A stretch of 64,000 bases of DNA from a virus (lineage: Duplodnaviria > Caudoviricetes). A program made the translations under genes and the position numbers. The notes under the pieces were generated by a model that worked only from the letters and a program-made list of their open reading frames with translations, was not told where the DNA came from and searched no databases. Positions 1 through 64,000 of this stretch are shown here, one piece after another; position 1 is the stretch's first letter, and each line of letters starts with the position of its first letter. The DNA is taken from positions 32,001 to 96,000 of IMG/VR virus record IMGVR_UViG_2574179762_000001, one strand, 5' to 3'.

Positions 1-309
1 GGCGTTTTCCGGCATGATGATCTTGTCACCAGCCATCGCCAGCAGGCTCGCCGCGCTGGCGGCCACACCCAGCACCTTCACGGTGATCTCAGCGCCGGTA
101 GCTCGCAGCGCGTTGTACATCGCCAAGGCGTCGAATACCGAGCCGCCCGGGCTGTTGATGTCCATGTCGATCTTTTTGACCGTGCCAAGCGCCTTCAGCT
201 CGTCGATGAACATTTTGGCCGTGACGCCCCACGCGCCGATCTCGTCAAACACCGAGATTTGAGCGGGCTGGCTGTCGGCCTTTGCGATGATCTTGTACCA
301 GTCTCTCAT
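1..309 (-). CDS. ClpP-like head maturation protease (5' part, runs off window)
   Basis: Manual translation MRDWYKIIAKADSQPAQISVFDEIGAWG...INSPGGSVFDALAMYNAL...VAASAASLLAMAGD. Confidence 0.9.
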   Translation of the reverse strand, partial: MRDWYKIIAKADSQPAQISVFDEIGAWGVTAKMFIDELKALGTVKKIDMDINSPGGSVFDALAMYNALRATGAEITVKVLGVAASAASLLAMAGDKIIMPENA

Positions 310-331
310 GGCAGTCCTTTTTGATGTTGCG

Positions 332-375
332 GATTCTCGGCATCCGCAAGCAATCACGCCTGCGGTTAGATTTCG
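332..375 (-). promoter_or_regulatory. Prophage 1 late promoter motif, copy A
   Basis: Minus strand CGAAATCTAACCGCAGGCG-N15-GCCGAGAATC; same motif and spacing at 2301-2344. Confidence 0.65.
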
Positions 376-377
376 GG

Positions 378-575
378 TCAGTCCTCACCGCCCTTTTCAG
401 GCGCGACCTTGCGCCGCAACTTGTCCCGGATGAAGACATACAACTGCAGGCACGAGAGGATGAACGTCACCCACAGCAGCGCGGCAGGCAGTGCATTCGT
501 GATGATCTGAGTGACGCCGACGACGGCAGCTGCACCGGCTTTGCACAGGTCCGTGAGAAGTTCGGTCAGTGTCAT
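378..575 (-). CDS. Small membrane protein, holin-like
   Basis: 65 aa, hydrophobic core, basic C-terminus; start overlaps portal stop. Confidence 0.65.
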   Translation of the reverse strand: MTLTELLTDLCKAGAAAVVGVTQIITNALPAALLWVTFILSCLQLYVFIRDKLRRKVAPEKGGED

Positions 576-2065
576 TTTTTCGCCTTGTTGGAGTCGGGGT
601 ATTCGCTTGGTGCATTGCCGTCTGGTGCTCCATTGGCGGGCAGCGGGGCCGTTGGCAGGCCGAGCTCTTCTTCCCGCTTCTTATCGGCCGCACGCTCGTC
701 GTCCACCTGCTCGGGGTCGTCGCCGCGCTCGGAGATGACACTGGAGCGCGACCGGAAGCCCGCGGTGACTTCCATCTGCTTGCCCTGCACGTCTTGAACG
801 GGATGGATGTATTGCCAGCCGTGTGGGGCCCATTCGACTGCCTTGGCGTCCTCGGCAACGGACGTCGGCAACGCGCCGACGAGCACAGCCTGGTCAACCC
901 AAGCGTCGCGAACCCGCTGGCAGAACATGGGAATGAGCACATGCCACTGCCGCTGCTCGACAAAGCGGCGGAATTCCTGGATGACGACGCGCAGCGTCCG
1001 GTCAGACACGTTGATGATGTCGCCCGACAGCAGCTCATACGGCACGCCCTGCCCTGCCGCAGTTGCAAGGTGCTGCGTGCGCATATAGTCCGCGTAGGTC
1101 GTACCGGCCTCGGGCGGGTCGCTGAACACCGCCTTCTCGCCTGGCAGAAGCTCCTGCGAGATCCCGGGCTGCAAGGCCGCGACCGGCGTGCCGTCCGTCT
1201 CATAGTTGATCGCCTCGCCCGTGAGCGGGTCGATGCCATCAGGACTCGTGGGCACCTGCTTTTCGATGAACACCGTGAACAGGTTGGCGAGCTTCTGGCG
1301 TTCGAGTACTGCGTCGTCGAAGTCAGCAACGTTCCGCAGACGTGCCAGGACAGACGCGAACTCAGGAACACCGCGGAGCTGGCCGGGGCGCTTCGGCTCG
1401 AAAACGTGCAGGATCTCGTCGGCCGGCACGCGGATCAGTTGCGACTTGTCGATGTTCCCGGCAACAAAGTCGGTCGGGTGAGCTTTGTAGAGCCAGTAGG
1501 CGACGCGGGCGCCCAGGCGATCCAGTTCGATGCCCTGGCGGATCTTGTTGCCCGTCGGCAGACCCGGCCACGAGTCAGTGTCGAATTGCGGGCAGTAGTC
1601 CGACTCGATGACCTGAACCTGGAACGGCACCTCCATCGATCCTTTGCGGCGCCACCGCTTGCGCCCGAACACCTCGCCCGACTCGACCCACGAGCGTGTG
1701 ACCAGCGCCTCCTGCGCATAGAAGTTCAGCACACAGTCGGCATCGGACTGTGCCACCCACCTATCCCATAGGCCGGTAACCATCTCCTTGAGTGCGTTGT
1801 CCTTGATGCGCTTGGCGCGTGGCACGATGCCGGTGCCGACCAGGTTTGTCACCCACCGCTGACCGCCGGCGCTGGCTGTCCAGTCGTTGCGCGCGGCGTC
1901 GCGCGCTCGGTCGCGTACCTTCGGTGCCGAGGTGATTGCCCGATTGGGGCCAGAAGACGGCGGGCGCCACCCGCGCATGCGACGTCCGTTTCCGCCTGCG
2001 TCGTACTGAGCGACGATCGACGAGATAGCGCGGGAAACGCCGTTGCGGAATCGATCAAACATCAC
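572..2065 (-). CDS. Lambda-family portal protein
   Basis: H-F-E-x-x-RPGQLRGVP motif, AAGQGVPYELLSGD, W-x-YIHPVQDV. Confidence 0.95.
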   Translation of the reverse strand: MMFDRFRNGVSRAISSIVAQYDAGGNGRRMRGWRPPSSGPNRAITSAPKVRDRARDAARNDWTASAGGQRWVTNLVGTGIVPRAKRIKDNALKEMVTGLWDRWVAQSDADCVLNFYAQEALVTRSWVESGEVFGRKRWRRKGSMEVPFQVQVIESDYCPQFDTDSWPGLPTGNKIRQGIELDRLGARVAYWLYKAHPTDFVAGNIDKSQLIRVPADEILHVFEPKRPGQLRGVPEFASVLARLRNVADFDDAVLERQKLANLFTVFIEKQVPTSPDGIDPLTGEAINYETDGTPVAALQPGISQELLPGEKAVFSDPPEAGTTYADYMRTQHLATAAGQGVPYELLSGDIINVSDRTLRVVIQEFRRFVEQRQWHVLIPMFCQRVRDAWVDQAVLVGALPTSVAEDAKAVEWAPHGWQYIHPVQDVQGKQMEVTAGFRSRSSVISERGDDPEQVDDERAADKKREEELGLPTAPLPANGAPDGNAPSEYPDSNKAKK

Positions 2066-2274
2066 TTGTACCCCCGGCCGCCGTAGTACATCTGCGTACG
2101 TCGGCGCGGCGGCGTGGGCGTCTGCTCAACCAGCTGCCGCCGCATGTCGTCGCGTGCCTGGATAAGTTCGCCGATCGAGGCGTAGGTGATGCTCTGACTG
2201 CCGAGCGTCACCCGGCGCTCGCCTGCGGCGATGGCCTTGTTCAGCACGTCGATTTCGGATTGGGTGACCGGCAT
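2062..2274 (-). CDS. Head-tail joining protein (gpW-like)
   Basis: AIAAGERRVTLGSQSITYASIGEL; lies between TerL and portal. Confidence 0.85.
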   Translation of the reverse strand: MPVTQSEIDVLNKAIAAGERRVTLGSQSITYASIGELIQARDDMRRQLVEQTPTPPRRRTQMYYGGRGYK

Positions 2275-2300
2275 GGGGTGACCTTGGATGGATGCACGCC

Positions 2301-2344
2301 GATTCTCGGCGGCACACCATCCATGCGCCTGCGGTCAGATTTCG
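2301..2344 (-). promoter_or_regulatory. Prophage 1 late promoter motif, copy B
   Basis: Near-identical to 332-375. Confidence 0.65.
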
Positions 2345-2346
2345 TC

Positions 2347-4479
2347 TCACCCCATGTACGGCGAACGTGAGACGCGGCGACGCCGAGGCTGTTGCGCCGG
2401 GGCTGGAGCGACGGCCGGCGCGATAGGGGTGTTTTCCTGCATCTCCCGCCGATCTTCCCGGGTAATCAGATCGCTGTTCTCGGCCAACGGCCGTGCCCAC
2501 GGCGGGGCCTTGTCCCAATCCTTTAGCTTGTCGAGCGACAGGCGAAGGCAGCCGGCGCGGATGTAGCCGGCCAGGTCGAACGCCTCATTCCGCTTGCGCA
2601 CCTGCTTCCAAACCCCATTCGGCAGACGCACTTCCGACCGGAACATCTCATCGTAGAAGGCCGGCGACAGCCAGCTCGGCAGGTGGATGTATCCGGCGCC
2701 CGCTTTCTGCCGCTTCAAACCGGTGGAAACCGCGTCTTTCAGTAGGTTCGGGTTCAGCATGTAGAGCGGGATGTCCCCCTCTTTCCCCTTCTTCCCGCCC
2801 ACCAGCGACTCGCGGATGATGGGCGCAGTCTTGGTGGAGGCGCCCTTCACGAGCATGACTCGGGAGGCGTAACCCTGAATGCGGATGCGACGGTACCAAT
2901 CGTAGGCCTTGTCCGTAACGCCGTCCTCGCCGCCAGAGTCGACGATGGCGAGCTTGATCTGGAGTTCCTTGCCCTCGATGCTCGTGCGGTACGTCGCGCG
3001 CACGACCCGCTCTGTGAGCAGATCCCAGTCTTCGGCATAGGAAGCGGGGTCGATTGGCGCGAACTCCTCCCCCACGCCCGGCCTCGCGGACTCTGTGATG
3101 GAGTAGCGGTCGATCAGCCATTGCTCCATGTGAGGGCCGATAGCGTGCGCCTGCACCACGAACCGGGCATTTGCGCCACCCTGGACGTCGACCGACGCCA
3201 TCACGCAGCGTGCCTCGTCGGGGATGACATACCGCTGCAAGTCGTCTTCCTTGCGACTGGACGGGTCCGCGCTGTTTCGAGCGGCTTCGGCCAGCAGTCG
3301 GGACATATAAGGCATGCCCTGGTCGACGTTCACTGTGTTCTTCAGCGGTTCCTCGTCGCCGCTTAGCTCATACTGGCGCAGCGCCGTGAAGTAGCGCAGC
3401 AGCAGGGATTTCCAGGACTGGAACGCCGCAGCCACCCCTCCGACCCAGTAGCCCGCTGTTGGGGCGACGACCGCCTCGCCAACAGGATCGTCGTCGATAG
3501 TCAGGCGCACCCCTTCGGGTAGCCAAAGCCCGCAACGATTCAGCATGGGCTTCAGTTTCGGCGCGTGCATGGCACCGCAGTGCGAGCAAATGATGCGGTT
3601 GTACTGGTCTGCCAGCAGGTCCAGACTGTCTTCCCGCACCATCTGCCCGAGTTGGTCGAGCGGCGGCAGATGGAACAAACCCATGCCGGGCTCGGCCTCG
3701 AACCACTCACGGCAGTCGGGGCATTTCCAGTACCAGCGGCGGCGGTCGGAACCGTTGTAGAGGCCGAGAATGCCGTTCGTTGGAGGGGCCTCGTGCGGCG
3801 TGGCCGGCTGCCAGTTGGGGTCGGTGAGATCCCGGCCCGGGGACGACTCGGCCAGCGCCATGCCGCGGGACATGAACGTGGTCGTCCGCTTCAGCCCTAG
3901 CGGAAACGGCGCGCCTTCCCCACCGATGTCGTCCGGCATGCGGTCGAGATCGGTGAAGGCCACGTATCGGTAGGTTGAGCCCGACAAGTTTGAGACGGTC
4001 GGCCAGCCAATCTTCAGCCACATGCCGTGCTTGAACTGCTTGTCATGCACGGTGTCGTCCTGGCTCGCCCCGGACTTCATCTCGGCCAGGCTGGGCGAAT
4101 GCCGCAGCGCCCGGTCAATATCCGTCTTACTGAACTCGCGGGCCTTGTCCTGTGACATCTGCACGAACAGCATATCGCCCGGGTCGTTGACGACTGCATG
4201 CGCCATCCATCCCAGCAGCAGAGCCGCGGTCTTCCCGGTCCGCGCAGGTCCAACAAACGCCAGGGCTTCGTGACGCCGGCTGGCGAGCATGTTCATCGGC
4301 TCGACCATGTACGGCGTCTCGTCGGGCGACCAGGGTGTCGCCGGGCCGCCGGTCTGCTTGATGATCAGGTTCTGCGCCGCGCCCTCGCTCACCGACACCC
4401 GCTTCGGCGGCCGGAAGGCGGCATAGGGGCTGATGACATCGGCTAGCGCCACGTCGTAGTGTTGGAAGTCGTCAAGCAT
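2347..4479 (-). CDS. Terminase large subunit (GpA family)
   Basis: GPARTGKT Walker A, TPYMVEPM, CPDC Zn motif, VDVQ, NEAFDL; start reassigned to MLDDFQ. Confidence 0.95.
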   Translation of the reverse strand: MLDDFQHYDVALADVISPYAAFRPPKRVSVSEGAAQNLIIKQTGGPATPWSPDETPYMVEPMNMLASRRHEALAFVGPARTGKTAALLLGWMAHAVVNDPGDMLFVQMSQDKAREFSKTDIDRALRHSPSLAEMKSGASQDDTVHDKQFKHGMWLKIGWPTVSNLSGSTYRYVAFTDLDRMPDDIGGEGAPFPLGLKRTTTFMSRGMALAESSPGRDLTDPNWQPATPHEAPPTNGILGLYNGSDRRRWYWKCPDCREWFEAEPGMGLFHLPPLDQLGQMVREDSLDLLADQYNRIICSHCGAMHAPKLKPMLNRCGLWLPEGVRLTIDDDPVGEAVVAPTAGYWVGGVAAAFQSWKSLLLRYFTALRQYELSGDEEPLKNTVNVDQGMPYMSRLLAEAARNSADPSSRKEDDLQRYVIPDEARCVMASVDVQGGANARFVVQAHAIGPHMEQWLIDRYSITESARPGVGEEFAPIDPASYAEDWDLLTERVVRATYRTSIEGKELQIKLAIVDSGGEDGVTDKAYDWYRRIRIQGYASRVMLVKGASTKTAPIIRESLVGGKKGKEGDIPLYMLNPNLLKDAVSTGLKRQKAGAGYIHLPSWLSPAFYDEMFRSEVRLPNGVWKQVRKRNEAFDLAGYIRAGCLRLSLDKLKDWDKAPPWARPLAENSDLITREDRREMQENTPIAPAVAPAPAQQPRRRRVSRSPYMG

Positions 4480-4861
4480 CGTTGGACTCCATCCGCTCAA
4501 AGACGGCAGCCAGCTCGCCAAGCGCCTCATCAATCTGTCGCCCCACTTCCTCCGCGACTTCCGGCGCCAGAGCGAGGCGGCGCTCGAGGTGATCGGGCAG
4601 CGAGCGCAGAGTCTGGGCAATGGTGGCGTAAGCGGTCGCGGTCGCCTGAATGACCGCAGATCTCGCGACGTATTCGCCACTCTTGATCTTGAACTCCAGC
4701 TCGTTCAGGTCGGCCTTTGCCGATTCGTTACGCGCCCTGGCTTCCTCGAAGTCTTCGATAGCCTCCGGCTTCACGTATTCTTTCGGCTTCCGGCCAGCGC
4801 CAGGGCGGGCGCCCCCGTGGCCATTACCCTTGGCGGCACGGGGCTGCATCGTCTCGCTCAT
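4472..4861 (-). CDS. Terminase small subunit (DUF1441-like)
   Basis: HGGARPGAGRK, EEARARNESAKADL; directly upstream of TerL. Confidence 0.85.
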   Translation of the reverse strand: MSETMQPRAAKGNGHGGARPGAGRKPKEYVKPEAIEDFEEARARNESAKADLNELEFKIKSGEYVARSAVIQATATAYATIAQTLRSLPDHLERRLALAPEVAEEVGRQIDEALGELAAVFERMESNDA

Positions 4862-5112
4862 TAGCTCCCGCCCCCTGCGCCAGTGCCGTCAGCCGGGGAA
4901 ACGCTGGCCACAGGACCGGTCAGCCAGGCATGCAACTCGGTCGCGCGCACGAAGGCAAGGCCGCGTTCGCCCAGCTTTACCAGATTGACGGGAATGTCTC
5001 CCCGCTTGATCGACGCCTCCAGCAGGTCAACGGAAATGCCGACCACGGCTGCGGCTGCGGCGAGCCGGTAGAGGCCAGGTGGCGCGGACGGCGCGACTTG
5101 ATTAATTTCCAT
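4861..5112 (-). CDS. Small winged-HTH / excisionase-like protein
   Basis: LYRLAAAAAVVGISVDLLEASIKRGDIP; coupled to TerS. Confidence 0.6.
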   Translation of the reverse strand: MEINQVAPSAPPGLYRLAAAAAVVGISVDLLEASIKRGDIPVNLVKLGERGLAFVRATELHAWLTGPVASVSPADGTGAGGGS

Positions 5113-5118
5113 GCCCGC

Positions 5119-5162
5119 ATGGTGCGATTTTCAGTGCTGGGGCGTCCTGCGGCTGGATTTCG
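5119..5162 (-). promoter_or_regulatory. Prophage 1 late promoter motif, copy C (degenerate)
   Basis: cctgcggctggatttcg matches copies A/B; upstream of the terminase operon. Confidence 0.5.
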
Positions 5163-5502
5163 GGGGCTAGAGAGAATGTTTCGGGGCTGCGGCGCCCGTT
5201 TCACGGTTAAGCCATGGGAATTGCTGCCCGAATCAAGTTTGAAAACCCGAAAAACCCCCGCAGGCCGCGGCTCTTTGGCCCCGCACGTAGCATTTCCCCT
5301 ATAGGGACCCCAGCGATTGGCCGTGCCCTGGTTCAAAATAGCCGCCCGAAGAGCTAACAGGGGCCGATGTCTGAGGCGGGGCGACGGCACCCCAGATTTC
5401 TGGCGGCAGCAGACTGGCTACCTCAGTAGCGGTTGCGCGTGCTCGACACACGCTTGACCGAAGTGGGTGGTAACGACCGACGGCTTACAGCCGACCCTTC
5501 CA

Positions 5503-5671
5503 GACCGATTCTGTTGAAAAACTCGATCCGCCCCTTCAGAAGGCCAGACCTGTCAAAACTTGACCTCTCAGATCGGCCTGTATTGAATGATCGTTGATCG
5601 GTTGAGGGGGTTGGGTACCCCCGAAATCCCGTCGGAAACCGATTCTGTCGAGTTTCTCAACAGAATCGGTC
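5503..5671. mobile_element. 169-bp MITE-like element with 24-bp terminal inverted repeats
   Basis: gaccgattctgttgaaaaactcga (5503-5526) and tcgagtttctcaacagaatcggtc (5648-5671), 1 mismatch; no ORF. Confidence 0.7.
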
Positions 5672-5889
5672 ATTTCCGGTCATTCGAATTTCAACCATAA
5701 TGAACGCTACCGAACTGGCTTCCGCGGATGTCGCTCCAGACGCGCCCTGCGCAGACGTGAGGCAAGGTCCTGTCGCCCAGCAGTGAGGCGAGTTCCCAGT
5801 GATTGCCGCAAGAATCAAGTCTTTCATTCCGCGCGACAGCGGCAGCATCGGATTCCAAGGGCCGACTGGCGTTCCGTTATCTTCCATGC

Positions 5890-7089
5890 TCATGAGCATT
5901 TAAGGGTAACTAAGAAGCAAGCATTGTTCGCGTTAATATGCTGCCCACTCCCCACGAAATTATTCAGATTTGTGGGCTGAAAGAGATACGATCCAACCAG
6001 AGGAAATAAAAAAGGAGTTGTCGGATTGACGTGCACTGGAAAATTTCGAACTTGGCCATCTGGATCAGTTTTTTGGCAGGCCCAGTCAGCATAGCCACCA
6101 CCAGTAAAACATTCGACAGTCCTAATAGATGTCACAATTATCGATGAGCTGTTAGTGAATTTAGGAATATCAAGAGACCAAATGAAATTCGTTTCGCTTG
6201 AGCCCGTGGCACTTAGCAGTCGCGTACTGCCGGTATCAACTCGGTGGATGTGCACGCTGTCTTTAGACGTGCAATCCGCGTTGTCCACGACGCTTAAAGT
6301 GTAATCTACATCTGGCGGGGCGGGGGATGCAGTTACACCTGCAAGCACGGGTGGATTTTTCCCAAGAAAACCTGTGATATTTTGGAGGCCGGGAGCACTA
6401 ATCTCTGCCGAAACTGCACTTTGCTGATTATCGATAACCCAATATAGCGCAAACTGATCTTTTGGACAGACCCAAGCTTCTTTCGGCATGTAATAGCGTG
6501 CCTGCTCCCGCTCGCCTGCTGTAATATCGGCTAAAGTGACATACAAGTGAGCAGTCGCGGAGCAACTGTGTTTGCTATTATGCCCCGAGGCCATCGGTTC
6601 CGCGAGTATTCCTGCAGGAAGGTTCGATCGCAGCGTGAAAGGATCCCCGTGGGCTTCAACGAGACGCCCCTCCTTCATGCTTAACTGCCCTCGCTCGATG
6701 ATTGAAACTCTAATCGGGCGGGTAATGCCGAGTCGGGCCATTTGATGAATTCGCGCTGGGTGCAGCGTAAACGCGAATGTCAGGTGAAACTCCTCCGTCT
6801 CCCGATTCAAAATACCGGTGCAGGCGGGCAAATCGAAGTCCTCCCTGGTCGTTACCAGATCTTTAACCTCAACCACACTTCCTTGTGGCAGCGCGATCTG
6901 AAACGGGTCCCATTGCAAATCTACATCTGCCAAACGGATGGGGGTCAGGGGAGAATGTAAGGTAGGCTCAAACAGAATCGTTATTGTGCCGCAACCCTTT
7001 AGGTCAAGTTTGCCGCCACCGAGTCTCTGCCCAAGCTGAAGATGTGGGGTTGAACAAATAGAAAGTTTGCTAGTGAACGTTAGCGGCAT
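5890..7089 (-). CDS. Moron: 399-aa beta-rich hypothetical protein
   Basis: Long ORF in a low-GC island, GGAG RBS, no family recognised. Confidence 0.8.
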   Translation of the reverse strand: MPLTFTSKLSICSTPHLQLGQRLGGGKLDLKGCGTITILFEPTLHSPLTPIRLADVDLQWDPFQIALPQGSVVEVKDLVTTREDFDLPACTGILNRETEEFHLTFAFTLHPARIHQMARLGITRPIRVSIIERGQLSMKEGRLVEAHGDPFTLRSNLPAGILAEPMASGHNSKHSCSATAHLYVTLADITAGEREQARYYMPKEAWVCPKDQFALYWVIDNQQSAVSAEISAPGLQNITGFLGKNPPVLAGVTASPAPPDVDYTLSVVDNADCTSKDSVHIHRVDTGSTRLLSATGSSETNFIWSLDIPKFTNSSSIIVTSIRTVECFTGGGYADWACQKTDPDGQVRNFPVHVNPTTPFLFPLVGSYLFQPTNLNNFVGSGQHINANNACFLVTLKCS

Positions 7090-7943
7090 GGCTTTGTCTC
7101 CGTTTTCCCTGAAATCCGGACAGTTGTCTCATCGGTTTGCGCAGGCCCATCCCGGATGGAGCGTGCCCAGCGCCCCTCGCTGCGAGTATTGCATCGACAA
7201 ACGCGACCTCTTCGGTCGACTCTATACCTTCCTTCGCCGCCGCATAATTACCTCCTCCATGAACATTCAAAACCGTGCTAACGTGTACGCGTCGCGCAAA
7301 TCAAACCATGGGGAAATCACACCGCAACTTGCAGGCGGCGACATACGGCCCCTCTTCTTGAATTCCCCGTATTTGTTTAGGTCGTTAAGCTTCGGGCTAA
7401 AACTAGATTCCTGCACATTTAGCGCCGCATCCAAAATTTAGACTCAATATAGTTGCCACCTATACGTACTTCAAGGGCCAGTTCACACTCGTTTCTATCT
7501 CGAATTGACGTTGGTGCGATAGTTGGCGCCAATGAACCAGAAATTTGTGCACGGTAGTCGATAAATTTTCATTGGATTTTCAAAAATGGAACACTCTGAA
7601 AATTACTTAATTCTGTAATAAATATAGAAGAGCGGCGCAGATTTCCAATCTGTCAACACTAGCCGCGGGGAGGCGACCGACGTATGTTTTACAGCGGCCT
7701 AGCAGCAGGTCGCTGAAATACTCTGCCGGAGCGGTCTCCAGCTATGTATAGATGGTTGCGCTATTCTTGTTGCTTCCGTCGCGACGGCAATCCGCGGAGT
7801 TTGCTGCTCGGCGGCAGTCGGCCCCGTTCCTGCGCAACGCCGGCACCCAGACAGCCCTTTCCTTCCCGTCCCGCAATTTGGCGAAGATCCATAAAGGCCG
7901 CTGACTGGTGGGCTGGAGAATTGCGTCAGGTAGGGCGCAGGAC

Positions 7944-8414
7944 TTAGGAGAGTGGCAGAGTCAGTTGAGCGGCGGGGCTGGCTTGGTCGGGTCGCTCGGC
8001 TTGGGCTGTGCTGCGCGGTATTCGCCCTCGGGCCCGCAGGATCATTGGGATCAGCCCCTTGCTCTCGACATGGGTGCGGAGTTGCTGTACCCGGCGCTCG
8101 GTGATACCGAACTCCGCGGCGATCTCGCGCGTACCCGCACCATGTGCCAGGCGTTCCGCGATCAGGCGGTCGCGCCGGTCCATCGCTTCCAGGTGTCCGC
8201 CGGGAATCCACAGTGTCTCGCTGCCGTATGCGGCAACCAAGCGGCGGAAGGCGGCATGCCCGATCAGCCGGGCGACCGGGTGACTCTTGTCGGCCGTGGC
8301 AGGGATATATACGTTGGCGCCACCGAACCAAGCCACCAGCAGTGAGGTGGCCGTGTAGCCAATCTCAGCACTCACATCCTCCAGCACTCCGTTTGCCTTG
8401 ATTCTGTCCATCAT
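7944..8414 (-). CDS. Mor/C-family transcription activator
   Basis: FGGANVYIP...YGSETLWIP...RDRLI...HTH (EIAAEFGITERRVQQL). Confidence 0.8.
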   Translation of the reverse strand: MMDRIKANGVLEDVSAEIGYTATSLLVAWFGGANVYIPATADKSHPVARLIGHAAFRRLVAAYGSETLWIPGGHLEAMDRRDRLIAERLAHGAGTREIAAEFGITERRVQQLRTHVESKGLIPMILRARGRIPRSTAQAERPDQASPAAQLTLPLS

Positions 8415-8422
8415 GTCCCCGC

Positions 8423-8839
8423 TCAGTCAAAGACAACCCCGTAGGTGGAAGCGGCGTGAGCCTCGACCTGCCTTATGTATTCCGCCATGGCGCCGACAGT
8501 GATCTCGCCGCGGGCGATTGATGGCTCGACCAGCACTACTCGGCCGTCCTGCAGGCGATGTTCCTCCGGTGGCAGGAACCGCTCCTTCATGTGCTTGTGC
8601 CACGTCGCCTTGCTGAACCGGCAACCAACGACCACCGCCTGCTCGGCGATCGGCTCGATCACCGCCACCCAGTAGAAGCGGACCTGCTCTTCCGTGCGGT
8701 CAGCACCGTCGTCCACCAGGATCACCCTGAGGGGGCGGCCGTCGCTAGCCATCGCCGGCGCCGCCGCCTTGACGGTGGCTATCACCGCCTGCCAGTCCGC
8801 CCGGCCCCGGAGGGTGAACTCCCGGTAGACCTCTGCCAC
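8423..8839 (-). CDS. NinB-like recombination protein
   Basis: RTEEQVRFYW...WHKHMKERFL...MAEYIRQVEAHAA. Confidence 0.75.
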   Translation of the reverse strand: MAEVYREFTLRGRADWQAVIATVKAAAPAMASDGRPLRVILVDDGADRTEEQVRFYWVAVIEPIAEQAVVVGCRFSKATWHKHMKERFLPPEEHRLQDGRVVLVEPSIARGEITVGAMAEYIRQVEAHAASTYGVVFD

Positions 8840-8840
8840 G

Positions 8841-9056
8841 TCAGAACGACATACCGACGGCGAAATCGGTGCGCTTCATGTTGTCGACCTTGCGCGCGGT
8901 CTCGGCGCCCAGCACGATGAACTCCTGGCCGGGATGTTCGCGCGCCAGCCGTTCCGCCTCCGTCACGGCGGACTCATAGCCCGGGTGGTGGTACTTTGGC
9001 GGGGTCATCCCGGTGGGCGACCAGACGATCCAGAATTTTTCGGCGCTGTCAGGCAT
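8841..9056 (-). CDS. Phage hypothetical protein
   Basis: KFWIVWSPTG-x-x-PP-x-x-x-H-x-x-YESAVTEAERLA, a common phage motif. Confidence 0.75.
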   Translation of the reverse strand: MPDSAEKFWIVWSPTGMTPPKYHHPGYESAVTEAERLAREHPGQEFIVLGAETARKVDNMKRTDFAVGMSF

Positions 9057-9231
9057 TCTTGCTTCCTTCCTGTTTGGCACGGGCCTCAGTCAGCGTGCGC
9101 GTCTTTGCCACGGCGCACGCTATCTGCTGGCAGCGCATCCGGCTGATTCCGTAAGCGGCGGCTGCGACCGCCAAGGATTTGCCATCAATGACCAGCATGT
9201 GGTGGATGGCGCGGTTTCGGTCTGTTTTCAT
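9049..9231 (-). CDS. Small HTH protein
   Basis: RNRAI...AAAYGISRMRCQQI; overlapping start/stop coupling. Confidence 0.6.
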   Translation of the reverse strand: MKTDRNRAIHHMLVIDGKSLAVAAAAYGISRMRCQQIACAVAKTRTLTEARAKQEGSKNA

Positions 9232-9346
9232 CTCTGCTGCAGGTAGACATCGATTGGACCGAGCTCGAGTACGGCGCGACCGCGAGGCGCGCGCCAGTAC
9301 CCCAATCCCCAGCGGAGCGGGTTGAGCCCGCGGATCTTGATGCGCA

Positions 9347-9873
9347 TCACGCCGCCTCCCGGTCTTCGTCCAGGCCGGCGGCCGGCATGCGGCGCGTGCC
9401 CTCCTTCTTCAGCCGCACGACGTTGCCGGAACGGATCCGCCGGTCTGCCTCGAAGATCGCCGCGGCGTGCTGTTGCTTCGTGACGGTGGCCAGCAGACCT
9501 CGTACAGGGACATCGCCTCGTTGAGCCGCGGCAGGTCGCCGACACCGAGCCGGAGCGCGCGGAGCGCCTTGCACCGCTCGCCAATGTTGATCATGGCGTT
9601 CTGCGCGGCATAAATCACGGCCAAGCCCACCTCTCGGTTGCCGGCCTTCTCACACAGCACCTGAGAGCAGTTCAAGGCGTTGACGATGGTGTGCCAGTCG
9701 TCCTTCGTGGCCTCCCCGCGCGCCAGCGCCTGCACGGACCAGTGCGCGGCGCCGAGGATGGATTCGCGGTCAGACTGTTGCAGGGGCTTGTCGCTGTCGA
9801 ACAGCAGCGCGGCGATGTTCGTGCGCACCTGGCGCGGCCGGTAGGCCTTGTCCCGCTTCTTCTTGGTGGCCAT
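9347..9873 (-). pseudogene. Phage protein with an apparent 1-bp deletion near 9498
   Basis: ORF 9409-9873 continues naturally in the frame of 9347-9574 (LYE|GLLATVTKQQHAAAI). Confidence 0.65.
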
Positions 9874-9874
9874 C

Positions 9875-10312
9875 TCAGAAAACCTCCCTCACCCATCCGC
9901 CGCCCTTCTTCATGGGCAGCTTCGTTGCCTTCACCATGCGGAAGTACGGCAACACCTCCGCGCACAACTTGATCTTCATTTGCCCGTGGGCCGTCACGAA
10001 TCCGCCCTTGGTTTCGTGGATCTCCAGTCGCGTGTCGGCTGGGAGCACCAGGAAGTCCACCTCGTAGAACGTGTTGTCAGCCAGGCGCACACGCATCGGG
10101 TGGAACTTCCAGTCGAGGACAAGCCCTTGGCGCTTCTCTTCGTCCAGCAGGATGGAATAGGCGCGCTCGGTCTTGTTCATCTGGTCCTTGGGCAGGCGGC
10201 CCAGCGCATGGAAGCGCGCCATCGGGTCGGCCTTCTTGGCCGGCGCCGGCTTGGGCTGGCGTGCCTGGAGCGCGGCCAGCTGCTCTGCGGTCCATCGGAG
10301 CATCTTGCTCAT
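9875..10312 (-). CDS. DUF1064-like PD-(D/E)xK endonuclease
   Basis: MNKTERAY...RLADNTFYEVDF...IHETKG. Confidence 0.75.
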   Translation of the reverse strand: MSKMLRWTAEQLAALQARQPKPAPAKKADPMARFHALGRLPKDQMNKTERAYSILLDEEKRQGLVLDWKFHPMRVRLADNTFYEVDFLVLPADTRLEIHETKGGFVTAHGQMKIKLCAEVLPYFRMVKATKLPMKKGGGWVREVF

Positions 10313-11070
10313 GCCGCGGCTCCCATGAACATGCTGGTCTGGATTGGATTGGCGCGGCGATCCCAGAACACCAGAGACTGGCGCGACTCGATCCGCTCGC
10401 GCATGACCTGAGCTCGCGATTCCTTGCTGGCCGGCGTGTAGGCGCCCTTCCACTTCGAGTCGATGCCCACGTTCTGGGCGATGTTCGTGCTGTCGGCGCT
10501 GGCAAAGGGAAAACGGCTAAAGACTTCCGGGTCCAGCATGCGCAGGCCGTGCAGCTTGCAGACCGGCCGGCCGTGCTTGTCGCACACCACATCCATCGCC
10601 TCGGACATGCGCGTCCACCATGCCGCCGTGCCGACCTGCGCGTAATCGCCAGAACTGCCAAGGCACACGCGCGGCCATGCCATCGCCAGTCGTTCCAGGC
10701 GCTCCAGGCTTTCGTGCAGGTGCCAGACCGGGGCGCCGACCCACGGGGCACGCTCGCGCCACGGCCACTCAGCCAGCAGGGCATCGTTCGCTTCCTCGTC
10801 GCCGTCGATCACGTCCGGGATCACGGCGAAGTCAAAAGAGGGGTACCGATGAAGCTCGGCCACCCATTCATAGAACGGGTTCCAGTCGGTAATCGGCTTG
10901 CCAGAGCGCCAGGCGGAGAAGGCGCCGTTGTCTACGGCGAAGGACTGCGCCACCTCGAGGACGATGCCGAGTTGGTCAGGGCGGTGGAACGACACGAAGG
11001 CGTGCCCGGCAAAGACCGCCTTGGCTGCGGCCGTCGTCGGGGTAATGGGAGTTCCGTGGTAATGGATCAC
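10309..11070 (-). CDS. TGT/DpdA-like TIM-barrel protein (putative base-exchange enzyme)
   Basis: DNGAFS, PDVIDGD, PVWH, LGSSG, KLHGL, SADST motifs resemble guanine transglycosylases. Confidence 0.65.
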   Translation of the reverse strand: MIHYHGTPITPTTAAAKAVFAGHAFVSFHRPDQLGIVLEVAQSFAVDNGAFSAWRSGKPITDWNPFYEWVAELHRYPSFDFAVIPDVIDGDEEANDALLAEWPWRERAPWVGAPVWHLHESLERLERLAMAWPRVCLGSSGDYAQVGTAAWWTRMSEAMDVVCDKHGRPVCKLHGLRMLDPEVFSRFPFASADSTNIAQNVGIDSKWKGAYTPASKESRAQVMRERIESRQSLVFWDRRANPIQTSMFMGAAA

Positions 11071-11456
11071 ACCGACACTCCCACGAGGAGGGCGACGTCG
11101 TCGTCGCTGGTCTTCGGGCCGATCTGTGCCACTACCGAGACGCCAGACTCCAGGATGCGGCGATGCACGGCACTGATGTAGGCCAGTCGCTTCTGGCTGT
11201 CAGCCTGGGCGCCCGGTTCGCCGCGGCGCGTTTCGATGTCGACGCCGCGATGGTGGGCACGCAACGTCTGCTGGCCGCCCAGCGCTTGGTGCAGCCCGTC
11301 GGCGATGGCTTCGTGGTAGGCGCTGCGGTGCTGCGCGCATGCCGCGATGATGTGCTCGGCGTGGATCATCGTGCTGCTGGCGATCTCCAGCGCGTAGACG
11401 ATCATCGCGCCGTTGGCTGGACACTTGCACACGAACTGGTGACGATAGATATTCAT
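11067..11456 (-). CDS. QueF-like small T-fold protein
   Basis: F-x-CKCP-x-NG...Y...EHI...YHEAIAD...HRGVDIETRR; coupled to the TGT-like gene. Confidence 0.6.
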   Translation of the reverse strand: MNIYRHQFVCKCPANGAMIVYALEIASSTMIHAEHIIAACAQHRSAYHEAIADGLHQALGGQQTLRAHHRGVDIETRRGEPGAQADSQKRLAYISAVHRRILESGVSVVAQIGPKTSDDDVALLVGVSV

Positions 11457-11692
11457 ACCCCTCTCCCCTTGATCCACTCGCGGCGCTGGGCCGCCTGTTC
11501 CTCCGATACAGCCGCGTGCTTACCGCAGGCCTGCACCTCGGCGCCGATCCAGCGCAGCGTCAGCGCTTCTTTCAGGCACCGGCCCATCCCAACCCGGGCA
11601 TGGGCCCGGTCGCTGGCCTCCAAGTGCGCCTCTCCGGCAGCGGTGCGAGGCTTCACAGTGAAGTGCCGGCACGTAATGCAGTGGTCGCTCAT
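11453..11692 (-). CDS. Cys-rich hypothetical protein
   Basis: CxxC...C...C pattern; ATGA overlaps on both sides. Confidence 0.65.
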   Translation of the reverse strand: MSDHCITCRHFTVKPRTAAGEAHLEASDRAHARVGMGRCLKEALTLRWIGAEVQACGKHAAVSEEQAAQRREWIKGRGV

Positions 11693-12773
11693 GCCGCCTC
11701 CTGCTCTGATGGATAGAAGAAGGCGAGGATCCGGGCATGCATGGCCTCGTCGCGCTCTGTCTCCCGCAGGAGCTGCTGGCGCCACGGGCCTTCCCCTGCG
11801 CGCTTGAATACACGAACCTTGAACGACATGAAAAGCTCGCCCTCCTCTACCTTCCAGGCGACGCTCAGTTCCGCGGCTTTCGCCTTGATCCCCTCGATGC
11901 TGTTCCACCACTCGGCGGCGGTCTGCGTCGGCGTAGCTGGGTCAGCCGGCTTGCCGGCCACAGCCGCCGCGGCTTTGGCGGCCTGCTCGCGCGCCGAGCG
12001 AATAATCCCCAGGATGTAGCCGGCGTTCGGCCTCTCGTTGGGCTTCTTCATGCCGAACACCTCGACCGCTTCTGCGATCTCCTGGTCAGACACGGCCAGG
12101 CGGACCATCTCGGTGACGTCGGCGTGATTGCTGGTCACCGCCATGCCGTAGGTCTTGCGGAGCAGGATGGCCAACTGCACGGGCCGCGGGTTTTCCTCGC
12201 CGGTCGTCTGGTTCAGCGGGTGTGATGTGGCGTGGGCTGCTGCCCCCGCGTTGCCGCTGAGGTTCACATCACCACTAACCTTTGAAGTAGTAGGTGATGG
12301 TGATGGTGAAGGGCATTGCTCAGGCACAGCTCCGGGCAGTCCATCGGGCAGTCCATCGGGCACTGCTTCGGGTTGTGCTTCGAGCATGCTTGGAGCATCG
12401 CTTGCGGCATGCCCGGGGGACTTCCTGCCCCACCTCTTTTCTGCTGCTAGTGTGGCTTTTGCTACGGCACTTTCTTTCCGCGTCTGGCTTGCCCGAAGCT
12501 CTTCATCGGCGCGCTTCTGGTGCAGCAATCCGTTCTCTTCCTTGAAGAATCGGATCACAGCAGGCTTCGCCCTCTTCCATGCGGCAGCCGTAAGGCGCGT
12601 GATCTGCGCGCCAGCGTCGCGTCGTCGTGGGGCGGCGGCCCATTGCGCCAGTAGTCCATGAGCAGCAGCAGGTATGCCCCATGCTGCTCAGTGGTCAGGC
12701 GCGTGGTGTCCGCCAGGTAGTCGCCGATGAACAGCGGCATCCAGACGTCCGCCTTGTCTTTGGCCTTGCTCAC
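11689..12773 (-). pseudogene. YdaU/DUF1376 replication initiator, frameshifted near 12606-12612
   Basis: N-terminal [13 protein letters not shown]...HGAYLLLLM; deleting one CG from ggcgcgcag restores [23 protein letters not shown]. Confidence 0.8.
12311..12414. repeat. 12-bp-period iterons (putative ori of prophage 1)
   Basis: cgggcagtccat x2, cgggcactgctt, cgggttgtgctt, cgagcatgctt inside the initiator gene. Confidence 0.6.
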
Positions 12774-13192
12774 TTCGATACCTCCAGGGGCGGCAGGTAC
12801 GCCGCCAGCAAGGTTTGCGTCTCACGGGTCAACTCGGCCTCATCAAAGCCATACACGGCAGCAAAGCGCTTCACGCCCAGACCGTGCACGCCGGTGTTGC
12901 CGCGGTGGTGCTCCGGGCAAAGCGGGATGGCGTCTCGGTGCTCGGCGCGCTGGCCCATGCCGGTACCCTTGCGCGGGTGATGGATCTCCGCCGGCGTGGC
13001 GCCCAGGCCCAGCCGACGGCAGCAGGCGCAGCCGAGCGCGGCGACGTGATCAAGGTAGATGCGCTCCGCCTTCTTCGCGCGCGTCTTCCCCTTCTTCTTG
13101 AAGGGGCTGGGAACCAAGCCTGCGGTCTGTCTCAGCCAAATAGTTGAATGCAGTGGCGTTCTTCGACGAAGTTGGGTGCGACGCTTTAGCAT
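12770..13192 (-). CDS. Ref/DUF968 HNH-like nuclease
   Basis: GCACC...AEIHH...AIPLCPEHH. Confidence 0.8.
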
Positions 13193-13311
13193 GACGCAAC
13201 CCAATCCGTCGTCGACAGATTTTGCGCGGGCTTTACCCCCACCGAAGTACGATTGAAAGTGGAAGCCTTGTATGCCAGCATCGCTAGCTCAACAATTTCG
13301 AGAGGACAACA

Positions 13312-13500
13312 ATGGCACGATTCCGCATTGAAACGGTCACCGATCCCGCAACCGGGCTTATCTATACCGAGATGTATTACCCCGAAAATGCAGCTACCCC
13401 TTCGGCACGCACGAAGCCCATCTATCCTTCGCATGAAGCTGCCGAAGCAGATGCAGTGAAGATGTTCCAGGACTGGGCGGAGGGTCTGGATAAGCAGTGA
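13312..13500 (+). CDS. 62-aa hypothetical protein, opposite to the surrounding operon
   Basis: GAGGA RBS, lower GC island. Confidence 0.7.
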   Translation: MARFRIETVTDPATGLIYTEMYYPENAATPSARTKPIYPSHEAAEADAVKMFQDWAEGLDKQ

Positions 13501-13547
13501 TCTAGAAGTCTGCGTACTACTAGTACCAGTATGTTGGAGGCCAGGAC

Positions 13548-13739
13548 TCATGCGGCCTCCAGCCGTTTTCGCTCGCGGGTCGACCAGCTTCCCATCTCAG
13601 GCACGTTCGCCTGAACCAGTGCGGCCGCCATAGGCGGGCTGACGCTATTGCCGCACATGCGCACCTGGGCATGCTTCGGCAGGCGCTTGCCGCCGATGAT
13701 CTCTGGTGCGATGTCGAGCAGGAGTTGGTCGCGGATCAT
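13548..13739 (-). pseudogene. Internally deleted DNA cytosine methyltransferase
   Basis: N-terminal MIRDQLLLDIAPEII fused to the C-terminal motif X region AQVRMCGNSVSPPMAAAL. Confidence 0.75.
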
Positions 13740-13752
13740 GCTGTCGCCCTCG

Positions 13753-14088
13753 TTACTGCGCTGCGGCCATAGCCGCCGCAGCACTCGAGGGTTCGTCAGC
13801 CAAGCTCAGCAGTTCCTGCCAGGCGCCCGTCGCTTCGCACTTCCGCTCGCCAGAAACCGTCAGGCGGCCAGCATCAAGCAGACCGCGCGCCACTCGGCAG
13901 ACGGATCCCATAGGGAGATTGGTTCGGTAGAAGAGATCCCATCGGGTCAGTTTGACGGCCGGCCCGGTGAAGTGGGACATCACCATGTCGTTCTGGACGA
14001 CTCGCTTTGCGTTCGTGATTGCATCGTGCGAGGCCGCTTGCGTTTCAGACATGCGGCGGTCCGAGGGGGTGCTGTAAATTTGTTCCAT
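13753..14088 (-). CDS. wHTH hypothetical protein
   Basis: TRWDL...LPMGSVCRVARGLLDAGRL; GGAG RBS. Confidence 0.7.
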   Translation of the reverse strand: MEQIYSTPSDRRMSETQAASHDAITNAKRVVQNDMVMSHFTGPAVKLTRWDLFYRTNLPMGSVCRVARGLLDAGRLTVSGERKCEATGAWQELLSLADEPSSAAAAMAAAQ

Positions 14089-14151
14089 GTTTCTCCCCGG
14101 CTTTCCGGTAAATGACTTGGGTACGCGGCGCCTTGTATCGGCGCGCTGTTA

Positions 14152-14544
14152 TCAGGCAGCCTTCATTGCCTCGATTTGGGATTCCAACTCGCGGATGCGG
14201 CGCTGCTCGTTTGTCTCGCGGCTGGTCACGAAACCGCAGACGCTGTCTTCGTACTGGCGGATGGCCCAGTTGCCGCAGAGAGCCTGGAACTTGATGCGGA
14301 AGTCGAACGGCAGGTACTTCTTCCCGCTCAGGATGTTGGAGAGGTGCGACTTGGGCATGCCCAGGATTGCTGCCGCATCCGAGATCGAATAGCGAACGCG
14401 GCGTTTCGCCCAGCAGAGGACTGTCGCGTCTGCCTCGTGGCGCAGGCGTGCGATCAGAAAGTCCGCAACCATCTCCGGCTCTCCGACGACTTCGAAAAAC
14501 GGCATCTCCCGTTGCATCTGTTCGCTCCCTAACAGTTGTTCCAC
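14152..14544 (-). CDS. CII-like regulator
   Basis: HTH (AAAILGMPKSHLSNILSG), CGN; directly downstream of cro. Confidence 0.7.
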   Translation of the reverse strand: MEQLLGSEQMQREMPFFEVVGEPEMVADFLIARLRHEADATVLCWAKRRVRYSISDAAAILGMPKSHLSNILSGKKYLPFDFRIKFQALCGNWAIRQYEDSVCGFVTSRETNEQRRIRELESQIEAMKAA

Positions 14545-14626
14545 TTGTTCCGCCTAGCGTTCCACGTACCAAGCGGCGTCAAATGAAGGCGTCACTTCGG
14601 ACGCCTCTATGAACCGCGAACTGCGC

Positions 14627-14875
14627 TTACTTCCCGTTGCTGCACCTTTTGCTCTTGCAGCAGTATTCGCGCACGAAGGCCCAATCGACTTTGTCGTTGA
14701 GTTCTTCACAGGCGACGGCACCTTCGGTGAGCCGCTCGATTACTGGGCACTGCTCGGCCGACACCGGCCGCTTGCCAGAGATCCACTGGTAGACGAGTCC
14801 TTGGGAGACCCCAAGTCGCTTTGCGAAGGCGGCCTGGCTGGTCTTCGTGGTTTCGAGATATTCGGCGAGCTTCAT
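14627..14875 (-). CDS. cro: Cro/YdaS-like repressor
   Basis: SQAAFAKRLGVSQGLVYQW...IERLTEGAV; divergent from cI. Confidence 0.9.
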   Translation of the reverse strand: MKLAEYLETTKTSQAAFAKRLGVSQGLVYQWISGKRPVSAEQCPVIERLTEGAVACEELNDKVDWAFVREYCCKSKRCSNGK

Positions 14876-14884
14876 GAACCAAAT

Positions 14885-14948
14885 ACTAGCATAGCTAGTT
14901 AAATCGTCAATAGCTATGCTTGTTGTGCAAACAAATAGCATTGCTACA
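14885..14948. promoter_or_regulatory. OR operators x3 (TAGC-N3-GCTA)
   Basis: 14885-14899, 14909-14923, 14934-14948 between cro and cI. Confidence 0.8.
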
Positions 14949-14957
14949 CTCGCGCGC

Positions 14958-15962
14958 ATGTCGCGACCAAGCAAAACTCTCGAAGCCTGGCAAGCCGAAG
15001 ACGCCGCGCGTCTGAAGGCGCTCTATGGCGAGCGCAAGGGCAAGATGAGCCAGGAGGAATTCGGCAGCCGGTTCGAAATCGGCAGCCAGGGCATGGTCTG
15101 GCAGTATCTGAACGCCCGCCGTCCTCTGAATATCAAGGCGGCCACCGGCTTTGCGCGTGGCCTAGGTGTCGAAGTCGATGCGTTCAGCCTGCGGCTGGCT
15201 GAGGAGATCCGCAGGGCCTCTAGTACCGTCACCGACACGGTTCCGACCGTCCCTTCTGGCGCCGAGGCTGGCGGGAAGCCATCGGATCGATTGCGCATCG
15301 TCATGGCGGAGCAGCATCTCGACATTCCCGGGGTGGCGCAGCTCTTGGGCGTTGAATCGGCCGTCGTGCGTTCATGGCTTGAGCAGGATGCGCCAAAACT
15401 GCATCTGCACCACGCAGTCAAGCTGCAAGAGGCCTATGGCTACAGCCCTGCGTGGCTGATCAATGGCAAAGGGGAAGCGCGGCTATCGAACCTCCAGGAG
15501 GCCGAGCTGGACGAGCCCAGCCTGCCCGAGGACACATTCCCAATTCCACAGAGTGTTTTCAAACGGATTCCGGTTAGGGGCATGGCGCAGTTGGGAGACA
15601 ACGGACACTTTGTCGATATTGAATATCCAGTCGGGCACGGGGATGGATACCTCTATTTCCCCACTGCCGACCCTGATGCGTACGGATTGCGCTGCAATGG
15701 TGAGTCCATGCGACCGCGGGTCAAGCACGGAGAGTTTGTAGTTGTCGAACCCAATCGCGCCGTAACCAATGGCGACGAGGTCCTGGTAAAGGCCCAAGAC
15801 GGCCGTGTCATGGTGAAGGAACTGGCCTACGTCCGCGACGGCGTCGTGCACCTGTCGTCCGTGAACGAGCGCCACGGCATGCTGCGGATTCCTCAGGAAC
15901 AGATCGTCCGCCTGCAGTACGTAGCCGGCATCGTGAAGTCCTCGGTCTGGCGGCCGGATTGA
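14958..15962 (+). CDS. cI: CI repressor with two HTH domains and an S24 autopeptidase
   Basis: HTH1 (SQEEFGSRFEIGSQGMVWQYL), HTH2 (VAQLLGVESAVVRSW...SPAWLINGKG), GESMRP and VMVKEL. Confidence 0.9.
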   Translation: MSRPSKTLEAWQAEDAARLKALYGERKGKMSQEEFGSRFEIGSQGMVWQYLNARRPLNIKAATGFARGLGVEVDAFSLRLAEEIRRASSTVTDTVPTVPSGAEAGGKPSDRLRIVMAEQHLDIPGVAQLLGVESAVVRSWLEQDAPKLHLHHAVKLQEAYGYSPAWLINGKGEARLSNLQEAELDEPSLPEDTFPIPQSVFKRIPVRGMAQLGDNGHFVDIEYPVGHGDGYLYFPTADPDAYGLRCNGESMRPRVKHGEFVVVEPNRAVTNGDEVLVKAQDGRVMVKELAYVRDGVVHLSSVNERHGMLRIPQEQIVRLQYVAGIVKSSVWRPD

Positions 15963-16037
15963 TCGCCGATACGTGTTGGCGAAGACGAAAGCTTATGCGC
16001 CACTCACCCACAGCTCACACAAAAACGCGACCTAAGA

Positions 16038-16658
16038 ATGGAAAGTCCAATAACTTCGTCTGAACCCGGTATTAGGAAGGCCCTTTCCCACCTCGACTCC
16101 ATGCTGGTCCCGAACGAGGTCGCGAAATGCTACGCCGTGCAGCGCCGACTCTTCGCACTTCTCCATCGCCGGGTCATGGTGGCGGCGACCTCGGGGAGGC
16201 TGATCGGCATCAGCCGGGGCTTGATCGGCGGATTCACGCCAGTGGACATCCGCTGGCAAGACGTCAAAACGGCAAACGTCAAAGCGGGAATCTTTGGCAG
16301 CGACATTACGATCACCGCCCTCACCCAGCCTGACTTAGCGAGCGGCGGGACCGTACGCACGTTCCAATTTACCGGGCTCAGGAAGGCCGACGCGCAGGCG
16401 GTATATCGTGCCTGCCAGGCGCAGGAACAAGCATGGCGCGAAAAGCGGCGGCTTCGCGAGTTGGAAGAGTTGCGAGCCAAGTCGGGCGGCTTCCAGGCAT
16501 CATCGCCGCGCGACGTGTCGTTCGGGAACGACGAATCCAACTCTGGCAAGGGAGATCTCACTTCGCGCCTCAAGCGCGCAAAAGAGATGCTCGATAGCGG
16601 TCTGATCAGCGATTCCGAGTACGAGACGATTAAAGCGAAAGTTATCTCGGAAATTTAG
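16038..16658 (+). CDS. Bacterial PH-domain + SHOCT protein
   Basis: AATSGRLI...DIRWQDV; C-terminal LKRAKEMLDSGLISDSEYETIKAK. Confidence 0.85.
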   Translation: MESPITSSEPGIRKALSHLDSMLVPNEVAKCYAVQRRLFALLHRRVMVAATSGRLIGISRGLIGGFTPVDIRWQDVKTANVKAGIFGSDITITALTQPDLASGGTVRTFQFTGLRKADAQAVYRACQAQEQAWREKRRLRELEELRAKSGGFQASSPRDVSFGNDESNSGKGDLTSRLKRAKEMLDSGLISDSEYETIKAKVISEI

Positions 16659-16753
16659 CCTTATGCGCGCACGTCGCCCTCAGTTGGGACCGCAGAAGGT
16701 TTGGATGCCGGCCGCCATGGGGCTGCGGGCACATCCCATGGGGAGAAGGACCA

Positions 16754-17050
16754 ATGAACGATTCAGCCAAAGAGATGATGCTGTATGACGCCCAAAAGAA
16801 GAGCGTCGGCGTCGCCTATGCACTGTGGTTCTTCTTGGGCATGTTTGGGGCCCACCGCTTCTATGCGGGGTCCAACGCGATTGGCTTCGGCCAAATGGCG
16901 CTCAGCATCCTTGGCTTCCTCGTCCCATGGGGCGTCGGCCTCTTCATTTTCGGTGCGGTCAGCATATGGGTGCTGATTGATGGGGTACTTCTTCCAGGTG
17001 TGATTCGAGACTACAACGTGCGACTGGCGAGTAGCCTGGGGAACGCTTGA
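16754..17050 (+). CDS. TM2-domain membrane protein
   Basis: KKSVGVAYALWFFLGMFGAHRFY. Confidence 0.9.
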   Translation: MNDSAKEMMLYDAQKKSVGVAYALWFFLGMFGAHRFYAGSNAIGFGQMALSILGFLVPWGVGLFIFGAVSIWVLIDGVLLPGVIRDYNVRLASSLGNA

Positions 17051-17183
17051 GCTTCCGCAGCTGTGAAGCCATCGGCCTGGCGGCCGGATTGATATATGGC
17101 AGCGCAGTCGTGGCTCGGATCGAGTCGATCATCTAGAAGTGGCTTACATACCAACAACATAGTCCCATCAAGGGAGAGCACGG

Positions 17184-18089
17184 GTGACCCACGTATTCGG
17201 CGGTGAATGGACGGAACAAAAGCTCGTGGCCTTGAAGAAGTATCTGGAGGCCTATCGGAAGATTTTCACGATCAATGAAAAAGCCCGGTACTTCCGAACC
17301 GTCTATATTGATGCGTTTGCCGGTACCGGCGAGCGCAGCGACAAAGCGCCGGCTTCCGAGAAGCCAACCCTCTTTGACAACACCGACATAGATGCACCAC
17401 AGGCCACCGGCCTGCACAAAGGAAGCGCTCGCATTGCACTCGAGCTTGAGTCACCGTTCGATCAATACGTCTTCATCGACAAGAATCCCAAGCATACTGC
17501 TGGCTTGACGGAAATGATCGAGCATGATTTTCCGAACCTTAGGTCACGGTGCCGCATTCTCACAGGCGATGGCGTGGAGATTGTCCGCGAGCAATTGATA
17601 TATGGACATGACTGGAAGAGAACTCGGGCTGTGTTGTTCATCGACCCCTACGGAATGAACATCCACTGGGATCTGATCCAGCGCATCGCTGCCACGCAAG
17701 CAATCGATATGTGGCTCCTTTTCCCGCTTGGCCAAGGTATGAATCGGCTACTTAGTCGCGATCATCTTCCGAATCCAGGTCATAGCGCGAAGCTCACTGC
17801 AGTGCTCGGCACTGACGAATGGAAGACGCGGTTCTACAGTAGCCAAACACAGACGGATCTCTTTGGCATCGAGTCGGAGAGCAGCTTGAAAACTGCCACA
17901 TTCGAAAATATGGTGGAGTTCCTAAAAGAACGCCTTTCGAGTGTGTTTGCTGGCGTTGCATCCGACGTCATGATGTTGGAGAACTCGAAGGGTAGCCCAC
18001 TGTATGCCCTTTGCTTTGCAGCCGCGAACAAGGCTGGTGCTAAGACCGCCATTAGAATCGCTTCCGATCTCCTCCGAACGCGTCTATAG
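17184..18089 (+). CDS. tcmP: Three-Cys-motif partner protein (SAM-dependent MTase fold)
   Basis: FGGEWTEQKL, YIDAFAGTG, LFIDPYG motifs. Confidence 0.88.
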   Translation: MTHVFGGEWTEQKLVALKKYLEAYRKIFTINEKARYFRTVYIDAFAGTGERSDKAPASEKPTLFDNTDIDAPQATGLHKGSARIALELESPFDQYVFIDKNPKHTAGLTEMIEHDFPNLRSRCRILTGDGVEIVREQLIYGHDWKRTRAVLFIDPYGMNIHWDLIQRIAATQAIDMWLLFPLGQGMNRLLSRDHLPNPGHSAKLTAVLGTDEWKTRFYSSQTQTDLFGIESESSLKTATFENMVEFLKERLSSVFAGVASDVMMLENSKGSPLYALCFAAANKAGAKTAIRIASDLLRTRL

Positions 18090-18091
18090 TA

Positions 18092-18107
18092 CTGTACGTT
18101 TAAACAG
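18092..18107. promoter_or_regulatory. LexA (SOS) box
   Basis: gtaCTGT-ACGTTTAA-ACAGtac; candidate -10 TATAGT at 18085-18090. Confidence 0.75.
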
Positions 18108-18118
18108 TACCTCATACC

Positions 18119-18859
18119 ATGGCCACTACCACCACGATCGAATGGACTGATATGACGTGGAACCCGGTCACGGGCTGCATCAAGATCAGTCAAGGCTGCA
18201 AGCACTGCTATGCCGAACGGATGGCAAAGCGCCTTCATGCAATGGGTAGCGCGCGATACGAGAATGGCTTCGCCCCTACACTGCATCACGATCTCATTGA
18301 TACTCCCCGCCGCTGGAAGAAGCCGCGTGTTGTCTTTGTCAATTCGATGAGCGACCTGTTTCAGGAAGACGTGCCTCTCGATTTCATCCAAGCCGTCTTC
18401 AAGACCATGGTCGAATGCCCACAGCATACCTTTCAGGTCCTGACTAAGCGTGCAGACCGACTGGCGCAGGTCGCTGATCAGCTGCCTTGGCCTGCGAACG
18501 TGTGGATGGGCGTAAGTGTCGAAGATGATCGGGTAGTGCATCGGATCAAGGACCTTGCGTCCACGCCTGCCCAAGTCAAATTCCTCTCTTGTGAACCACT
18601 GATCGGACCTCTTGAAAAGCTGCCTCTCGCTGGGATCGACTGGGTCATTGTCGGCGGAGAGTCAGGGAAAGGCGCTCGCCCAATGGAAGAAGCGTGGGTT
18701 CAATCGATCCGCCGCCAATGTCGAGCTGCTCGTGTCGCCTTCTTCTTCAAGCAGTGGGGAGGTGTCCGGAAAGACCGAACGGGTCGCGAGTTGAACGGCA
18801 GAACATATGACGAGATGCCAAGAAAGCGCGGATCGTCACTGACCCAGCTAGCCGCGTAG
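18119..18859 (+). CDS. DUF5131 / phage Gp37Gp68 radical-SAM-like protein
   Basis: [26 protein letters not shown] (Cx6Cx2C), [20 protein letters not shown]. Confidence 0.92.
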
Positions 18860-18861
18860 TC

Positions 18862-18932
18862 AAAGCCCGCCACCCGGCGGGCTTTTTGTCGCCCGCACCA
18901 CACACCTGAGCCGCCCTTGTGGCGGCTTTTTT
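18862..18932 (+). terminator. Two tandem intrinsic terminators
   Basis: aaagcccgcc-accc-ggcgggcttttt and agccgcc-cttgt-ggcggctttttt. Confidence 0.8.
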
Positions 18933-18950
18933 ACGCACGTTGCTATCAAC

Positions 18951-19027
18951 ACTAGCGAAGCTATTAAAACAATAAATGCAAAACAACTAGCGTAGCTATT
19001 GAATTAACAGACTAGCGTTGCTAGTAT
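18951..19027 (+). promoter_or_regulatory. OL operators x3 with pL-like promoter
   Basis: ACTAGC-N3-GCTA at 18951, 18986, 19011; TTGAAT-17-TAGTAT. Confidence 0.8.
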
Positions 19028-19183
19028 TTCTCCATCAGCTCACCGATGGAGTCACAGATGTCCCGTCCCACCTAAGCCAGGATCTTCCGCCGCCAGCCGG
19101 CGCGCGCTGACCAGTCGCACACCGTCGTGCACGCCGCCGACCTGTTGGATGCTTGAGATGGACCGCAGATGCCAGCCAAGGAA

Positions 19184-19486
19184 TCAGCGGCGCAGGTCCC
19201 GGTAGGCGTCCATGAACTCGAAGAAGTACTTGGACGCTGCAAGCAGGAAGGCGAGGAATTTGTTGATAGCAACCAGCACGGCGTTCTCTGCTGGCAACGG
19301 ACGAGTGAGAGCAATGACCACAAGCACCAACGAAACGAACCAAGACAGCGTCTTGATGAAGGCGGCCAAGTGGAAGCAGCGCCGTCTGACTGCGGCCTGG
19401 GTTGCTGCGCTGATTAACGCCGGGATCTTCGTTGCTTGCCAGAACCGGGCAATCCCCTCCTGGATCTTGGTCTTGATGGTCTTCAT
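19184..19486 (-). CDS. 100-aa two-TM membrane protein, antisense to the pL transcript
   Basis: GAGGG RBS, GC3-biased codons, two hydrophobic segments. Confidence 0.5.
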   Translation of the reverse strand: MKTIKTKIQEGIARFWQATKIPALISAATQAAVRRRCFHLAAFIKTLSWFVSLVLVVIALTRPLPAENAVLVAINKFLAFLLAASKYFFEFMDAYRDLRR

Positions 19487-19581
19487 CAACGCCGCCCTCT
19501 GCTTGTCTGTGTTGTTCGATCTGCGCAGCAAAGCATAAACCAACCGCAATACACAACACACCACCCGGTGCGTGTCACAAG

Positions 19582-19800
19582 ATGGAGAGCGACATGGTTT
19601 CAGCGGTCAGGGAGCGCCACCGCTCCAAGGGCTCGGGCGGCATCCACATCCTCCGTGGCAAGGACCTGAAAGCCGTTGAGCAGCGGGCCCGCGCCATCGT
19701 CAGCGCGATAGATGCCATGCGCAGCCCCTCCATGGGCCTGCCGCGCATGGACACCGCCAGCGGCGATCACATCGTCGAAGTCCGGTACTACGGTCTTTGA
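19582..19800 (+). CDS. Phage hypothetical protein
   Basis: First ORF of the coupled early operon. Confidence 0.65.
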   Translation: MESDMVSAVRERHRSKGSGGIHILRGKDLKAVEQRARAIVSAIDAMRSPSMGLPRMDTASGDHIVEVRYYGL

Positions 19801-19811
19801 GGGGGAACGTT

Positions 19812-20093
19812 ATGGCTACCACCGTCACGATCACCCACAACGGCACCTCCCTGCTGGTGTCCGGCAGCTACTGCCGCGGCTATGACGCCACGCTCGAGCA
19901 GCCTGGCGAGCCCGACGCCTTCTACGTGGACACCGTCACCGACAGCGACGTCGATGTCACGCACCTGCACGACCTGAAAGAGATCGCCGGCCTGGCGCTG
20001 GAAGCGCATCTGGACAACGAGGCGGCAGAGGCCTGCGAGGCGGCTGACCGTCAGCGAGAAGAGCGTCGCTTTGCCTTCGGGGTGGCGGTATGA
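19812..20093 (+). CDS. Phage hypothetical protein
   Basis: GAGGGGG RBS, acidic, coupled. Confidence 0.7.
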   Translation: MATTVTITHNGTSLLVSGSYCRGYDATLEQPGEPDAFYVDTVTDSDVDVTHLHDLKEIAGLALEAHLDNEAAEACEAADRQREERRFAFGVAV

Positions 20094-20445
20094 AGCCAAC
20101 AATCACAAAGGGGCCCTGGCGCGTCGAGCCATTCATCGTCGACGGCAAAACCGTCTCCATTCAAGTGCGCGGCCCCGCCAGGGACGATAACGCGCGCGGC
20201 CTCATCCTGCCCCAGACCTCGTATGCATCCGACGAGCAGCAGCGGATTTGCTATGTCGAATCCGAGGCTCAAGCGCTGGTGAATGCGCGGGCAATGGCTG
20301 CGGTCCTGACCTACTTGCTGTCGCCATCGAGGTGGATCGCCTGCTGACCAAACAGAAGTGGATCGTCGACGGGTTGGACCCAGAGAGCCGGCTACTTGCT
20401 GCTGCACGAGCCGCCATCGCCCAAACCACCGGAGAGCAGCAATGA
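20090..20445 (+). pseudogene. Phage protein with an apparent 1-bp deletion near 20302
   Basis: TKGPW...NARAMAA|GPDLLA...ARAAIAQ, a common phage motif split over two frames. Confidence 0.7.
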
Positions 20446-20678
20446 CCGCAGAACAAGCGGCAATGCGCCAGGCCATGCGCGAAAACTTGCAGCGCGAACT
20501 GTTGCGCGAGCTCCAGCTGGCGCACCGGATCATCGTCAACGCCCTGGCAGTCATGACCCCCGCGCAGAAATCGGAGTGGGCCGCCAGAAACATCCTGAGC
20601 GGCAATGACAGCGAAGGCACCACCCGCGCCCACGAGCGCGCGGCAGTCATCGCCAAAGCCATTGGGAGCGCAACGTGA
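20442..20678 (+). CDS. Phage hypothetical protein (homologue at 63780)
   Basis: ELLRELQLAHRII...EGTTRAHERAAVI. Confidence 0.75.
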   Translation: MTAEQAAMRQAMRENLQRELLRELQLAHRIIVNALAVMTPAQKSEWAARNILSGNDSEGTTRAHERAAVIAKAIGSAT

Positions 20679-20796
20679 CACAAGACAAGCTGCGCGAAGC
20701 CCAGACCCGAAGCCGCGCCCTCCTCTATTACGTGCTCGGCTTGTTCGCGGTCGTCGCCGCAGCGCACGAAATCACTCTCTATCTCGGAGGCTGAAC

Positions 20797-21024
20797 ATGA
20801 TCACCAAAAACACAGATCTGCGCCACGTCGTGACCGGCGTGAAGCTCTCCCGCATAGAGCGCATGGAAGCGCAGTTGCGTCACATGGTTGCGTCGAACCA
20901 TGCCCAGCGGCAGCAACGCAAGGCTGAGAACTCGCGCCGCGGCATCTCCCCGCGCGTCGCGATCGGGAGCGCGCACGTGCCCGCCGCAGTGGCCCGCGCC
21001 TTCGCGTACATCAAGGTGGCCTGA
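20797..21024 (+). CDS. Phage hypothetical protein
   Basis: GGAGG RBS before MITKNTDL. Confidence 0.6.
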   Translation: MITKNTDLRHVVTGVKLSRIERMEAQLRHMVASNHAQRQQRKAENSRRGISPRVAIGSAHVPAAVARAFAYIKVA

Positions 21025-21050
21025 CAGCCCCGCCATTCAAAGAGGAATCC

Positions 21051-22301
21051 ATGGGAGCACCCGAAATCGAAGTTCTGGATCCGGCTCGGGCAGAGCCGGC
21101 CCTCGCCCTTGCGCTGTATGACCCCATCATGGCCGGCCTTGCCGAGCTGCGAGAGGCCGGCGCCGAGGCCTTTGACGTGGAATCGACGGCCGGCAACAAG
21201 GCCGCCCGCGAGTTCGTGCAGCGCTGCGTGGCCACCCGCACCGCAACGGATGAGGCCTACACGAACTGGAATCGCCCGATTCTGGACACGCAGAAACGGG
21301 TACGCGAGAAGCGCGACGAGATCCTGGCAGCCGTGAAGGAGATCGAGCAGCCGGTCAAGGATCAGATCGACGCCGAGCAGAAGCGCAAGGACGAGGAACG
21401 CATTGCTAAGGCCCGCGCCGAAAGCGCTCGTATTAGCGCGCATCAAGCCTGCCTGAACGCGATCGCCACCCTGCCGAAGGAATACCTGAGCGCTTCCGTC
21501 GCCGACGTGGCTGCTGCCATCCGCGATCTGGAATCGCCGGAATACCTTGGCCAGCGCAACTGGGAGGAATACGCTGACCAGACCAAGGGGACGGTCGATA
21601 CAGCCCTTTCCACCCTGCGCGTGCACCTGGAGAACGCCAAGGCACGCGAGGAGCTGGCGGCCATGAAGGCGAAGCAGGAAGCCGAAGCCGCGGCCCGCCG
21701 CGCCGAGGACGCCAAGGCAGAGGCTGAGCGCAAGCGCGTAGCCCGCATCAAGGAACGCATCCACGCGATCGAGACTTCCCCGTCGACCTGCATCGGTCTG
21801 GGCGTGAAGCAGATCCAGCAGCGGATCGCCGCGCTGGCCGCCGAAGCCGCCGACGACTTCGCCGAGTTTCAGGCCGAGGCCGGCGCCGCGATCGAAGCCG
21901 CGCTGGGCAATCTGAACGCCATGCTGGAAACCGCTCGCGATGCCGAGGAGCTGGCCCAGCTGCGCGCCGACAAGGCCCGCCGCGAGCGCGAAGAAGCCGA
22001 AACCGTCGCCCGCAAGGCACGCGAAGAGCAGGAAGCCAAGGAAGTCGCCGAGCGTGCCGAGCGTGAAACCGAGGCAAAGCGCCAGGCCGATGCCCGCGCC
22101 GCCGAGGAAAAGCGCCAGCGCGAGGAAGCCGCCGTCCGCCGCCGCGAGCAAGAGGCCGCTGCGGCCGCCGCCAAGCGCGTGCGCGAGCAGGCAGAAACGC
22201 TGCTGGCCCTACTGGTCGAAGCCCGCGCCCATGTGCCGGCCGGCGACCTGGCCGACCGCATCGACACCACCATCAACGCAGCCACCGGAGCCAAGCAATG
22301 A
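21051..22301 (+). CDS. Coiled-coil phage protein (TolA-like composition)
   Basis: A/E/K/R-rich helical ORF upstream of ERF. Confidence 0.85.
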   Translation: MGAPEIEVLDPARAEPALALALYDPIMAGLAELREAGAEAFDVESTAGNKAAREFVQRCVATRTATDEAYTNWNRPILDTQKRVREKRDEILAAVKEIEQPVKDQIDAEQKRKDEERIAKARAESARISAHQACLNAIATLPKEYLSASVADVAAAIRDLESPEYLGQRNWEEYADQTKGTVDTALSTLRVHLENAKAREELAAMKAKQEAEAAARRAEDAKAEAERKRVARIKERIHAIETSPSTCIGLGVKQIQQRIAALAAEAADDFAEFQAEAGAAIEAALGNLNAMLETARDAEELAQLRADKARREREEAETVARKAREEQEAKEVAERAERETEAKRQADARAAEEKRQREEAAVRRREQEAAAAAAKRVREQAETLLALLVEARAHVPAGDLADRIDTTINAATGAKQ

Positions 22302-22957
22302 ACAGTCCGGAGCAATTCGCGACACAAGCCGTGCAGCAGATGGACGTGAATCTGATTTCGGGCCCGGCCCCGGAAAGCCTCGGCCAACTGTTCGAGGCGC
22401 TGGCGACCGCTCAAGGCGAGTTCCAGCCCATCGCGAAGAGCCGCACCGCGTACGTGCAGCCCGAAGACCCGAGAAAAGCACCGTACACGTTCGATTATGC
22501 CGACATGGAGGAGATCCGGAGCAAGACCACTCCGGCCCTGTCGAGGCACGCCTTGGCGCTCATGCAGATCGTCTCGGACAAGCCCGAAGGGGGCACGCAC
22601 ATCCGCACAATCATCGCTCACAAGTCCGCGGCCCGCATCGAGTCGTCGCTTAGTCTCGTTCGCGGCGATGCCGACCTCAAGAGCTTCGGGGCATCAATTA
22701 CGATCCTGCGTCGCTACATCGTGGCGGCCATGCTGAATGTTGCAGGCGAAGCGGACCTTGACGACAGCCCAGATCCCGACGCCGGTGTCGGCCTGTCACC
22801 CGTGGCGCCCGAAGTGCACACCGGCATGCGCGACGCGACGACCATCAGCGAGCTGAGCAAGCTCATGGGCGGGCTGGAGAAGTCGGAAAAGGCCAAGTAT
22901 CACGACTACTTCAACCAGCGCATGCAGGAACTGCGCGTGGCGCAGGAGGCGGCGTAA
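22298..22957 (+). CDS. ERF-family ssDNA annealing protein
   Basis: ALATAQGEF...YADMEEI...FGASITILRRY. Confidence 0.85.
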   Translation: MNSPEQFATQAVQQMDVNLISGPAPESLGQLFEALATAQGEFQPIAKSRTAYVQPEDPRKAPYTFDYADMEEIRSKTTPALSRHALALMQIVSDKPEGGTHIRTIIAHKSAARIESSLSLVRGDADLKSFGASITILRRYIVAAMLNVAGEADLDDSPDPDAGVGLSPVAPEVHTGMRDATTISELSKLMGGLEKSEKAKYHDYFNQRMQELRVAQEAA

Positions 22958-23593
22958 ATGTTGATCGTGGAGTGCGAGCAAGGCAGTGATGCCTGGCTAC
23001 AGGCCCGCGCCGGGGTCAACACCGCCAGCAATTTCAAGATCGCCCGGTCCCGCAAGAAGGGCGGCGACTGGTCAGAGGACGCGCTGAACCTCGCATTCGG
23101 CACCGCAATCGAGCGGGAGAGCGGCTTCCCGCTGAACGAGGGGCACGAAACCTGGCAGATGCGCCGCGGCCGTGAAATGGAATCGGACGCGCGCATCGCA
23201 CACCAGGCCGACATCGGCGTCTACGTGAAGCCGGTTGGCATGGTGCTCACCGATGACCGCATCTTCGGCGCCAGCGCCGATGGCTGGATCGGCAACGACG
23301 GCGGCGCCGAATACAAGTGCCTCGTCTCGACCAAGGAACTGCGCACGACCCTGATCAACCACGACCTGCAGCAGTACATGGACCAGGTGCAGGGAAACAT
23401 GTGGCTGTCCGGCCGCGCCTGGTGGGACCTCGGGGTGTACTGCCCGGCCATGAAGGCGGCGACCGGCAAGGAATTCTTCCGCTGGCGCTTCAAGCGCGAC
23501 GACGACTACATCGACGCCATGGTGGCGGATCTGATGGAGTTCGAGAAGCTGGTGCAAAGCAATCTGGCCGAGCTGCGCAAGCTGGCCGCCTGA
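22958..23593 (+). CDS. YqaJ / lambda exonuclease family
   Basis: [12 protein letters not shown]-x-x-TAS, GASADG, EYKC, QVQG. Confidence 0.9.
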
Positions 23594-23613
23594 TCCACTC
23601 CGGAGAACAGAAT

Positions 23614-24762
23614 ATGTGGTTTCGCAATCTCACCCTCTACCGCCTCACAGACTTCCAACTGCGCGCCGAGGAACTGGCCGAGGCATTGGAAAAGCACGCA
23701 TACACCTCGTGCACGGATCTGGAAATGTCCTCGCAGGGTTGGATCTCGCCGCGCGACGGCGGCAGCCTCGTCCACAGCGTCAACGGCCAGATGCTGATCA
23801 CCTTGTGCATCGAGAAGAAGCTGTTGCCTGCCGCCGTGGTCAAGGAAGCTGCTCAGGAGCGCGCCGCGGAGATCGAAGAGCAGCAAGGCTACAAGCCCGG
23901 CCGCAAGCAGCTGCGCGAGATCAAGGACGCCGTCACTGACGAACTTCTGCCCAAGGCATTCAGCATCCGCACCAAGATTTCCGCATGGATCGATCCTGCC
24001 AATGGCTGGCTGGCGATCGATGCATCCAGCAGCGCGAAGGCTGATGCCCTCCTCGGCTACCTGTTCAAGTCCGTGGACGGGCTGGAATTGGTCGCCCTGC
24101 GAGTTAAGCATGCTCCGGTGGCCGCTATGACGGAATGGCTCGCCACGGATTCGGCCCCGGCCGGCTTCACGATCGACCAGGATGCGGAACTGCGCGCCAC
24201 TGGCGAGGGCCGCGCCACAGTGCGCTATGTGCAGCACACGCTGGAAGCGGAAGACGTGAGCCGCCACATCGCCGCCGGCAAGCGCTGCACCCATCTGGCC
24301 ATGACGTGGAACGACCGCGTCTCCTTCGTGCTGACCGACGGGCTGACGCTCAAGCGCGTTGCGGCGCTCGATGTCCTGAAGGAATCGGCCAGCCCGGCAG
24401 AGCAGACGGCAGACGAGGCTTTCGACGGCGACTTCCTGCTGATGGCCGGTGAACTCGCCCGCATGCTGGCTGACCTTATCGACGCACTGGGCGGCGAACA
24501 GGTGCCCGAGGCGCCAGACGACCTGGTATCCGCTGCCGAGGATGCGGTCTCGCCGGCGAGCGGGGAACCCGACCCGCTCTACCCGCAGGCCGTGGAGGTG
24601 GTTCAGAAAGCCAAGCGCTCCAGTATCTCGTTGGTCCAGCGGCACCTGCGGATTGGGTACAACCGCGCGGCGCGCCTACTCGAGCAGATGGAGGGCGGCC
24701 GGATCGTCTCAGCGATGGGGTCTGACGGCAGTCGCTCGGTTCTGGCGGGAGCGGCAGCATGA
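23614..24762 (+). CDS. rdgC: RdgC fused to an FtsK-gamma domain
   Basis: [11 protein letters not shown]...ELLPKAF; C-terminal DPLY...[24 protein letters not shown]. Confidence 0.92.
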
Positions 24763-25460
24763 CGGCAAAGAACTGGATGGCTTGGACGCCAGAGGAAGAT
24801 GCGCTCCTGCGCAAGCACTGGGGCAACAAGGAATCCACAAAGCGCCTCGCCACGCGCTTCCCTGGCCGGTCCGCTGCAGCAGTTCTGAAGCATGGCTATG
24901 TCGCGTTGGGGCTCGGCCCGCGCAATTGCGGCCGCGAGAGCTTTTCCCCGGTCTGGGAGGGCGTCAAGGGCTTGCTGGTCGGCGGAAAGATGATGACGTC
25001 CAAAGAACTGGCCAAGGCGCTGAAGGTCACGCCGCACGCTGTGCAGGAGTGCATGCGCGATCGCCACGGTAAGGAAGTGCACGTCGGCGGCTATATCAAG
25101 GTGGCCGCGCACTCCCCGCGGGTCAACCGCTGGAAGCTGGGCCCGGGTCCGGATGCGCCCCAACCTCCGCGCAAGACCAAGAAGGAGGTCAACCGCGAAT
25201 ATTCCCGCCGCATGAGCAAAGACCCCGAGTATTGCGCGCGGCAGAACCTACTGGCCCGGCCGCGCTACGCCGAAAAGATGGGAAAGCTGATCCGCCCGGA
25301 CGCGGCCGTTCAGTGGATGCAGCAGGCGCCACAGCACGACGAGCAACCGATCAAGATGGGGATCGCCCGCCAAGGTGAATGCCATCCGCGCGCCGCGTTC
25401 TTCCCTATCGCCGGCAAGGGCTTGCTCAGTCGCACCACACCAAACCACACGACACCATGA
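24759..25460 (+). CDS. Myb-like/HTH phage protein
   Basis: [13 protein letters not shown]; GPGPDAP motif. Confidence 0.7.
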
Positions 25461-25637
25461 CCTGCAATGCCGCCCTATTGTGACTGCCGCCGTGTCCATC
25501 GTTCACCTGGCAATCGGCATCTATGCGCAGTACCGCCTGACGCTACGGATGGCAGATTTTGACAAAAAAGAAGGGAACCGAGGAATGATCCGCGACCAGT
25601 TTCTGCTCCAAATCGCAATGATAAGGACGCGGCATCC

Positions 25638-26303
25638 CTATCTTTTCAAGGGAACGAGATGGAGAAGTCCCTCCAATGACCACCCTCCCCAAGCCATTGT
25701 GTGCGATAGCAAAACCATCCAGAAAACTGCGAGTGCAGCACTGACGTATATGGGAATCCGGCTAACGGAAGGCTTCCAGAGAATCAGCTTGGAAGTAGCT
25801 TGCTCGATCCAGCCACGGCTGGCATTTACCCCAAGGTCCTCCGCCACCCAACTTCTTATTTGGTCTGGACCCATCGTGAGTGGATCGTTGACCCTCGCTC
25901 CAGTCTTGTTGACGTCGTCTAGCGCTTTCTGTTCGGCAGCGGTTAGGAAGTTTGTGTCTGATGAAAAGACCTGGAAGACCTTCTTATGGTCCTTCAGATC
26001 GTCCAACAACCATACCTCGAGTTGTCGAGCGGCGCGCTCCCAACGCATTTGCCAGAACTTCGCCCCGGCTGCCATAAGCATTTGCCAAATCGATACCGCC
26101 AAGCCAAGTCCGCAAATGGCAAAGGTAAGGATTGGTGCAGCTTGCCCACTCGACTGCACAAGCCCAGCGATTATTACGCCCTGGAAAATCATAAAGAAAT
26201 TGTTTCGCTGCGTCAGTTGCGAGATCTCGAAATCTCGTTGGCGTAGCGTCAATTCGAACGCGGACGCGATATTCCCGGCTGGTGAGTCTTTTGGATCAGG
26301 CAT
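25638..26303 (-). CDS. Membrane protein resembling the RipA/8xMP octameric family; candidate defence effector
   Basis: RDFEISQLTQRNNFFMIFQG + 2 TM + W-x-x-RWE + C-terminal TM; GGAGGA RBS; low GC; inverted orientation. Confidence 0.7.
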   Translation of the reverse strand: MPDPKDSPAGNIASAFELTLRQRDFEISQLTQRNNFFMIFQGVIIAGLVQSSGQAAPILTFAICGLGLAVSIWQMLMAAGAKFWQMRWERAARQLEVWLLDDLKDHKKVFQVFSSDTNFLTAAEQKALDDVNKTGARVNDPLTMGPDQIRSWVAEDLGVNASRGWIEQATSKLILWKPSVSRIPIYVSAALAVFWMVLLSHTMAWGGWSLEGLLHLVPLKR

Positions 26304-26335
26304 GTTGTCTATTCCTCCTTCGTCGAGATCCTAGC

Positions 26336-26488
26336 ATGAGCCTCATCAACGTCATCTCCCTCTCTGGTGGCAAGGTCAGCACGGCCATGGCGATCTTCGC
26401 GCTTGAGGAACATGGCCGAGATGCCTGCCGCTTCGTCTTTGCCGACACCGGCAACGAGCACGAGGCCAGCCGGAGAGTAAGACATTAG
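26336..26488 (+). pseudogene. PAPS-reductase-family N-terminal fragment
   Basis: VISLSGGKVS...FADTGNEH, then truncated. Confidence 0.75.
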
Positions 26489-26574
26489 CGGGTGTGCGAC
26501 ATAACAACAGATGCAGAACACTATTAACCGGGTTATAGCTATCACCCGCCATACCTGGCGGATTGGAGTACGGG

Positions 26575-26802
26575 GTGAGCGACTTCCTATCAACGGCGCA
26601 ACTGGCCGACCTGGTCGGATGCAAGCAGAACCAGCGTCACGAAATGGTCAAATGGCTGGACCGGGAGCGTTGGCGCTACGTCATGGACAAGAACGGCCTA
26701 CCCAAGGTCGCCAAGGCGTACTACAAGCGAAAACTCGGGATCGAGGATTCGAAGGGGCAAGCGAAGTATGACGACGCGCCGAACCTCGCAGCGTTTGCGT
26801 AA
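26575..26802 (+). CDS. Excisionase-like DUF4224 protein
   Basis: FLSTAQLADLVG...Q...WL...GLPKV...PNLAA; overlaps int. Confidence 0.8.
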   Translation: MSDFLSTAQLADLVGCKQNQRHEMVKWLDRERWRYVMDKNGLPKVAKAYYKRKLGIEDSKGQAKYDDAPNLAAFA

Positions 26803-27985
26803 AGAAGCCACTGGCATCGATCGGCTGGTCAAGTACATCGGCGCGAAGAAGGTCTCGTTCTACTACAAGCACCCTGACGGGAAGAGCGAGACCCTGGCCT
26901 CCGCCCCGCTTGGCGACCGCAAGGCAATCGCCGAGGCGGAGCGCGTCGCCAAGCGGAAGGCCCTGGACATTCAGGCCGGTCAGATCATCGCCGGGTCGGT
27001 GGCGGACCTGATTGATCGCTTCAGGACTGAGGTCGCCCAAACGCACTACCGTGACCAGTCCAAAGAAGGCAAGGCGGTCAGAGACAGCGCATTCGAGAAC
27101 CTGACGAAGTTCTTCGGCAAGATGGCGCCGGCAGGGCTGAAGACCGTGCACGGCTACCAGTACCTCGATGCGCGGGCGAAGACAGGTGCGCCCATCAAGG
27201 CCAACAAGGAGCTGTCCCAAATGTCGACGATCTGCAACTATGGCGTCCGCTGGGGGCTGATGGAGGCAAACCCCTTCGTCGGCATGATGCTGAACAAGAC
27301 CGACAAGGACGTCCGGACGGTCACCCGAAGCCAGGTGGTGCGGTTCTACCTGTGGGCCGTACGGCAAGGCCAGGCCTACCGGACCATGGGATGCGCCGCG
27401 ATGTTCACCTACCTGACCGGCTTCCGCGCCGCCGAGGTCCGCCCGTTCCACCTGTCCGGGCTATCGGATGACGGCGTGCGCGTGGTCGGCGCCAAGCGAA
27501 AAAAGGGCGAGGCCGAGGTCGTCAAGGTTCGTGACTGGTCCCCTCGCCTGCGCGCGGTCGTCGAGCGGGCGAAGCAGACCGCCGCCGAGACTTCCACAAA
27601 AAAGGTGGTGGTCAAGAGCCTCTACCTGTTCCCGAACAGGAGGGGCCAGCCCTACAGCAAGAGCGGCTGGGGGTCGGTCTGGCAGGATGCGATGTGGGAA
27701 TGGATCTCAACGTTTGATGTCGAGGCAGCAGAGGCACTGCGCGCCGAGCGAGAGCAATCCGCCGCGCGGCGAAAGGACAGAAGCGCGGGCGCCTGGACGT
27801 CCGGATATTCGATTGCCGAGCACGAGGCGTATTTCTCGACGCTCGACATCCGTCCGGCTGCGATCACGACAAAGCTCGAGCAGCGTTCAGCGGACGCCTA
27901 TGACTTCGCTGCGCACGCGAACCCGTCAACAACGCATCGCCACTATGACCGGCGCAAGGTCAAACGGGCGGCGGCTACAGAATAA
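26768..27985 (+). CDS. int: Tyrosine integrase
   Basis: TGFRAAE (R), DIR, AHANPSTTHRHY (H, Y); adjacent to att. Confidence 0.92.
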   Translation: MTTRRTSQRLRKEATGIDRLVKYIGAKKVSFYYKHPDGKSETLASAPLGDRKAIAEAERVAKRKALDIQAGQIIAGSVADLIDRFRTEVAQTHYRDQSKEGKAVRDSAFENLTKFFGKMAPAGLKTVHGYQYLDARAKTGAPIKANKELSQMSTICNYGVRWGLMEANPFVGMMLNKTDKDVRTVTRSQVVRFYLWAVRQGQAYRTMGCAAMFTYLTGFRAAEVRPFHLSGLSDDGVRVVGAKRKKGEAEVVKVRDWSPRLRAVVERAKQTAAETSTKKVVVKSLYLFPNRRGQPYSKSGWGSVWQDAMWEWISTFDVEAAEALRAEREQSAARRKDRSAGAWTSGYSIAEHEAYFSTLDIRPAAITTKLEQRSADAYDFAAHANPSTTHRHYDRRKVKRAAATE

Positions 27986-28104
27986 GGGGAGCAGAAAACA
28001 GAAACGGCGCCGATGGCGCCGTGGGAAAACTCCCATTTCCGCGGGAAATTCCGCATCGTGAAACGGTCATAAAACCCGTAAACCATTGATGCGAAAGAGA
28101 ATTT

Positions 28105-28153
28105 TGGGGTGGCTGATGGGACTCGAACCCACGACGACAGGAATCACAATCCT
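28105..28153 (-). other. att core = 3' half of tRNA-His(GUG)
   Basis: Minus strand AGGATTGTGATTCCTGTCGTCGTGGGTTCGAGTCCCATCAGCCACCCCA; D-arm and 5' acceptor strand absent; IHF-like sites at about 28079-28091 and 28171-28183. Confidence 0.9.
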
Positions 28154-28259
28154 TGTTCAATATCCATTGAAATCAAAGCACTAGCGCGTTTCTTTGGAAA
28201 CCACCATGGTCTGCGACCCGCACCCTGTCTAGGCCGCTTTTACCAAGTTCCAAAGAAAG

Positions 28260-28288
28260 TTGACCCAGATACTGTATATCCGTACAGT
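28260..28288 (+). promoter_or_regulatory. Sigma70 promoter overlapped by a LexA box
   Basis: TTGACC-17-TACAGT; CTGT-ATATCCGT-ACAG at 28272-28287. Confidence 0.85.
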
Positions 28289-28296
28289 ATCCAGCC

Positions 28297-28704
28297 ATGC
28301 CAAGATTACAGCCGATGCCGCGACCGCCCGCCCCGCCGGACGGCTACGACCCCTGCCCCATCGACCCTAACTACGACCGCTACTACATCCTGGATGAGGC
28401 CGGCCAGCCGGTGCGCGTCTATGACTACGGCGTGCACGCCCGCTGGGAGTCCTTCGAAGGCAAAGCCTTCCAGATCAGGGACATGCTCACCGACTATGGC
28501 GTGGAGGTCTGGACCTACTTCTCGGGCTGGGGCAGCTTGCGGGATGACGAGCCGCCCGTCTTCCGGACTACGGTCAGGGGGCCGCTGCTCGACAAGACAT
28601 TTCGCTCGCTCACCTGGGAAGAAGCCGAAGACAAGCACCGCCGGGTGATCGAGAAGGTCCGCCGCACGATGTCGCGGAAGCCCGGCGTGTCGGACGGCGC
28701 CTGA
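28297..28704 (+). CDS. SOS-regulated phage hypothetical protein
   Basis: YYILD...PV...TWEEAE-x-x-H motif seen in phage proteins; start right after the promoter. Confidence 0.75.
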   Translation: MPRLQPMPRPPAPPDGYDPCPIDPNYDRYYILDEAGQPVRVYDYGVHARWESFEGKAFQIRDMLTDYGVEVWTYFSGWGSLRDDEPPVFRTTVRGPLLDKTFRSLTWEEAEDKHRRVIEKVRRTMSRKPGVSDGA

Positions 28705-28759
28705 TAGCGACGGCCAAGCGGCGCGCGGAGACTGGCGGCATAACCATCAGGAGACTGCC

Positions 28760-28981
28760 ATGCCAGGACAAGACATCCACGTAGTACCCGCCGATGGCCG
28801 CTGGGCCGTTGAGACCGAGGGCGGCCACGGCCGAGAGACGTTCGACACCCAAGCAGAGGCCATCGCCGCCGGCACCGAGAGGGCCAAGGCGAAAAAGGTC
28901 GAGCTGTTCATCCATGGCTTGGACGGCCAGATTCGAGAGCGCAACACGTTCGGCAACGACCCGCGCGACGTGAAGGGTTGA
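28760..28981 (+). CDS. DUF2188 protein
   Basis: HVVP...WAV...TQAEAI...IHGLDGQIRERNTFGNDP. Confidence 0.9.
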   Translation: MPGQDIHVVPADGRWAVETEGGHGRETFDTQAEAIAAGTERAKAKKVELFIHGLDGQIRERNTFGNDPRDVKG

Positions 28982-28985
28982 CGCC

Positions 28986-29624
28986 ATGCCTGGGCGGCGC
29001 GAGGCCCCGCCCCTGAACTTGGCCAGCTTCCCGCTGATGCTGGCCAAGCGCGGCGTGATGCCGCACGGTGACGACTGGCTCTACGAACTGAAATACGACG
29101 GGTATCGCCTGCTGGCGCGGACGGGCGACCCGGCGGTACGCCTGCGTGAAGGTGGCGACGCTACCAGCTGGTTCCCTGAACTGCACATCCCCTTGGCGGC
29201 CCTGCCCGCGGGCTGCGTGCTCGACGCCGAGGGCGTGGTGTTCGATGACATCGGCCGCCCCGACTTCAACGCCTTCCATGCGCGGGCCCTGCGCAGGCGC
29301 TGGTATCGCGGCGCGCCCCCTGTCGCCCTCGCCGCCTTCGACCTCCTGGTCCTGCGCGGGCGGGACATCCGAGACTGGCCCATAGAGAAACGCAAAGCGG
29401 CGCTGCAGAAGCTGCTAGGCGGGGTGACCGTTGGCCTGCTGTACGTGAGCGCCGTGGACGATGGTGAATGGCTCTACCAGCATGTGCGGGCCCTCGGCAT
29501 GGAGGGCATCGTCGCCAAGCGCGCCGGCAGCCTGTACCGGGGCGGCGCATCCGACGACTGGCGCAAGATCAAGGTGCCTGGCTACCACCGCCTAGGCAAG
29601 TTCCAGCGTGAACCTCTCGCTTGA
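28986..29624 (+). CDS. ATP-dependent DNA ligase adenylation domain (LigD-like, no OB domain)
   Basis: ELKYDGYR, LDAE, AFDLL, EGIVAKR, WRKIK. Confidence 0.85.
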   Translation: MPGRREAPPLNLASFPLMLAKRGVMPHGDDWLYELKYDGYRLLARTGDPAVRLREGGDATSWFPELHIPLAALPAGCVLDAEGVVFDDIGRPDFNAFHARALRRRWYRGAPPVALAAFDLLVLRGRDIRDWPIEKRKAALQKLLGGVTVGLLYVSAVDDGEWLYQHVRALGMEGIVAKRAGSLYRGGASDDWRKIKVPGYHRLGKFQREPLA

Positions 29625-29711
29625 CTGGTACGGGCGGACTGGCGCTGCGCAGTATTGGGTCCACCCGCGCATCCAGTGTAGTGGAGGGCGTGAAACGCTG
29701 GGCTTTGTCGA

Positions 29712-29936
29712 TTAGTCCGCCACCGCCGCATCGGTGCCCTCGTCCGGCTCAATGGACTTTGCGCAGTGATCGCGATCAATCCAGTTCAGGAATCGGCAGA
29801 GGATACAGCCCCATCTCCTGCCCTGCTGCATGGCCTTGCCGGCCCGGCTTGAGATCGTCTCATCGGGACTGCCGCCCGCGATGGTGTTGACGAGCTGGTC
29901 GAAGGATATGAGCAGGTTCCAAAGGTAGCGCTTCAT
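29712..29936 (-). CDS. Small phage protein at the end of the lysis cassette
   Basis: DQLVNTIAGGSPDETISSR motif. Confidence 0.8.
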   Translation of the reverse strand: MKRYLWNLLISFDQLVNTIAGGSPDETISSRAGKAMQQGRRWGCILCRFLNWIDRDHCAKSIEPDEGTDAAVAD

Positions 29937-30475
29937 GATCCCTCCGCCGGCTTCGTCCCACCCGTCAGGGCGTCGTATGACCGCTCGCAGGCTTGGCCGG
30001 CGATACGGGCGGTGTCTGCGTATTCAGCCAAGATTCCCGCGCGGCGGTCAGCCCTTTCAAGCACGTCGGCAAGCATTCCGATGGGATCGAAGGCTGTCTG
30101 GCCTGCGCCGGCAGCGGCGGGATTCTGGCCGGCTCGGCTGGCGGCGAGTAGGTCGGCAACGCGGGCGCGCAGCCGGTCAGCAGCGTCGCCAGCACTGCGA
30201 GCGTCGTTGCGCGCAGCCTCAAGTTCCTTCGTTGCGGCATTAGCAATCTCCGTTTGCGCCGCCGTGCGGCGTTGTTCCTCCAGGCGCGCGGCATCGACAG
30301 CCTTGACCTGGTCGAAGGCGGCCAACCTGGCGGCCTTCTCCCGATCGGTCTTCATTTCCTCGATCTGGCCGCCCAGGCGCCAGCCGTTGGTGACCCAGCC
30401 GGCGGCGAACAGCAGCGCGGCCAGCGCCCCGACCCCGATCGCGCGCCACGGTATGTTGGTCGGGATCGGGATCAT
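29933..30475 (-). CDS. i-spanin (Rz, DUF2514-like)
   Basis: N-terminal TM, coiled coil, ARIAGQACERSYDAL. Confidence 0.85.
   Translation of the reverse strand: MIPIPTNIPWRAIGVGALAALLFAAGWVTNGWRLGGQIEEMKTDREKAARLAAFDQVKAVDAARLEEQRRTAAQTEIANAATKELEAARNDARSAGDAADRLRARVADLLAASRAGQNPAAAGAGQTAFDPIGMLADVLERADRRAGILAEYADTARIAGQACERSYDALTGGTKPAEGS
29965..30240 (-). CDS. Embedded o-spanin lipoprotein (Rz1)
   Basis: Lipobox LTGC, Pro-rich, nested in Rz in an alternative frame. Confidence 0.8.
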   Translation of the reverse strand: MPQRRNLRLRATTLAVLATLLTGCAPALPTYSPPAEPARIPPLPAQARQPSIPSECLPTCLKGLTAARESWLNTQTPPVSPAKPASGHTTP

Positions 30476-30843
30476 GCTTCGTCCACGTCAGGCAGGTCGA
30501 CGGTGTGCCCGCTCAGGTGGTGCGTGCTGTCACCGAGGAAGGTGATCTGGCCGGGCTGCGCGCCATTGCATCCAACGAACGAATGGCAGCATCGCCTACC
30601 CTTGGAGCTCTCCCAGTCCTGCAACACACTCGGGGTCAGGACAGGACGCTCAAAATCACCATTGAATCCCCATTTCGGTTTGTTGGCCACGTGGGGCGAC
30701 GCCTCCGTTTCGCCAGGAGGGAGCCAGCCAACAGGAATCGTCTTGCCGATGGGCGTACCGTCCGGCCATAAGCAGCCCGGGCAATTGAACCGGATGCCGT
30801 AGAACTTCCCTTCGCTGTCGCGGACGATCTTGGCCTTGCTCAT
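30472..30843 (-). CDS. DUF6527-like protein
   Basis: CPGC...WGFNGD-x-x-x-P-x-x-TPSVL...CHSFV...GQITFLGD-x-TH. Confidence 0.75.
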   Translation of the reverse strand: MSKAKIVRDSEGKFYGIRFNCPGCLWPDGTPIGKTIPVGWLPPGETEASPHVANKPKWGFNGDFERPVLTPSVLQDWESSKGRRCCHSFVGCNGAQPGQITFLGDSTHHLSGHTVDLPDVDEA

Positions 30844-31316
30844 ACCTGCCTCCCTTCGCAGAACGCACGGGCTATTTGGCGCCGCGCCACGAGCCCACGC
30901 ACCACCTTGCCTTTGACGTTGACCCAGAGTGACAGCGCCGCACACGCGCCGGCCATATCGCCTGCATTCGCCTTGCGTGCCATGCTGCTGCTGCAGAACG
31001 CCTCCACGCCGATGTTGTAGGCGGTATCGACGAACGCCACCTTCTGCCCATCGGTCAGCGGCACATGCACGCACCCCATGACGCCCTCGGCATGCCGCGC
31101 GAGATCGGCGTCCAATTTGGCGGCGCACTCGTTCGGCGTGTAGGTCTTGCCCCAGATCGCGTCTTCTGTCGCGCCGGTGCAGTAGGTGAGCACGCCGCCA
31201 ATGTCGCGGTAGGTTTTGTAAACGGTGCCTTCGTTCGCTGGCACCACTTTCATCAGCACTGCAGCGGCCACCACCCCGACGATGGCCACCAGCCGGTTGC
31301 GCAGCGCGGGGTTCAT
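30840..31316 (-). CDS. GH24 lysozyme, probable SAR endolysin
   Basis: Hydrophobic N-terminus, EG-x5-YRD-x-GG-x-x-T-x-C-x-G, YNIG, GLVARR. Confidence 0.92.
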   Translation of the reverse strand: MNPALRNRLVAIVGVVAAAVLMKVVPANEGTVYKTYRDIGGVLTYCTGATEDAIWGKTYTPNECAAKLDADLARHAEGVMGCVHVPLTDGQKVAFVDTAYNIGVEAFCSSSMARKANAGDMAGACAALSLWVNVKGKVVRGLVARRQIARAFCEGRQV

Positions 31317-31564
31317 TTCCAAATTCCCTTGACCGTCGACCAGGCGGCCACGATGCCCGACACAGCCGCGGCGATATAGCCGATTGGCCGCACGGCCTTG
31401 CCGATCCAGTTCAGCGCCTTGAATGCCCCGGCCGCCGCCTGGAACGCCTCGACAATGTCGGCAGTGTTCGACTCCACTCGGGCGGTTGCCTCGGTGTTGA
31501 GCTTCAGCTCTGACTCGATCGTGTTGACCCGTGCTACCAACGCCTGAAAGTTTTCTTCGTTCAT
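31313..31564 (-). CDS. Holin/antiholin-like protein
   Basis: Coiled N-terminus, C-terminal TM, directly upstream of endolysin. Confidence 0.6.
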   Translation of the reverse strand: MNEENFQALVARVNTIESELKLNTEATARVESNTADIVEAFQAAAGAFKALNWIGKAVRPIGYIAAAVSGIVAAWSTVKGIWK

Positions 31565-31615
31565 GGTGTTGATCCCCGTCATAAGCCGCCAACCCGGCGG
31601 TACTTCATCAAATGG

Positions 31616-31816
31616 TCACGTGCAAATCATCACTACAGGTTGCTGCGCGACCGATACCGCTGGCGCCAACGAGAGCACCTCAATTGCAATCTGAGAGATT
31701 CGCCCCTTCGGATTGCTGATTGACAGCACCTCCGCTATCTCCTGGCTTACGCGCCCCTTCGGGTTCGGAATCGATATGACCTCGACAACAGTCTGGGAAT
31801 TGCGGGCTGCAGTCAT
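31616..31816 (-). CDS. 66-aa protein with three 18-aa repeats
   Basis: R-x-SQ-x3-EV(I/L)S repeated three times. Confidence 0.7.
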   Translation of the reverse strand: MTAARNSQTVVEVISIPNPKGRVSQEIAEVLSISNPKGRISQIAIEVLSLAPAVSVAQQPVVMICT

Positions 31817-32824
31817 TTACGCGCACTCCACACCAAACTCGGCAGCATTGAGATTGGTTTTGGTCCAAGCTGCGCTGGTAGCCGGATCTGTTTCGCGAAT
31901 CTCGCTGTAGTAGAGTTGCGAAGTGCCGAGCGCCTGCGCGGTACCCGAATAGTCTGTGCCGGCCGAGCGGGTCACAGCCTTCACCAATCGGTCCCCGGCA
32001 TCATCCTTCAGGGCAGCAATGCTCAGTTGCACCCCGAAAATATTGACCGGAGTGTGCGAAATATCGCTGAATCCATAGGTGTCCTTCTGCGTGACGGTGC
32101 TACTTTCCACGTAGTCGGTAGTGTTCGGCGTCGCATCGTCGACCAGCGTGTAATGCGTGGAGCCCGAACTCGTCGCCCATGCAGCGTTGGCGCCATCCGA
32201 TGTCGGATACAAGGTGTCGATGCGGACGTCGCCCAGGAAGTTATTGTTGCTCGATCCACTCTGGTCGCAGACATAGAGGTCATCGAACGTCATAGCGTTG
32301 TTGTTGCCGACCGCCCCTAATCGGATCTGATTTGCCGAAGCATTGGCTGTACTCTTTGTGTCTTGGCCAGTTGCCACGGTTATCCAATCGACTCCATTCA
32401 CGCGCACCTTGCACGAGTTGGCCGAGATAGAGTCGGCAATGGTGACTTTGAACTCGATGAAGTAGAAATTGCCAGTTGTAAGCGCAGAAGTTGACGTTCC
32501 CCCAGAAAGCGCCGTGCCATTGCGCGTCACAGACAACGTCCCATCCAAATTCAATCGCAAGTCGCACTGTACGTTGCCAGCATCCAGCAACGTAAATATT
32601 ACCTGCGAAGCGAGGGCACTAAAATTTACGGCGCTGCCAACTACAAAGCTGGCACTCGGAGGAAGAGTCTTGATGGCATGCGATGTTCCAGGGACCGACA
32701 TCGCGCCGCCGCCGCGCCGTCCTGACGTTGCACCGATGGATACCGCACCGAACAAAGAGGTCCACTTCTTCGTGATATCCGCCGTCGCGTAGTGGTCATA
32801 CCCATCCATAAAGATCAGTGACAT
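31817..32824 (-). CDS. Putative receptor-binding tail protein (LamG/ConA-like)
   Basis: T/S/G-rich beta protein, FYFIEFKV, FDDLYV. Confidence 0.7.
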   Translation of the reverse strand: MSLIFMDGYDHYATADITKKWTSLFGAVSIGATSGRRGGGAMSVPGTSHAIKTLPPSASFVVGSAVNFSALASQVIFTLLDAGNVQCDLRLNLDGTLSVTRNGTALSGGTSTSALTTGNFYFIEFKVTIADSISANSCKVRVNGVDWITVATGQDTKSTANASANQIRLGAVGNNNAMTFDDLYVCDQSGSSNNNFLGDVRIDTLYPTSDGANAAWATSSGSTHYTLVDDATPNTTDYVESSTVTQKDTYGFSDISHTPVNIFGVQLSIAALKDDAGDRLVKAVTRSAGTDYSGTAQALGTSQLYYSEIRETDPATSAAWTKTNLNAAEFGVECA

Positions 32825-32834
32825 TCCATTGCCC

Positions 32835-34136
32835 CTATCGAGTTCCTGCTAGCGAAAAGCCGATATCTGCCAGCGTCGCGTCGGGCGTTGCTGGCGCTAC
32901 CACCCTGAGGATGTCGCCGGCAGCGAAGGTCGTCTGCGACGCCATGATGAAAGTCGCGGTCGTGGCGCCCGCTGCGAATCGCATAGTTCCCACGGATGCG
33001 CCGTTCTTCTGGATATCGAAGTCCGTCTGGGCCGTAGCGGCCGTGCCCGCAGCGCCTCGGCTGTTCGTCAGGCCCGCGGGGAAAATGACTTGGCGCGGGA
33101 ATGGCAAGCGCACGAGCACCGCGCTTGCCGCCGGTACGCCGTTGTAGGTTCCGCCCACGTCGTAGGGCGGATCGTAGAACTCGATGCCAGTCTCGTCGGA
33201 TTTCACCCGCACCGACTTGCCAGCCTTTCCCGAATAGCTGGCAGGCGCATCGCTCAAGCCTGTGAAAGTCGTGGCGCCAACATTTCCCGCCGCCTTCACA
33301 TTGGTCCCGTCCTGGTACAACTGGGCAACGCTCCCTTGCGCCACTGCCACACCGGTTCCGGTGGCCCCCTTGATGGTTACCGTGAAGCTCCCGGTGGTGT
33401 TATTGGTGACAATCCACGCCCGTGGACCGGTACCCAGCGGGACAATGACGTTGATGTTTGCGGTGATAGCGCCCGTCAGGTTTATCACCTGATTGTTTGC
33501 CTCAGTCGCGGTCAACGTCACATCGACTCCACCGGCAACGTCCTTGTTCAGTCTTCCCGTCAGGAATATCCGCGCAAGTTCTCCAAGGACAGCCTTGCCC
33601 TCCCCGGCTTCAAGCCGCTCGTCGAGCGAGTTGTAGGTTGTTCCAAGGGCGGTGCTTATCAGAGCAGCCAGGAAGTCCGCCGCATTCGGGAACACCGGTG
33701 CCACGCGGGTAATGGCGCCGAACGCTGAGCCGGTCCAGACCACCGAGTAAATAGGCTCTGCCGAGGACGTGACCACATTCGGCTGGCCACCGGCGTCCAC
33801 TTCCACGTAGTAGGTGGCGGCCGACTTGCCGGAGAAACTCAAGGTGGCCGCGCTCACCAACTGCAGCACCTTCGAGAGCGAGATGCGCCACGTATAGCCC
33901 GGCTGCATCGTCAGGTTCGACCCGCTTGTCGACGGAGCGAAGCTGCCGTAGCCAATCAGAGCCGTTGACCCGAACATGCCCTCAAACGCCGTGACCGCAG
34001 TGGCAGCGCTGGACGCACCGCCCTGTGTGGCGGCCTGCAGCGCGTCCACGGCGGCCTTGATGATCCCGTAGTTGCCGTTGTGCTTGGAGATGTAGTTGGC
34101 ATCACCGATGGAAAAGGTTGCGAGTTCAATGGTCAC
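32835..34136 (-). CDS. Tail fiber / adaptor protein
   Basis: LTGAITANINVIVP...NNTTG, FTGLSDAPASYSG repeat. Confidence 0.75.
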   Translation of the reverse strand: MTIELATFSIGDANYISKHNGNYGIIKAAVDALQAATQGGASSAATAVTAFEGMFGSTALIGYGSFAPSTSGSNLTMQPGYTWRISLSKVLQLVSAATLSFSGKSAATYYVEVDAGGQPNVVTSSAEPIYSVVWTGSAFGAITRVAPVFPNAADFLAALISTALGTTYNSLDERLEAGEGKAVLGELARIFLTGRLNKDVAGGVDVTLTATEANNQVINLTGAITANINVIVPLGTGPRAWIVTNNTTGSFTVTIKGATGTGVAVAQGSVAQLYQDGTNVKAAGNVGATTFTGLSDAPASYSGKAGKSVRVKSDETGIEFYDPPYDVGGTYNGVPAASAVLVRLPFPRQVIFPAGLTNSRGAAGTAATAQTDFDIQKNGASVGTMRFAAGATTATFIMASQTTFAAGDILRVVAPATPDATLADIGFSLAGTR

Positions 34137-34592
34137 TTAGCGAATCTCCTGAAGAACGCCGCCCCGGAAGATCGCCGAGGAACCATAAGGCACGACGCCA
34201 TAGCCACCGTAGGTGGCCAGCTCACCATAGGACAGCGGCCGACCATCGATCGTGAGATCAACGATGGAGCCCACCGACAGGTCCGCCAAATTGACGTTGA
34301 CCACCGTGTAGGTACCGGGAAGCTCCTTCGAGAAGCCCACCACCTCATACTGGCCGGTGGCAGATCGTCTCAGCCGGCAGGCGTTGCCGGTGTCGGCATA
34401 GAGGAGTTCATCGTTGCCGCGTGCGATCGGCACATTGCGCAGCGGATCCTTCTCGCCGATATCGACGTCAACGGCATAGATGGTGTTCAGGCCGTCCGTT
34501 ACCAGCAGCGCTGGCCGGGTCAGGATCTTGCCGTCCATCTCGGCCCTGGCATCACGGATCTGCGCCGAGACCAGATTGGTGAGGATGCTCAT
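34137..34592 (-). CDS. Tail tip protein
   Basis: Position in tail module; LRNVPIA OB-like motif. Confidence 0.65.
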   Translation of the reverse strand: MSILTNLVSAQIRDARAEMDGKILTRPALLVTDGLNTIYAVDVDIGEKDPLRNVPIARGNDELLYADTGNACRLRRSATGQYEVVGFSKELPGTYTVVNVNLADLSVGSIVDLTIDGRPLSYGELATYGGYGVVPYGSSAIFRGGVLQEIR

Positions 34593-36043
34593 GCGACAAA
34601 CCCCTGTAGCTCAAGAACCGCTGGCGCGTTGCGTGCCAGGTTGCGGGTGTAGTCAGTGACGCAAAAGCACGTACCGTCCGGAAGCTGCAGGATGTCGCCC
34701 GGCTCGATGCGAGGATCGTCGACGATAGAGGCGCCCCACGACGTCGCGCTGCGCGCTCGGTACGCCAGCTCACGCACCGCCACTGCCTGGGCGTGGGCCT
34801 CATTCACGATCAGATCATTCTCGATGTCCTCGACGTTCTCGGTCCAAATCGACGCAGCGCTGTTCTTCGCCTCAGTGGTATTGCGGCCGTGCACGAAGTC
34901 GTATGGCGTGCCCCAGACCTCATAGATCCCGGTGCCGATGGAAGCCAGAATCAGCAGCACCACCAGCTCGGCCGCGCCGTGGACAATCTTGCCGACCGGC
35001 GCCGTCGGCCCGCCAAACGGCGGCGCAATGTCCGGCAGCGCGCTGTACACCTTCATGGCGAGAATCAGCCCGACGAGGGTCGGCGCCCATGCCACCGTGG
35101 TCAGCAGGATCTCGCCACTGGTGGTCGTGAGCTGCTTGTACTCCTCGTCGCAGACGGGCAGCAACCCGCCATTGGCGGACTGTTTGATCACCAGCCTGGT
35201 GTTCTCCGCTCGCTGGGTAGCGTCATCGGAGAACGAGATGCTCTTGCGCTGATGCAGTTGAAAGAACCCAGCCGTGATGGTCGCGTCAGCCAGCTTGGCA
35301 TCCTGCTGCGCCACCTTTGTCAGTTGAGGATCCAGCCACTTGAGCCGCAAGCTTGACAGTGCGGGCACTGAGCGGCCACCGCTGACCGCGACAATGCGTG
35401 CCTCATCGAGCACGATGTCCGTTGCGCGCCCAAGCTCGCGAGATTGAGTCGTTAGACGCCCCAGTCCGTCGAAGCGCGGTGCGAGCCCGAGGGGCAGCAG
35501 CAGCTGCTCAAGCATGTCCCAGGCGGTCAGGTCCGCGAGCTGGGTATTGCTATGCATCGTCGTGACTGGCGATGGGGGAAGGATGATCTCGTCATCGTTG
35601 AGCCCGAGTGCCCGTCCGATCTGTCGCGCAATCTCGGTCAGCGGCGTCGCCACGGGGAAGAAGTCCGTCACCCGCCGCACGCTACGCCAGGCCGGCGTGG
35701 CATCTGGACTACGGGCGGTCAGCGTGAGCCGGCGCGTGCCACGCTCGATCCGATAGTCGTTGACTGATTCGATGATCCCCAGCCACAGGATCTGGCCATC
35801 CAGCTTCAACTCGAGAATCTGCCCGGCCTTTGGTTGGCTGGCGCCGTACAGCTCAAGATGCCAGGTCAGCGAGGCGGAAAGCTCGCGCGGCGACTGGCGC
35901 AGCGTCTCGGAAACGTAGGCCGACAGGTCGATGGCATCGGTGGCAGCACCGGTGCGCACATCACGGATGGATGCCGTCGGGTGGAGAATCAGCGCCACCG
36001 TGCGCAGCGCGTCCTTGTCGACCGGAGACCAGCGCCCGTCCAT
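34589..36043 (-). CDS. Baseplate hub / tail tip protein
   Basis: 484 aa, C-terminal DPRIEPGDIL typical of hub proteins. Confidence 0.65.
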   Translation of the reverse strand: MDGRWSPVDKDALRTVALILHPTASIRDVRTGAATDAIDLSAYVSETLRQSPRELSASLTWHLELYGASQPKAGQILELKLDGQILWLGIIESVNDYRIERGTRRLTLTARSPDATPAWRSVRRVTDFFPVATPLTEIARQIGRALGLNDDEIILPPSPVTTMHSNTQLADLTAWDMLEQLLLPLGLAPRFDGLGRLTTQSRELGRATDIVLDEARIVAVSGGRSVPALSSLRLKWLDPQLTKVAQQDAKLADATITAGFFQLHQRKSISFSDDATQRAENTRLVIKQSANGGLLPVCDEEYKQLTTTSGEILLTTVAWAPTLVGLILAMKVYSALPDIAPPFGGPTAPVGKIVHGAAELVVLLILASIGTGIYEVWGTPYDFVHGRNTTEAKNSAASIWTENVEDIENDLIVNEAHAQAVAVRELAYRARSATSWGASIVDDPRIEPGDILQLPDGTCFCVTDYTRNLARNAPAVLELQGFVA

Positions 36044-36588
36044 TACAGTTTCCCCAGGATGCGCAAGCGCAGTTCAACGTCGAAATTGATGTAGCCTGCC
36101 TCATTGAAGATCACGTGGTTCAGCGAGATGCCGTCCCCGCCCCCTACAGTCAGCGACACCAACGCCACCTCGTAACCGTTGGCGTTGACGTAGCTGGGAT
36201 ACCAATTCACCCGCGCTACCGCGGGATCGGGCGGATTCGACCAGTGAGCAACCAGCATGCGCAGCTGATCGACCGTCATCGATAGGCCGCCATCGGCATT
36301 CCAGCGCTCGACCACCTCAACGTCGCGCAGCTTGCCTTGCCAAAGCGTATTCGAGGCCCCGCCGAGGGTGCGCGTGCTTGCCCAGGTCGGCGCGATGATC
36401 GCGTCGCCATCCATATTGGTCCACTGATCGGGCGCCCGCGCGTAGTCGTAGGTGCCGAGTGTTGGATGCACAAGCCGACCATTACCGACTGCTGCGCCGA
36501 CCGCCGGCAACACTGAAATCGTGATCTGCTCGGTCCCGGTGGACGCATCGCCTATAGTGAAGCTCGCAGAGCTGGTCAGGACGGTCAT
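36043..36588 (-). CDS. Minor tail (distal-tail-like) protein
   Basis: Size and position. Confidence 0.6.
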   Translation of the reverse strand: MTVLTSSASFTIGDASTGTEQITISVLPAVGAAVGNGRLVHPTLGTYDYARAPDQWTNMDGDAIIAPTWASTRTLGGASNTLWQGKLRDVEVVERWNADGGLSMTVDQLRMLVAHWSNPPDPAVARVNWYPSYVNANGYEVALVSLTVGGGDGISLNHVIFNEAGYINFDVELRLRILGKL

Positions 36589-37679
36589 AGTGCATCCTCC
36601 ACCGTTGCGCTAGCGCTCAGGTCCATCGACCCCGGGGCGTCGCAGTGAATCGTTGCAGCAGCTTCCCCATGCCCATCTGAGCCAGCGGGATGCCGTACGA
36701 TCGAGGCGTCTCCAACTACGGACAGAACCACTGAGGCGCCCGAAACTGGCTCACCAGCGTCACCCACCACACGTACCAGCACCGGCACGTTTCGGTCTTT
36801 TCGCGGGGCCTTCAGCGGTAGCGGCTTTGTCAGGTGAGTGCCAAGCGGCACCGGATACCAGCCTCGAATCACCGACTGGCAAGCGCCATCAACCGCGTCG
36901 TCGACCACCTGAAATGCCAATAGTCGGCGATATATGCGATCCCAAGCGTAGACGACGTCGCTACCGGCTGGGGCGGGCGATCGCACCGTATGCAGAACCT
37001 CTCCGGTGGCGTAGTCCACAAGGTTCAGTAGCCCATTAGCTGTTGCCACATAACAGCGGCGCTCGTCCTCCGGCAGGATATCCGTCGGCGTCCCGGCAAC
37101 ATTGATGTGGCGAATCAGCGCGCCAGTCGTCCAGTTATAGACGCCAATCTTATTGGCCCCGCCCTCGCTGCTGGTATAGAGCACAGCTAGGTTCTGTTGC
37201 CGGTCAACCATGGCAACGTGGACGCCAAACGCCCCGAAATCGGCGGGATCGCGTCGCGTGCCAGGAATCTCTGCATAGCTGATGCCGTCCACCTCAAAGA
37301 AGCTTCCCGTGATGGAGTGCTGCCAGAGCGAGCCATCACGCGCCTGGACGAACCCGTAGTCGAAGAGACTCCCAGGGTTAGCCCCTCGGCCCATGAACTC
37401 GCCGGTCACCGCATTGAACTTCCACCACATGGTTTCGAAGCCCGGCCAGTAAATCCGACCAGTCACGCCGACCACCACGATGACTGCATCAGCTGTCGCT
37501 GTCTTCTCTTGAGTCACAAACATCCCATATACGCCGCCCAATGTCTCGGCATAGATTCTTGGAGGCGTTACGAGATGCCCGTTGTATAGCGCTCCGAGCC
37601 CTGACCCGCTCGGTATACCCGCCCACTCTGCCGGCAGCCGATAGCGGATGGGGCTCGATTGAAATATCTGGCGAAACAT
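36585..37679 (-). CDS. Tail protein: beta-propeller-like + Big-1 Ig domain
   Basis: C-terminal VRVVGDAGEPVSGASV...SDGHGEA. Confidence 0.65.
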   Translation of the reverse strand: MFRQIFQSSPIRYRLPAEWAGIPSGSGLGALYNGHLVTPPRIYAETLGGVYGMFVTQEKTATADAVIVVVGVTGRIYWPGFETMWWKFNAVTGEFMGRGANPGSLFDYGFVQARDGSLWQHSITGSFFEVDGISYAEIPGTRRDPADFGAFGVHVAMVDRQQNLAVLYTSSEGGANKIGVYNWTTGALIRHINVAGTPTDILPEDERRCYVATANGLLNLVDYATGEVLHTVRSPAPAGSDVVYAWDRIYRRLLAFQVVDDAVDGACQSVIRGWYPVPLGTHLTKPLPLKAPRKDRNVPVLVRVVGDAGEPVSGASVVLSVVGDASIVRHPAGSDGHGEAAATIHCDAPGSMDLSASATVEDAL

Positions 37680-38602
37680 CAGAATTTCACCTCCGCCGTA
37701 ATCGTCGGCATTCCACCGGCGGCATTTGGCGCGATATAGGTATTCCACGCCCACCCATTGCTGTCCGTCGCGCTTTGCAGAAGCTCCAACGCGCCCGGGC
37801 CGATCAGTGCCCAATCGACGGTCTCGTCCTTGCACGGCTCGCTGTTCGAGCCGAGAACGCGGGTCTTGATGGAGCTTGCACGACCCTTTGCCAGCGGCGT
37901 GACTGCAACCGGATCGGAGATCGTCGCCGGGCGCGGGGAGCTGGCGAACACAGTGAGCTGAGCACCAACCAGCGCCACGAAGATGTCATGCCGTGGGCTA
38001 TACCAAGCACCTACATTGGCACCGATGAATGCGACACCACCGACCTGCGTCTTCTTGACCCAATCGTAGAAGACCACCGTGCCGTTGCCGAACGCGACTG
38101 CGAGGACGTTGGTATCGCGAGTACGGGATATCGTCGCGCTGTCACCGATAGCGGCGCCGCTGAGACTGGCCTCGTATGCCCAAGAGCCAACGAGCGTGAG
38201 GGGCTTCGATTGCACGTTCGTGCCCGCGAAGTGGAGGTAGCGATCCGGCGTGCGCACCTGCGCTCCGACTACATAGCCCGTGGCTTCCGAGCCAAGGACC
38301 AAATCGCCAAAAGTGGCAGCTCGCTTGTTGAACTTGTAGAGCCTGCTTTCTTCGGAGGAATCGTGGACCAGGTACTCACCGGGATTCTGCAGGTCCAGTG
38401 CAAATGCATTGGCACGTGCCTGAGCTGCTCGAAGGTAGGCGTGGCCATCCAACTGAACCACGTGCAAGCCGCCCTTGGCGAAACTGAACGTGTAGAGGCC
38501 AATGTCATCGTCGTAAAGCGCAGAACCACCCGCCGATGGGTCTGTGACCAACGAACCGTTCGCCACGATATTGAAAGGACCCGCCAGCAGTTCAAGTGCC
38601 AT
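37679..38602 (-). CDS. Tail protein: beta-propeller-like + Big-1 Ig domain
   Basis: C-terminal RVLGSNSEP...VDW...TDSNGWA. Confidence 0.65.
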   Translation of the reverse strand: MALELLAGPFNIVANGSLVTDPSAGGSALYDDDIGLYTFSFAKGGLHVVQLDGHAYLRAAQARANAFALDLQNPGEYLVHDSSEESRLYKFNKRAATFGDLVLGSEATGYVVGAQVRTPDRYLHFAGTNVQSKPLTLVGSWAYEASLSGAAIGDSATISRTRDTNVLAVAFGNGTVVFYDWVKKTQVGGVAFIGANVGAWYSPRHDIFVALVGAQLTVFASSPRPATISDPVAVTPLAKGRASSIKTRVLGSNSEPCKDETVDWALIGPGALELLQSATDSNGWAWNTYIAPNAAGGMPTITAEVKF

Positions 38603-38813
38603 GCTCGGCCTCGATGACAGCAGCGCCGGAGAGTCCCGCGGGATCGTATTTCGCCCAGGCGCGCCCTTGCGCGTCCGTACGCCCACCCAAAGGCGTCACG
38701 ACGCCGGGGCCGCTGGCCACCGACCACAAGACGGCAACGTTGGGCGGCCCATCGAACACCACTATGGCGGTCGCATCCGCGCGCAAGGGATTGGATAGCA
38801 CGCGCAGGCTCAT
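38592..38813 (-). CDS. Stand-alone Big-1-like Ig protein
   Basis: PNVAVLWSV...RTDAQGRA. Confidence 0.6.
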   Translation of the reverse strand: MSLRVLSNPLRADATAIVVFDGPPNVAVLWSVASGPGVVTPLGGRTDAQGRAWAKYDPAGLSGAAVIEAEHGT

Positions 38814-41800
38814 CGCGTTGCCGCCATCCGGGCAAGCTCGCCACCCAGCCAGTCTTGCAGCGTCCAGTGGAGGGCGTTGTCCGGGATCTGCAACTGGAAG
38901 CTGGTTGGCGCCGGTTGCAGGTGCGGTGCGCCGGACGCGGCGGGCGCGGACACCAGACCACCTCCGGCGAATCGCGCCACCGCGCTCGATCGGGCAAACG
39001 CCGCCGGATGGACCGCGCCCCGGAATTGCGATGCCGCCGATCGCACCGCCGAACCACCGCGGTTCACCCAGTTCAGGAAGCCGACACCGACATCGCGCAC
39101 GGCCGAGGCACGCACGACGTACTCCTGGTCGGAAAGCAGCGCCGGGATGCTGTCGCTGGTGGTGGTGCCAGGGCCGCGAATGTAGCCGCCGTCCGCCTTC
39201 TTTACAGCACCACCCCCACCCCCGATCCCGACAAAGGACAGCACCGTGTCTATGGTGCCCCCCATGTTCCCAAACAACGAATCGAACAGCTTCTCGCCCA
39301 GCTTCTTTCCGATGGTATTCAGTAGAGAGTTGACGACCCCCTTCGCAAACTCGTTCACCGCCTTCGACGCGCTCTTTGCGCCGGTCACGACGTCTTGAAA
39401 CATCGTTCCGAAGCCAGTAATGAACGACGTCTTCGCCACCTGCTGGACATCGGTGGATGCCTTCTTGAGCCCCTCGATTTCTACTCTGACCTGCTCCGCA
39501 TTGGACTTGATCTGGATTGATGGGGACGCTGCGGCAAGCTTATCGAGTTCTTGCTGCAGCCGCTCAAGATCCGGTAGCGCTTGGTCCCTGATTGGGCGGA
39601 ACGCCCTCTCCAAAGAATCGCCTTCGAAACCTTGACCCTGCAGCAGCTGGCTAGACCGTTGCAGGCGCCCCAGGATTTCGTCAATTTGACCTTTGATGCG
39701 TTGGAAATCTGCCTGATCCACCTCCAGGCGAATTTTTTGCTCGACCACGTCCGGCGACAGCAGTTCGGGGTTGGCCTTGGACATCTCCATCAGATCCCGA
39801 TTGCGCGCACGCACGTTCTTTTCGATCTGCTCGCGAGTGAGGGTGCCGGTGGCGGAATCAACCTCAGTCTGAACGCCAGTGGCCTGCGCCTCCAGCAAGC
39901 GCTTCGCCCGATCACGCTCAGTATTGGATTCGCGTATCGCCTGTGTGCGATCCTGCTCCAGCTTGAGGTTGCGCGTGTTCAGCTGCTGGATTTCTGTCTC
40001 CAGCTTCTTGTTCTGGGTGGAAATCTGCACCCGCTCGTTCGGGTTCTTGGGGTTCTGGCCGCCCAAGCTCCCCTGCTCGGCCTGAAGTTTCTCGATCAGC
40101 TTCCGGTTGCGAGACTCTTCGGCATCAATGCCGTCGGTGACGATCTTCAGGCGCTGGTCATAGTAGGCGCTGATACCAACGAGGCTGTCCTTGTAGGCGC
40201 GCTCGTTCTCCGCCTGGTCGAACGCCAGAGCGTCTTTCTTGAGCGTCAATTCCTGATCGAGCGTCGCCTTCAACTGATCGAAATCGGCCTTCGCTGCGGC
40301 ATTCTGCGTGCCAAGCCCTGAGGCGCCGGCGCCCTGCCGGCGCGCCTCCGCGATCGCGTCATTTCGGGCCTTGGTGACCTCGGCCAGGCGCTTCGGATCG
40401 AACTTCGGGTTGTCCTTCTGGAGCTCAGGCGTCTCCGACACAGCCTTGGCGAAAGCGGAGTTGATCTCCTTGATGTCGTCGGCCGCCTTCTGGGACGTGC
40501 TGCGGTGCTTCTTGACCAGGTCCGTGAAGTCCTGCAACGCGCCGCTGTTCTTGAGACCGATCTTGCCGACGGCCTTTTCCTGCTCTGCAGCCTGCTTGTC
40601 GACTGCCTGCTGTTGCAGCTTTCCAAGTTCCTCGAGGGCCGCCAACTGCTGCCTCGCCTGGTTCAGCTCCCGATCTCGCGAGCCACGGGAGAGCTTTTCG
40701 CCGTTGCTCAGGATGAACGGCCGCATGCCGCTCGGGCCCGGCTGCTGCGCAGCGCCTTCGAGCAACGCGATCCTGTTGCGGAGTGCATCCTGTCCCGCCT
40801 TGTTCTCCCCGATATCCCCCGCCCCGAACTTCAGCTCCCGCTTCATGCGGGCAATCTTGTCACGGGTAGTCTGCACCGACACGTCGATGCCATTGAGCGA
40901 GTCCTTCGCCGCACTGCCGAACGACGCCCAAGCGGCCACGCCGGTGATCAGCAAGGCGACGATCCCGATGGGACCGCCCAGCAGGCCGGCGACGCGCGAA
41001 AGCACGCCTGCGGCGCCGGTCGGCCCCATGGCCGTCGCAAGTGCTGTTTGGGCTGCGGCATGCGCTGACGCAGCAGCCGCCGCACGCTGCTGAGCGGGCA
41101 CGAGCACCGTCTCCGCCAGCGCCAGCCGCTGCATACCTGCAGCGGCCGCCACCGCGGCCTCAGCCTCGGCAAGCAGCAAACCGGTATGGATCCGAACGGC
41201 ATCCGCATGCGCCACCTTCGCCCGCAGATCCGCCAGCGTGGCAGCGGTAGCCGCCCGAGTGGCAGCATCGCCGCCGAGGGTTGCACTGGTCGCCGCGGTG
41301 ATAGCGCCGGCAACGCCCTCCAGCACTCCACGCACCACCTGGAATACCTTGAGCGCCGCGTATGCCTGCCCGAGCGCAACCACGGCTTCGCGATGCTCGA
41401 GCAGGAAGCCAGCCACCCGGCGCAGGCCCTGCCCGAGGTCGACCAGACCCTCCGCAAAGCTCCGCATCGTCTGCACGGTCTGCGGATTGAGCTGGATCGA
41501 CTTGACCTTGTCTCCCTCGCGCTCGATTGTGACGAAGGCGTCGGCCGCCTCCCCCAGCCCTTCCTTGATGGCATCGAAGAGCGGCTTGAAACCCTCGGCC
41601 GCCGCGCGCGTCGCCCCCTCCTTCAGGCTGGAGAGCCGGCCGTCGAAGGTGTCACCGAAGCGCGCGGACGCGGCCTCGAAGCCCTGCAGCCGGTCCATCA
41701 GGAACTTGAACAGGCCTTCGCTCGAAGCCTTGGCGCGCTTGATGTCCTCGTCCTTGATGCCCAGCGCAGTGGCCAGGGTGGAGCCCGACGGCGTGATGCC

Positions 41801-42454
41801 GCCCTGCACCAGATCACGCAACTCCTGAATCACCTGGTTCGAGTTCAAGCCGAGCGACTTGACCGCGTTGACACCGGTCACGGTCAACTGGCGCACCTGC
41901 TCGAGCGTCAGCTTGGCGGCCAGCGCCGGCCCAAGGATCGCTTGGAAAGCGCGAACGAGTTCCTCGCTGTTGGCGGCTGTGGCCAGCGCGTCGTTGTTCA
42001 GGTCCGCGATGATCTTGCGCGAGATGCCCAGAGCCTGGTTCAGGCTGACAGCCTTGCCGTCGATCGTGATCATCGAGGACAGGATGCCGGCCATCCCAAG
42101 CTCAGCCGTCTCCATACTGGCAGAGAACTTGATGCCCGCTTCCGGCAGGCCAGTCAAAGCCGCCTTCACGGCCTGCAACGCCTGACCGATGATGAAGATT
42201 CCGGCAGCAACAGTGCCGATGCTCTTCAGGCCCGCGACGCTCTGACCGATCGATCGGACTTCGTCGCCGACCTTCGCCAGCTCTCCAGCCGTTGAGCGGG
42301 CGGTCGTCTGGACGCCCTGCAGGCCTGACTGCACGCCGGTGAGATTCTTGCCTGCGTCGTCGGTCTTCTTCAGCGCGGACGCAAAGTCGCGCAGAGCGGC
42401 CAAGGCCCGCTCGTTTGCGAGATTGATCCGGTAGCTGATCTCACGTTCGGTCAT
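38810..42454 (-). CDS. Tape measure protein
   Basis: 1214 aa helical; C-terminal GGYIRGPGTTTSDSIPALLS. Confidence 0.92.
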   Translation of the reverse strand: MTEREISYRINLANERALAALRDFASALKKTDDAGKNLTGVQSGLQGVQTTARSTAGELAKVGDEVRSIGQSVAGLKSIGTVAAGIFIIGQALQAVKAALTGLPEAGIKFSASMETAELGMAGILSSMITIDGKAVSLNQALGISRKIIADLNNDALATAANSEELVRAFQAILGPALAAKLTLEQVRQLTVTGVNAVKSLGLNSNQVIQELRDLVQGGITPSGSTLATALGIKDEDIKRAKASSEGLFKFLMDRLQGFEAASARFGDTFDGRLSSLKEGATRAAAEGFKPLFDAIKEGLGEAADAFVTIEREGDKVKSIQLNPQTVQTMRSFAEGLVDLGQGLRRVAGFLLEHREAVVALGQAYAALKVFQVVRGVLEGVAGAITAATSATLGGDAATRAATAATLADLRAKVAHADAVRIHTGLLLAEAEAAVAAAAGMQRLALAETVLVPAQQRAAAAASAHAAAQTALATAMGPTGAAGVLSRVAGLLGGPIGIVALLITGVAAWASFGSAAKDSLNGIDVSVQTTRDKIARMKRELKFGAGDIGENKAGQDALRNRIALLEGAAQQPGPSGMRPFILSNGEKLSRGSRDRELNQARQQLAALEELGKLQQQAVDKQAAEQEKAVGKIGLKNSGALQDFTDLVKKHRSTSQKAADDIKEINSAFAKAVSETPELQKDNPKFDPKRLAEVTKARNDAIAEARRQGAGASGLGTQNAAAKADFDQLKATLDQELTLKKDALAFDQAENERAYKDSLVGISAYYDQRLKIVTDGIDAEESRNRKLIEKLQAEQGSLGGQNPKNPNERVQISTQNKKLETEIQQLNTRNLKLEQDRTQAIRESNTERDRAKRLLEAQATGVQTEVDSATGTLTREQIEKNVRARNRDLMEMSKANPELLSPDVVEQKIRLEVDQADFQRIKGQIDEILGRLQRSSQLLQGQGFEGDSLERAFRPIRDQALPDLERLQQELDKLAAASPSIQIKSNAEQVRVEIEGLKKASTDVQQVAKTSFITGFGTMFQDVVTGAKSASKAVNEFAKGVVNSLLNTIGKKLGEKLFDSLFGNMGGTIDTVLSFVGIGGGGGAVKKADGGYIRGPGTTTSDSIPALLSDQEYVVRASAVRDVGVGFLNWVNRGGSAVRSAASQFRGAVHPAAFARSSAVARFAGGGLVSAPAASGAPHLQPAPTSFQLQIPDNALHWTLQDWLGGELARMAATR

Positions 42455-43058
42455 GGGCGTCTAAGTGGTGCGCTGAATGCTTTCCAGAGTTGTTTCCAGC
42501 CCTTCTCATCGGCTTGACCGCCACGCGCGATCAGGAGCTGCTCCCGGCTACGCTCCTGCGCCTGCCTGGCAATGGCATCCGAGAAGCCCCTCAGCTGGGC
42601 CATGGTGTAGCCCAGCACTTCTCTCAGACTGTGGCCGGCCCCGACGAGCTGTTGGGCGATGTCGAACCACCCGGGAACATCGCCTGAAGCTGGCTGGCTA
42701 CTGGCTTCAGACGTTGCTCGAAAAAATCTCGGTTCACGCTAAGCACGTCCGCGAACAGATTGACCGGCACGTCCAGCTCCTGCTCGTCCAGCCAGTCCCG
42801 CTCCACGCGCGCACCAATGCAGATGACAGTAAGCAAAGCCTCCGCATGCCGCGTGAACAGGTGCACGATGTCGCCGGCCACCATTGCATCCGGCAGCACG
42901 CCGATGTCGGCGAAGACGGGCTCCAGAGCTGACAGCATGGGGCCGAATTCCTTCACCTTGAGGGGGGTAATCCGAACCTGACGCTCGCCGAAGCCCCTCT
43001 CGATCGAGGGGCCGCCGGCGAGCTGTGTCAGTTCGGCAACGGGTGCAGGGGTGCTCAT
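42451..43058 (-). CDS. Tail assembly chaperone gpG (42624-43058) and gpGT by -1 frameshift
   Basis: T TTT TTC heptamer at 42720-42726; -1 frame open to a TGA overlapping the TMP ATG. Confidence 0.8.
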
Positions 43059-43061
43059 GGA

Positions 43062-43832
43062 TTACGTCAGTTGGACCAAGCGGCCGAACTGGCCGTAGTC
43101 GCTGGCCGCGGTCTTGGTTTGGTCGCTCAAGCACGACCCGGCCAGCTCAAACGTGTTGAGGTCGTCGCTGATCATCGAGAAGTCCTTCGCCGGATCCAGG
43201 CGGGTGCGGTAGATATCGAGCACCACCTTCGGAAAGCCAGACACTGCGGTGTTGAGCCCAACGAAGCGCACCCAGTATTCGACGTTGGCGGCCGTGTACA
43301 TCTTCACGCGACTCAGAGCGGCCTTCGTGTAGTCGGCCTTCAGAGGCAGCGTGTACGGGCCGCCGGTCGTCGCGTCCAGAATCTCGATCTGACCAGATTT
43401 CGAGTCCAGATCGTAGTTCGTGCCGGCCGCCAGGGTCTTCGGCGTTCCGGAGCTGTCCTTGATGGTGACGGCCGACAGATCCTGAGCAGCCAGGATGAAG
43501 ACATTGCCGACCGCGAGCGTGCCGGTAGTCGGCGAGATGATTTCGTTGGTGACCGATCCGGACGACTGGGCCACCGCGTCGCCCTGCGTGAGCAGCTGGA
43601 TGTTTTCGGTGCTGATCTGGCGGAGCGAAGCCTTGAAGCTCATCTTGAGCTCGCGCGTGATACGCACAACAGTCTGCCGGTTGCCGGAATAGTTTTCCTT
43701 GGCCTCCAGCACATCGGGCTCCGCCGAGAACGAGACGTCAGCGGCGTCGCCGACCCAGCGCAGCGCCTTCGGATTGCCGGCGGTGTCGCGCTGGCCGAAG
43801 AACAGCTTTCCCTGCCCCGAGAAGTAATCCAT
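43062..43832 (-). CDS. Major tail tube protein
   Basis: YFSGQGK...WVGDA; position before the chaperone. Confidence 0.85.
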   Translation of the reverse strand: MDYFSGQGKLFFGQRDTAGNPKALRWVGDAADVSFSAEPDVLEAKENYSGNRQTVVRITRELKMSFKASLRQISTENIQLLTQGDAVAQSSGSVTNEIISPTTGTLAVGNVFILAAQDLSAVTIKDSSGTPKTLAAGTNYDLDSKSGQIEILDATTGGPYTLPLKADYTKAALSRVKMYTAANVEYWVRFVGLNTAVSGFPKVVLDIYRTRLDPAKDFSMISDDLNTFELAGSCLSDQTKTAASDYGQFGRLVQLT

Positions 43833-43853
43833 GATGATCTCCAGTTTTGGCCG

Positions 43854-44306
43854 TTACGGGGCCGTGGGTTTTTCCAAGTACTCGACGACGCCCAGCACCT
43901 GGGCGCAAACCGTTTTCGTGCCTGCGCCACGGGGCATCGCCCTGTCGCCGACAATGCGCAGGTTCATGACGCGACCATCCAAGCCACCATCCTTGAACAC
44001 AGCACGCTTGATATCCGCGATCATGGCGTGCGCCTTGATCAGGGGGTTGTCGGGATCACAGGTGTCAAAGCCTTCGATCACGAACGACCGCGCCCAGGTG
44101 TTGGTGCCCGCATGCGGCCGGGTAGCGTCCTTGCTCTCGCCGGAGCCGTCATGCAACGAGGACAACGGCACCGGATCCTGCTCGTCGTTTCCAAACTCTC
44201 TGCCGAGATAGACTCGCGCGCCGATGTCGGTCGCGTAGCCATCGGCCGTGCGGATCGATTGGAGCCGCTCCTTGAGCGCCAGGAGGATGTCGAGGGCCTT
44301 GCTCAT
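43854..44306 (-). CDS. Tail terminator-like protein
   Basis: RLQSI...GYATDIG...ADIKRA. Confidence 0.7.
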   Translation of the reverse strand: MSKALDILLALKERLQSIRTADGYATDIGARVYLGREFGNDEQDPVPLSSLHDGSGESKDATRPHAGTNTWARSFVIEGFDTCDPDNPLIKAHAMIADIKRAVFKDGGLDGRVMNLRIVGDRAMPRGAGTKTVCAQVLGVVEYLEKPTAP

Positions 44307-44629
44307 GCCTTGTTGACCCAGTAGGCAGCGACGAAGCTGTCATCCTCGTCGCGTTCGTCGATGGTGTAAGTCACCGAGGCCAGCTCGCCGAGCTCTTCCG
44401 GCGTGCCGTCGTAAATAATCGTGGTGCCACGCGGCAGAGACGCAATGTCCTCGCGCAGCACGGTGATCCGCGTACCGACCTCGGTACGATCGCCGTACTC
44501 CCCACTGATGCGCGGCCGGCGCTCGACGACGGCGTCGAAGACCACGCTGCCGGCGCGCAGGCGCGCGTTCGCCAGGCGGCGAATGACCGACCTGGCAATG
44601 CGCTGATCAAGGGAGTACGGTGCGGCCAT
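44303..44629 (-). CDS. Head-tail joining (FII-like) protein
   Basis: Position and size. Confidence 0.65.
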   Translation of the reverse strand: MAAPYSLDQRIARSVIRRLANARLRAGSVVFDAVVERRPRISGEYGDRTEVGTRITVLREDIASLPRGTTIIYDGTPEELGELASVTYTIDERDEDDSFVAAYWVNKA

Positions 44630-44643
44630 GACTTACCGGCTCG

Positions 44644-44988
44644 TCAGGTTGCCACCGGCAGGTAGGCGCCGAGCTTGATCTTGACGGTCGCGCTCGGGTT
44701 CGCCGCAGCTTCGACCGCCACGCCCACACATTGCTGCGCGGTGCTGGTCTTGTTGACCACCTTGTTGGTCGCATCCCAGAACACCCGGTCACCGACGCTG
44801 ATGGCCAGGGCCGAGGTCTTGGCGATCTCGATCACCCCCTCGGTGCGGAACTCATTGGCGACGCCATTCTTGGCATCGTTGACCGCGACGCCGAACAGGC
44901 CGGCACCGAATAGGTACCCGATACCGGCCGCCACATCGGCGGCGGGGGTCAGCGTCAGGGTCTCGCCGTACTGAATGAAGTTCTTCAT
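44644..44988 (-). CDS. DUF2190 capsid cement protein
   Basis: MKNFIQYG...GVA...GD-x-VFWD...GVAVEAA. Confidence 0.88.
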   Translation of the reverse strand: MKNFIQYGETLTLTPAADVAAGIGYLFGAGLFGVAVNDAKNGVANEFRTEGVIEIAKTSALAISVGDRVFWDATNKVVNKTSTAQQCVGVAVEAAANPSATVKIKLGAYLPVAT

Positions 44989-45027
44989 GATCCGATCCTT
45001 TCGAAATCAGTGGGTGGAATCGGCGGG

Positions 45028-47103
45028 TTACGCGCCTGGGTTCTTGTGCGCGCCGCGGTAATCGATGCCCGCCACACCGAAATCGATGCGGACCTTGTAG
45101 CGGGCGCCGTCCACGTCGAAGCCGTTCTGCAGCTCGAGGTACGGGTCCTGTGCGCCGTCCAGGAACGCGACCTCCAGCGCCGGGGCCTCCGCCGGATCGG
45201 CGAAGAAGTACCAGGCAGTGCCAGAAAGGCGCGGGGTATCGACGATGTCGCGCACCAAGCCGCGCACGAGGTTCGGCTTCTGCAGCTTGTTGGCGGTGTC
45301 CGGGTCGTACTGGGCGTCGTTGGTCACGCGCGCGGTACCGCCGATGCCAATCGGGCCCAGCCAGATCGCGGGGCGCAGGTCGAGATAGTCGTTGCCGCTG
45401 ACATCCTTCTGCTGCGCCATCTGCACGCGGCCGGCCTCGAAGGAGGCCACTGCCGGCGCCGCCGCGGTGCCAGCGATGTTTCCGTGGCTGGCATGGAACA
45501 GGGCCAGGCCGTCTTCCAGCGTCGGACCGGCGCCGGAATTTTCCGCCAGGCGGGCATACACGGCCGCCTCGATGGTGCGCTTGGCGGCGCGGCCAAGCAT
45601 GCTGGCAAGACCGATGAACGCGCCCAGATCATCATTGATGATCATCTGGCGGCTCAGATTGATGATGTTCCCGCGGGTGCCGGCCGTGATGGAGGCCTTC
45701 TCGCCATCCGGGATGGTCTTGTTCTTGAACTCGCCGAGTTCGTTCAGCACGTCCAGGTTGCCGAGGCTGCCGACACGGTAGCGCGGATGTGCGCGGAAGT
45801 CCGACACGCTGCCGATCGAGCAGAAGCGGCTCCAGGTATCCGGAGCGAGCGCGTAGGCCTGCTGCAGCGTCTTGTGCATCGTGTTTTCGAGCAGGATCGG
45901 GAAATCGCTGGTGGACTGCGTGAACGCAGCCGCTACGATCTTCATCTGATCCATGCCGTCAACCTTGACGCCAGCCCGGACGAGGCATGCACGCGCCAGA
46001 TCGAGCAGCTTGTAGCCACGCAGCGGATTGGCTGCGTTGGCGCGCACCGGCGAACCCTTGTCATCACGGGCGGCGGCTCGGGCCAGGATTGCCTCCGTCG
46101 CGGCCGCCCGGAATTTGTCCTGCTCATCCTCGACCGTGACGATGTTGCCGGCCACCGGCGTGCCTTCCTTGCCGAGGTGTGCCAGCAGCTTCTCGCGGGC
46201 GCCCTGCACGCTGCATTGGGTGTCGGCCTCGCAGGCAGCCATCAGATCGGCGACGCCTTCGCGGGCGCCAAAGCTGGCAAAGGCCGCGCGGATATCGGTA
46301 CGACGCTGAGCTTCGGCTTGCACGCCGCGCGCAACGGCTTCCGCCTGGCTGGCTTGGGCCGCAGAATCGGCCGGAGTTGCGGGCGCCGGTGCAGCGGCCG
46401 CCGGGTTCGGATGAGGCATGTGCTTCTCCTTCAAGTTGAAAGCGGCTGCCGCCGCCGGGATGGCGCGGAAGCGAGAAAGGTCGTGGGAGGCCGCAATCGG
46501 CATCGCCGTGGTGACCGTATCGACGAACTTCTCGGCCAGAGCCTGCTCGGCCGTGTAGTAGTGGTCGACGCCATCGGTGAGCAGAGCCAGCATCTCCTCG
46601 GCGGGCCGACCAGTCTTGGCGGCATAGCTGTTCGACATGGCCTGCGACCAGGTATCGAGGTAGTCGGCGACCTCGCGCAGCGCGACGGCATTGCCCGAGG
46701 CGTAGACCCACGGTGCGTGGATCATCAGGATGGCGTTCTCGGCCATCTCGACGGTGTCGCCGGCCATAGCGATCAGGCTGGCGATGCTCATGGCGGTGCC
46801 ATCAATGCTGACCGTGACCGCGGCGCGGTGCCGCTTGAGCGCGTTGTAGATGGCGATGCCATCGGAGACCGAGCCGCCGAAGCTGTTGATGCGTACGGTA
46901 AGCTCGTCGACGTTCAGCGCCGCCACTTCCTTGACGAAGTCAGCGGCCGCCACGGACTCACCCCACCAGGATTCCCCGATATCGCCGTAAATGAAGATCT
47001 CGGCGGAGCTTGCGGCCACGCCGCCGGCAGCGACCGCCGCGGCGGCTGCGGCCGTGGCAGCGCGGGCGCGAATGCTGTACCACTTTTGGGGAGACTTGCT
47101 CAT
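45028..47103 (-). CDS. ClpP protease / major capsid fusion
   Basis: IYGDIG, INSFGGSV, MIHAPW; capsid part STSDFP, VSDFR. Confidence 0.93.
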   Translation of the reverse strand: MSKSPQKWYSIRARAATAAAAAAVAAGGVAASSAEIFIYGDIGESWWGESVAAADFVKEVAALNVDELTVRINSFGGSVSDGIAIYNALKRHRAAVTVSIDGTAMSIASLIAMAGDTVEMAENAILMIHAPWVYASGNAVALREVADYLDTWSQAMSNSYAAKTGRPAEEMLALLTDGVDHYYTAEQALAEKFVDTVTTAMPIAASHDLSRFRAIPAAAAAFNLKEKHMPHPNPAAAAPAPATPADSAAQASQAEAVARGVQAEAQRRTDIRAAFASFGAREGVADLMAACEADTQCSVQGAREKLLAHLGKEGTPVAGNIVTVEDEQDKFRAAATEAILARAAARDDKGSPVRANAANPLRGYKLLDLARACLVRAGVKVDGMDQMKIVAAAFTQSTSDFPILLENTMHKTLQQAYALAPDTWSRFCSIGSVSDFRAHPRYRVGSLGNLDVLNELGEFKNKTIPDGEKASITAGTRGNIINLSRQMIINDDLGAFIGLASMLGRAAKRTIEAAVYARLAENSGAGPTLEDGLALFHASHGNIAGTAAAPAVASFEAGRVQMAQQKDVSGNDYLDLRPAIWLGPIGIGGTARVTNDAQYDPDTANKLQKPNLVRGLVRDIVDTPRLSGTAWYFFADPAEAPALEVAFLDGAQDPYLELQNGFDVDGARYKVRIDFGVAGIDYRGAHKNPGA

Positions 47104-47149
47104 CGCCAAGACCTGTGCATTTGGTATGCAGCAAGTCTGGCAAAAAGCG

Positions 47150-47180
47150 ATTCCGGTTTTTAGGGGTAAAACCGGAATAT
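47150..47180 (-). promoter_or_regulatory. Prophage 2 late promoter inverted repeat, copy 1
   Basis: attccggtttt-taggggt-aaaaccggaat; near-identical at 49462-49490. Confidence 0.7.
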
Positions 47181-47229
47181 TTTCAGCGGCGATGGATTCT
47201 TGCCTTGATGTAGCATCGGGCCGTGCATG

Positions 47230-47393
47230 CGTACCCACAAAAAAAGCCCCGAAAACCGGGGCTTTTTCTTGATTCCGAGGGGAACTTCATTCCCAGGGGA
47301 GCGGTTTCCCCCGTACCCACAAAAAAAGCCCCGAAAACCGGGGCTTTTTCTTGATTCCGAGGGGAACTTCATTCCCAGGGGAGCGGTTTCCCC
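47230..47393. repeat. Perfect 82-bp tandem duplication containing a bidirectional terminator
   Basis: 47230-47311 = 47312-47393; each copy has aaaaaaagccccg-aaaac-cggggcttttt. Confidence 0.92.
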
Positions 47394-47641
47394 GTCATCG
47401 CCAGCGATTGGCCGACCAGCAGGACCTGGACCGTGTTGTGGGTGATCGAAGTCTGCGACAGGCGCTGGGCGCCCTGCAGAATCTGCTCCCGGCTGAGCTC
47501 CGGCCGCCGGGCCAAGATGGCCATCACGGCCGTCTCACCCAGCTGAGCCTGCTTTACCATTGGCCGCAGGGCCGGAATGGCCACCAGGGCCGCCCCCACC
47601 AGCTGAGCTTGCTCTACCATTTGCTTGATCATCGTCGTCAC
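47369..47641 (-). CDS. 90-aa hypothetical protein between portal and capsid
   Basis: AAGGTG start context; internal repeat MV(E/K)QAQL; followed by terminator. Confidence 0.65.
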   Translation of the reverse strand: MTTMIKQMVEQAQLVGAALVAIPALRPMVKQAQLGETAVMAILARRPELSREQILQGAQRLSQTSITHNTVQVLLVGQSLAMTGKPLPWE

Positions 47642-47679
47642 CTTTTCGGATCCCTAACCCAAATCATAGCTCCAGCTCC

Positions 47680-49206
47680 TCAAGCTGGAGGCACAGGCTC
47701 TAGTGGCGCATCGGCGGCAGCAGGCGCACCTCCTTTAGTGTTGGCGAAATCTGAGGCCAGCACCAGCCCCTTGTCGGCAGCTTCCTTCCTGAACTTCGTG
47801 ATGTTTTCCAGCACGTCGTACGGATTGACGCCGCGCTTGCGCATGACCTCGACCTCGGATGCGAAGCCGCATTGCACCAGCAGCTGCCAGGCGAGCGCTT
47901 CCTTCATGGGGTCGATCCATGGCATGGCCTGGCCGACGAACATTGCATCGTCAGCCAGATCTGACGCCACATCCTTCGGCCGCGGCACAACTCCGGACAG
48001 GTCGGCGATCGCGACGAAAGCCTCCCATACTGGCTGAACGAACATGCCAGTGAACTCGTCGGTCAGCACGGCATAGTTGACCCACTGCTCCACCAACTCC
48101 TGCCGCTGAGACGAATAGGTGCCGTCGTAGTCGCGGCTGATGCTCGAGTAGCTGGCGCCGATGCCGGCTGATGCCGCGCGAAGTTGGCCCTGCCGAAAGG
48201 TGAGGACGTTGGGATTGGGGCGCTTGGTGTCTACCAGACCAATTTCCTCGCCCACCTGCAGGCCGTCGATGATCGTGCCGGGATCGAACCCGATCTCGCG
48301 GGGGATGGGGTTGCCCTGATCATCCCGCTGGACGTTCTCCGGGTTGAATCCATCCGGCGACAGCTTCTTGATGTAGGCGGTCAACCGTGCGGCCAGCTTG
48401 GCGGCTACCCGTTCGCTCTCCTCGTAGTCCTTGATATCCTCGATCCGGGTGATGACGCTCGCGAATTCAGAGACGCCACGCAGCTGGCCAATGCGGTCGA
48501 TAGCCGCCACCTGGAGCATGTTTTCGGCGGGGATACGCTTGACGTCGGAGGCGCGCGCGAGGAAGGTGCTATCGCCCGGAAACGCCTTATACACGTAGTA
48601 GCCGGTACGACGCCCCCAAGCGTTGCGCTGGATACCCTGGCGGATGTTGGCCGCCGGGTCCTCATAATCCATCGGAACCATGTCCGGCTCGAACAACTCG
48701 AGCGAGAACGGCACCTGGCTGCCATGCTGGAGGTACGGCACTGTGCCGCGCAGCAGCTGAGAGAACGCCTCCCCGTCGCGAAACCACGTCTTCGCGACTA
48801 ACCGCTGGACCTTAGCCCAGTGGTGTTCCTGAGTGACCTCGGGCAGCTTCTGCCAGTCACGCCAGGCAGCGCGCAAGTCAGCGGCATACTGCTCGTGGAT
48901 GGTGCCATCCGGACGGCGTGGCTGGGGCTCGACCCCGATTCCACCCGGCCCGACGACGTTGTTCACCAGCGTGCGCAGCATTCCGCGCGAGATGTCGTGA
49001 TTCCGCTCTAGATGGCGCGCCTGCGCACGCAGCCAAACTGCACCCTGCCGCACCAGCTGGTCTGGCGATGCCTGATTGCGATGGAACTTGCGCAGCCGGC
49101 TTGGCTGTGCGGCTTCATAGCTCGCCCGGAGAGCCGCTCGATCAAATAGACGGCGTCGCCCGGCAGTCGGATCGAAATACGCAACGAGCTGGTCGATCAG
49201 GTTCAT
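47680..49206 (-). CDS. Lambda-family portal protein
   Basis: RIGQLRGVS, YSSQRQELVE, WIDPMKE. Confidence 0.95.
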   Translation of the reverse strand: MNLIDQLVAYFDPTAGRRRLFDRAALRASYEAAQPSRLRKFHRNQASPDQLVRQGAVWLRAQARHLERNHDISRGMLRTLVNNVVGPGGIGVEPQPRRPDGTIHEQYAADLRAAWRDWQKLPEVTQEHHWAKVQRLVAKTWFRDGEAFSQLLRGTVPYLQHGSQVPFSLELFEPDMVPMDYEDPAANIRQGIQRNAWGRRTGYYVYKAFPGDSTFLARASDVKRIPAENMLQVAAIDRIGQLRGVSEFASVITRIEDIKDYEESERVAAKLAARLTAYIKKLSPDGFNPENVQRDDQGNPIPREIGFDPGTIIDGLQVGEEIGLVDTKRPNPNVLTFRQGQLRAASAGIGASYSSISRDYDGTYSSQRQELVEQWVNYAVLTDEFTGMFVQPVWEAFVAIADLSGVVPRPKDVASDLADDAMFVGQAMPWIDPMKEALAWQLLVQCGFASEVEVMRKRGVNPYDVLENITKFRKEAADKGLVLASDFANTKGGAPAAADAPLEPVPPA

Positions 49207-49208
49207 GG

Positions 49209-49436
49209 TCAGCGATCCAGTCTGGCGTTCAGGAAACGGATGCCGCCGGAACCCGGCACGCCGGCGGCCTGGGCCTGCTCGTTGGCCACACGAGCCTCCC
49301 ATTCCTGCCTCCCCTTCCGGATCTCGGAAAGGTCCTCCATGCGCAGCACACGGTCGCCCAGCCGGGCTTCCTTGCCTTCGAGAATGGCCTGCTCGGCGGC
49401 CAAGTACTTCGCGAGCATGTCAGTGGCGGTCGTCAT
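49209..49436 (-). CDS. Head-tail joining (gpW-like) protein
   Basis: YLAAEQAILEGK...DLSEIRKGRQEWE. Confidence 0.85.
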   Translation of the reverse strand: MTTATDMLAKYLAAEQAILEGKEARLGDRVLRMEDLSEIRKGRQEWEARVANEQAQAAGVPGSGGIRFLNARLDR

Positions 49437-49461
49437 GGCGTCCAATCTATGGGAAAGTGAG

Positions 49462-49490
49462 TCCGGTTTTTAGGGGAAAAAGCGGAATAT
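49462..49490 (-). promoter_or_regulatory. Prophage 2 late promoter inverted repeat, copy 2
   Basis: tccggtttttaggggaaaaagcggaatat; -10-like TAGATT downstream on -. Confidence 0.7.
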
Positions 49491-49506
49491 CTGCACTCGT
49501 CGGGGA

Positions 49507-49815
49507 TTAGGTCCGGTTGATCACCTCGTAGAAGGTGGTTTTGCTGATCCCGAATTGACGGCAAACCTCATCGCGATTCCGGCCATTGAAGGCGGCGCGG
49601 ATGGCCTCATCCCGTTCGCGCCGGTCTGGCGCCGGGATATAGACCTCCTGCCCACCCAGAAGCCGGCGCAGCCCGCGTTCGAGCCCCTCAATGATCGGCC
49701 TGGCAAGGTGCTCGAGCGGCGTGATCTCTTCCCGCACGATTGTCGTCAGTGCTCCGGTGAGGTCGATCGCGGCGTCAGATTGCGAGGCGTCTTCGTTCTT
49801 GAGGGGGTCGGTCAT
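49507..49815 (-). CDS. Mor-family transcription activator
   Basis: GGQEVYIP...RDEAIRAAFNGRN...FGISKTTFYEVI. Confidence 0.88.
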   Translation of the reverse strand: MTDPLKNEDASQSDAAIDLTGALTTIVREEITPLEHLARPIIEGLERGLRRLLGGQEVYIPAPDRRERDEAIRAAFNGRNRDEVCRQFGISKTTFYEVINRT

Positions 49816-51812
49816 AGGCGGCTGCTCCAGTCGTCTGAGGCAATGGCAGTTCTTCTGGCAGGTGGTCGAGGTGCTGCCGGCGCGGCCGCCACGGAAGGCG
49901 TCGCGGTGCGCGCCGACGAGCCAGCTGGCTGGGACCGTAGGCGCTGTTCCAGCTGATCCCAGTATTTCGCCGCCTTACGGGCCAGATCGAAGTGGGTCTC
50001 CAGCCAGACGGCGTACACGGTGCAGTCCCAAGCCTCGACCCGCTTCCGGGTCGCCGTCCATTTGGATTCCTCGCCCCTGGCCGTCATCTTCGTGGTGCGC
50101 TGCTCGCCGGCCATCTGGCGAAAGAACTCGTCCGAGAGTTCGTGCGAGAAGTGCATGTAGCCCGGGCCAGGCCGGGGAATGTGGAGGCGGTTGTAGATCA
50201 GGTCCTTGGCGTGGTTCGTGCCAACGTGCCAGAGCTGCACGCCGTTGCGCTTCACGCGGCCGCGCCAGTCGATGTCCACTTTTGCCACGCCGTCCTTGAT
50301 GTGCTTCTCCCGGCCAGGACGACCGGCGACGGCAAACACCTTGCGGCGGGCATATTTGGCTGCGTAGGCATAGACCGCATGCGTATTGTGACCGCGAGAG
50401 TCGATGGCAGCGCCTTCTATGTAGAGCGTGGCGCCAGACTCGTGGGTGAACGGGGTGTCGAACAGGTACTCTGTCAGGTCATCCCAGACCTTGTCCTGCG
50501 CCGGATTCCCGAAGAACACCTGGTGATCAACCACCCATTTCTCGCACCCGCGGCCATAGGCCCACACCACCACCTCCAGCCGGTTATCCTGCGTATCCAC
50601 GCCTGCGAGCAACTGCAGACCTCCGAGCGGCACCCACCGCAGTGCATAGGGCTCGGCGCGCTGCTTGATCTCGTCGACGTCGGTGCGCTCGACTTCCTGC
50701 TCCCATGCCTCGCCGCGGGTGGTGTTGACGAACGCCTTCAGCTTCGACATGTCGCCTGTCTGGGCCTTCTCGTTCGCTGCCAGGAACTCGCGCACGATAT
50801 CTGACCAGGCCACGGCCGGACTATAGGCGGTCCAGACCCCGAGAAATGCGACGTGACGGGGCGGCCGTACCACCTTGCCCTTCGCATTGCGAAACACACC
50901 ATCGTGGCTGATGGTGGTGCCGTCATCCGACTGGTACCGACCCTGCTCCCAGACGCGCAAGTAGTCGGCCTGCTGAATCAGCGCGCCACAGTGAGGGCAC
51001 AGGTGGCGCACGGTCTCCGGGTCGTCGTTTGTCCACTTGAACCCGTGCGCTTCTTCCTTCCCGCCCCAGGTGATCGGGTGGAAGGTGTCACATTCCGGGC
51101 AGGCGATGTGGTACCGGAACCGTTTCTCGGCAAGCTCCACCCGGCGCTCGATCAGCGACAGGCCCTTGAGCTTGGGGGTAGAGCCGCACACCAGCTTTGG
51201 GAAGGTAGCGCCCTCGGTACGCTTGGCTGCCAGCGTGACCGGGTCGCCCTCCTTCTCGACATCGCTGTCGAACGCGTCGAGCTCGTCGAGATACGCCACG
51301 TCCACCGAGATCCGGCGGTAGTTCTTTGCCGCCTTCCCGCCGCGCAGGTGGAGCATGGAGCCGAGAAATTTCTTGGCCTGCAGCGTGTTGTCCTTGTGCC
51401 TGGCGAGGAAGGCCGGGAAGATTTCGCGCATCACCGCCACATCGCGCAGCATCGGCTCCAGCTCGGTCTTGACGAACTCGTCGCGGTCATCGTCGGCCGG
51501 CTGCCAGAGCGCCTGGTTCCGGCGCCGGTGATGGGCGAAGTAGCCCACCGCGGCGAGGATCATCTTCGTGTAGCCCACCCGGGCCGACTTCTGCAGGTCG
51601 ACCTCACGGATGGCGTCATTGCCAATGCACGCGAGGATGGCGCGCTGGAACGGCCACGCGCTCCATGCCTGCTCGACATAGGAGGATTCGGCCGACAGGT
51701 AGAAGTGCGCGGCCGCCCATTCCTCGAGCGTCATCGGCTCCGGCGTGCCGAACCCTGCCAGGCCTCGGCCGAGGTGGTGCGCAATGATGGGGCGATACTG
51801 AGGCGCCAGCAT
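49812..51812 (-). CDS. Terminase large subunit (GpA family)
   Basis: KSARVGYTK, LDELD, GVDTQ, EAWDC. Confidence 0.95.
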   Translation of the reverse strand: MLAPQYRPIIAHHLGRGLAGFGTPEPMTLEEWAAAHFYLSAESSYVEQAWSAWPFQRAILACIGNDAIREVDLQKSARVGYTKMILAAVGYFAHHRRRNQALWQPADDDRDEFVKTELEPMLRDVAVMREIFPAFLARHKDNTLQAKKFLGSMLHLRGGKAAKNYRRISVDVAYLDELDAFDSDVEKEGDPVTLAAKRTEGATFPKLVCGSTPKLKGLSLIERRVELAEKRFRYHIACPECDTFHPITWGGKEEAHGFKWTNDDPETVRHLCPHCGALIQQADYLRVWEQGRYQSDDGTTISHDGVFRNAKGKVVRPPRHVAFLGVWTAYSPAVAWSDIVREFLAANEKAQTGDMSKLKAFVNTTRGEAWEQEVERTDVDEIKQRAEPYALRWVPLGGLQLLAGVDTQDNRLEVVVWAYGRGCEKWVVDHQVFFGNPAQDKVWDDLTEYLFDTPFTHESGATLYIEGAAIDSRGHNTHAVYAYAAKYARRKVFAVAGRPGREKHIKDGVAKVDIDWRGRVKRNGVQLWHVGTNHAKDLIYNRLHIPRPGPGYMHFSHELSDEFFRQMAGEQRTTKMTARGEESKWTATRKRVEAWDCTVYAVWLETHFDLARKAAKYWDQLEQRLRSQPAGSSARTATPSVAAAPAAPRPPARRTAIASDDWSSRL

Positions 51813-52309
51813 CAGGCGGGCTCCTCTTCGTCGGGCGCTTCGATGCCCAGATCATCCAGCGTCACGGCAGCGGCAATATTTCGCGCCTTGGCCACCTCCC
51901 GGGTGATCAGCTCCACATCGTCGGCGGACAGACTCGGCAGCCGCCGCTTGAGCATGCCGGGTATTGCTTCAAGGATCCCGGACACACGCGCGCCAGCCTG
52001 CGACAGAACCTGCTCGATGAGATGAACCGGAGCCAGCTCGCGCCGGGTGACCTCGTTCTGCAAGGCAATGCGGTCAGCCTGTTCTTTCGCCAGGCGCGCA
52101 CGCTCCGCAATCAGGTCCAGACCTTCCTCTTCCGAAGCGCGACCGGCGGCAGTCTCGCGGAGGTGCCCGCAATAGGCGAGCAGCATCTGGCGACCGGTCA
52201 TGCCAGCTACCAGGATCCCGCGCGCAACGAGGCTACTGACCGCTGGCTGGCTAATGCCGACCAGGCCAGCGAACTCTGCTTGCCTCATCTTCGCGTCGAG
52301 ATTTATCAC
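51812..52309 (-). CDS. Terminase small subunit (Nu1-like)
   Basis: QAEFAGLVGISQPAVS, ERARLAKEQAD. Confidence 0.9.
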   Translation of the reverse strand: MINLDAKMRQAEFAGLVGISQPAVSSLVARGILVAGMTGRQMLLAYCGHLRETAAGRASEEEGLDLIAERARLAKEQADRIALQNEVTRRELAPVHLIEQVLSQAGARVSGILEAIPGMLKRRLPSLSADDVELITREVAKARNIAAAVTLDDLGIEAPDEEEPA

Positions 52310-52496
52310 ATAACCCCCCTATGGCCGCGTCGTGACTAGAGAGCGCGCGAGGCTCGAATTACCCTTACAGCACTCCTCTTGGGAGTACCTTTCGTCACTT
52401 TTCGACGTTTGCACCAAGCCTGTGCGTCCGCCGGGCGATCGCTGGGCGTCTGCGTGACGGATATGTCACCTTTCGACGAGAATGGACGGGGCGCTG

Positions 52497-53312
52497 TCAT
52501 CGAAAGGCCCTCGAGTACTTGGCCAGCGCACGCGTCATCTCACCCTCGAACGCGGTACGTGCGATCTGGTCGGCCACCTCGAAGAAGCGGAAGCGCGGCT
52601 GGTAGCCTGGCGCACGCACGAACACGAGCACCGGCACAATGTCGCTGCCGTGAATGCCACGCTTGGCATAGACCCCAGACGGCAGGGTCTGCATGCGCCC
52701 ATGCATCCAGCTGCGCGCGCCTATTCGGTGCCCGCGCCGCGCCACGAAGTAGGCCACGCCGTTGATAGTCTTGAACCCGTTCGCACTGCGCCCTACCCGC
52801 TCACGTCGCTTGCGGCTCTTGTCTGTGGCATTGGCGCGATACCCCTGTTCGCCGAAGGCTCGGAGGTAACTCAGGATCTGGACGATCTGGGCGCGGCTCA
52901 TGTTGCCGTAGGCGTCTAGCTTGGCCCCGGCCGCAGGGATTGCGTACTCATCTGGCAGCATGGCGCCGATGCGCTGCAGCGCCTTCTCGAAACGCTTCCA
53001 GCCCCGGCCTCCGCCTGAGACCTCGGGCGCCAGGTACTTCACAGCAGGCGTCCCCTTGCTGGTGTCCGCCTTGAGACCCACTACTGCCTCTGGCTTGGCC
53101 GGCGTGGCCGGCTGCAGGTACACGCTGTTGATGGTGTATCGGGTGGGCCTGTCAAAGGCGCGCTGGATCTCAACGCGCTCTGCATCGCGAATCAGTCGCC
53201 CGGTCTGCGTCAACGCGACGACGCTGGCGAACGGCAGATCGCGGTTCATCAGCCGGTCGATGTCACGTATGACAGCGCCTGCATTACCACTGATGCTCAG
53301 CTTGTCGGCCAT
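52497..53312 (-). CDS. Tail completion / gpZ-like protein
   Basis: FA-x3-AL...FDRPT-x-(Y/F)T...LDAYGN. Confidence 0.7.
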   Translation of the reverse strand: MADKLSISGNAGAVIRDIDRLMNRDLPFASVVALTQTGRLIRDAERVEIQRAFDRPTRYTINSVYLQPATPAKPEAVVGLKADTSKGTPAVKYLAPEVSGGGRGWKRFEKALQRIGAMLPDEYAIPAAGAKLDAYGNMSRAQIVQILSYLRAFGEQGYRANATDKSRKRRERVGRSANGFKTINGVAYFVARRGHRIGARSWMHGRMQTLPSGVYAKRGIHGSDIVPVLVFVRAPGYQPRFRFFEVADQIARTAFEGEMTRALAKYSRAFR

Positions 53313-53315
53313 CCG

Positions 53316-53408
53316 TCAGCCCACCCGCGGCATAGGCCGCACGTCGAGCCAGACACAGACCATGATGCCGATGACCACAGAGACCAGAATCCATACGTAC
53401 ATCGTCAT
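53316..53408 (-). CDS. 30-aa single-TM peptide
   Basis: MTMYVWILVSVVIGIMVCVWLDVRPMPRVG; GAGG RBS. Confidence 0.55.
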   Translation of the reverse strand: MTMYVWILVSVVIGIMVCVWLDVRPMPRVG

Positions 53409-53583
53409 CACCTCGAAAAGAAAAAGCCCGCCGAGTCGCCTCGGACAGGCAAAGCCCACATCGTGGGAGGAGACACAGGTTGCGGCGCGCGTGCACGCGC
53501 CCCAGAAGCGGCGTGGCAGAGCGAAAGATTCCCCGGTGCTTTCACTTTGTTCCCCGTTGCAAAACCGTCAATGCCAGCCAGCG

Positions 53584-53883
53584 TCAGCCTCCGTTGAGCT
53601 GCGCCAGCGTTGCGTCGAGCAGATCCAGTTCCGTCATCTTGAGGATCCGCAGGTATGTCTTGTCTCCATGCACCCCGTTCTTGCCCTGGTGGCAATCCAA
53701 GTGGCAAAGCGGGATGACTAGGTGATTTCCGGCCCGCTGCGCTCCACCCTGACCCGTGCGAATGTGGTGCGCGTCGGTGGATGATTCCTGCCGCCGGTCC
53801 AGCAGCGTGCAGCAGATGCAAGCCATCTTCTTAATCCGGCCCATGTAGGCAAGTTCCGCCTTGGTCGGTGCCTTTTTGCTCAT
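53584..53883 (-). CDS. Ref/DUF968 HNH-like nuclease
   Basis: ACICC...AHHIR...IPLC-x-x-x-CH. Confidence 0.8.
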   Translation of the reverse strand: MSKKAPTKAELAYMGRIKKMACICCTLLDRRQESSTDAHHIRTGQGGAQRAGNHLVIPLCHLDCHQGKNGVHGDKTYLRILKMTELDLLDATLAQLNGG

Positions 53884-54317
53884 GCAGCCTCCCCTGGGAA
53901 CAAGCCGGTCTGCTGCGCGTGCAGCGGCTCCACGACGATCTCGGCGCGGGGATTGGCGCGGTCTATGGAATGGAATACGTGCTTCTCCCGGACTTGCCGG
54001 TCATTGACGTAGACGCCGCGCTGGACCAGCAGCCGCTTGTCCCCCTTCCCCGAGTACCGTGCCTGCATCACGTCAAGCAGCACGGATTCGTCCAGGTCGG
54101 GCCGCTCGCTGGCGTAGAACAGGTGCAGCGTCACCCGCACCGGTCCCTCCAGCATCTGGCGCGCGGCTGGCGGAATCTGGCGCAGGGCATCGCGCTCGAA
54201 CTTCCGAGCTTTATCCGACTTGATGCTGGCGGGCCGGTGCCTGATCGTGACGATCTTGCGGCTGTTGGCCTTGCTGGCAGCTTCGCCGATGATGGTGAAG
54301 GCAATTCGGGTCGTCAT
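53880..54317 (-). CDS. RusA-like Holliday junction resolvase
   Basis: SKANSR, RPDLD, NDRQV, NPRAEI. Confidence 0.85.
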   Translation of the reverse strand: MTTRIAFTIIGEAASKANSRKIVTIRHRPASIKSDKARKFERDALRQIPPAARQMLEGPVRVTLHLFYASERPDLDESVLLDVMQARYSGKGDKRLLVQRGVYVNDRQVREKHVFHSIDRANPRAEIVVEPLHAQQTGLFPGEAA

Positions 54318-54574
54318 GCCCCATGCCTCCGGCGCGCAGCGAACCACCCACAACGGGCGCTCGTTTCGTCCATCCACTGGCACGGCGCGACATCGGTCGG
54401 CCAAGTTGGCGTGCGAAACCAGGTCTCAAATGCTTGCCAAGCTTCGGCTCGGCGCGCGGCCTCCCAAGCAATGGTCGCCTCGCACTTTCGCGCTTCGAGC
54501 CTTCGGATGCCATCGTCATCGCCGCAGTGGTTCAGGCAGTCGCAAACCCGCAGGGAGATCGATTGGCCCGTCAT
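54314..54574 (-). CDS. Phage hypothetical protein
   Basis: CDCLNHCGDD; coupled on both sides. Confidence 0.55.
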   Translation of the reverse strand: MTGQSISLRVCDCLNHCGDDDGIRRLEARKCEATIAWEAARRAEAWQAFETWFRTPTWPTDVAPCQWMDETSARCGWFAARRRHGA

Positions 54575-55014
54575 GCGCCCCCTTCAGGTGCGCTCATGGC
54601 GGCGCGGGCCTTGTTGCACTCCGCAATGGCTTCATGGTTCACGCCATCGGCCGAGGGCTTCGGCTCGGACAGCTCGATCCTGGCCACGGCGTAGCGCTTG
54701 CCCTTGGCGAGACCGAGAGCATTGAACAGGTACATGGCCTTGTCTGCGCCGGCCCGTTCGCTATGCGGCCCATCAACCGGGCGACCGGTGCCGTATTGAT
54801 CCACCTCTGCCAGCCACCACTGCGCATCGACCACCTTCCCGACGGTGGGCTGGGCGCGCTTGTTCCAGGCGTCGATAGCCTGGCCCCCAGTGCGACGGGG
54901 TGACCCTTCAGCGCCGCAGCTGTAGCACCAGGCAACATAGAGGGGACCATCAATTGCTTTCGTCCCGGTGTCCTGTCTGCCGCAGAACGGGCAAGGCAGC
55001 AGTTTGTCAGTCAT
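54571..55014 (-). CDS. Lar-family restriction alleviation domain fusion
   Basis: LLPCPFCG...CYSCGAEG...AIDAWNKR. Confidence 0.8.
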   Translation of the reverse strand: MTDKLLPCPFCGRQDTGTKAIDGPLYVAWCYSCGAEGSPRRTGGQAIDAWNKRAQPTVGKVVDAQWWLAEVDQYGTGRPVDGPHSERAGADKAMYLFNALGLAKGKRYAVARIELSEPKPSADGVNHEAIAECNKARAAMSAPEGGA

Positions 55015-55297
55015 GGCTCTTAGCTCCCTCGGTTGGTGCAATGTCGTAATACACCAAGTAGTCGGGCCACTCTTCCGCAAGCGATTCGGCGTGGCCCTCA
55101 TCGTCGTCCTCTACTACCACTGCGACGCACGTGGGGTAGAAGTCCGGGTTACGCCCTTCAGCTGCTATCTCTGCCTTGCGCCGCGCCGTCTCGACGGTCC
55201 AAAACCGGTTGTATGCCGCAGCCACACGCTCAGCCTCTTCTCGGGAGGGGGCCGCAACCATGTCGTCAATCCCTTGGATATGAAGCCAGATCGGCAT
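55007..55297 (-). CDS. Phage hypothetical protein
   Basis: LHIQGIDD-x-x-AAPS; AAGGA RBS. Confidence 0.7.
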   Translation of the reverse strand: MPIWLHIQGIDDMVAAPSREEAERVAAAYNRFWTVETARRKAEIAAEGRNPDFYPTCVAVVVEDDDEGHAESLAEEWPDYLVYYDIAPTEGAKSHD

Positions 55298-55313
55298 GTC
55301 AGTTGTCCTTGAG

Positions 55314-56030
55314 TCAGTCGCAGCTGCTGGAGCTACCGCTGTCCGACGAGGAGTAGCTGTCCGAGGACGAGCTGGATCCGCTATCCCAGTTGCCCGAGGC
55401 GCCGCCCCCATCGAAGGAACCGCCGCCGCTAACCGGGGCATCCCAGCGCGAGCAGCTGGCCGGCGCGGGGGAATCGTCACGGGAAGCCAGCAGCATCGCC
55501 GCCGGCAGCAGCATGGACATACCGTCATCGGCATTGCTCGAGCTGCTCGCCGTCGGCGACGCCCCGGCGGCCGTCACTTGCCCGGCCGCGGGGCGCTGCT
55601 CGGAGCGGGTCGAATTGCCAGCAATCCCTTTCTGGGCTCGAGATTGGGGTGCTGCTCGCGAGGCTGCGGCGGCCTTTAGTCGATCGCGCTCGAACTTGAT
55701 TTCGCTTCGCTCGAATCGCACTGATTCGATGATGCTGTCGAGAACTTCACGGTACTCGCTCTCCGGAACGTCGGTGAAATCGTATTGCCTGGTGCTCGCC
55801 GACCAGATCTCATTGCCGATACGTGGGTACTGCCCAGGCATGTACGGCTTTGGAAGCTCCAAATCCCACACGTACACGATTTCACCGATGCGCGTTGTGT
55901 CTTTCCATCCGTCGCCATTGATCTTGCCAACGCCTTTCAGGATTCGTGGCATGCGCGTTGGCGGCAACGTACCGGAGCTCGGCTGCGCGTTGCCGAACAG
56001 GCGCGCGAAAAGCTTGCGAATCGCTTTCAT
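55314..56030 (-). CDS. Phage protein with a G/S-rich tail
   Basis: SGGGSFDGGGASGNW plus poly-S. Confidence 0.75.
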   Translation of the reverse strand: MKAIRKLFARLFGNAQPSSGTLPPTRMPRILKGVGKINGDGWKDTTRIGEIVYVWDLELPKPYMPGQYPRIGNEIWSASTRQYDFTDVPESEYREVLDSIIESVRFERSEIKFERDRLKAAAASRAAPQSRAQKGIAGNSTRSEQRPAAGQVTAAGASPTASSSSNADDGMSMLLPAAMLLASRDDSPAPASCSRWDAPVSGGGSFDGGGASGNWDSGSSSSSDSYSSSDSGSSSSCD

Positions 56031-56803
56031 TTGACCTCCTTGCTGGCGCGCTGATCATTGGTCGCCTCAGCGGCGGCGAGCATGGCCCGGTAATCGTCAA
56101 TGGCGGCGTCCAAGTCACCGCCCCAAAGAGTCCCGTCCAATTCGTGCTGCACCGTAAATGGCGGGTCATGCTCCATGCCTCGGCAGCGGCGCAGGAACTG
56201 ATACCGCTCGCTGCTCTTCTCCACCTCCGCCCGCGAGGATGATGCGCGGGAGAGGATGGCGCGAATTTCCGCCTTGCATTCCTCTGCACGCTCCATTGCG
56301 CTGCCATCATCGAATCGGCCGCCGACAACAGCCCATGTGCTGGCGAACTCCTGAATCTTGGTCATGACGGCGTCAACGTCCAGCCCCTGCGCCACGGGAA
56401 CGGCAGGCGCGGCGGCTCGAAATTCCATGGTGCCAGGCGGCATGCTGCCGTCCACCACCACGTCGAACCCGAACAACTTTTGCGGCGCCTCGCCTTGCGG
56501 TTGCTGCGCCAGGGCGGCACTGGCGGCCTGGGCCTTGAACAGCGCGCGCGAAAGCCAGCGGATGCGGTCTTTCACCGCCGTCATCCATACGATCGGCATG
56601 AATGCCTTGCCCGCGAGCAGATCGTCCAGGCTCGGCCGGTGGTCGTAATTCATGAAGGCGCCGTTCGCCAGCTCGTCGTCGGTCAGATTGCCCAGCGTCA
56701 GCGCCGCGCGCTCGCGGTCGTAGTAGTCGCCGTGCGGATCGTCCTCGCCATTCACGCGCCAGGTTGCGGCCGGCGTGCTGGCCGCTTTGTTCTGTTCGCT
56801 CAT
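56027..56803 (-). CDS. Mosaic (Ea22-like) phage protein
   Basis: WRVNGEDDPHG...KDRIRWLSR; ERYQFLR...LDAAID. Confidence 0.75.
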   Translation of the reverse strand: MSEQNKAASTPAATWRVNGEDDPHGDYYDRERAALTLGNLTDDELANGAFMNYDHRPSLDDLLAGKAFMPIVWMTAVKDRIRWLSRALFKAQAASAALAQQPQGEAPQKLFGFDVVVDGSMPPGTMEFRAAAPAVPVAQGLDVDAVMTKIQEFASTWAVVGGRFDDGSAMERAEECKAEIRAILSRASSSRAEVEKSSERYQFLRRCRGMEHDPPFTVQHELDGTLWGGDLDAAIDDYRAMLAAAEATNDQRASKEVK

Positions 56804-57078
56804 GCCGTCACCTCGTCGAGCTGCTCGTCATGCACGGGCACGCCGCTGATCGGACGCAGGTCGGCGTCGTAGCAGTCGCCCTTGGTGTCAAAGGAGGACT
56901 CCCACGGCCGGTCTAGCTCCTGCACGCGGATCGGACCACCTTCGACCTTGCAATGCCAGGCCGGGCCGTCGTCGAGCCAGAGCGCCGGCGCAACCACACG
57001 CACCACGCGGCCAATGTTCTCGGGGTAGCTGTCGCGCACGATGTAGGCGACATCTCCAACTTTGCAACGAGGTTTCAT
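56800..57078 (-). CDS. Phage hypothetical protein
   Basis: CKVGD-x-A...DADLRPISG. Confidence 0.75.
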   Translation of the reverse strand: MKPRCKVGDVAYIVRDSYPENIGRVVRVVAPALWLDDGPAWHCKVEGGPIRVQELDRPWESSFDTKGDCYDADLRPISGVPVHDEQLDEVTA

Positions 57079-57257
57079 GCTGCCCTCCGCAACTTCTTGG
57101 CCTTCCGCTCCCGCTTTGCCTCTGCGGCGGCGATGGCGTCACGGTCTGCCTGGGTGAGTCGGCCCGGCTTGCTGGTCTGGGGTTTCGGCTTGTGCACGGC
57201 GGCGGCGCCGAGGGGCAGAGCCAGCAGCGCACCAATGGCGTTGAGAATGAGCTTCAT
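57075..57257 (-). CDS. Small basic protein
   Basis: AIAAAEAKRERK; coupled. Confidence 0.6.
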   Translation of the reverse strand: MKLILNAIGALLALPLGAAAVHKPKPQTSKPGRLTQADRDAIAAAEAKRERKAKKLRRAA

Positions 57258-57598
57258 GCGGGTACCTGGTCGAAACGGAGGTGGCGGCGGGCGGGCAGGT
57301 CGATCTCTGCGAGGCGAATGCCGAAGTAGGCGAGCAGCTGCGCCACGGGTGCGGTGATGTCCCGCGATTGGGGCTGCGGCTGGGCGGGCTCCCGCTCGGC
57401 GTTCTGCGGCAGCGCGTCCGGATCCACCAGCACCCAGATGCCGCGCGCCTGCTGAGCAATCGCCCCCGCCTGCTCGAGCAGCGACAGGTTCTTGTGCACC
57501 AGCTGGCGCGACACGGAGAGCTTCTCGGCGAAGCGGGCTGCGATCACCTCCTCGCCGCGGCGGAAGGCTTCGATCAGTTGATGACGTGCGGTCGTCAT
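57254..57598 (-). CDS. wHTH protein
   Basis: FAEKLSVSRQLVHKNL. Confidence 0.7.
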   Translation of the reverse strand: MTTARHQLIEAFRRGEEVIAARFAEKLSVSRQLVHKNLSLLEQAGAIAQQARGIWVLVDPDALPQNAEREPAQPQPQSRDITAPVAQLLAYFGIRLAEIDLPARRHLRFDQVPA

Positions 57599-57966
57599 GC
57601 CGTGGCTCCCTCGGGTTCGTCGTAGCAGACGTGCCTGTAGGCCGGCAACTTCAGCTTCGGCGCCTTAAGCGGCATGCCCCAGGCTTCCATCAGCGGCGTG
57701 ATGTCGGTGCCCGAGCGGACGTGCTGGCCCGGCCTGAGCGGCCGGTATGCGGCCAGCGCTGCCAGGTCGGTCGCCGTCCAGATCTTCAGGTAGAACTTCC
57801 CCCGCTTGAGCGTCTTGGCCTTGACGAGCGACAGGGCCTGGAGCCGCCCGAGGACGTCAGCCACCGCCCCGCCGGTGCAGCCGGCCGTCTTCGCAAATTC
57901 CGTCGCGATGACGCTCTCGCCCCTGAGCAATGCCGCGCAAACCTGCTCTCTCACGGTCACGGTCAT
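57595..57966 (-). CDS. wHTH protein, paralogue-like to 57254
   Basis: RGESVIA-x-x-FA shared with its neighbour. Confidence 0.65.
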   Translation of the reverse strand: MTVTVREQVCAALLRGESVIATEFAKTAGCTGGAVADVLGRLQALSLVKAKTLKRGKFYLKIWTATDLAALAAYRPLRPGQHVRSGTDITPLMEAWGMPLKAPKLKLPAYRHVCYDEPEGATA

Positions 57967-57973
57967 GGCAGCC

Positions 57974-58255
57974 TCACTCGAAGCTGGCCGGGATATCCCA
58001 GCCGGAGCCGAACGAACCGGCGTCCGCCGAATCCCCTTCCGCGCTGAGCAGGGACAGGAGCATTGCGGCGTGCATCGGTGACACGCCCTCGTCTGCCGCC
58101 GGCGCCGCGGCGGCCGGCCGGGCACGGCGCGGTACCGAGGCAACCGCCCAGGCGCGCGCCATGCGCGACGGCGCCGGACTGGCCACTGTGGCGGGTGTTG
58201 CAGGCATGGCCGACTGGCGCAGCAGGCGCGCGATCAGGTGGCGAATCACTTTCAT
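57974..58255 (-). CDS. Phage hypothetical protein, related to 55314
   Basis: MKVIRHLIARL...ADEG...AAMLL...GSFG-x-GWD. Confidence 0.6.
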   Translation of the reverse strand: MKVIRHLIARLLRQSAMPATPATVASPAPSRMARAWAVASVPRRARPAAAAPAADEGVSPMHAAMLLSLLSAEGDSADAGSFGSGWDIPASFE

Positions 58256-58785
58256 CTCCCGTCCCCTCCAAAGTTGGGAATGAGGTCGCGGACCGCCGTC
58301 GGCATCGGAACCGCCGCGGTGGCCACAGGCTTTGCCGGCTCGGGCGCGCCTTCCGCGCATTCCCGGACCAGCGTCCTGAGCAGCCGGGCGACCCACAGCT
58401 GCGGATGGTCACGTTCGTCACGCTCGATCTGGACCTCGACGGTCTGACCGGTGAACCGGTCGCGCGCCAGGTGCGTCAGCGTGATGCGCGCCGGCGCGAG
58501 ATCCGGCCGGCCAATCTTGCCCATGTATCCCGCCGCCACGTCCGGCTTCCATTCCGCCGGGTTCACGTGCAGCGCGCGGTGGATGGTCCGCAGCAGCTGC
58601 CGGCGCTGGTTCAGGCGCTGTGTGATGTCCTGCCAGGCGCTCGCCGGCGCGAAGGCATGGCAGCAGCAGGTCCAGTCCGGGCCGGTCTTGACCTCTGCCC
58701 ACATCGGGCAGCCGTAGGCCACGCACTGGCCCGGGCGCTGGGCCGGGGTGTCCGGTGCATTCGGCGGCGTGCGGTGGAGCGTCAT
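58252..58785 (-). CDS. Zn-binding phage protein next to the initiator
   Basis: CVAYGCP...WTCCCH. Confidence 0.7.
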   Translation of the reverse strand: MTLHRTPPNAPDTPAQRPGQCVAYGCPMWAEVKTGPDWTCCCHAFAPASAWQDITQRLNQRRQLLRTIHRALHVNPAEWKPDVAAGYMGKIGRPDLAPARITLTHLARDRFTGQTVEVQIERDERDHPQLWVARLLRTLVRECAEGAPEPAKPVATAAVPMPTAVRDLIPNFGGDGR

Positions 58786-59936
58786 GCGACAGCCCTCCCC
58801 TGCTTGGCTGCTTGCGCGGTCTGAATGCGGGAAATGCATTCGGGGCGGGACCAGCCCGGCCGAAGCTCCAAGCCAACGCTATGGGCCGCTTCGTTGAGCT
58901 GCACATCCGTCATCGAGTGCAGCGGCACCGGCTTCGGCTTCGTGACCTTGGCGAGCTGCTCGTTCTGCAGCACGCGGTCGACGTAGGCCGGCAGGTTCAT
59001 GATCGGCTCGGTGGCGTCGGCCTTGGCCTTCGTGATCGCGGCGCGCATTTGGCCGATCGAGACCTTGGCGTCGATCCAACCGCTAGCCAGCGGCCAGAGC
59101 TTGGAGCGGCCTTGGATCGAGTACGTGTCGATCTCGATGCCGTGCTCGTTGGAAAAGAATCTTGCCCATTCAATCGCCGTCGTCGGGACGTTGTCGTCCA
59201 GGGCTTCGCGCGCGGGTTCTACGTTAACGTTTGACGATACTGAGGGTTTTAGATCGACTCCTCTCGACTCGACTCGACTCGACTCCGGGGGTGAGTCACC
59301 ATCGAGACACCCGCGCGTCACCATCGAGTCACCTTGCGTCACCACCGCGTCACCGCTCCGAAGTTTTCGCTTGCAGGAGGGGCAAATCAGCCGGAAACCC
59401 GCGATTTCTTGCGAGTTTTCCGTGGATTCCGAGGTGACTCGGATGATCGTCAGACTCGATGCGTCACCGCAAAGGTGACACGCGTCACCGTCTCGCTCGC
59501 GCAATTTCTTCAAGAGCAGTTGGCGTTGCTTTCCGCCGAGCCTTTTTTGGTGACGCGGGTGACGCGCGTCACCTGTGTCACCCGCGTCACCGGTGTCACC
59601 GGTGTCACCACTCGTCGGGTGACGCAGCGTCGGCTGATCGATCCGCTGGTGTAGATGCCAGCCGGTGACGTGCCAGAATTCCTTGCCGTCGACCTCATAC
59701 TCTCTCACCAGCTGGACCTCAATCAGCTCGTCAATCCACTGCATAACCCGCTCCGCCGTGGCGTCATCATCGCCAGGGAACACCTCCGCCTTGATGGTCT
59801 TCGCACTGGCAGGATGGTTGCCGCCGTCGTCGCAGAACGTCCACAGGCCAATGAACAGCAGGCGCGCGTCGCGCGACAGCTCCATTACCTGCTCGGAGGT
59901 CCAGAACTCGGGCTTGATGCTGCGGATGCGGGCCAT
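58782..59936 (-). CDS. Replication initiator with an internal HNH-like Zn domain
   Basis: MARIRSIKPEFW...LLFIGLWTFCDD; ERDGDACHLCG...ICPSC. Confidence 0.85.
   Translation of the reverse strand: MARIRSIKPEFWTSEQVMELSRDARLLFIGLWTFCDDGGNHPASAKTIKAEVFPGDDDATAERVMQWIDELIEVQLVREYEVDGKEFWHVTGWHLHQRIDQPTLRHPTSGDTGDTGDAGDTGDARHPRHQKRLGGKQRQLLLKKLRERDGDACHLCGDASSLTIIRVTSESTENSQEIAGFRLICPSCKRKLRSGDAVVTQGDSMVTRGCLDGDSPPESSRVESRGVDLKPSVSSNVNVEPAREALDDNVPTTAIEWARFFSNEHGIEIDTYSIQGRSKLWPLASGWIDAKVSIGQMRAAITKAKADATEPIMNLPAYVDRVLQNEQLAKVTKPKPVPLHSMTDVQLNEAAHSVGLELRPGWSRPECISRIQTAQAAKQGRAVA
59263..59625. repeat. Iteron-like GGTGAC/GTCACC array plus (CTCGA)n (putative ori)
   Basis: Many direct and inverted GTCAC copies; CTCGA tandem at 59263-59285. 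Confidence 0.7.
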
Positions 59937-59946
59937 GTCTGCAACC

Positions 59947-60138
59947 TCAGCGACGCCGGCCGGCGCGTGGGAGCGCCGATTCCGCGGGGCGGTACTGCTC
60001 ACCCTTGAAGCCGGACAGCCATTCCAGGTGCGCATCGGTGCCGGGCATGTGCGGGTTCTCGTCGGCCTGCTTGCCGCGGCGGAAAGCCTCGGCGCCGGCC
60101 GAACGCACGTGCGCCCGGGGTGTAAGTTCGTGAATCAC
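59947..60138 (-). CDS. Rmf/CrpP-like small protein
   Basis: GAEAFRRG...NPH...WLSGF; GGAG RBS. Confidence 0.6.
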   Translation of the reverse strand: MIHELTPRAHVRSAGAEAFRRGKQADENPHMPGTDAHLEWLSGFKGEQYRPAESALPRAGRRR

Positions 60139-60220
60139 TGCGTCTCCCTTCCCAATGCCTGGCCGTGAGTGCATGGCGTGAACTGCGGGGGTGCGAGAGC
60201 ACCCCATTCACACCCCTTTC

Positions 60221-60466
60221 TCACCCCTTTCTCGCCACGACGCCGATGCGGTCGGCGTATATGCTCTTCATAACTTCCTCGCCATGAGCGCTGATCATCA
60301 GCAGCTCACGCACGAATTCGGAGAGCGACATGCCCACTTCGCATGCCCTGGCTTCCAAAGCCTCGCGGGTTTCCCAAGGCACCTTCACCTTGGGAATCTC
60401 GGCCGCCATCTTTCCGAAGAGGTTGCTACGTCCGCTGCGCGCCATGCCGTCGTCCCGGTCTGTCAT
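60221..60466 (-). CDS. CII-like / ribbon-helix-helix regulator
   Basis: KVPWETREAL...GMSLSEFVRELL. Confidence 0.7.
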   Translation of the reverse strand: MTDRDDGMARSGRSNLFGKMAAEIPKVKVPWETREALEARACEVGMSLSEFVRELLMISAHGEEVMKSIYADRIGVVARKG

Positions 60467-60597
60467 CCCGAAATCCCCGTTGGTGAACCAAACCCGTTGC
60501 CCGCTGATCGATTCCGCAGGCTCTTGTCAAACCCAGGCATGCCGCCTTTCTTGGCAGTCATGCCCGCGACCACTCGTGTCGGTGGTCGCTTCAGTCT

Positions 60598-60846
60598 TTA
60601 CGCAGGTGATGCGGCTCGGACCGCGCTGGCGGATGCGGCCTTCAATTCGCCGAAGATGTCGGGGCGCAGGGCTTCGAGCCGAACGAGCCCGCCGCTCTGC
60701 GCCGCCAGATTGCGCGCCAGGGGCCCGCTTGCCTTCGAGTGGCCGCCGGAGAGCTGGAAGAGATATGCCACGGTGGTTCCGCATCGCTGCGCGTAGCTTT
60801 CCTTCTGCTCAGGCGACAGCGTTTTCATGTATTCGGCGAGGGTCAT
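60598..60846 (-). CDS. cro: Cro/YdaS-like repressor
   Basis: YAQRCGTTVAYL...LRPDIF; divergent from cI. Confidence 0.85.
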   Translation of the reverse strand: MTLAEYMKTLSPEQKESYAQRCGTTVAYLFQLSGGHSKASGPLARNLAAQSGGLVRLEALRPDIFGELKAASASAVRAASPA

Positions 60847-60879
60847 TTCGTGCCTCTATGTGAACCCGGTCACCGTAAC

Positions 60880-60945
60880 TTTAGTTCATTACTAAATATC
60901 AGGCAAGGGATCTTTAGTGATCCACGCATTTCGCTGAGCACTAAA
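60880..60945. promoter_or_regulatory. OR operators (TTTAG-N7-CTAAA)
   Basis: 60880-60896 perfect, 60929-60945 with 1 mismatch, half-site at 60913. Confidence 0.7.
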
Positions 60946-60963
60946 GCATGTTGGAATGCCGCC

Positions 60964-61506
60964 ATGGACATCCACGAGATCCGCAGGGCGCATTTGCGCG
61001 AACTGACGAGGGAGAGAGGCTCCAAGGCCAAGCTGGCTAAGCTTTCCGAATCGTCCCCTGCATACATCAGCCAGGTGCTGAGCGAGACGACGAAGGCCAA
61101 CGTCGGGGACGACCTGGCCCGCAGGATCGAACGCGCCTATGGAAAGCCGCGCGGCTGGATGGATCAGATTGGGACGCTAGAGGACCGGGAGACAGCGGCC
61201 CGGGTGGATGTACCACCGGCGCCTGTTCGCCGCGCGATCACGGAGGACGATCTACTCGAAGCCTTTGCCCTCCTCCGGGCTCTCTCCGAAGGCGCAAAGC
61301 GCGTCGCCATTGCCCAAATTAAGGCGCTCGCAGATCTGGATTCAGAAAAGCTTAATTCAGCACCTGCCGAAAACGCCACGGAACGTGATACCGTTGCCTC
61401 ACGCACTTATGCCGAGAATGTCTCAAAACAAAGACAAAGGCTAAAGAGCACGCTCGAAGGTGGGGTCAACCGTGCAGGCACACGTCACAAATCTGGTGGT
61501 GGATAG
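60964..61506 (+). CDS. CI-like repressor lacking an S24 domain
   Basis: MDIHEIRR...SPAYISQ...VGDDLARRIE...GWMD; no peptidase motif. Confidence 0.85.
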   Translation: MDIHEIRRAHLRELTRERGSKAKLAKLSESSPAYISQVLSETTKANVGDDLARRIERAYGKPRGWMDQIGTLEDRETAARVDVPPAPVRRAITEDDLLEAFALLRALSEGAKRVAIAQIKALADLDSEKLNSAPAENATERDTVASRTYAENVSKQRQRLKSTLEGGVNRAGTRHKSGGG

Positions 61507-61708
61507 GGAGGCTGTCGAAATCGCGCAGGAGTTGTTGCGCAAAGCCACAGCGGGGGAACTCTGTGGCCTTGCGTTTGTGGCGAGGACAGTACACCGGGGA
61601 TACGAATTCGTTCTGACAGGCAATTTCAAGGCAAACCCCTTGGAAGCGGCCGGGGCGGCCGGATTGCTGGGCACGTTGGCCGAGCAGCAAGCCATTGAGC
61701 GCCTCTAG
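61460..61708 (+). CDS. Small protein overlapping the cI end
   Basis: LLRKATAGELCGLAFV; common next to such repressors. Confidence 0.65.
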   Translation: MGSTVQAHVTNLVVDREAVEIAQELLRKATAGELCGLAFVARTVHRGYEFVLTGNFKANPLEAAGAAGLLGTLAEQQAIERL

Positions 61709-61808
61709 CAGTCACCAGCGGCGGACCTGTTGCGATTTCGCAGCACCCACACAAGGGGTATAGGGAATGTCCTTACGGGCCGTGCGACCGTGCCCTCCTT
61801 CCCGGGTT

Positions 61809-62843
61809 CTAGAGCTGCTGTTCGAACATCTGGTCGCGAGCGGCAGCAGGCGCGTGCTCCAGCTGCGGCCCACGAATCTCGCCAGCTGACCACCTCCCCT
61901 GCGATAGCCGGACAATCCGCTCCGCCAGCGCAATGCAAACCCAGCCCATAGCGATGCCAGCAAGGCCGTCGACGGCGTAGTGCCAAGCCAGCACAACGGT
62001 CGATATCCAAATGAGGATCGTCCAGGGAATTGCAGCCCAAAGCGCCTTCGGCCAGTGACGAGCCACAAGCCAGGTTGCCATCGCGGTAAGCGCGACATGA
62101 AGGCTGGGCGTGGCCATAGTTCCGTAGAGCAAGCCGTTCTGTCGAACCTCACCCGCCTGGTGCCGCCCGAGATATTCCTGTAGCTCCCTGCTCAGGGAGC
62201 CATCGAGGTACCCGAACAACTCCGGGTGATAGTACTCGGGGCCTGCGACCGGAAACACCATCGCAATAATCGTGGTGGCATAGAAAGCCAGGACGATCGC
62301 AATGGCGAGCTCCATGTAGCTGCTCACCTTTTCGGTTTTGACCAGCGCAGCGACAACCAATAGAACGAACACCCACATCATGTAATAAATGGCCTCCCAA
62401 AAGGCCACGGGCAAGGCATTGGAGGCGATGACGAGCCGAAACAGGGGTTCCTCCAAGTCCCACAGGGCCTTGTCGTACCAGACTGTCGACGTGGTGCGGT
62501 ACACCTCGACCAAGTTCGCATTCCCGCTGATGGCCAGAACGACGAGGTACACCACGACACTGCCGACCACGATGCTGGAAGGCTTCACGACCGCCCGCCA
62601 TAGCGCCGCCAGATCTACATGGCCACTGTCCTTGTCGATGTACTTGCGCACCAGCAAGACCGATTCGATAACGACCAGCAGTGACAGCAGGAGCAGAAAG
62701 CAAAATGTGTAGACGGCCGCCGCGACGATGTGATGCAGGGTCAGCAGCCCTATAGATAGCGCGCCGGCAATAAGGTGGGATGCGACTGACAGCATCATCC
62801 CCACCATGACGAGCGGCATTATTGCGCGAGCGAAATTTCTCAT
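61809..62843 (-). CDS. PAP2 / Aur1-Ipt1-like membrane phosphotransferase
   Basis: Multi-TM; FPVAGP, TPSLHV, WHYAVD catalytic motifs. Confidence 0.85.
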   Translation of the reverse strand: MRNFARAIMPLVMVGMMLSVASHLIAGALSIGLLTLHHIVAAAVYTFCFLLLLSLLVVIESVLLVRKYIDKDSGHVDLAALWRAVVKPSSIVVGSVVVYLVVLAISGNANLVEVYRTTSTVWYDKALWDLEEPLFRLVIASNALPVAFWEAIYYMMWVFVLLVVAALVKTEKVSSYMELAIAIVLAFYATTIIAMVFPVAGPEYYHPELFGYLDGSLSRELQEYLGRHQAGEVRQNGLLYGTMATPSLHVALTAMATWLVARHWPKALWAAIPWTILIWISTVVLAWHYAVDGLAGIAMGWVCIALAERIVRLSQGRWSAGEIRGPQLEHAPAAARDQMFEQQL

Positions 62844-63058
62844 AGTGCCCCCTTGGCTGTTTGTTTTCGCAGGCAGCCCGCCTGAGCGGACGGAGGCCGG
62901 TCTGCTAGGCTGACCCGCCCGCGGGCTCCCCCTGGCCCGTCTTTGCTGGGCAAGCGTAGACCGTGGACGGTAAGCGTCATATAGGCCAAACGATCTACCC
63001 CCTTCACCCGCCCCGTCCGGCTGACGTCCGCCGCTTCCGCGCGCAAGCACACTAAATA

Positions 63059-63100
63059 TTTAGCAAATTACTATTGCATTTACTTTAGTGCTTGACTAAA
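63059..63100. promoter_or_regulatory. OL operators / pL region
   Basis: TTTAG-TGCTTGA-CTAAA at 63084-63100; degenerate copy at 63059-63075. Confidence 0.7.
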
Positions 63101-63136
63101 GTTCTCCCAACAGCGCACCACATCCGGGAGAACTCC

Positions 63137-63268
63137 ATGCGACCCAGCACCCTCCTTCTCACCTGCATCACCGCGATCCTCGTGGTTGGTGCCGTCGCCC
63201 TGGTGCTCCTGCCGACCATGGCGGAACTGCAGCACGTCCTGACCGCCACCCTTTCCGTCACTAAGTAA
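63137..63268 (+). CDS. 43-aa membrane peptide
   Basis: GGGAG RBS; MRPSTSFLTCITAILVVGAVALVLLP. Confidence 0.6.
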   Translation: MRPSTLLLTCITAILVVGAVALVLLPTMAELQHVLTATLSVTK

Positions 63269-63278
63269 GGAGCCGGCC

Positions 63279-63422
63279 ATGCCCACCACCCTGCCCGCCT
63301 ACGCCGTTGTCTACACGCTGCTCGGCTGCCGCTGCGTCACCCGCTTCGACAAGCTGACCGACGCCCTCATCTTCGCCGTCCGCGCGGAGAACGACGGCTG
63401 CACCGACATTTCCGTGCACTGA
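63279..63422 (+). CDS. 47-aa hypothetical protein
   Basis: AAGGAG RBS. Confidence 0.6.
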   Translation: MPTTLPAYAVVYTLLGCRCVTRFDKLTDALIFAVRAENDGCTDISVH

Positions 63423-63435
63423 GGAGCCCCCGGCC

Positions 63436-63783
63436 ATGAACCACCAACAGGCCCGGGCAGACATCGCCGCGCAGATCGCGCTCGGCAATGTCGAATCCTT
63501 CTGCGAAGGCGATGACGCCATCCGCCACCTCAGCAAGCTCTTCATCGTGCGGAACACCCGCCGCCGCGCCGGCGAATCCGATGCCGCCTATGCAGTTCGG
63601 GTCGGCTCCTTGCTGACAGACATGCTCGACGCGATCGGGCAGGTGCTGGTCGGCGCCAACGTCAAGTACGTCCTCGCGGACGCCGCGGAGCAACCCTTGA
63701 TCTGCCGCACCCGTGAGGCCTCCCTGCTGGCTGTCAGCCGTCAGGTTCAGCAAGACGTCTTGATGGCACGAGGTGTGGCATGA
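63436..63783 (+). CDS. Phage hypothetical protein
   Basis: GAGGAG RBS, coupled. Confidence 0.7.
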   Translation: MNHQQARADIAAQIALGNVESFCEGDDAIRHLSKLFIVRNTRRRAGESDAAYAVRVGSLLTDMLDAIGQVLVGANVKYVLADAAEQPLICRTREASLLAVSRQVQQDVLMARGVA

Positions 63784-64000
63784 ACGCCGATCAAGCCGCC
63801 GTCCGCCAGGCCATTGCGGCCAACCAACAGGAGGAACTGCTCCGCGAGCTGCAGGCAGCCCACCGGATCATTCGGAACACGCTCGGGATTCTCTCCGTCA
63901 GCCAGAAGGCAGTGCTCGCCGAGCGCAATGCGCGCGACGGCGTCGACGGGGAGGGTATTACCCGCGCCCATGAGCGCGAGGCTGTCATCAAGCGCGCAGG
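63780..64000 (+). CDS. Homologue of 20442-20678 (runs off window)
   Basis: EELLRELQAAHRII...EGITRAHEREAVI. Confidence 0.75.
   Translation, partial: MNADQAAVRQAIAANQQEELLRELQAAHRIIRNTLGILSVSQKAVLAERNARDGVDGEGITRAHEREAVIKRA

Follow-up and report, generated by a model that had tools for sequence, protein, structure and literature searches.

To evade bacterial defences, a temperate phage probably uses an overlapping gene pair to install in its DNA a 7-deazaguanine supplied by the host. We read the pair, a DpdA-like guanine transglycosylase and a small T-fold protein, as a two-gene module for host-fed 7-deazaguanine modification of DNA in which the T-fold protein acts on the nitrile of preQ0, and put the probability of this complete reading at roughly one half. 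The parts differ in strength: that the pair is a module for host-fed deazaguanine modification of some nucleic acid is likely, and a catalytic action of the T-fold protein on the preQ0 nitrile is proposed tentatively. The observations are the two folds, the homology of the barrel to a DpdA of tested activity, the conserved residues, the strict linkage, the lack of phage genes for preQ0 synthesis and the presence of that pathway in the host; from these we infer the DNA target, preQ0 as the base, the thioimide chemistry and the final product.

Gene arrangement and linkage

The pair belongs to the early lytic operon of a prophage of lambdoid type, with replication genes on one side and NinB, resolvase and late-activator genes on the other. 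Its features in the window (the whole 64-kb stretch of DNA analysed) are:

11067..11456, minus strand: small T-fold gene, 129 aa (open reading frame with a phrog_37496 match and a predicted T-fold)
10309..11070, minus strand: DpdA-like guanine transglycosylase gene, 253 aa, GTG start (open reading frame with a phrog_887 match and a predicted barrel)
11067..11070, minus strand: GTGA overlap, the T-fold stop lying within the DpdA-like start (translational coupling; from the sequence)
11458..11468, minus strand: Shine-Dalgarno-like purine-rich GGGGAGAGGGG 5' of the T-fold ATG (read from the sequence)

A preliminary description of this DNA had reported two translationally coupled genes at 10309-11456. 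Both frames were confirmed there, on the minus strand and with the GTGA overlap, as was the presence of every motif it had named in the two proteins. The T-fold gene starts with an ATG (MNIYRH...) that itself overlaps the TGA of an upstream 79-aa ORF (ATGA), and the DpdA-like gene with a GTG (MIHYHGTPITP...) overlapping the TGA stop of the T-fold gene by 4 nt. Overlaps of 4 nt link all genes of the operon, from 12558 to 9875, so the coupling is not specific to this pair; the specific evidence for pairing is instead conserved adjacency across genomes.

In all 80 IMG/VR loci found via the T-fold gene, this gene has a DpdA-like gene after it in the same orientation, with DpdA-like identities of 40-87%; 56 of the 80 have abutting or overlapping frames (with extrapolated starts), and the genes are linked also in 3/3 cultured phages. 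No other neighbour of the pair is conserved, the best one occurring in 16/81 loci. The converse count is lower: the T-fold gene is present on either side in 23 of the 80 closest DpdA-like loci (11 upstream, 12 downstream), and the other 57 lack it within 1.5 kb. The DpdA-like enzyme thus does not require the T-fold gene, which by the two counts together is an accessory that is dedicated yet dispensable. Divergence of one protein tracks that of the other (r 0.59, Mantel 0/999). In a quick tree, DpdA-like proteins that are almost identical (e.g. L165 and L168) are found both with the partner and without it, so that DpdA specificity need not change when the partner is present.

The view that the two genes are chance neighbours with unrelated functions could appeal to the generic coupling, the 4-nt overlap being shared by all genes of the operon. 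Such chance adjacency is contradicted by the linkage in 80/80 loci across that range of identity, by the occurrence of both gene orders and by the lack of another conserved neighbour, and we consider it barely credible; the matches to phrog_887 and phrog_37496 also show the observation to be more than coincidence.

The T-fold family comprises 529 representative clusters (50% identity), bears no Pfam or NCBIfam name, and is labelled unknown in PHROG. Among 400 order-level genomes there were no carriers besides the own genome, and a family-level sample added one partial copy (2/201 including the own genome). We found no description of a small T-fold partner in the literature on DpdA, phage 7-deazaguanine, preQ0 or Dpd/dADG restriction, the supplementary tables of which might name it.

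Predicted folds and conserved residues

The DpdA-like protein matches phrog_887 ('queuine tRNA-ribosyltransferase') at E 9.3e-77, and homologues are annotated queuine tRNA-ribosyltransferase in RefSeq. Its AF2 model (pLDDT 88.4, pTM 0.86) is an eight-stranded b/a barrel, for which VIA gave Cap10 (Z 15.2, rmsd 4.4 Å over 233 residues), ArcTGT (Z 15.0, 4.2 Å over 232) and TGT (Z 14.7, 3.5 Å over 219); Foldseek ranked TGT first at E 2.5e-4, close to generic TIM barrels at 8e-4. The motifs D47NGAFS, P85DVI, P114VWH, H174GL and D193ST are present, and D47, D86, D193 and H174 are invariant in 32/32 family members. By hhalign the family matches phage 9g DpdA with 95.3% probability (E 2.4e-8, 159 columns), pairing DNGAFSAW with LDSGAFSAY, KLHGL with KVHGF and ASADST with YSCDSS. 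D47 and D193 thereby align with the Asp residues of the 9g 'LDSGAF' and 'CDSS', and H174-G175 falls on the 9g HG; the invariant D86 is 2-3 columns off the Asp of 9g VLDG. A weak hhalign match to the host bDpdA sequence (E 0.28) places ADST on FDST.

Curated profiles for tRNA TGT and bacterial DpdA do not recognise this protein. It has no Pfam or NCBIfam match at E<=1, neither to PF01702 (TGT) nor to NF041059 (DpdA), 0/32 aligned members match PF01702 at E<=10, and a PF01702 search of the own genome did not list the locus. Canonical tRNA TGTs carry a C-terminal Zn-binding subdomain; here no Cys is invariant in the family, the protein ends about 60 aa past D193, and that subdomain is absent. The tblastn matches listed (30 of 105 records) include Salmonella, Shigella, Klebsiella and Vibrio phages and no Queuovirinae record.

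In the T-fold protein, residues 1-80 form a QueF/QueF-L-like core and residues from about 85 to 129 a C-terminal extension specific to the subfamily. The protein matches phrog_37496 (unknown function) at E 5.2e-26. Its AF2 model (pLDDT 89.2) has bb-aa-bb topology, and the top structural match is QueF-L (Foldseek E 4.7e-4); VIA gave Z 12.9 and rmsd 1.6 Å over 83 residues for QueF-L 5jyx_M and Z 12.8 for 5k0p_C, above GTP cyclohydrolase I (11.5, of which the T-fold part alone aligns) and QueF (9.4). Among the ESM Atlas clusters that bear a name, those of QueF are nearest. The T-fold and the TGT-type barrel that had been proposed for the two proteins were thus both recovered, the former with QueF-L and QueF as nearest structures by AF2, Foldseek and VIA, the latter by the AF2/VIA fold together with hhalign to phage 9g DpdA.

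The motifs C12-P13, H48-E49 and H69-R70-G71-V72 are present. Among 114 family representatives, Y4, E49 and H69 are conserved in all, C12 in 113 and H48 in 105, and about a dozen polar residues of the roughly 80-aa core are invariant or nearly so (Y4, C12, Y21, E34, H48, E49, D53, H69, R78). C12 aligns on the QueF Cys and H48-E49 on its HE in hhalign comparisons with host QueF (E 0.045) and with Dp-1 Gp1, a QueF (E 0.0025), though at low probabilities, which for this protein ran from 1 to 12%. C12 would also fall on Cys21 of QueF-L by the aligned ranges (model 1..83, chain 10..104), assuming an ungapped first strand.

Other hallmarks of QueF are missing. Where the NADPH motif, E(S/L)K(S/A)hK(L/Y)(Y/F/W) (PMC10516641), stands in Dp-1 Gp1 as VESKSLKLY, the T-fold protein has AEHIIAACA, with the first Glu (E34) alone kept. 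The general acid/base Asp of the QueF QPD is likewise absent, the aligned position 19 being hydrophobic throughout (I in 93, V in 20 and M in 1 of the 114); the N (75/114) or D (30/114) at position 15 might substitute for it. By the same QueF-based alignment the conserved Asp of QueF-L is absent too. The protein has no Pfam match at E<=1, including PF14489 (QueF), PF01227 (GCH-I) and PTPS, and no NCBIfam match, and the family HMMER profile found spurious matches alone among PDB sequences (a designed repeat protein, a His-tag and others). Lacking both NADPH motif and catalytic Asp, the protein is neither a QueF nor a proven QueF-L, and 'QueF-like', the term of the preliminary description, holds for the fold and the Cys and His-Glu motifs and no further.

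Mechanism, precursor supply and alternatives

In the mechanism that we propose, the DpdA-like barrel would exchange guanine in DNA for a 7-deazaguanine from the host pool, most likely preQ0. Three conserved Asp residues are a feature of bacterial DpdA and TGT as well; in S. Montevideo DpdA the general acid/base and nucleophile are D95 and D256, and the base is recognised by D130 and H181-G182 (PMC10164549). By analogy with DpdA and TGT, D193 (ADST) may be the nucleophile and D47 (DNGAF) the general acid/base, and the base may be read by D86 together with H174-G175. Phage 9g DpdA alone inserted dPreQ0 into plasmid DNA (PMC6884629). The T-fold partner would be a stripped-down relative of QueF/QueF-L, probably assembling into a ring and binding the deazaguanine via the invariant E49. 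C12 could attack the preQ0 nitrile to form a thioimide, and this would be resolved without NADPH, either by ammonia to the amidine dG+ or by water to the amide dADG. The T-fold protein would thus act as an optional extra, altering the 7-substituent finally present in phage DNA.

The precursor would have to come from the host. Searches of the own genome found no QueC, PTPS/QueD, GCH-I, QueF, TGT or QueE-type match within the window, in agreement with the earlier remark that it holds no folE or queCDE, and host FolE, QueD, a QueE-like gene, QueC, QueF, Tgt and YhhQ are all encoded outside it. Among 34 long viral contigs that carry a related module, none has QueC and none has PTPS/QueD. On the other side of the balance, a mycobacteriophage with a singleton DpdA, in a host without the pathway, had no modification (PMC6884629). 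In some related loci, genes for a YhhQ-type Vut_1 precursor transporter stand next to the pair or within it; L019/L020 and L014/L041/L044 have Vut_1 or Nuc_deoxyrib_tr genes separating the two. One T-fold cluster (P0311) is fused to a YhhQ-type membrane transporter, and three are fused with PTPS/QueD-like domains (21.2, 21.7 and 23.3 bits against a Pfam cut-off of 22.4). These links to a transporter, to QueD-like domains and to a deoxyribosyltransferase suggest that the free base is what is handled, in preference to chemistry on DNA.

Perhaps, then, the T-fold protein captures preQ0 or a different deazaguanine in free form, by a covalent bond or otherwise, keeps it away from host QueF and Tgt and hands it to the DpdA-like enzyme, or is a non-catalytic subunit that tunes this enzyme; the installed base would be plain preQ0. 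We regard this as possible, if somewhat unlikely. It would fit the missing catalytic Asp of QueF/QueF-L, the P0311 fusion, the genes inserted between the pair, the near-identical DpdA-like proteins with and without the partner, and the behaviour of QueF-L, which forms a stable, unreactive thioimide with free preQ0 (PMC5485725). It fits less well with the near-invariant polar residues, a dozen or so in 80 aa, which resemble an active site more than they do a binding pocket; moreover, a covalent adduct would need reversal ahead of transglycosylation, and the transporter fusion, a single cluster, could be gene-calling read-through.

Phage DNA is favoured as the target over host or phage tRNA, or some other substrate, whose modification would reprogram translation: the tRNA-TGT Zn subdomain is absent, and the DpdA-like gene is located among replication and recombination genes, with DNA methylases adjoining it in 8 related loci and in phage Epa33. 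The superfamily founders TGT and ArcTGT, and also QueF-L, do act on tRNA (PMC5485725, PMC6884629), and RefSeq names the homologues queuine tRNA-ribosyltransferase, but the detectable homology is to a DNA-acting enzyme, phage 9g DpdA (PMC6884629), and we consider an RNA target quite improbable. The T-fold protein is very unlikely to be a miniature FolE or a QueD/DpdL-type precursor enzyme that makes or trims a deazaguanine or pterin and leaves the nitrile alone. Its second-best structure is GTP cyclohydrolase I, the PTPS/QueD-like fusions score at or near the cut-off, and a QueD paralogue, DpdL, is the proposed CDG decarboxylase (PMC10516641); yet neither the GCH-I nor the PTPS profile matches, the core, at 80 aa, is much smaller than FolE, the motifs align on the QueF Cys and His-Glu, and the related viral contigs are without a queC (0/34) to finish the pathway.

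Known deazaguanine systems and the host Dpd locus

The phage DpdA1 systems of Enterobacteria phage 9g and CAjan combine DpdA with FolE, QueD, QueE, and QueC or Gat-QueC. Our pair shares with them a homologous transglycosylase, likewise placed in the early replication gene block, and presumably the post-replicative exchange of G for preQ0. It differs in having no preQ0 synthesis genes, in its shorter barrel (253 vs 317 aa), in its temperate phage, and in its partner, an 80-aa T-fold in place of Gat-QueC. It also resembles the 'singleton DpdA' of gamma-Proteobacteria phages, for which Hutinet et al. (2019, PMC6884629) proposed a host-supplied precursor and left the function open: there a DpdA homologue occurs on its own in the phage, and the same kinds of phage are found among the tblastn matches listed. 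The dedicated T-fold partner is not mentioned in that paper's account of the singletons, which may belong to the same family.

Archaeal QueF-L (archaeosine synthase; PDB 5JYX, 5K0P), the closest structure to the T-fold protein, is also a short unimodular T-fold without the NADPH motif, but there is no detectable sequence similarity, and the T-fold core here is about 20 residues shorter. Its reaction turns the preQ0 of a nucleic acid into the amidine with NH4+. Its substrate is preQ0-tRNA; it uses a Cys21 thioimide and a conserved Asp, and free preQ0 is not turned over (PMC5485725), a point against the mechanism proposed here. With bacterial and phage QueF our protein has in common the T-fold, the motifs CP...(F/Y)HE and the leading Glu of the QueF motif; it lacks the NADPH-binding motif, the QPD Asp and a PF14489 match. 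Phage QueFs that have been tested to date are genuine reductases, found together with complete pathways (PMC10516641).

Research on anti-restriction, anti-CRISPR and glycosylase defence takes an active interest in the 7-deazaguanine modifications of phage DNA, and the function of the temperate-phage 'singleton' DpdAs was explicitly left open in 2019 (PMC6884629). Such DpdAs now have a specific, strictly linked partner, a QueF-like T-fold of about 80 aa. Were it to convert the nitrile, the QueF clade would gain its smallest member, one with a new reaction or substrate, and there would be a further way of making dG+, dADG or a new base in DNA; were it to capture the base, it would be a new phage means of taking over a host metabolite.

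The bacterial Dpd system (DpdA/B/C and DpdD-K) likewise exchanges DNA guanine for preQ0, with optional conversion of the nitrile afterwards (DpdC, dADG). Its DpdA, at 431 aa, requires the ATPase DpdB, which the phage pair lacks, and DpdC is a DUF6884 protein (PMC12235509), not a T-fold. The own genome also has the bacterial Dpd restriction-modification system, which is rare, and this co-occurrence with the T-fold gene was unexpected. A contig scan with one peptide pattern returned 4 genomes for comparison, so the association rests on very few: bacterial DpdA scored above its curated cut-off in 3/4 other representative genomes with the T-fold gene, against a background of 2/199 family genomes and 0/300 class genomes (Fisher p 2.9e-5, n=4, uncorrected for kinship).

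It is conceivable, and in our estimate unlikely, that the pair is a phage counter-measure fitted to Dpd+ hosts, which would write the host-type 7-deazaguanine 'self' mark (dPreQ0 or dADG) on replicating phage DNA, draw on a preQ0 supply enlarged by Dpd, and so permit growth and lysogeny in Dpd+ bacteria. Any dADG would then come from the T-fold protein as a new cofactor-free nitrile converter unrelated to DpdC. The co-occurrence makes the coexistence of phages with Dpd a directly testable question. No DpdC (DUF6884) is found inside the host Dpd island, a 340-aa ORF beside host DpdB has no NCBIfam match, and DUF6884 matches occur on other contigs. The T-fold loci and the Dpd loci lie far apart or on separate contigs.

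Gene context of the pair

The small T-fold gene and the DpdA-like gene (the pair) are set among the following features, where "phage match" denotes a match to a phage family:

14916..15962, divergent orientation: CI-type repressor
12773..12555: primosomal protein N-terminus, DUF1376-type (phage match)
11456..11067, minus strand: small T-fold gene, 129-aa protein starting MNIYRHQFVCKCPANG
11070..10309, minus strand: DpdA-like gene, GTG start, 253-aa protein starting MIHYHGTPITP
near the pair: HNH-like protein (phage match)
10312..9875: Holliday-junction-resolvase-like protein (phage match)
8839..8423: NinB (phage match)
8414..7944: late transcriptional activator (phage match)

A longer frame for the small gene, from a GTG at 11477, lacks support, as all homologues start MNIY and a GGGGAGAGGGG stretch lies directly 5' of the ATG. 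The TGA stop of the small gene shares bases with the GTG start of the next (GTGA). The preliminary description had called the two genes translationally coupled; the overlap is there, but a 4-nt overlap joins each gene to the next from 12558 to 9875, so that coupling characterises the operon as a whole rather than this pair in particular. The phage-family neighbours and the divergent CI-type repressor place the pair in the early lytic operon of a lambdoid-type prophage.

Upstream of the T-fold gene, a Cys-rich 79-aa ORF (11453-11692, minus strand; MSDHCITCRHF...) is coupled through ATGA overlaps both to that gene and to the replication gene preceding it. Pfam gives no match for this ORF, PHROGs gives none for its longer frame, and it is not a conserved neighbour of the pair elsewhere. 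PHROGs also gives no match for a 399-aa ORF (5890-7089, minus strand) located after the late activator and before the terminase region. Two prophage-like regions occur in the window (1-16000 and 30000-61000). Both read on the minus strand, and each has a separate large terminase (2347-4680 and 49812-51812). The former contains the pair; the latter carries a tape measure (38810-42454), head protease/major head (45028-47238), portal (47680-49302), replication initiator (58782-60035) and tail fibre gene.

Relationships of the two proteins

The DpdA-like protein has no match in Pfam or NCBIfam, and none of 32 relatives matches Pfam TGT at E ≤ 10; among PHROGs it falls in phrog_887, 'queuine tRNA-ribosyltransferase' (E 9.3e-77). 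Its AlphaFold2 model (32 sequences; pLDDT 88.4, pTM 0.86) is an eight-stranded β/α barrel, for which the top Foldseek match is Zymomonas TGT (E 2.5e-4), with generic TIM barrels close after, and VIA-align gives Z 15.2 with Cap10, 15.0 with ArcTGT and 14.7 with TGT. The decisive link is a profile match to phage 9g DpdA (probability 95.3%, E 2.4e-8, 159 columns), pairing DNGAFSAW with LDSGAFSAY, KLHGL with KVHGF and ASADST with YSCDSS of 9g. On its own, phage 9g DpdA puts preQ0 into plasmid DNA (PMC6884629). All 32 relatives (32/32) keep D47, D86, D193 and H174, which would correspond to the three Asp and His-Gly described for bacterial DpdA and TGTs (PMC10164549).

The family is large: of 8000 candidates scored, 7510 belong to it at E ≤ 1e-3, and it has at least 565 IMG/VR stretches and 105 cultured-phage records, the listed matches coming for the most part from temperate Salmonella, Escherichia, Klebsiella and Vibrio phages. 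tRNA TGTs have a Zn subdomain; here there is no invariant Cys and the chain stops ~60 residues past D193, so this subdomain is absent. By description, the family fits the 'singleton DpdAs' of Hutinet et al., whose function was left open there (PMC6884629).

The small protein also lacks Pfam and NCBIfam matches; its residues 1-78 fall in phrog_37496 (E 5.2e-26), a PHROG family labelled unknown function, and a HMMER search found no solved relative. Its AlphaFold2 model (43 sequences; pLDDT 89.2 overall and about 95 for residues 1-80) shows the ββ-αα-ββ topology of a T-fold. The best Foldseek matches are archaeosine synthase QueF-L 5JYX and 5K0P (E 4.7e-4), and VIA-align ranks QueF-L highest (Z 12.9, rmsd 1.6 Å, 83 residues), followed by GTP cyclohydrolase I (11.5), QueF (9.4) and dihydroneopterin aldolases (~9). 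Of the named ESM Atlas clusters, those of QueF come closest (features 0.88, structure TM 0.82-0.83). Both folds proposed from the sequence, a QueF-like T-fold and a TGT/DpdA-like barrel, are thus borne out by the models, and the motifs quoted in their favour all occur in the two proteins.

The small family was aligned by hhalign with the host QueF (E 0.045) and with phage Dp-1 QueF, which is unimodular (E 0.0025), both at low probability. These alignments pair C12 with the thioimide Cys of QueF ('CP' being common to both), E34 with the first Glu of the QueF motif and H48-E49 with (F)HE; the NADPH motif beyond the first Glu is lost, and the Asp of QPD pairs with I19. Over 114 representatives, Y4, E49 and H69 are invariant, and N2, F8 and C12 (113 each), Y21 (112), E34 (111), R78 (107), H48 (105, the remaining 9 being Gln) and D53 (101) nearly so; position 15 is Asn in 75 and Asp in 30. 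The small protein thus forms a third, minimal branch alongside QueF and QueF-L, in which the substrate-anchoring Glu and nucleophilic Cys are retained and the cofactor site and known acid/base residue are lost. The family comprises 529 representative clusters (E ≤ 1e-3), most ending at ~80 aa. A C-terminal extension of ~45 residues (~85-129; 11067-11210, minus strand), modelled as strand-helix-strand (pLDDT about 86-88), marks only the subfamily of the window copy (P0002-P0010); a second subfamily has a different extension.

Linkage of the two genes

An IMG/VR scan with the small family gave 148 relatives, of which 80 loci were kept. The DpdA-like gene (40-87% identity to that of the window) lies downstream on the same strand in 80/80; with starts extrapolated, the frames abut or overlap in 56 and are 226-857 nt apart in 24. 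Genes inside the gaps include a Vut_1 YhhQ-type transporter (loci L019 and L020), small HTH proteins, and a nucleoside 2-deoxyribosyltransferase-family gene of 122-133 aa (L014:2679-3047, L041:4243-4644, L044:4243-4626). Both scanned inserts of the latter kind pass the PF05014 cut-off, and in one archaeal ESM Atlas cluster 10% of members carry QueF together with Nuc_deoxyrib_tr; the insert may connect the pair to base salvage. The small gene occurs in three cultured phages (Pseudomonas Epa33, Rhizobium RHph_X2_30 and Microcystis Mae-JY30), each time next to a DpdA-like gene, which in the last lies upstream.

Starting from DpdA, the small gene was found within 1.5 kb in 23 of the 80 closest DpdA-like loci (11 upstream, 12 downstream). 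In a quick tree built from 128 DpdA-like proteins, with partner-bearing rows over-sampled by design, partner presence changes at least 18 times, at least 6 of them forced by well-supported branches (shuffled labels, 39.3). The small gene is an accessory beside DpdA in all phage loci examined, and dispensable to DpdA. Sequence divergence in one protein tracks that in the other (r 0.59, 46 unique pairs, Mantel 0/999), as expected of any linked genes. Apart from these two, no gene family is a recurrent neighbour, the best reaching 16/81 loci. In Epa33 (L001) and 8 IMG/VR loci the pair has a large C-5 cytosine DNA methyltransferase gene beside or near it, which suggests an anti-restriction gene neighbourhood.

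Base supply, proposed reaction and host Dpd systems

The absence of folE and queCDE from the window, noted in the preliminary description, was upheld: the host genome has FolE, QueD, QueC, bimodular QueF, Tgt, YhhQ and a QueE-like radical-SAM gene adjoining QueD, none of them located in the window. Neither QueC nor PTPS/QueD occurs in any of 34 long viral contigs that contain the pair, of which 26 are at least 90% complete, and Vut_1 occurs in one; in RHph_X2_30 a Vut_1 gene lies two genes upstream. The T-fold domain is fused to Vut_1 in one representative cluster; in three it is fused to a QueD-like domain that scores at the Pfam cut-off or close to it. Since the host has the pathway and these contigs lack QueC and QueD, host supply or salvage, as first suggested, is the simplest reading.

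We propose that, during lytic replication, the DpdA-like protein would replace G in phage DNA with preQ0 (or preQ1, which the sequence does not distinguish), and that the T-fold protein would act on the preQ0 nitrile via C12; its many invariant polar residues favour catalysis. As the closest structure is QueF-L, the thioimide may be resolved without NADPH, to an amidine or amide. Defences recognising dPreQ0 DNA exist (bioRxiv 10.1101/2025.10.29.685425), which offers a selective reason for add-ons altering the side chain. Against this reading stand the missing QueF acid/base Asp, the transporter, QueD-like and deoxyribosyltransferase associations, which point to free-base handling, and the lack of reactivity of the adduct that QueF-L forms with free preQ0 (PMC5485725). 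They sustain the less likely account that the T-fold protein captures the free base rather than converting the nitrile. Phage DpdA, host-dependent singletons, QueF and QueF-L are already known. The papers searched and read do not describe an 80-aa T-fold family strictly linked to DpdA, nor its residue pattern or possible tie to Dpd+ hosts.

The host carries a bacterial Dpd restriction-modification island (C8:308000-328800; loci L176 and L177) outside the window, 2.8 Mb from the prophage. One strand encodes DpdF, G, H, I (weak, below cut-off), J and D; the other encodes QueD, QueC, a DpdB-family gene, DpdA (NF041059, E about 1e-163) and DpdB. The island has no DUF6884 (DpdC-type) match, such matches lying on host contigs C4 and C1, and neither DpdE nor DpdK was seen in the scanned stretch. 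Bacterial DpdA is rare in the genomes sampled, occurring in 1/301 class-level genomes (the window's own), in 3/200 family-level genomes including it, and in 0/16 of the same genus. Of four other representative genomes with the small gene (two Cupriavidus, Massilia, Caballeronia), all except Caballeronia have bacterial DpdA above the curated cut-off, in each case well separated from the small gene or located on a different contig. The co-occurrence (3/4 vs 2/199, Fisher p 2.9e-5, from four genomes and with kinship ignored) is a lead and not a result. One bacterial copy lacks an adjoining DpdA-like gene: a 128-aa version on a Cupriavidus sp. UYMMa02A contig (L172, 3001-3387), with a QueD-like ORF ~1 kb downstream on the opposite strand (4880-4374) and poorly coding surroundings, may be a decayed element.
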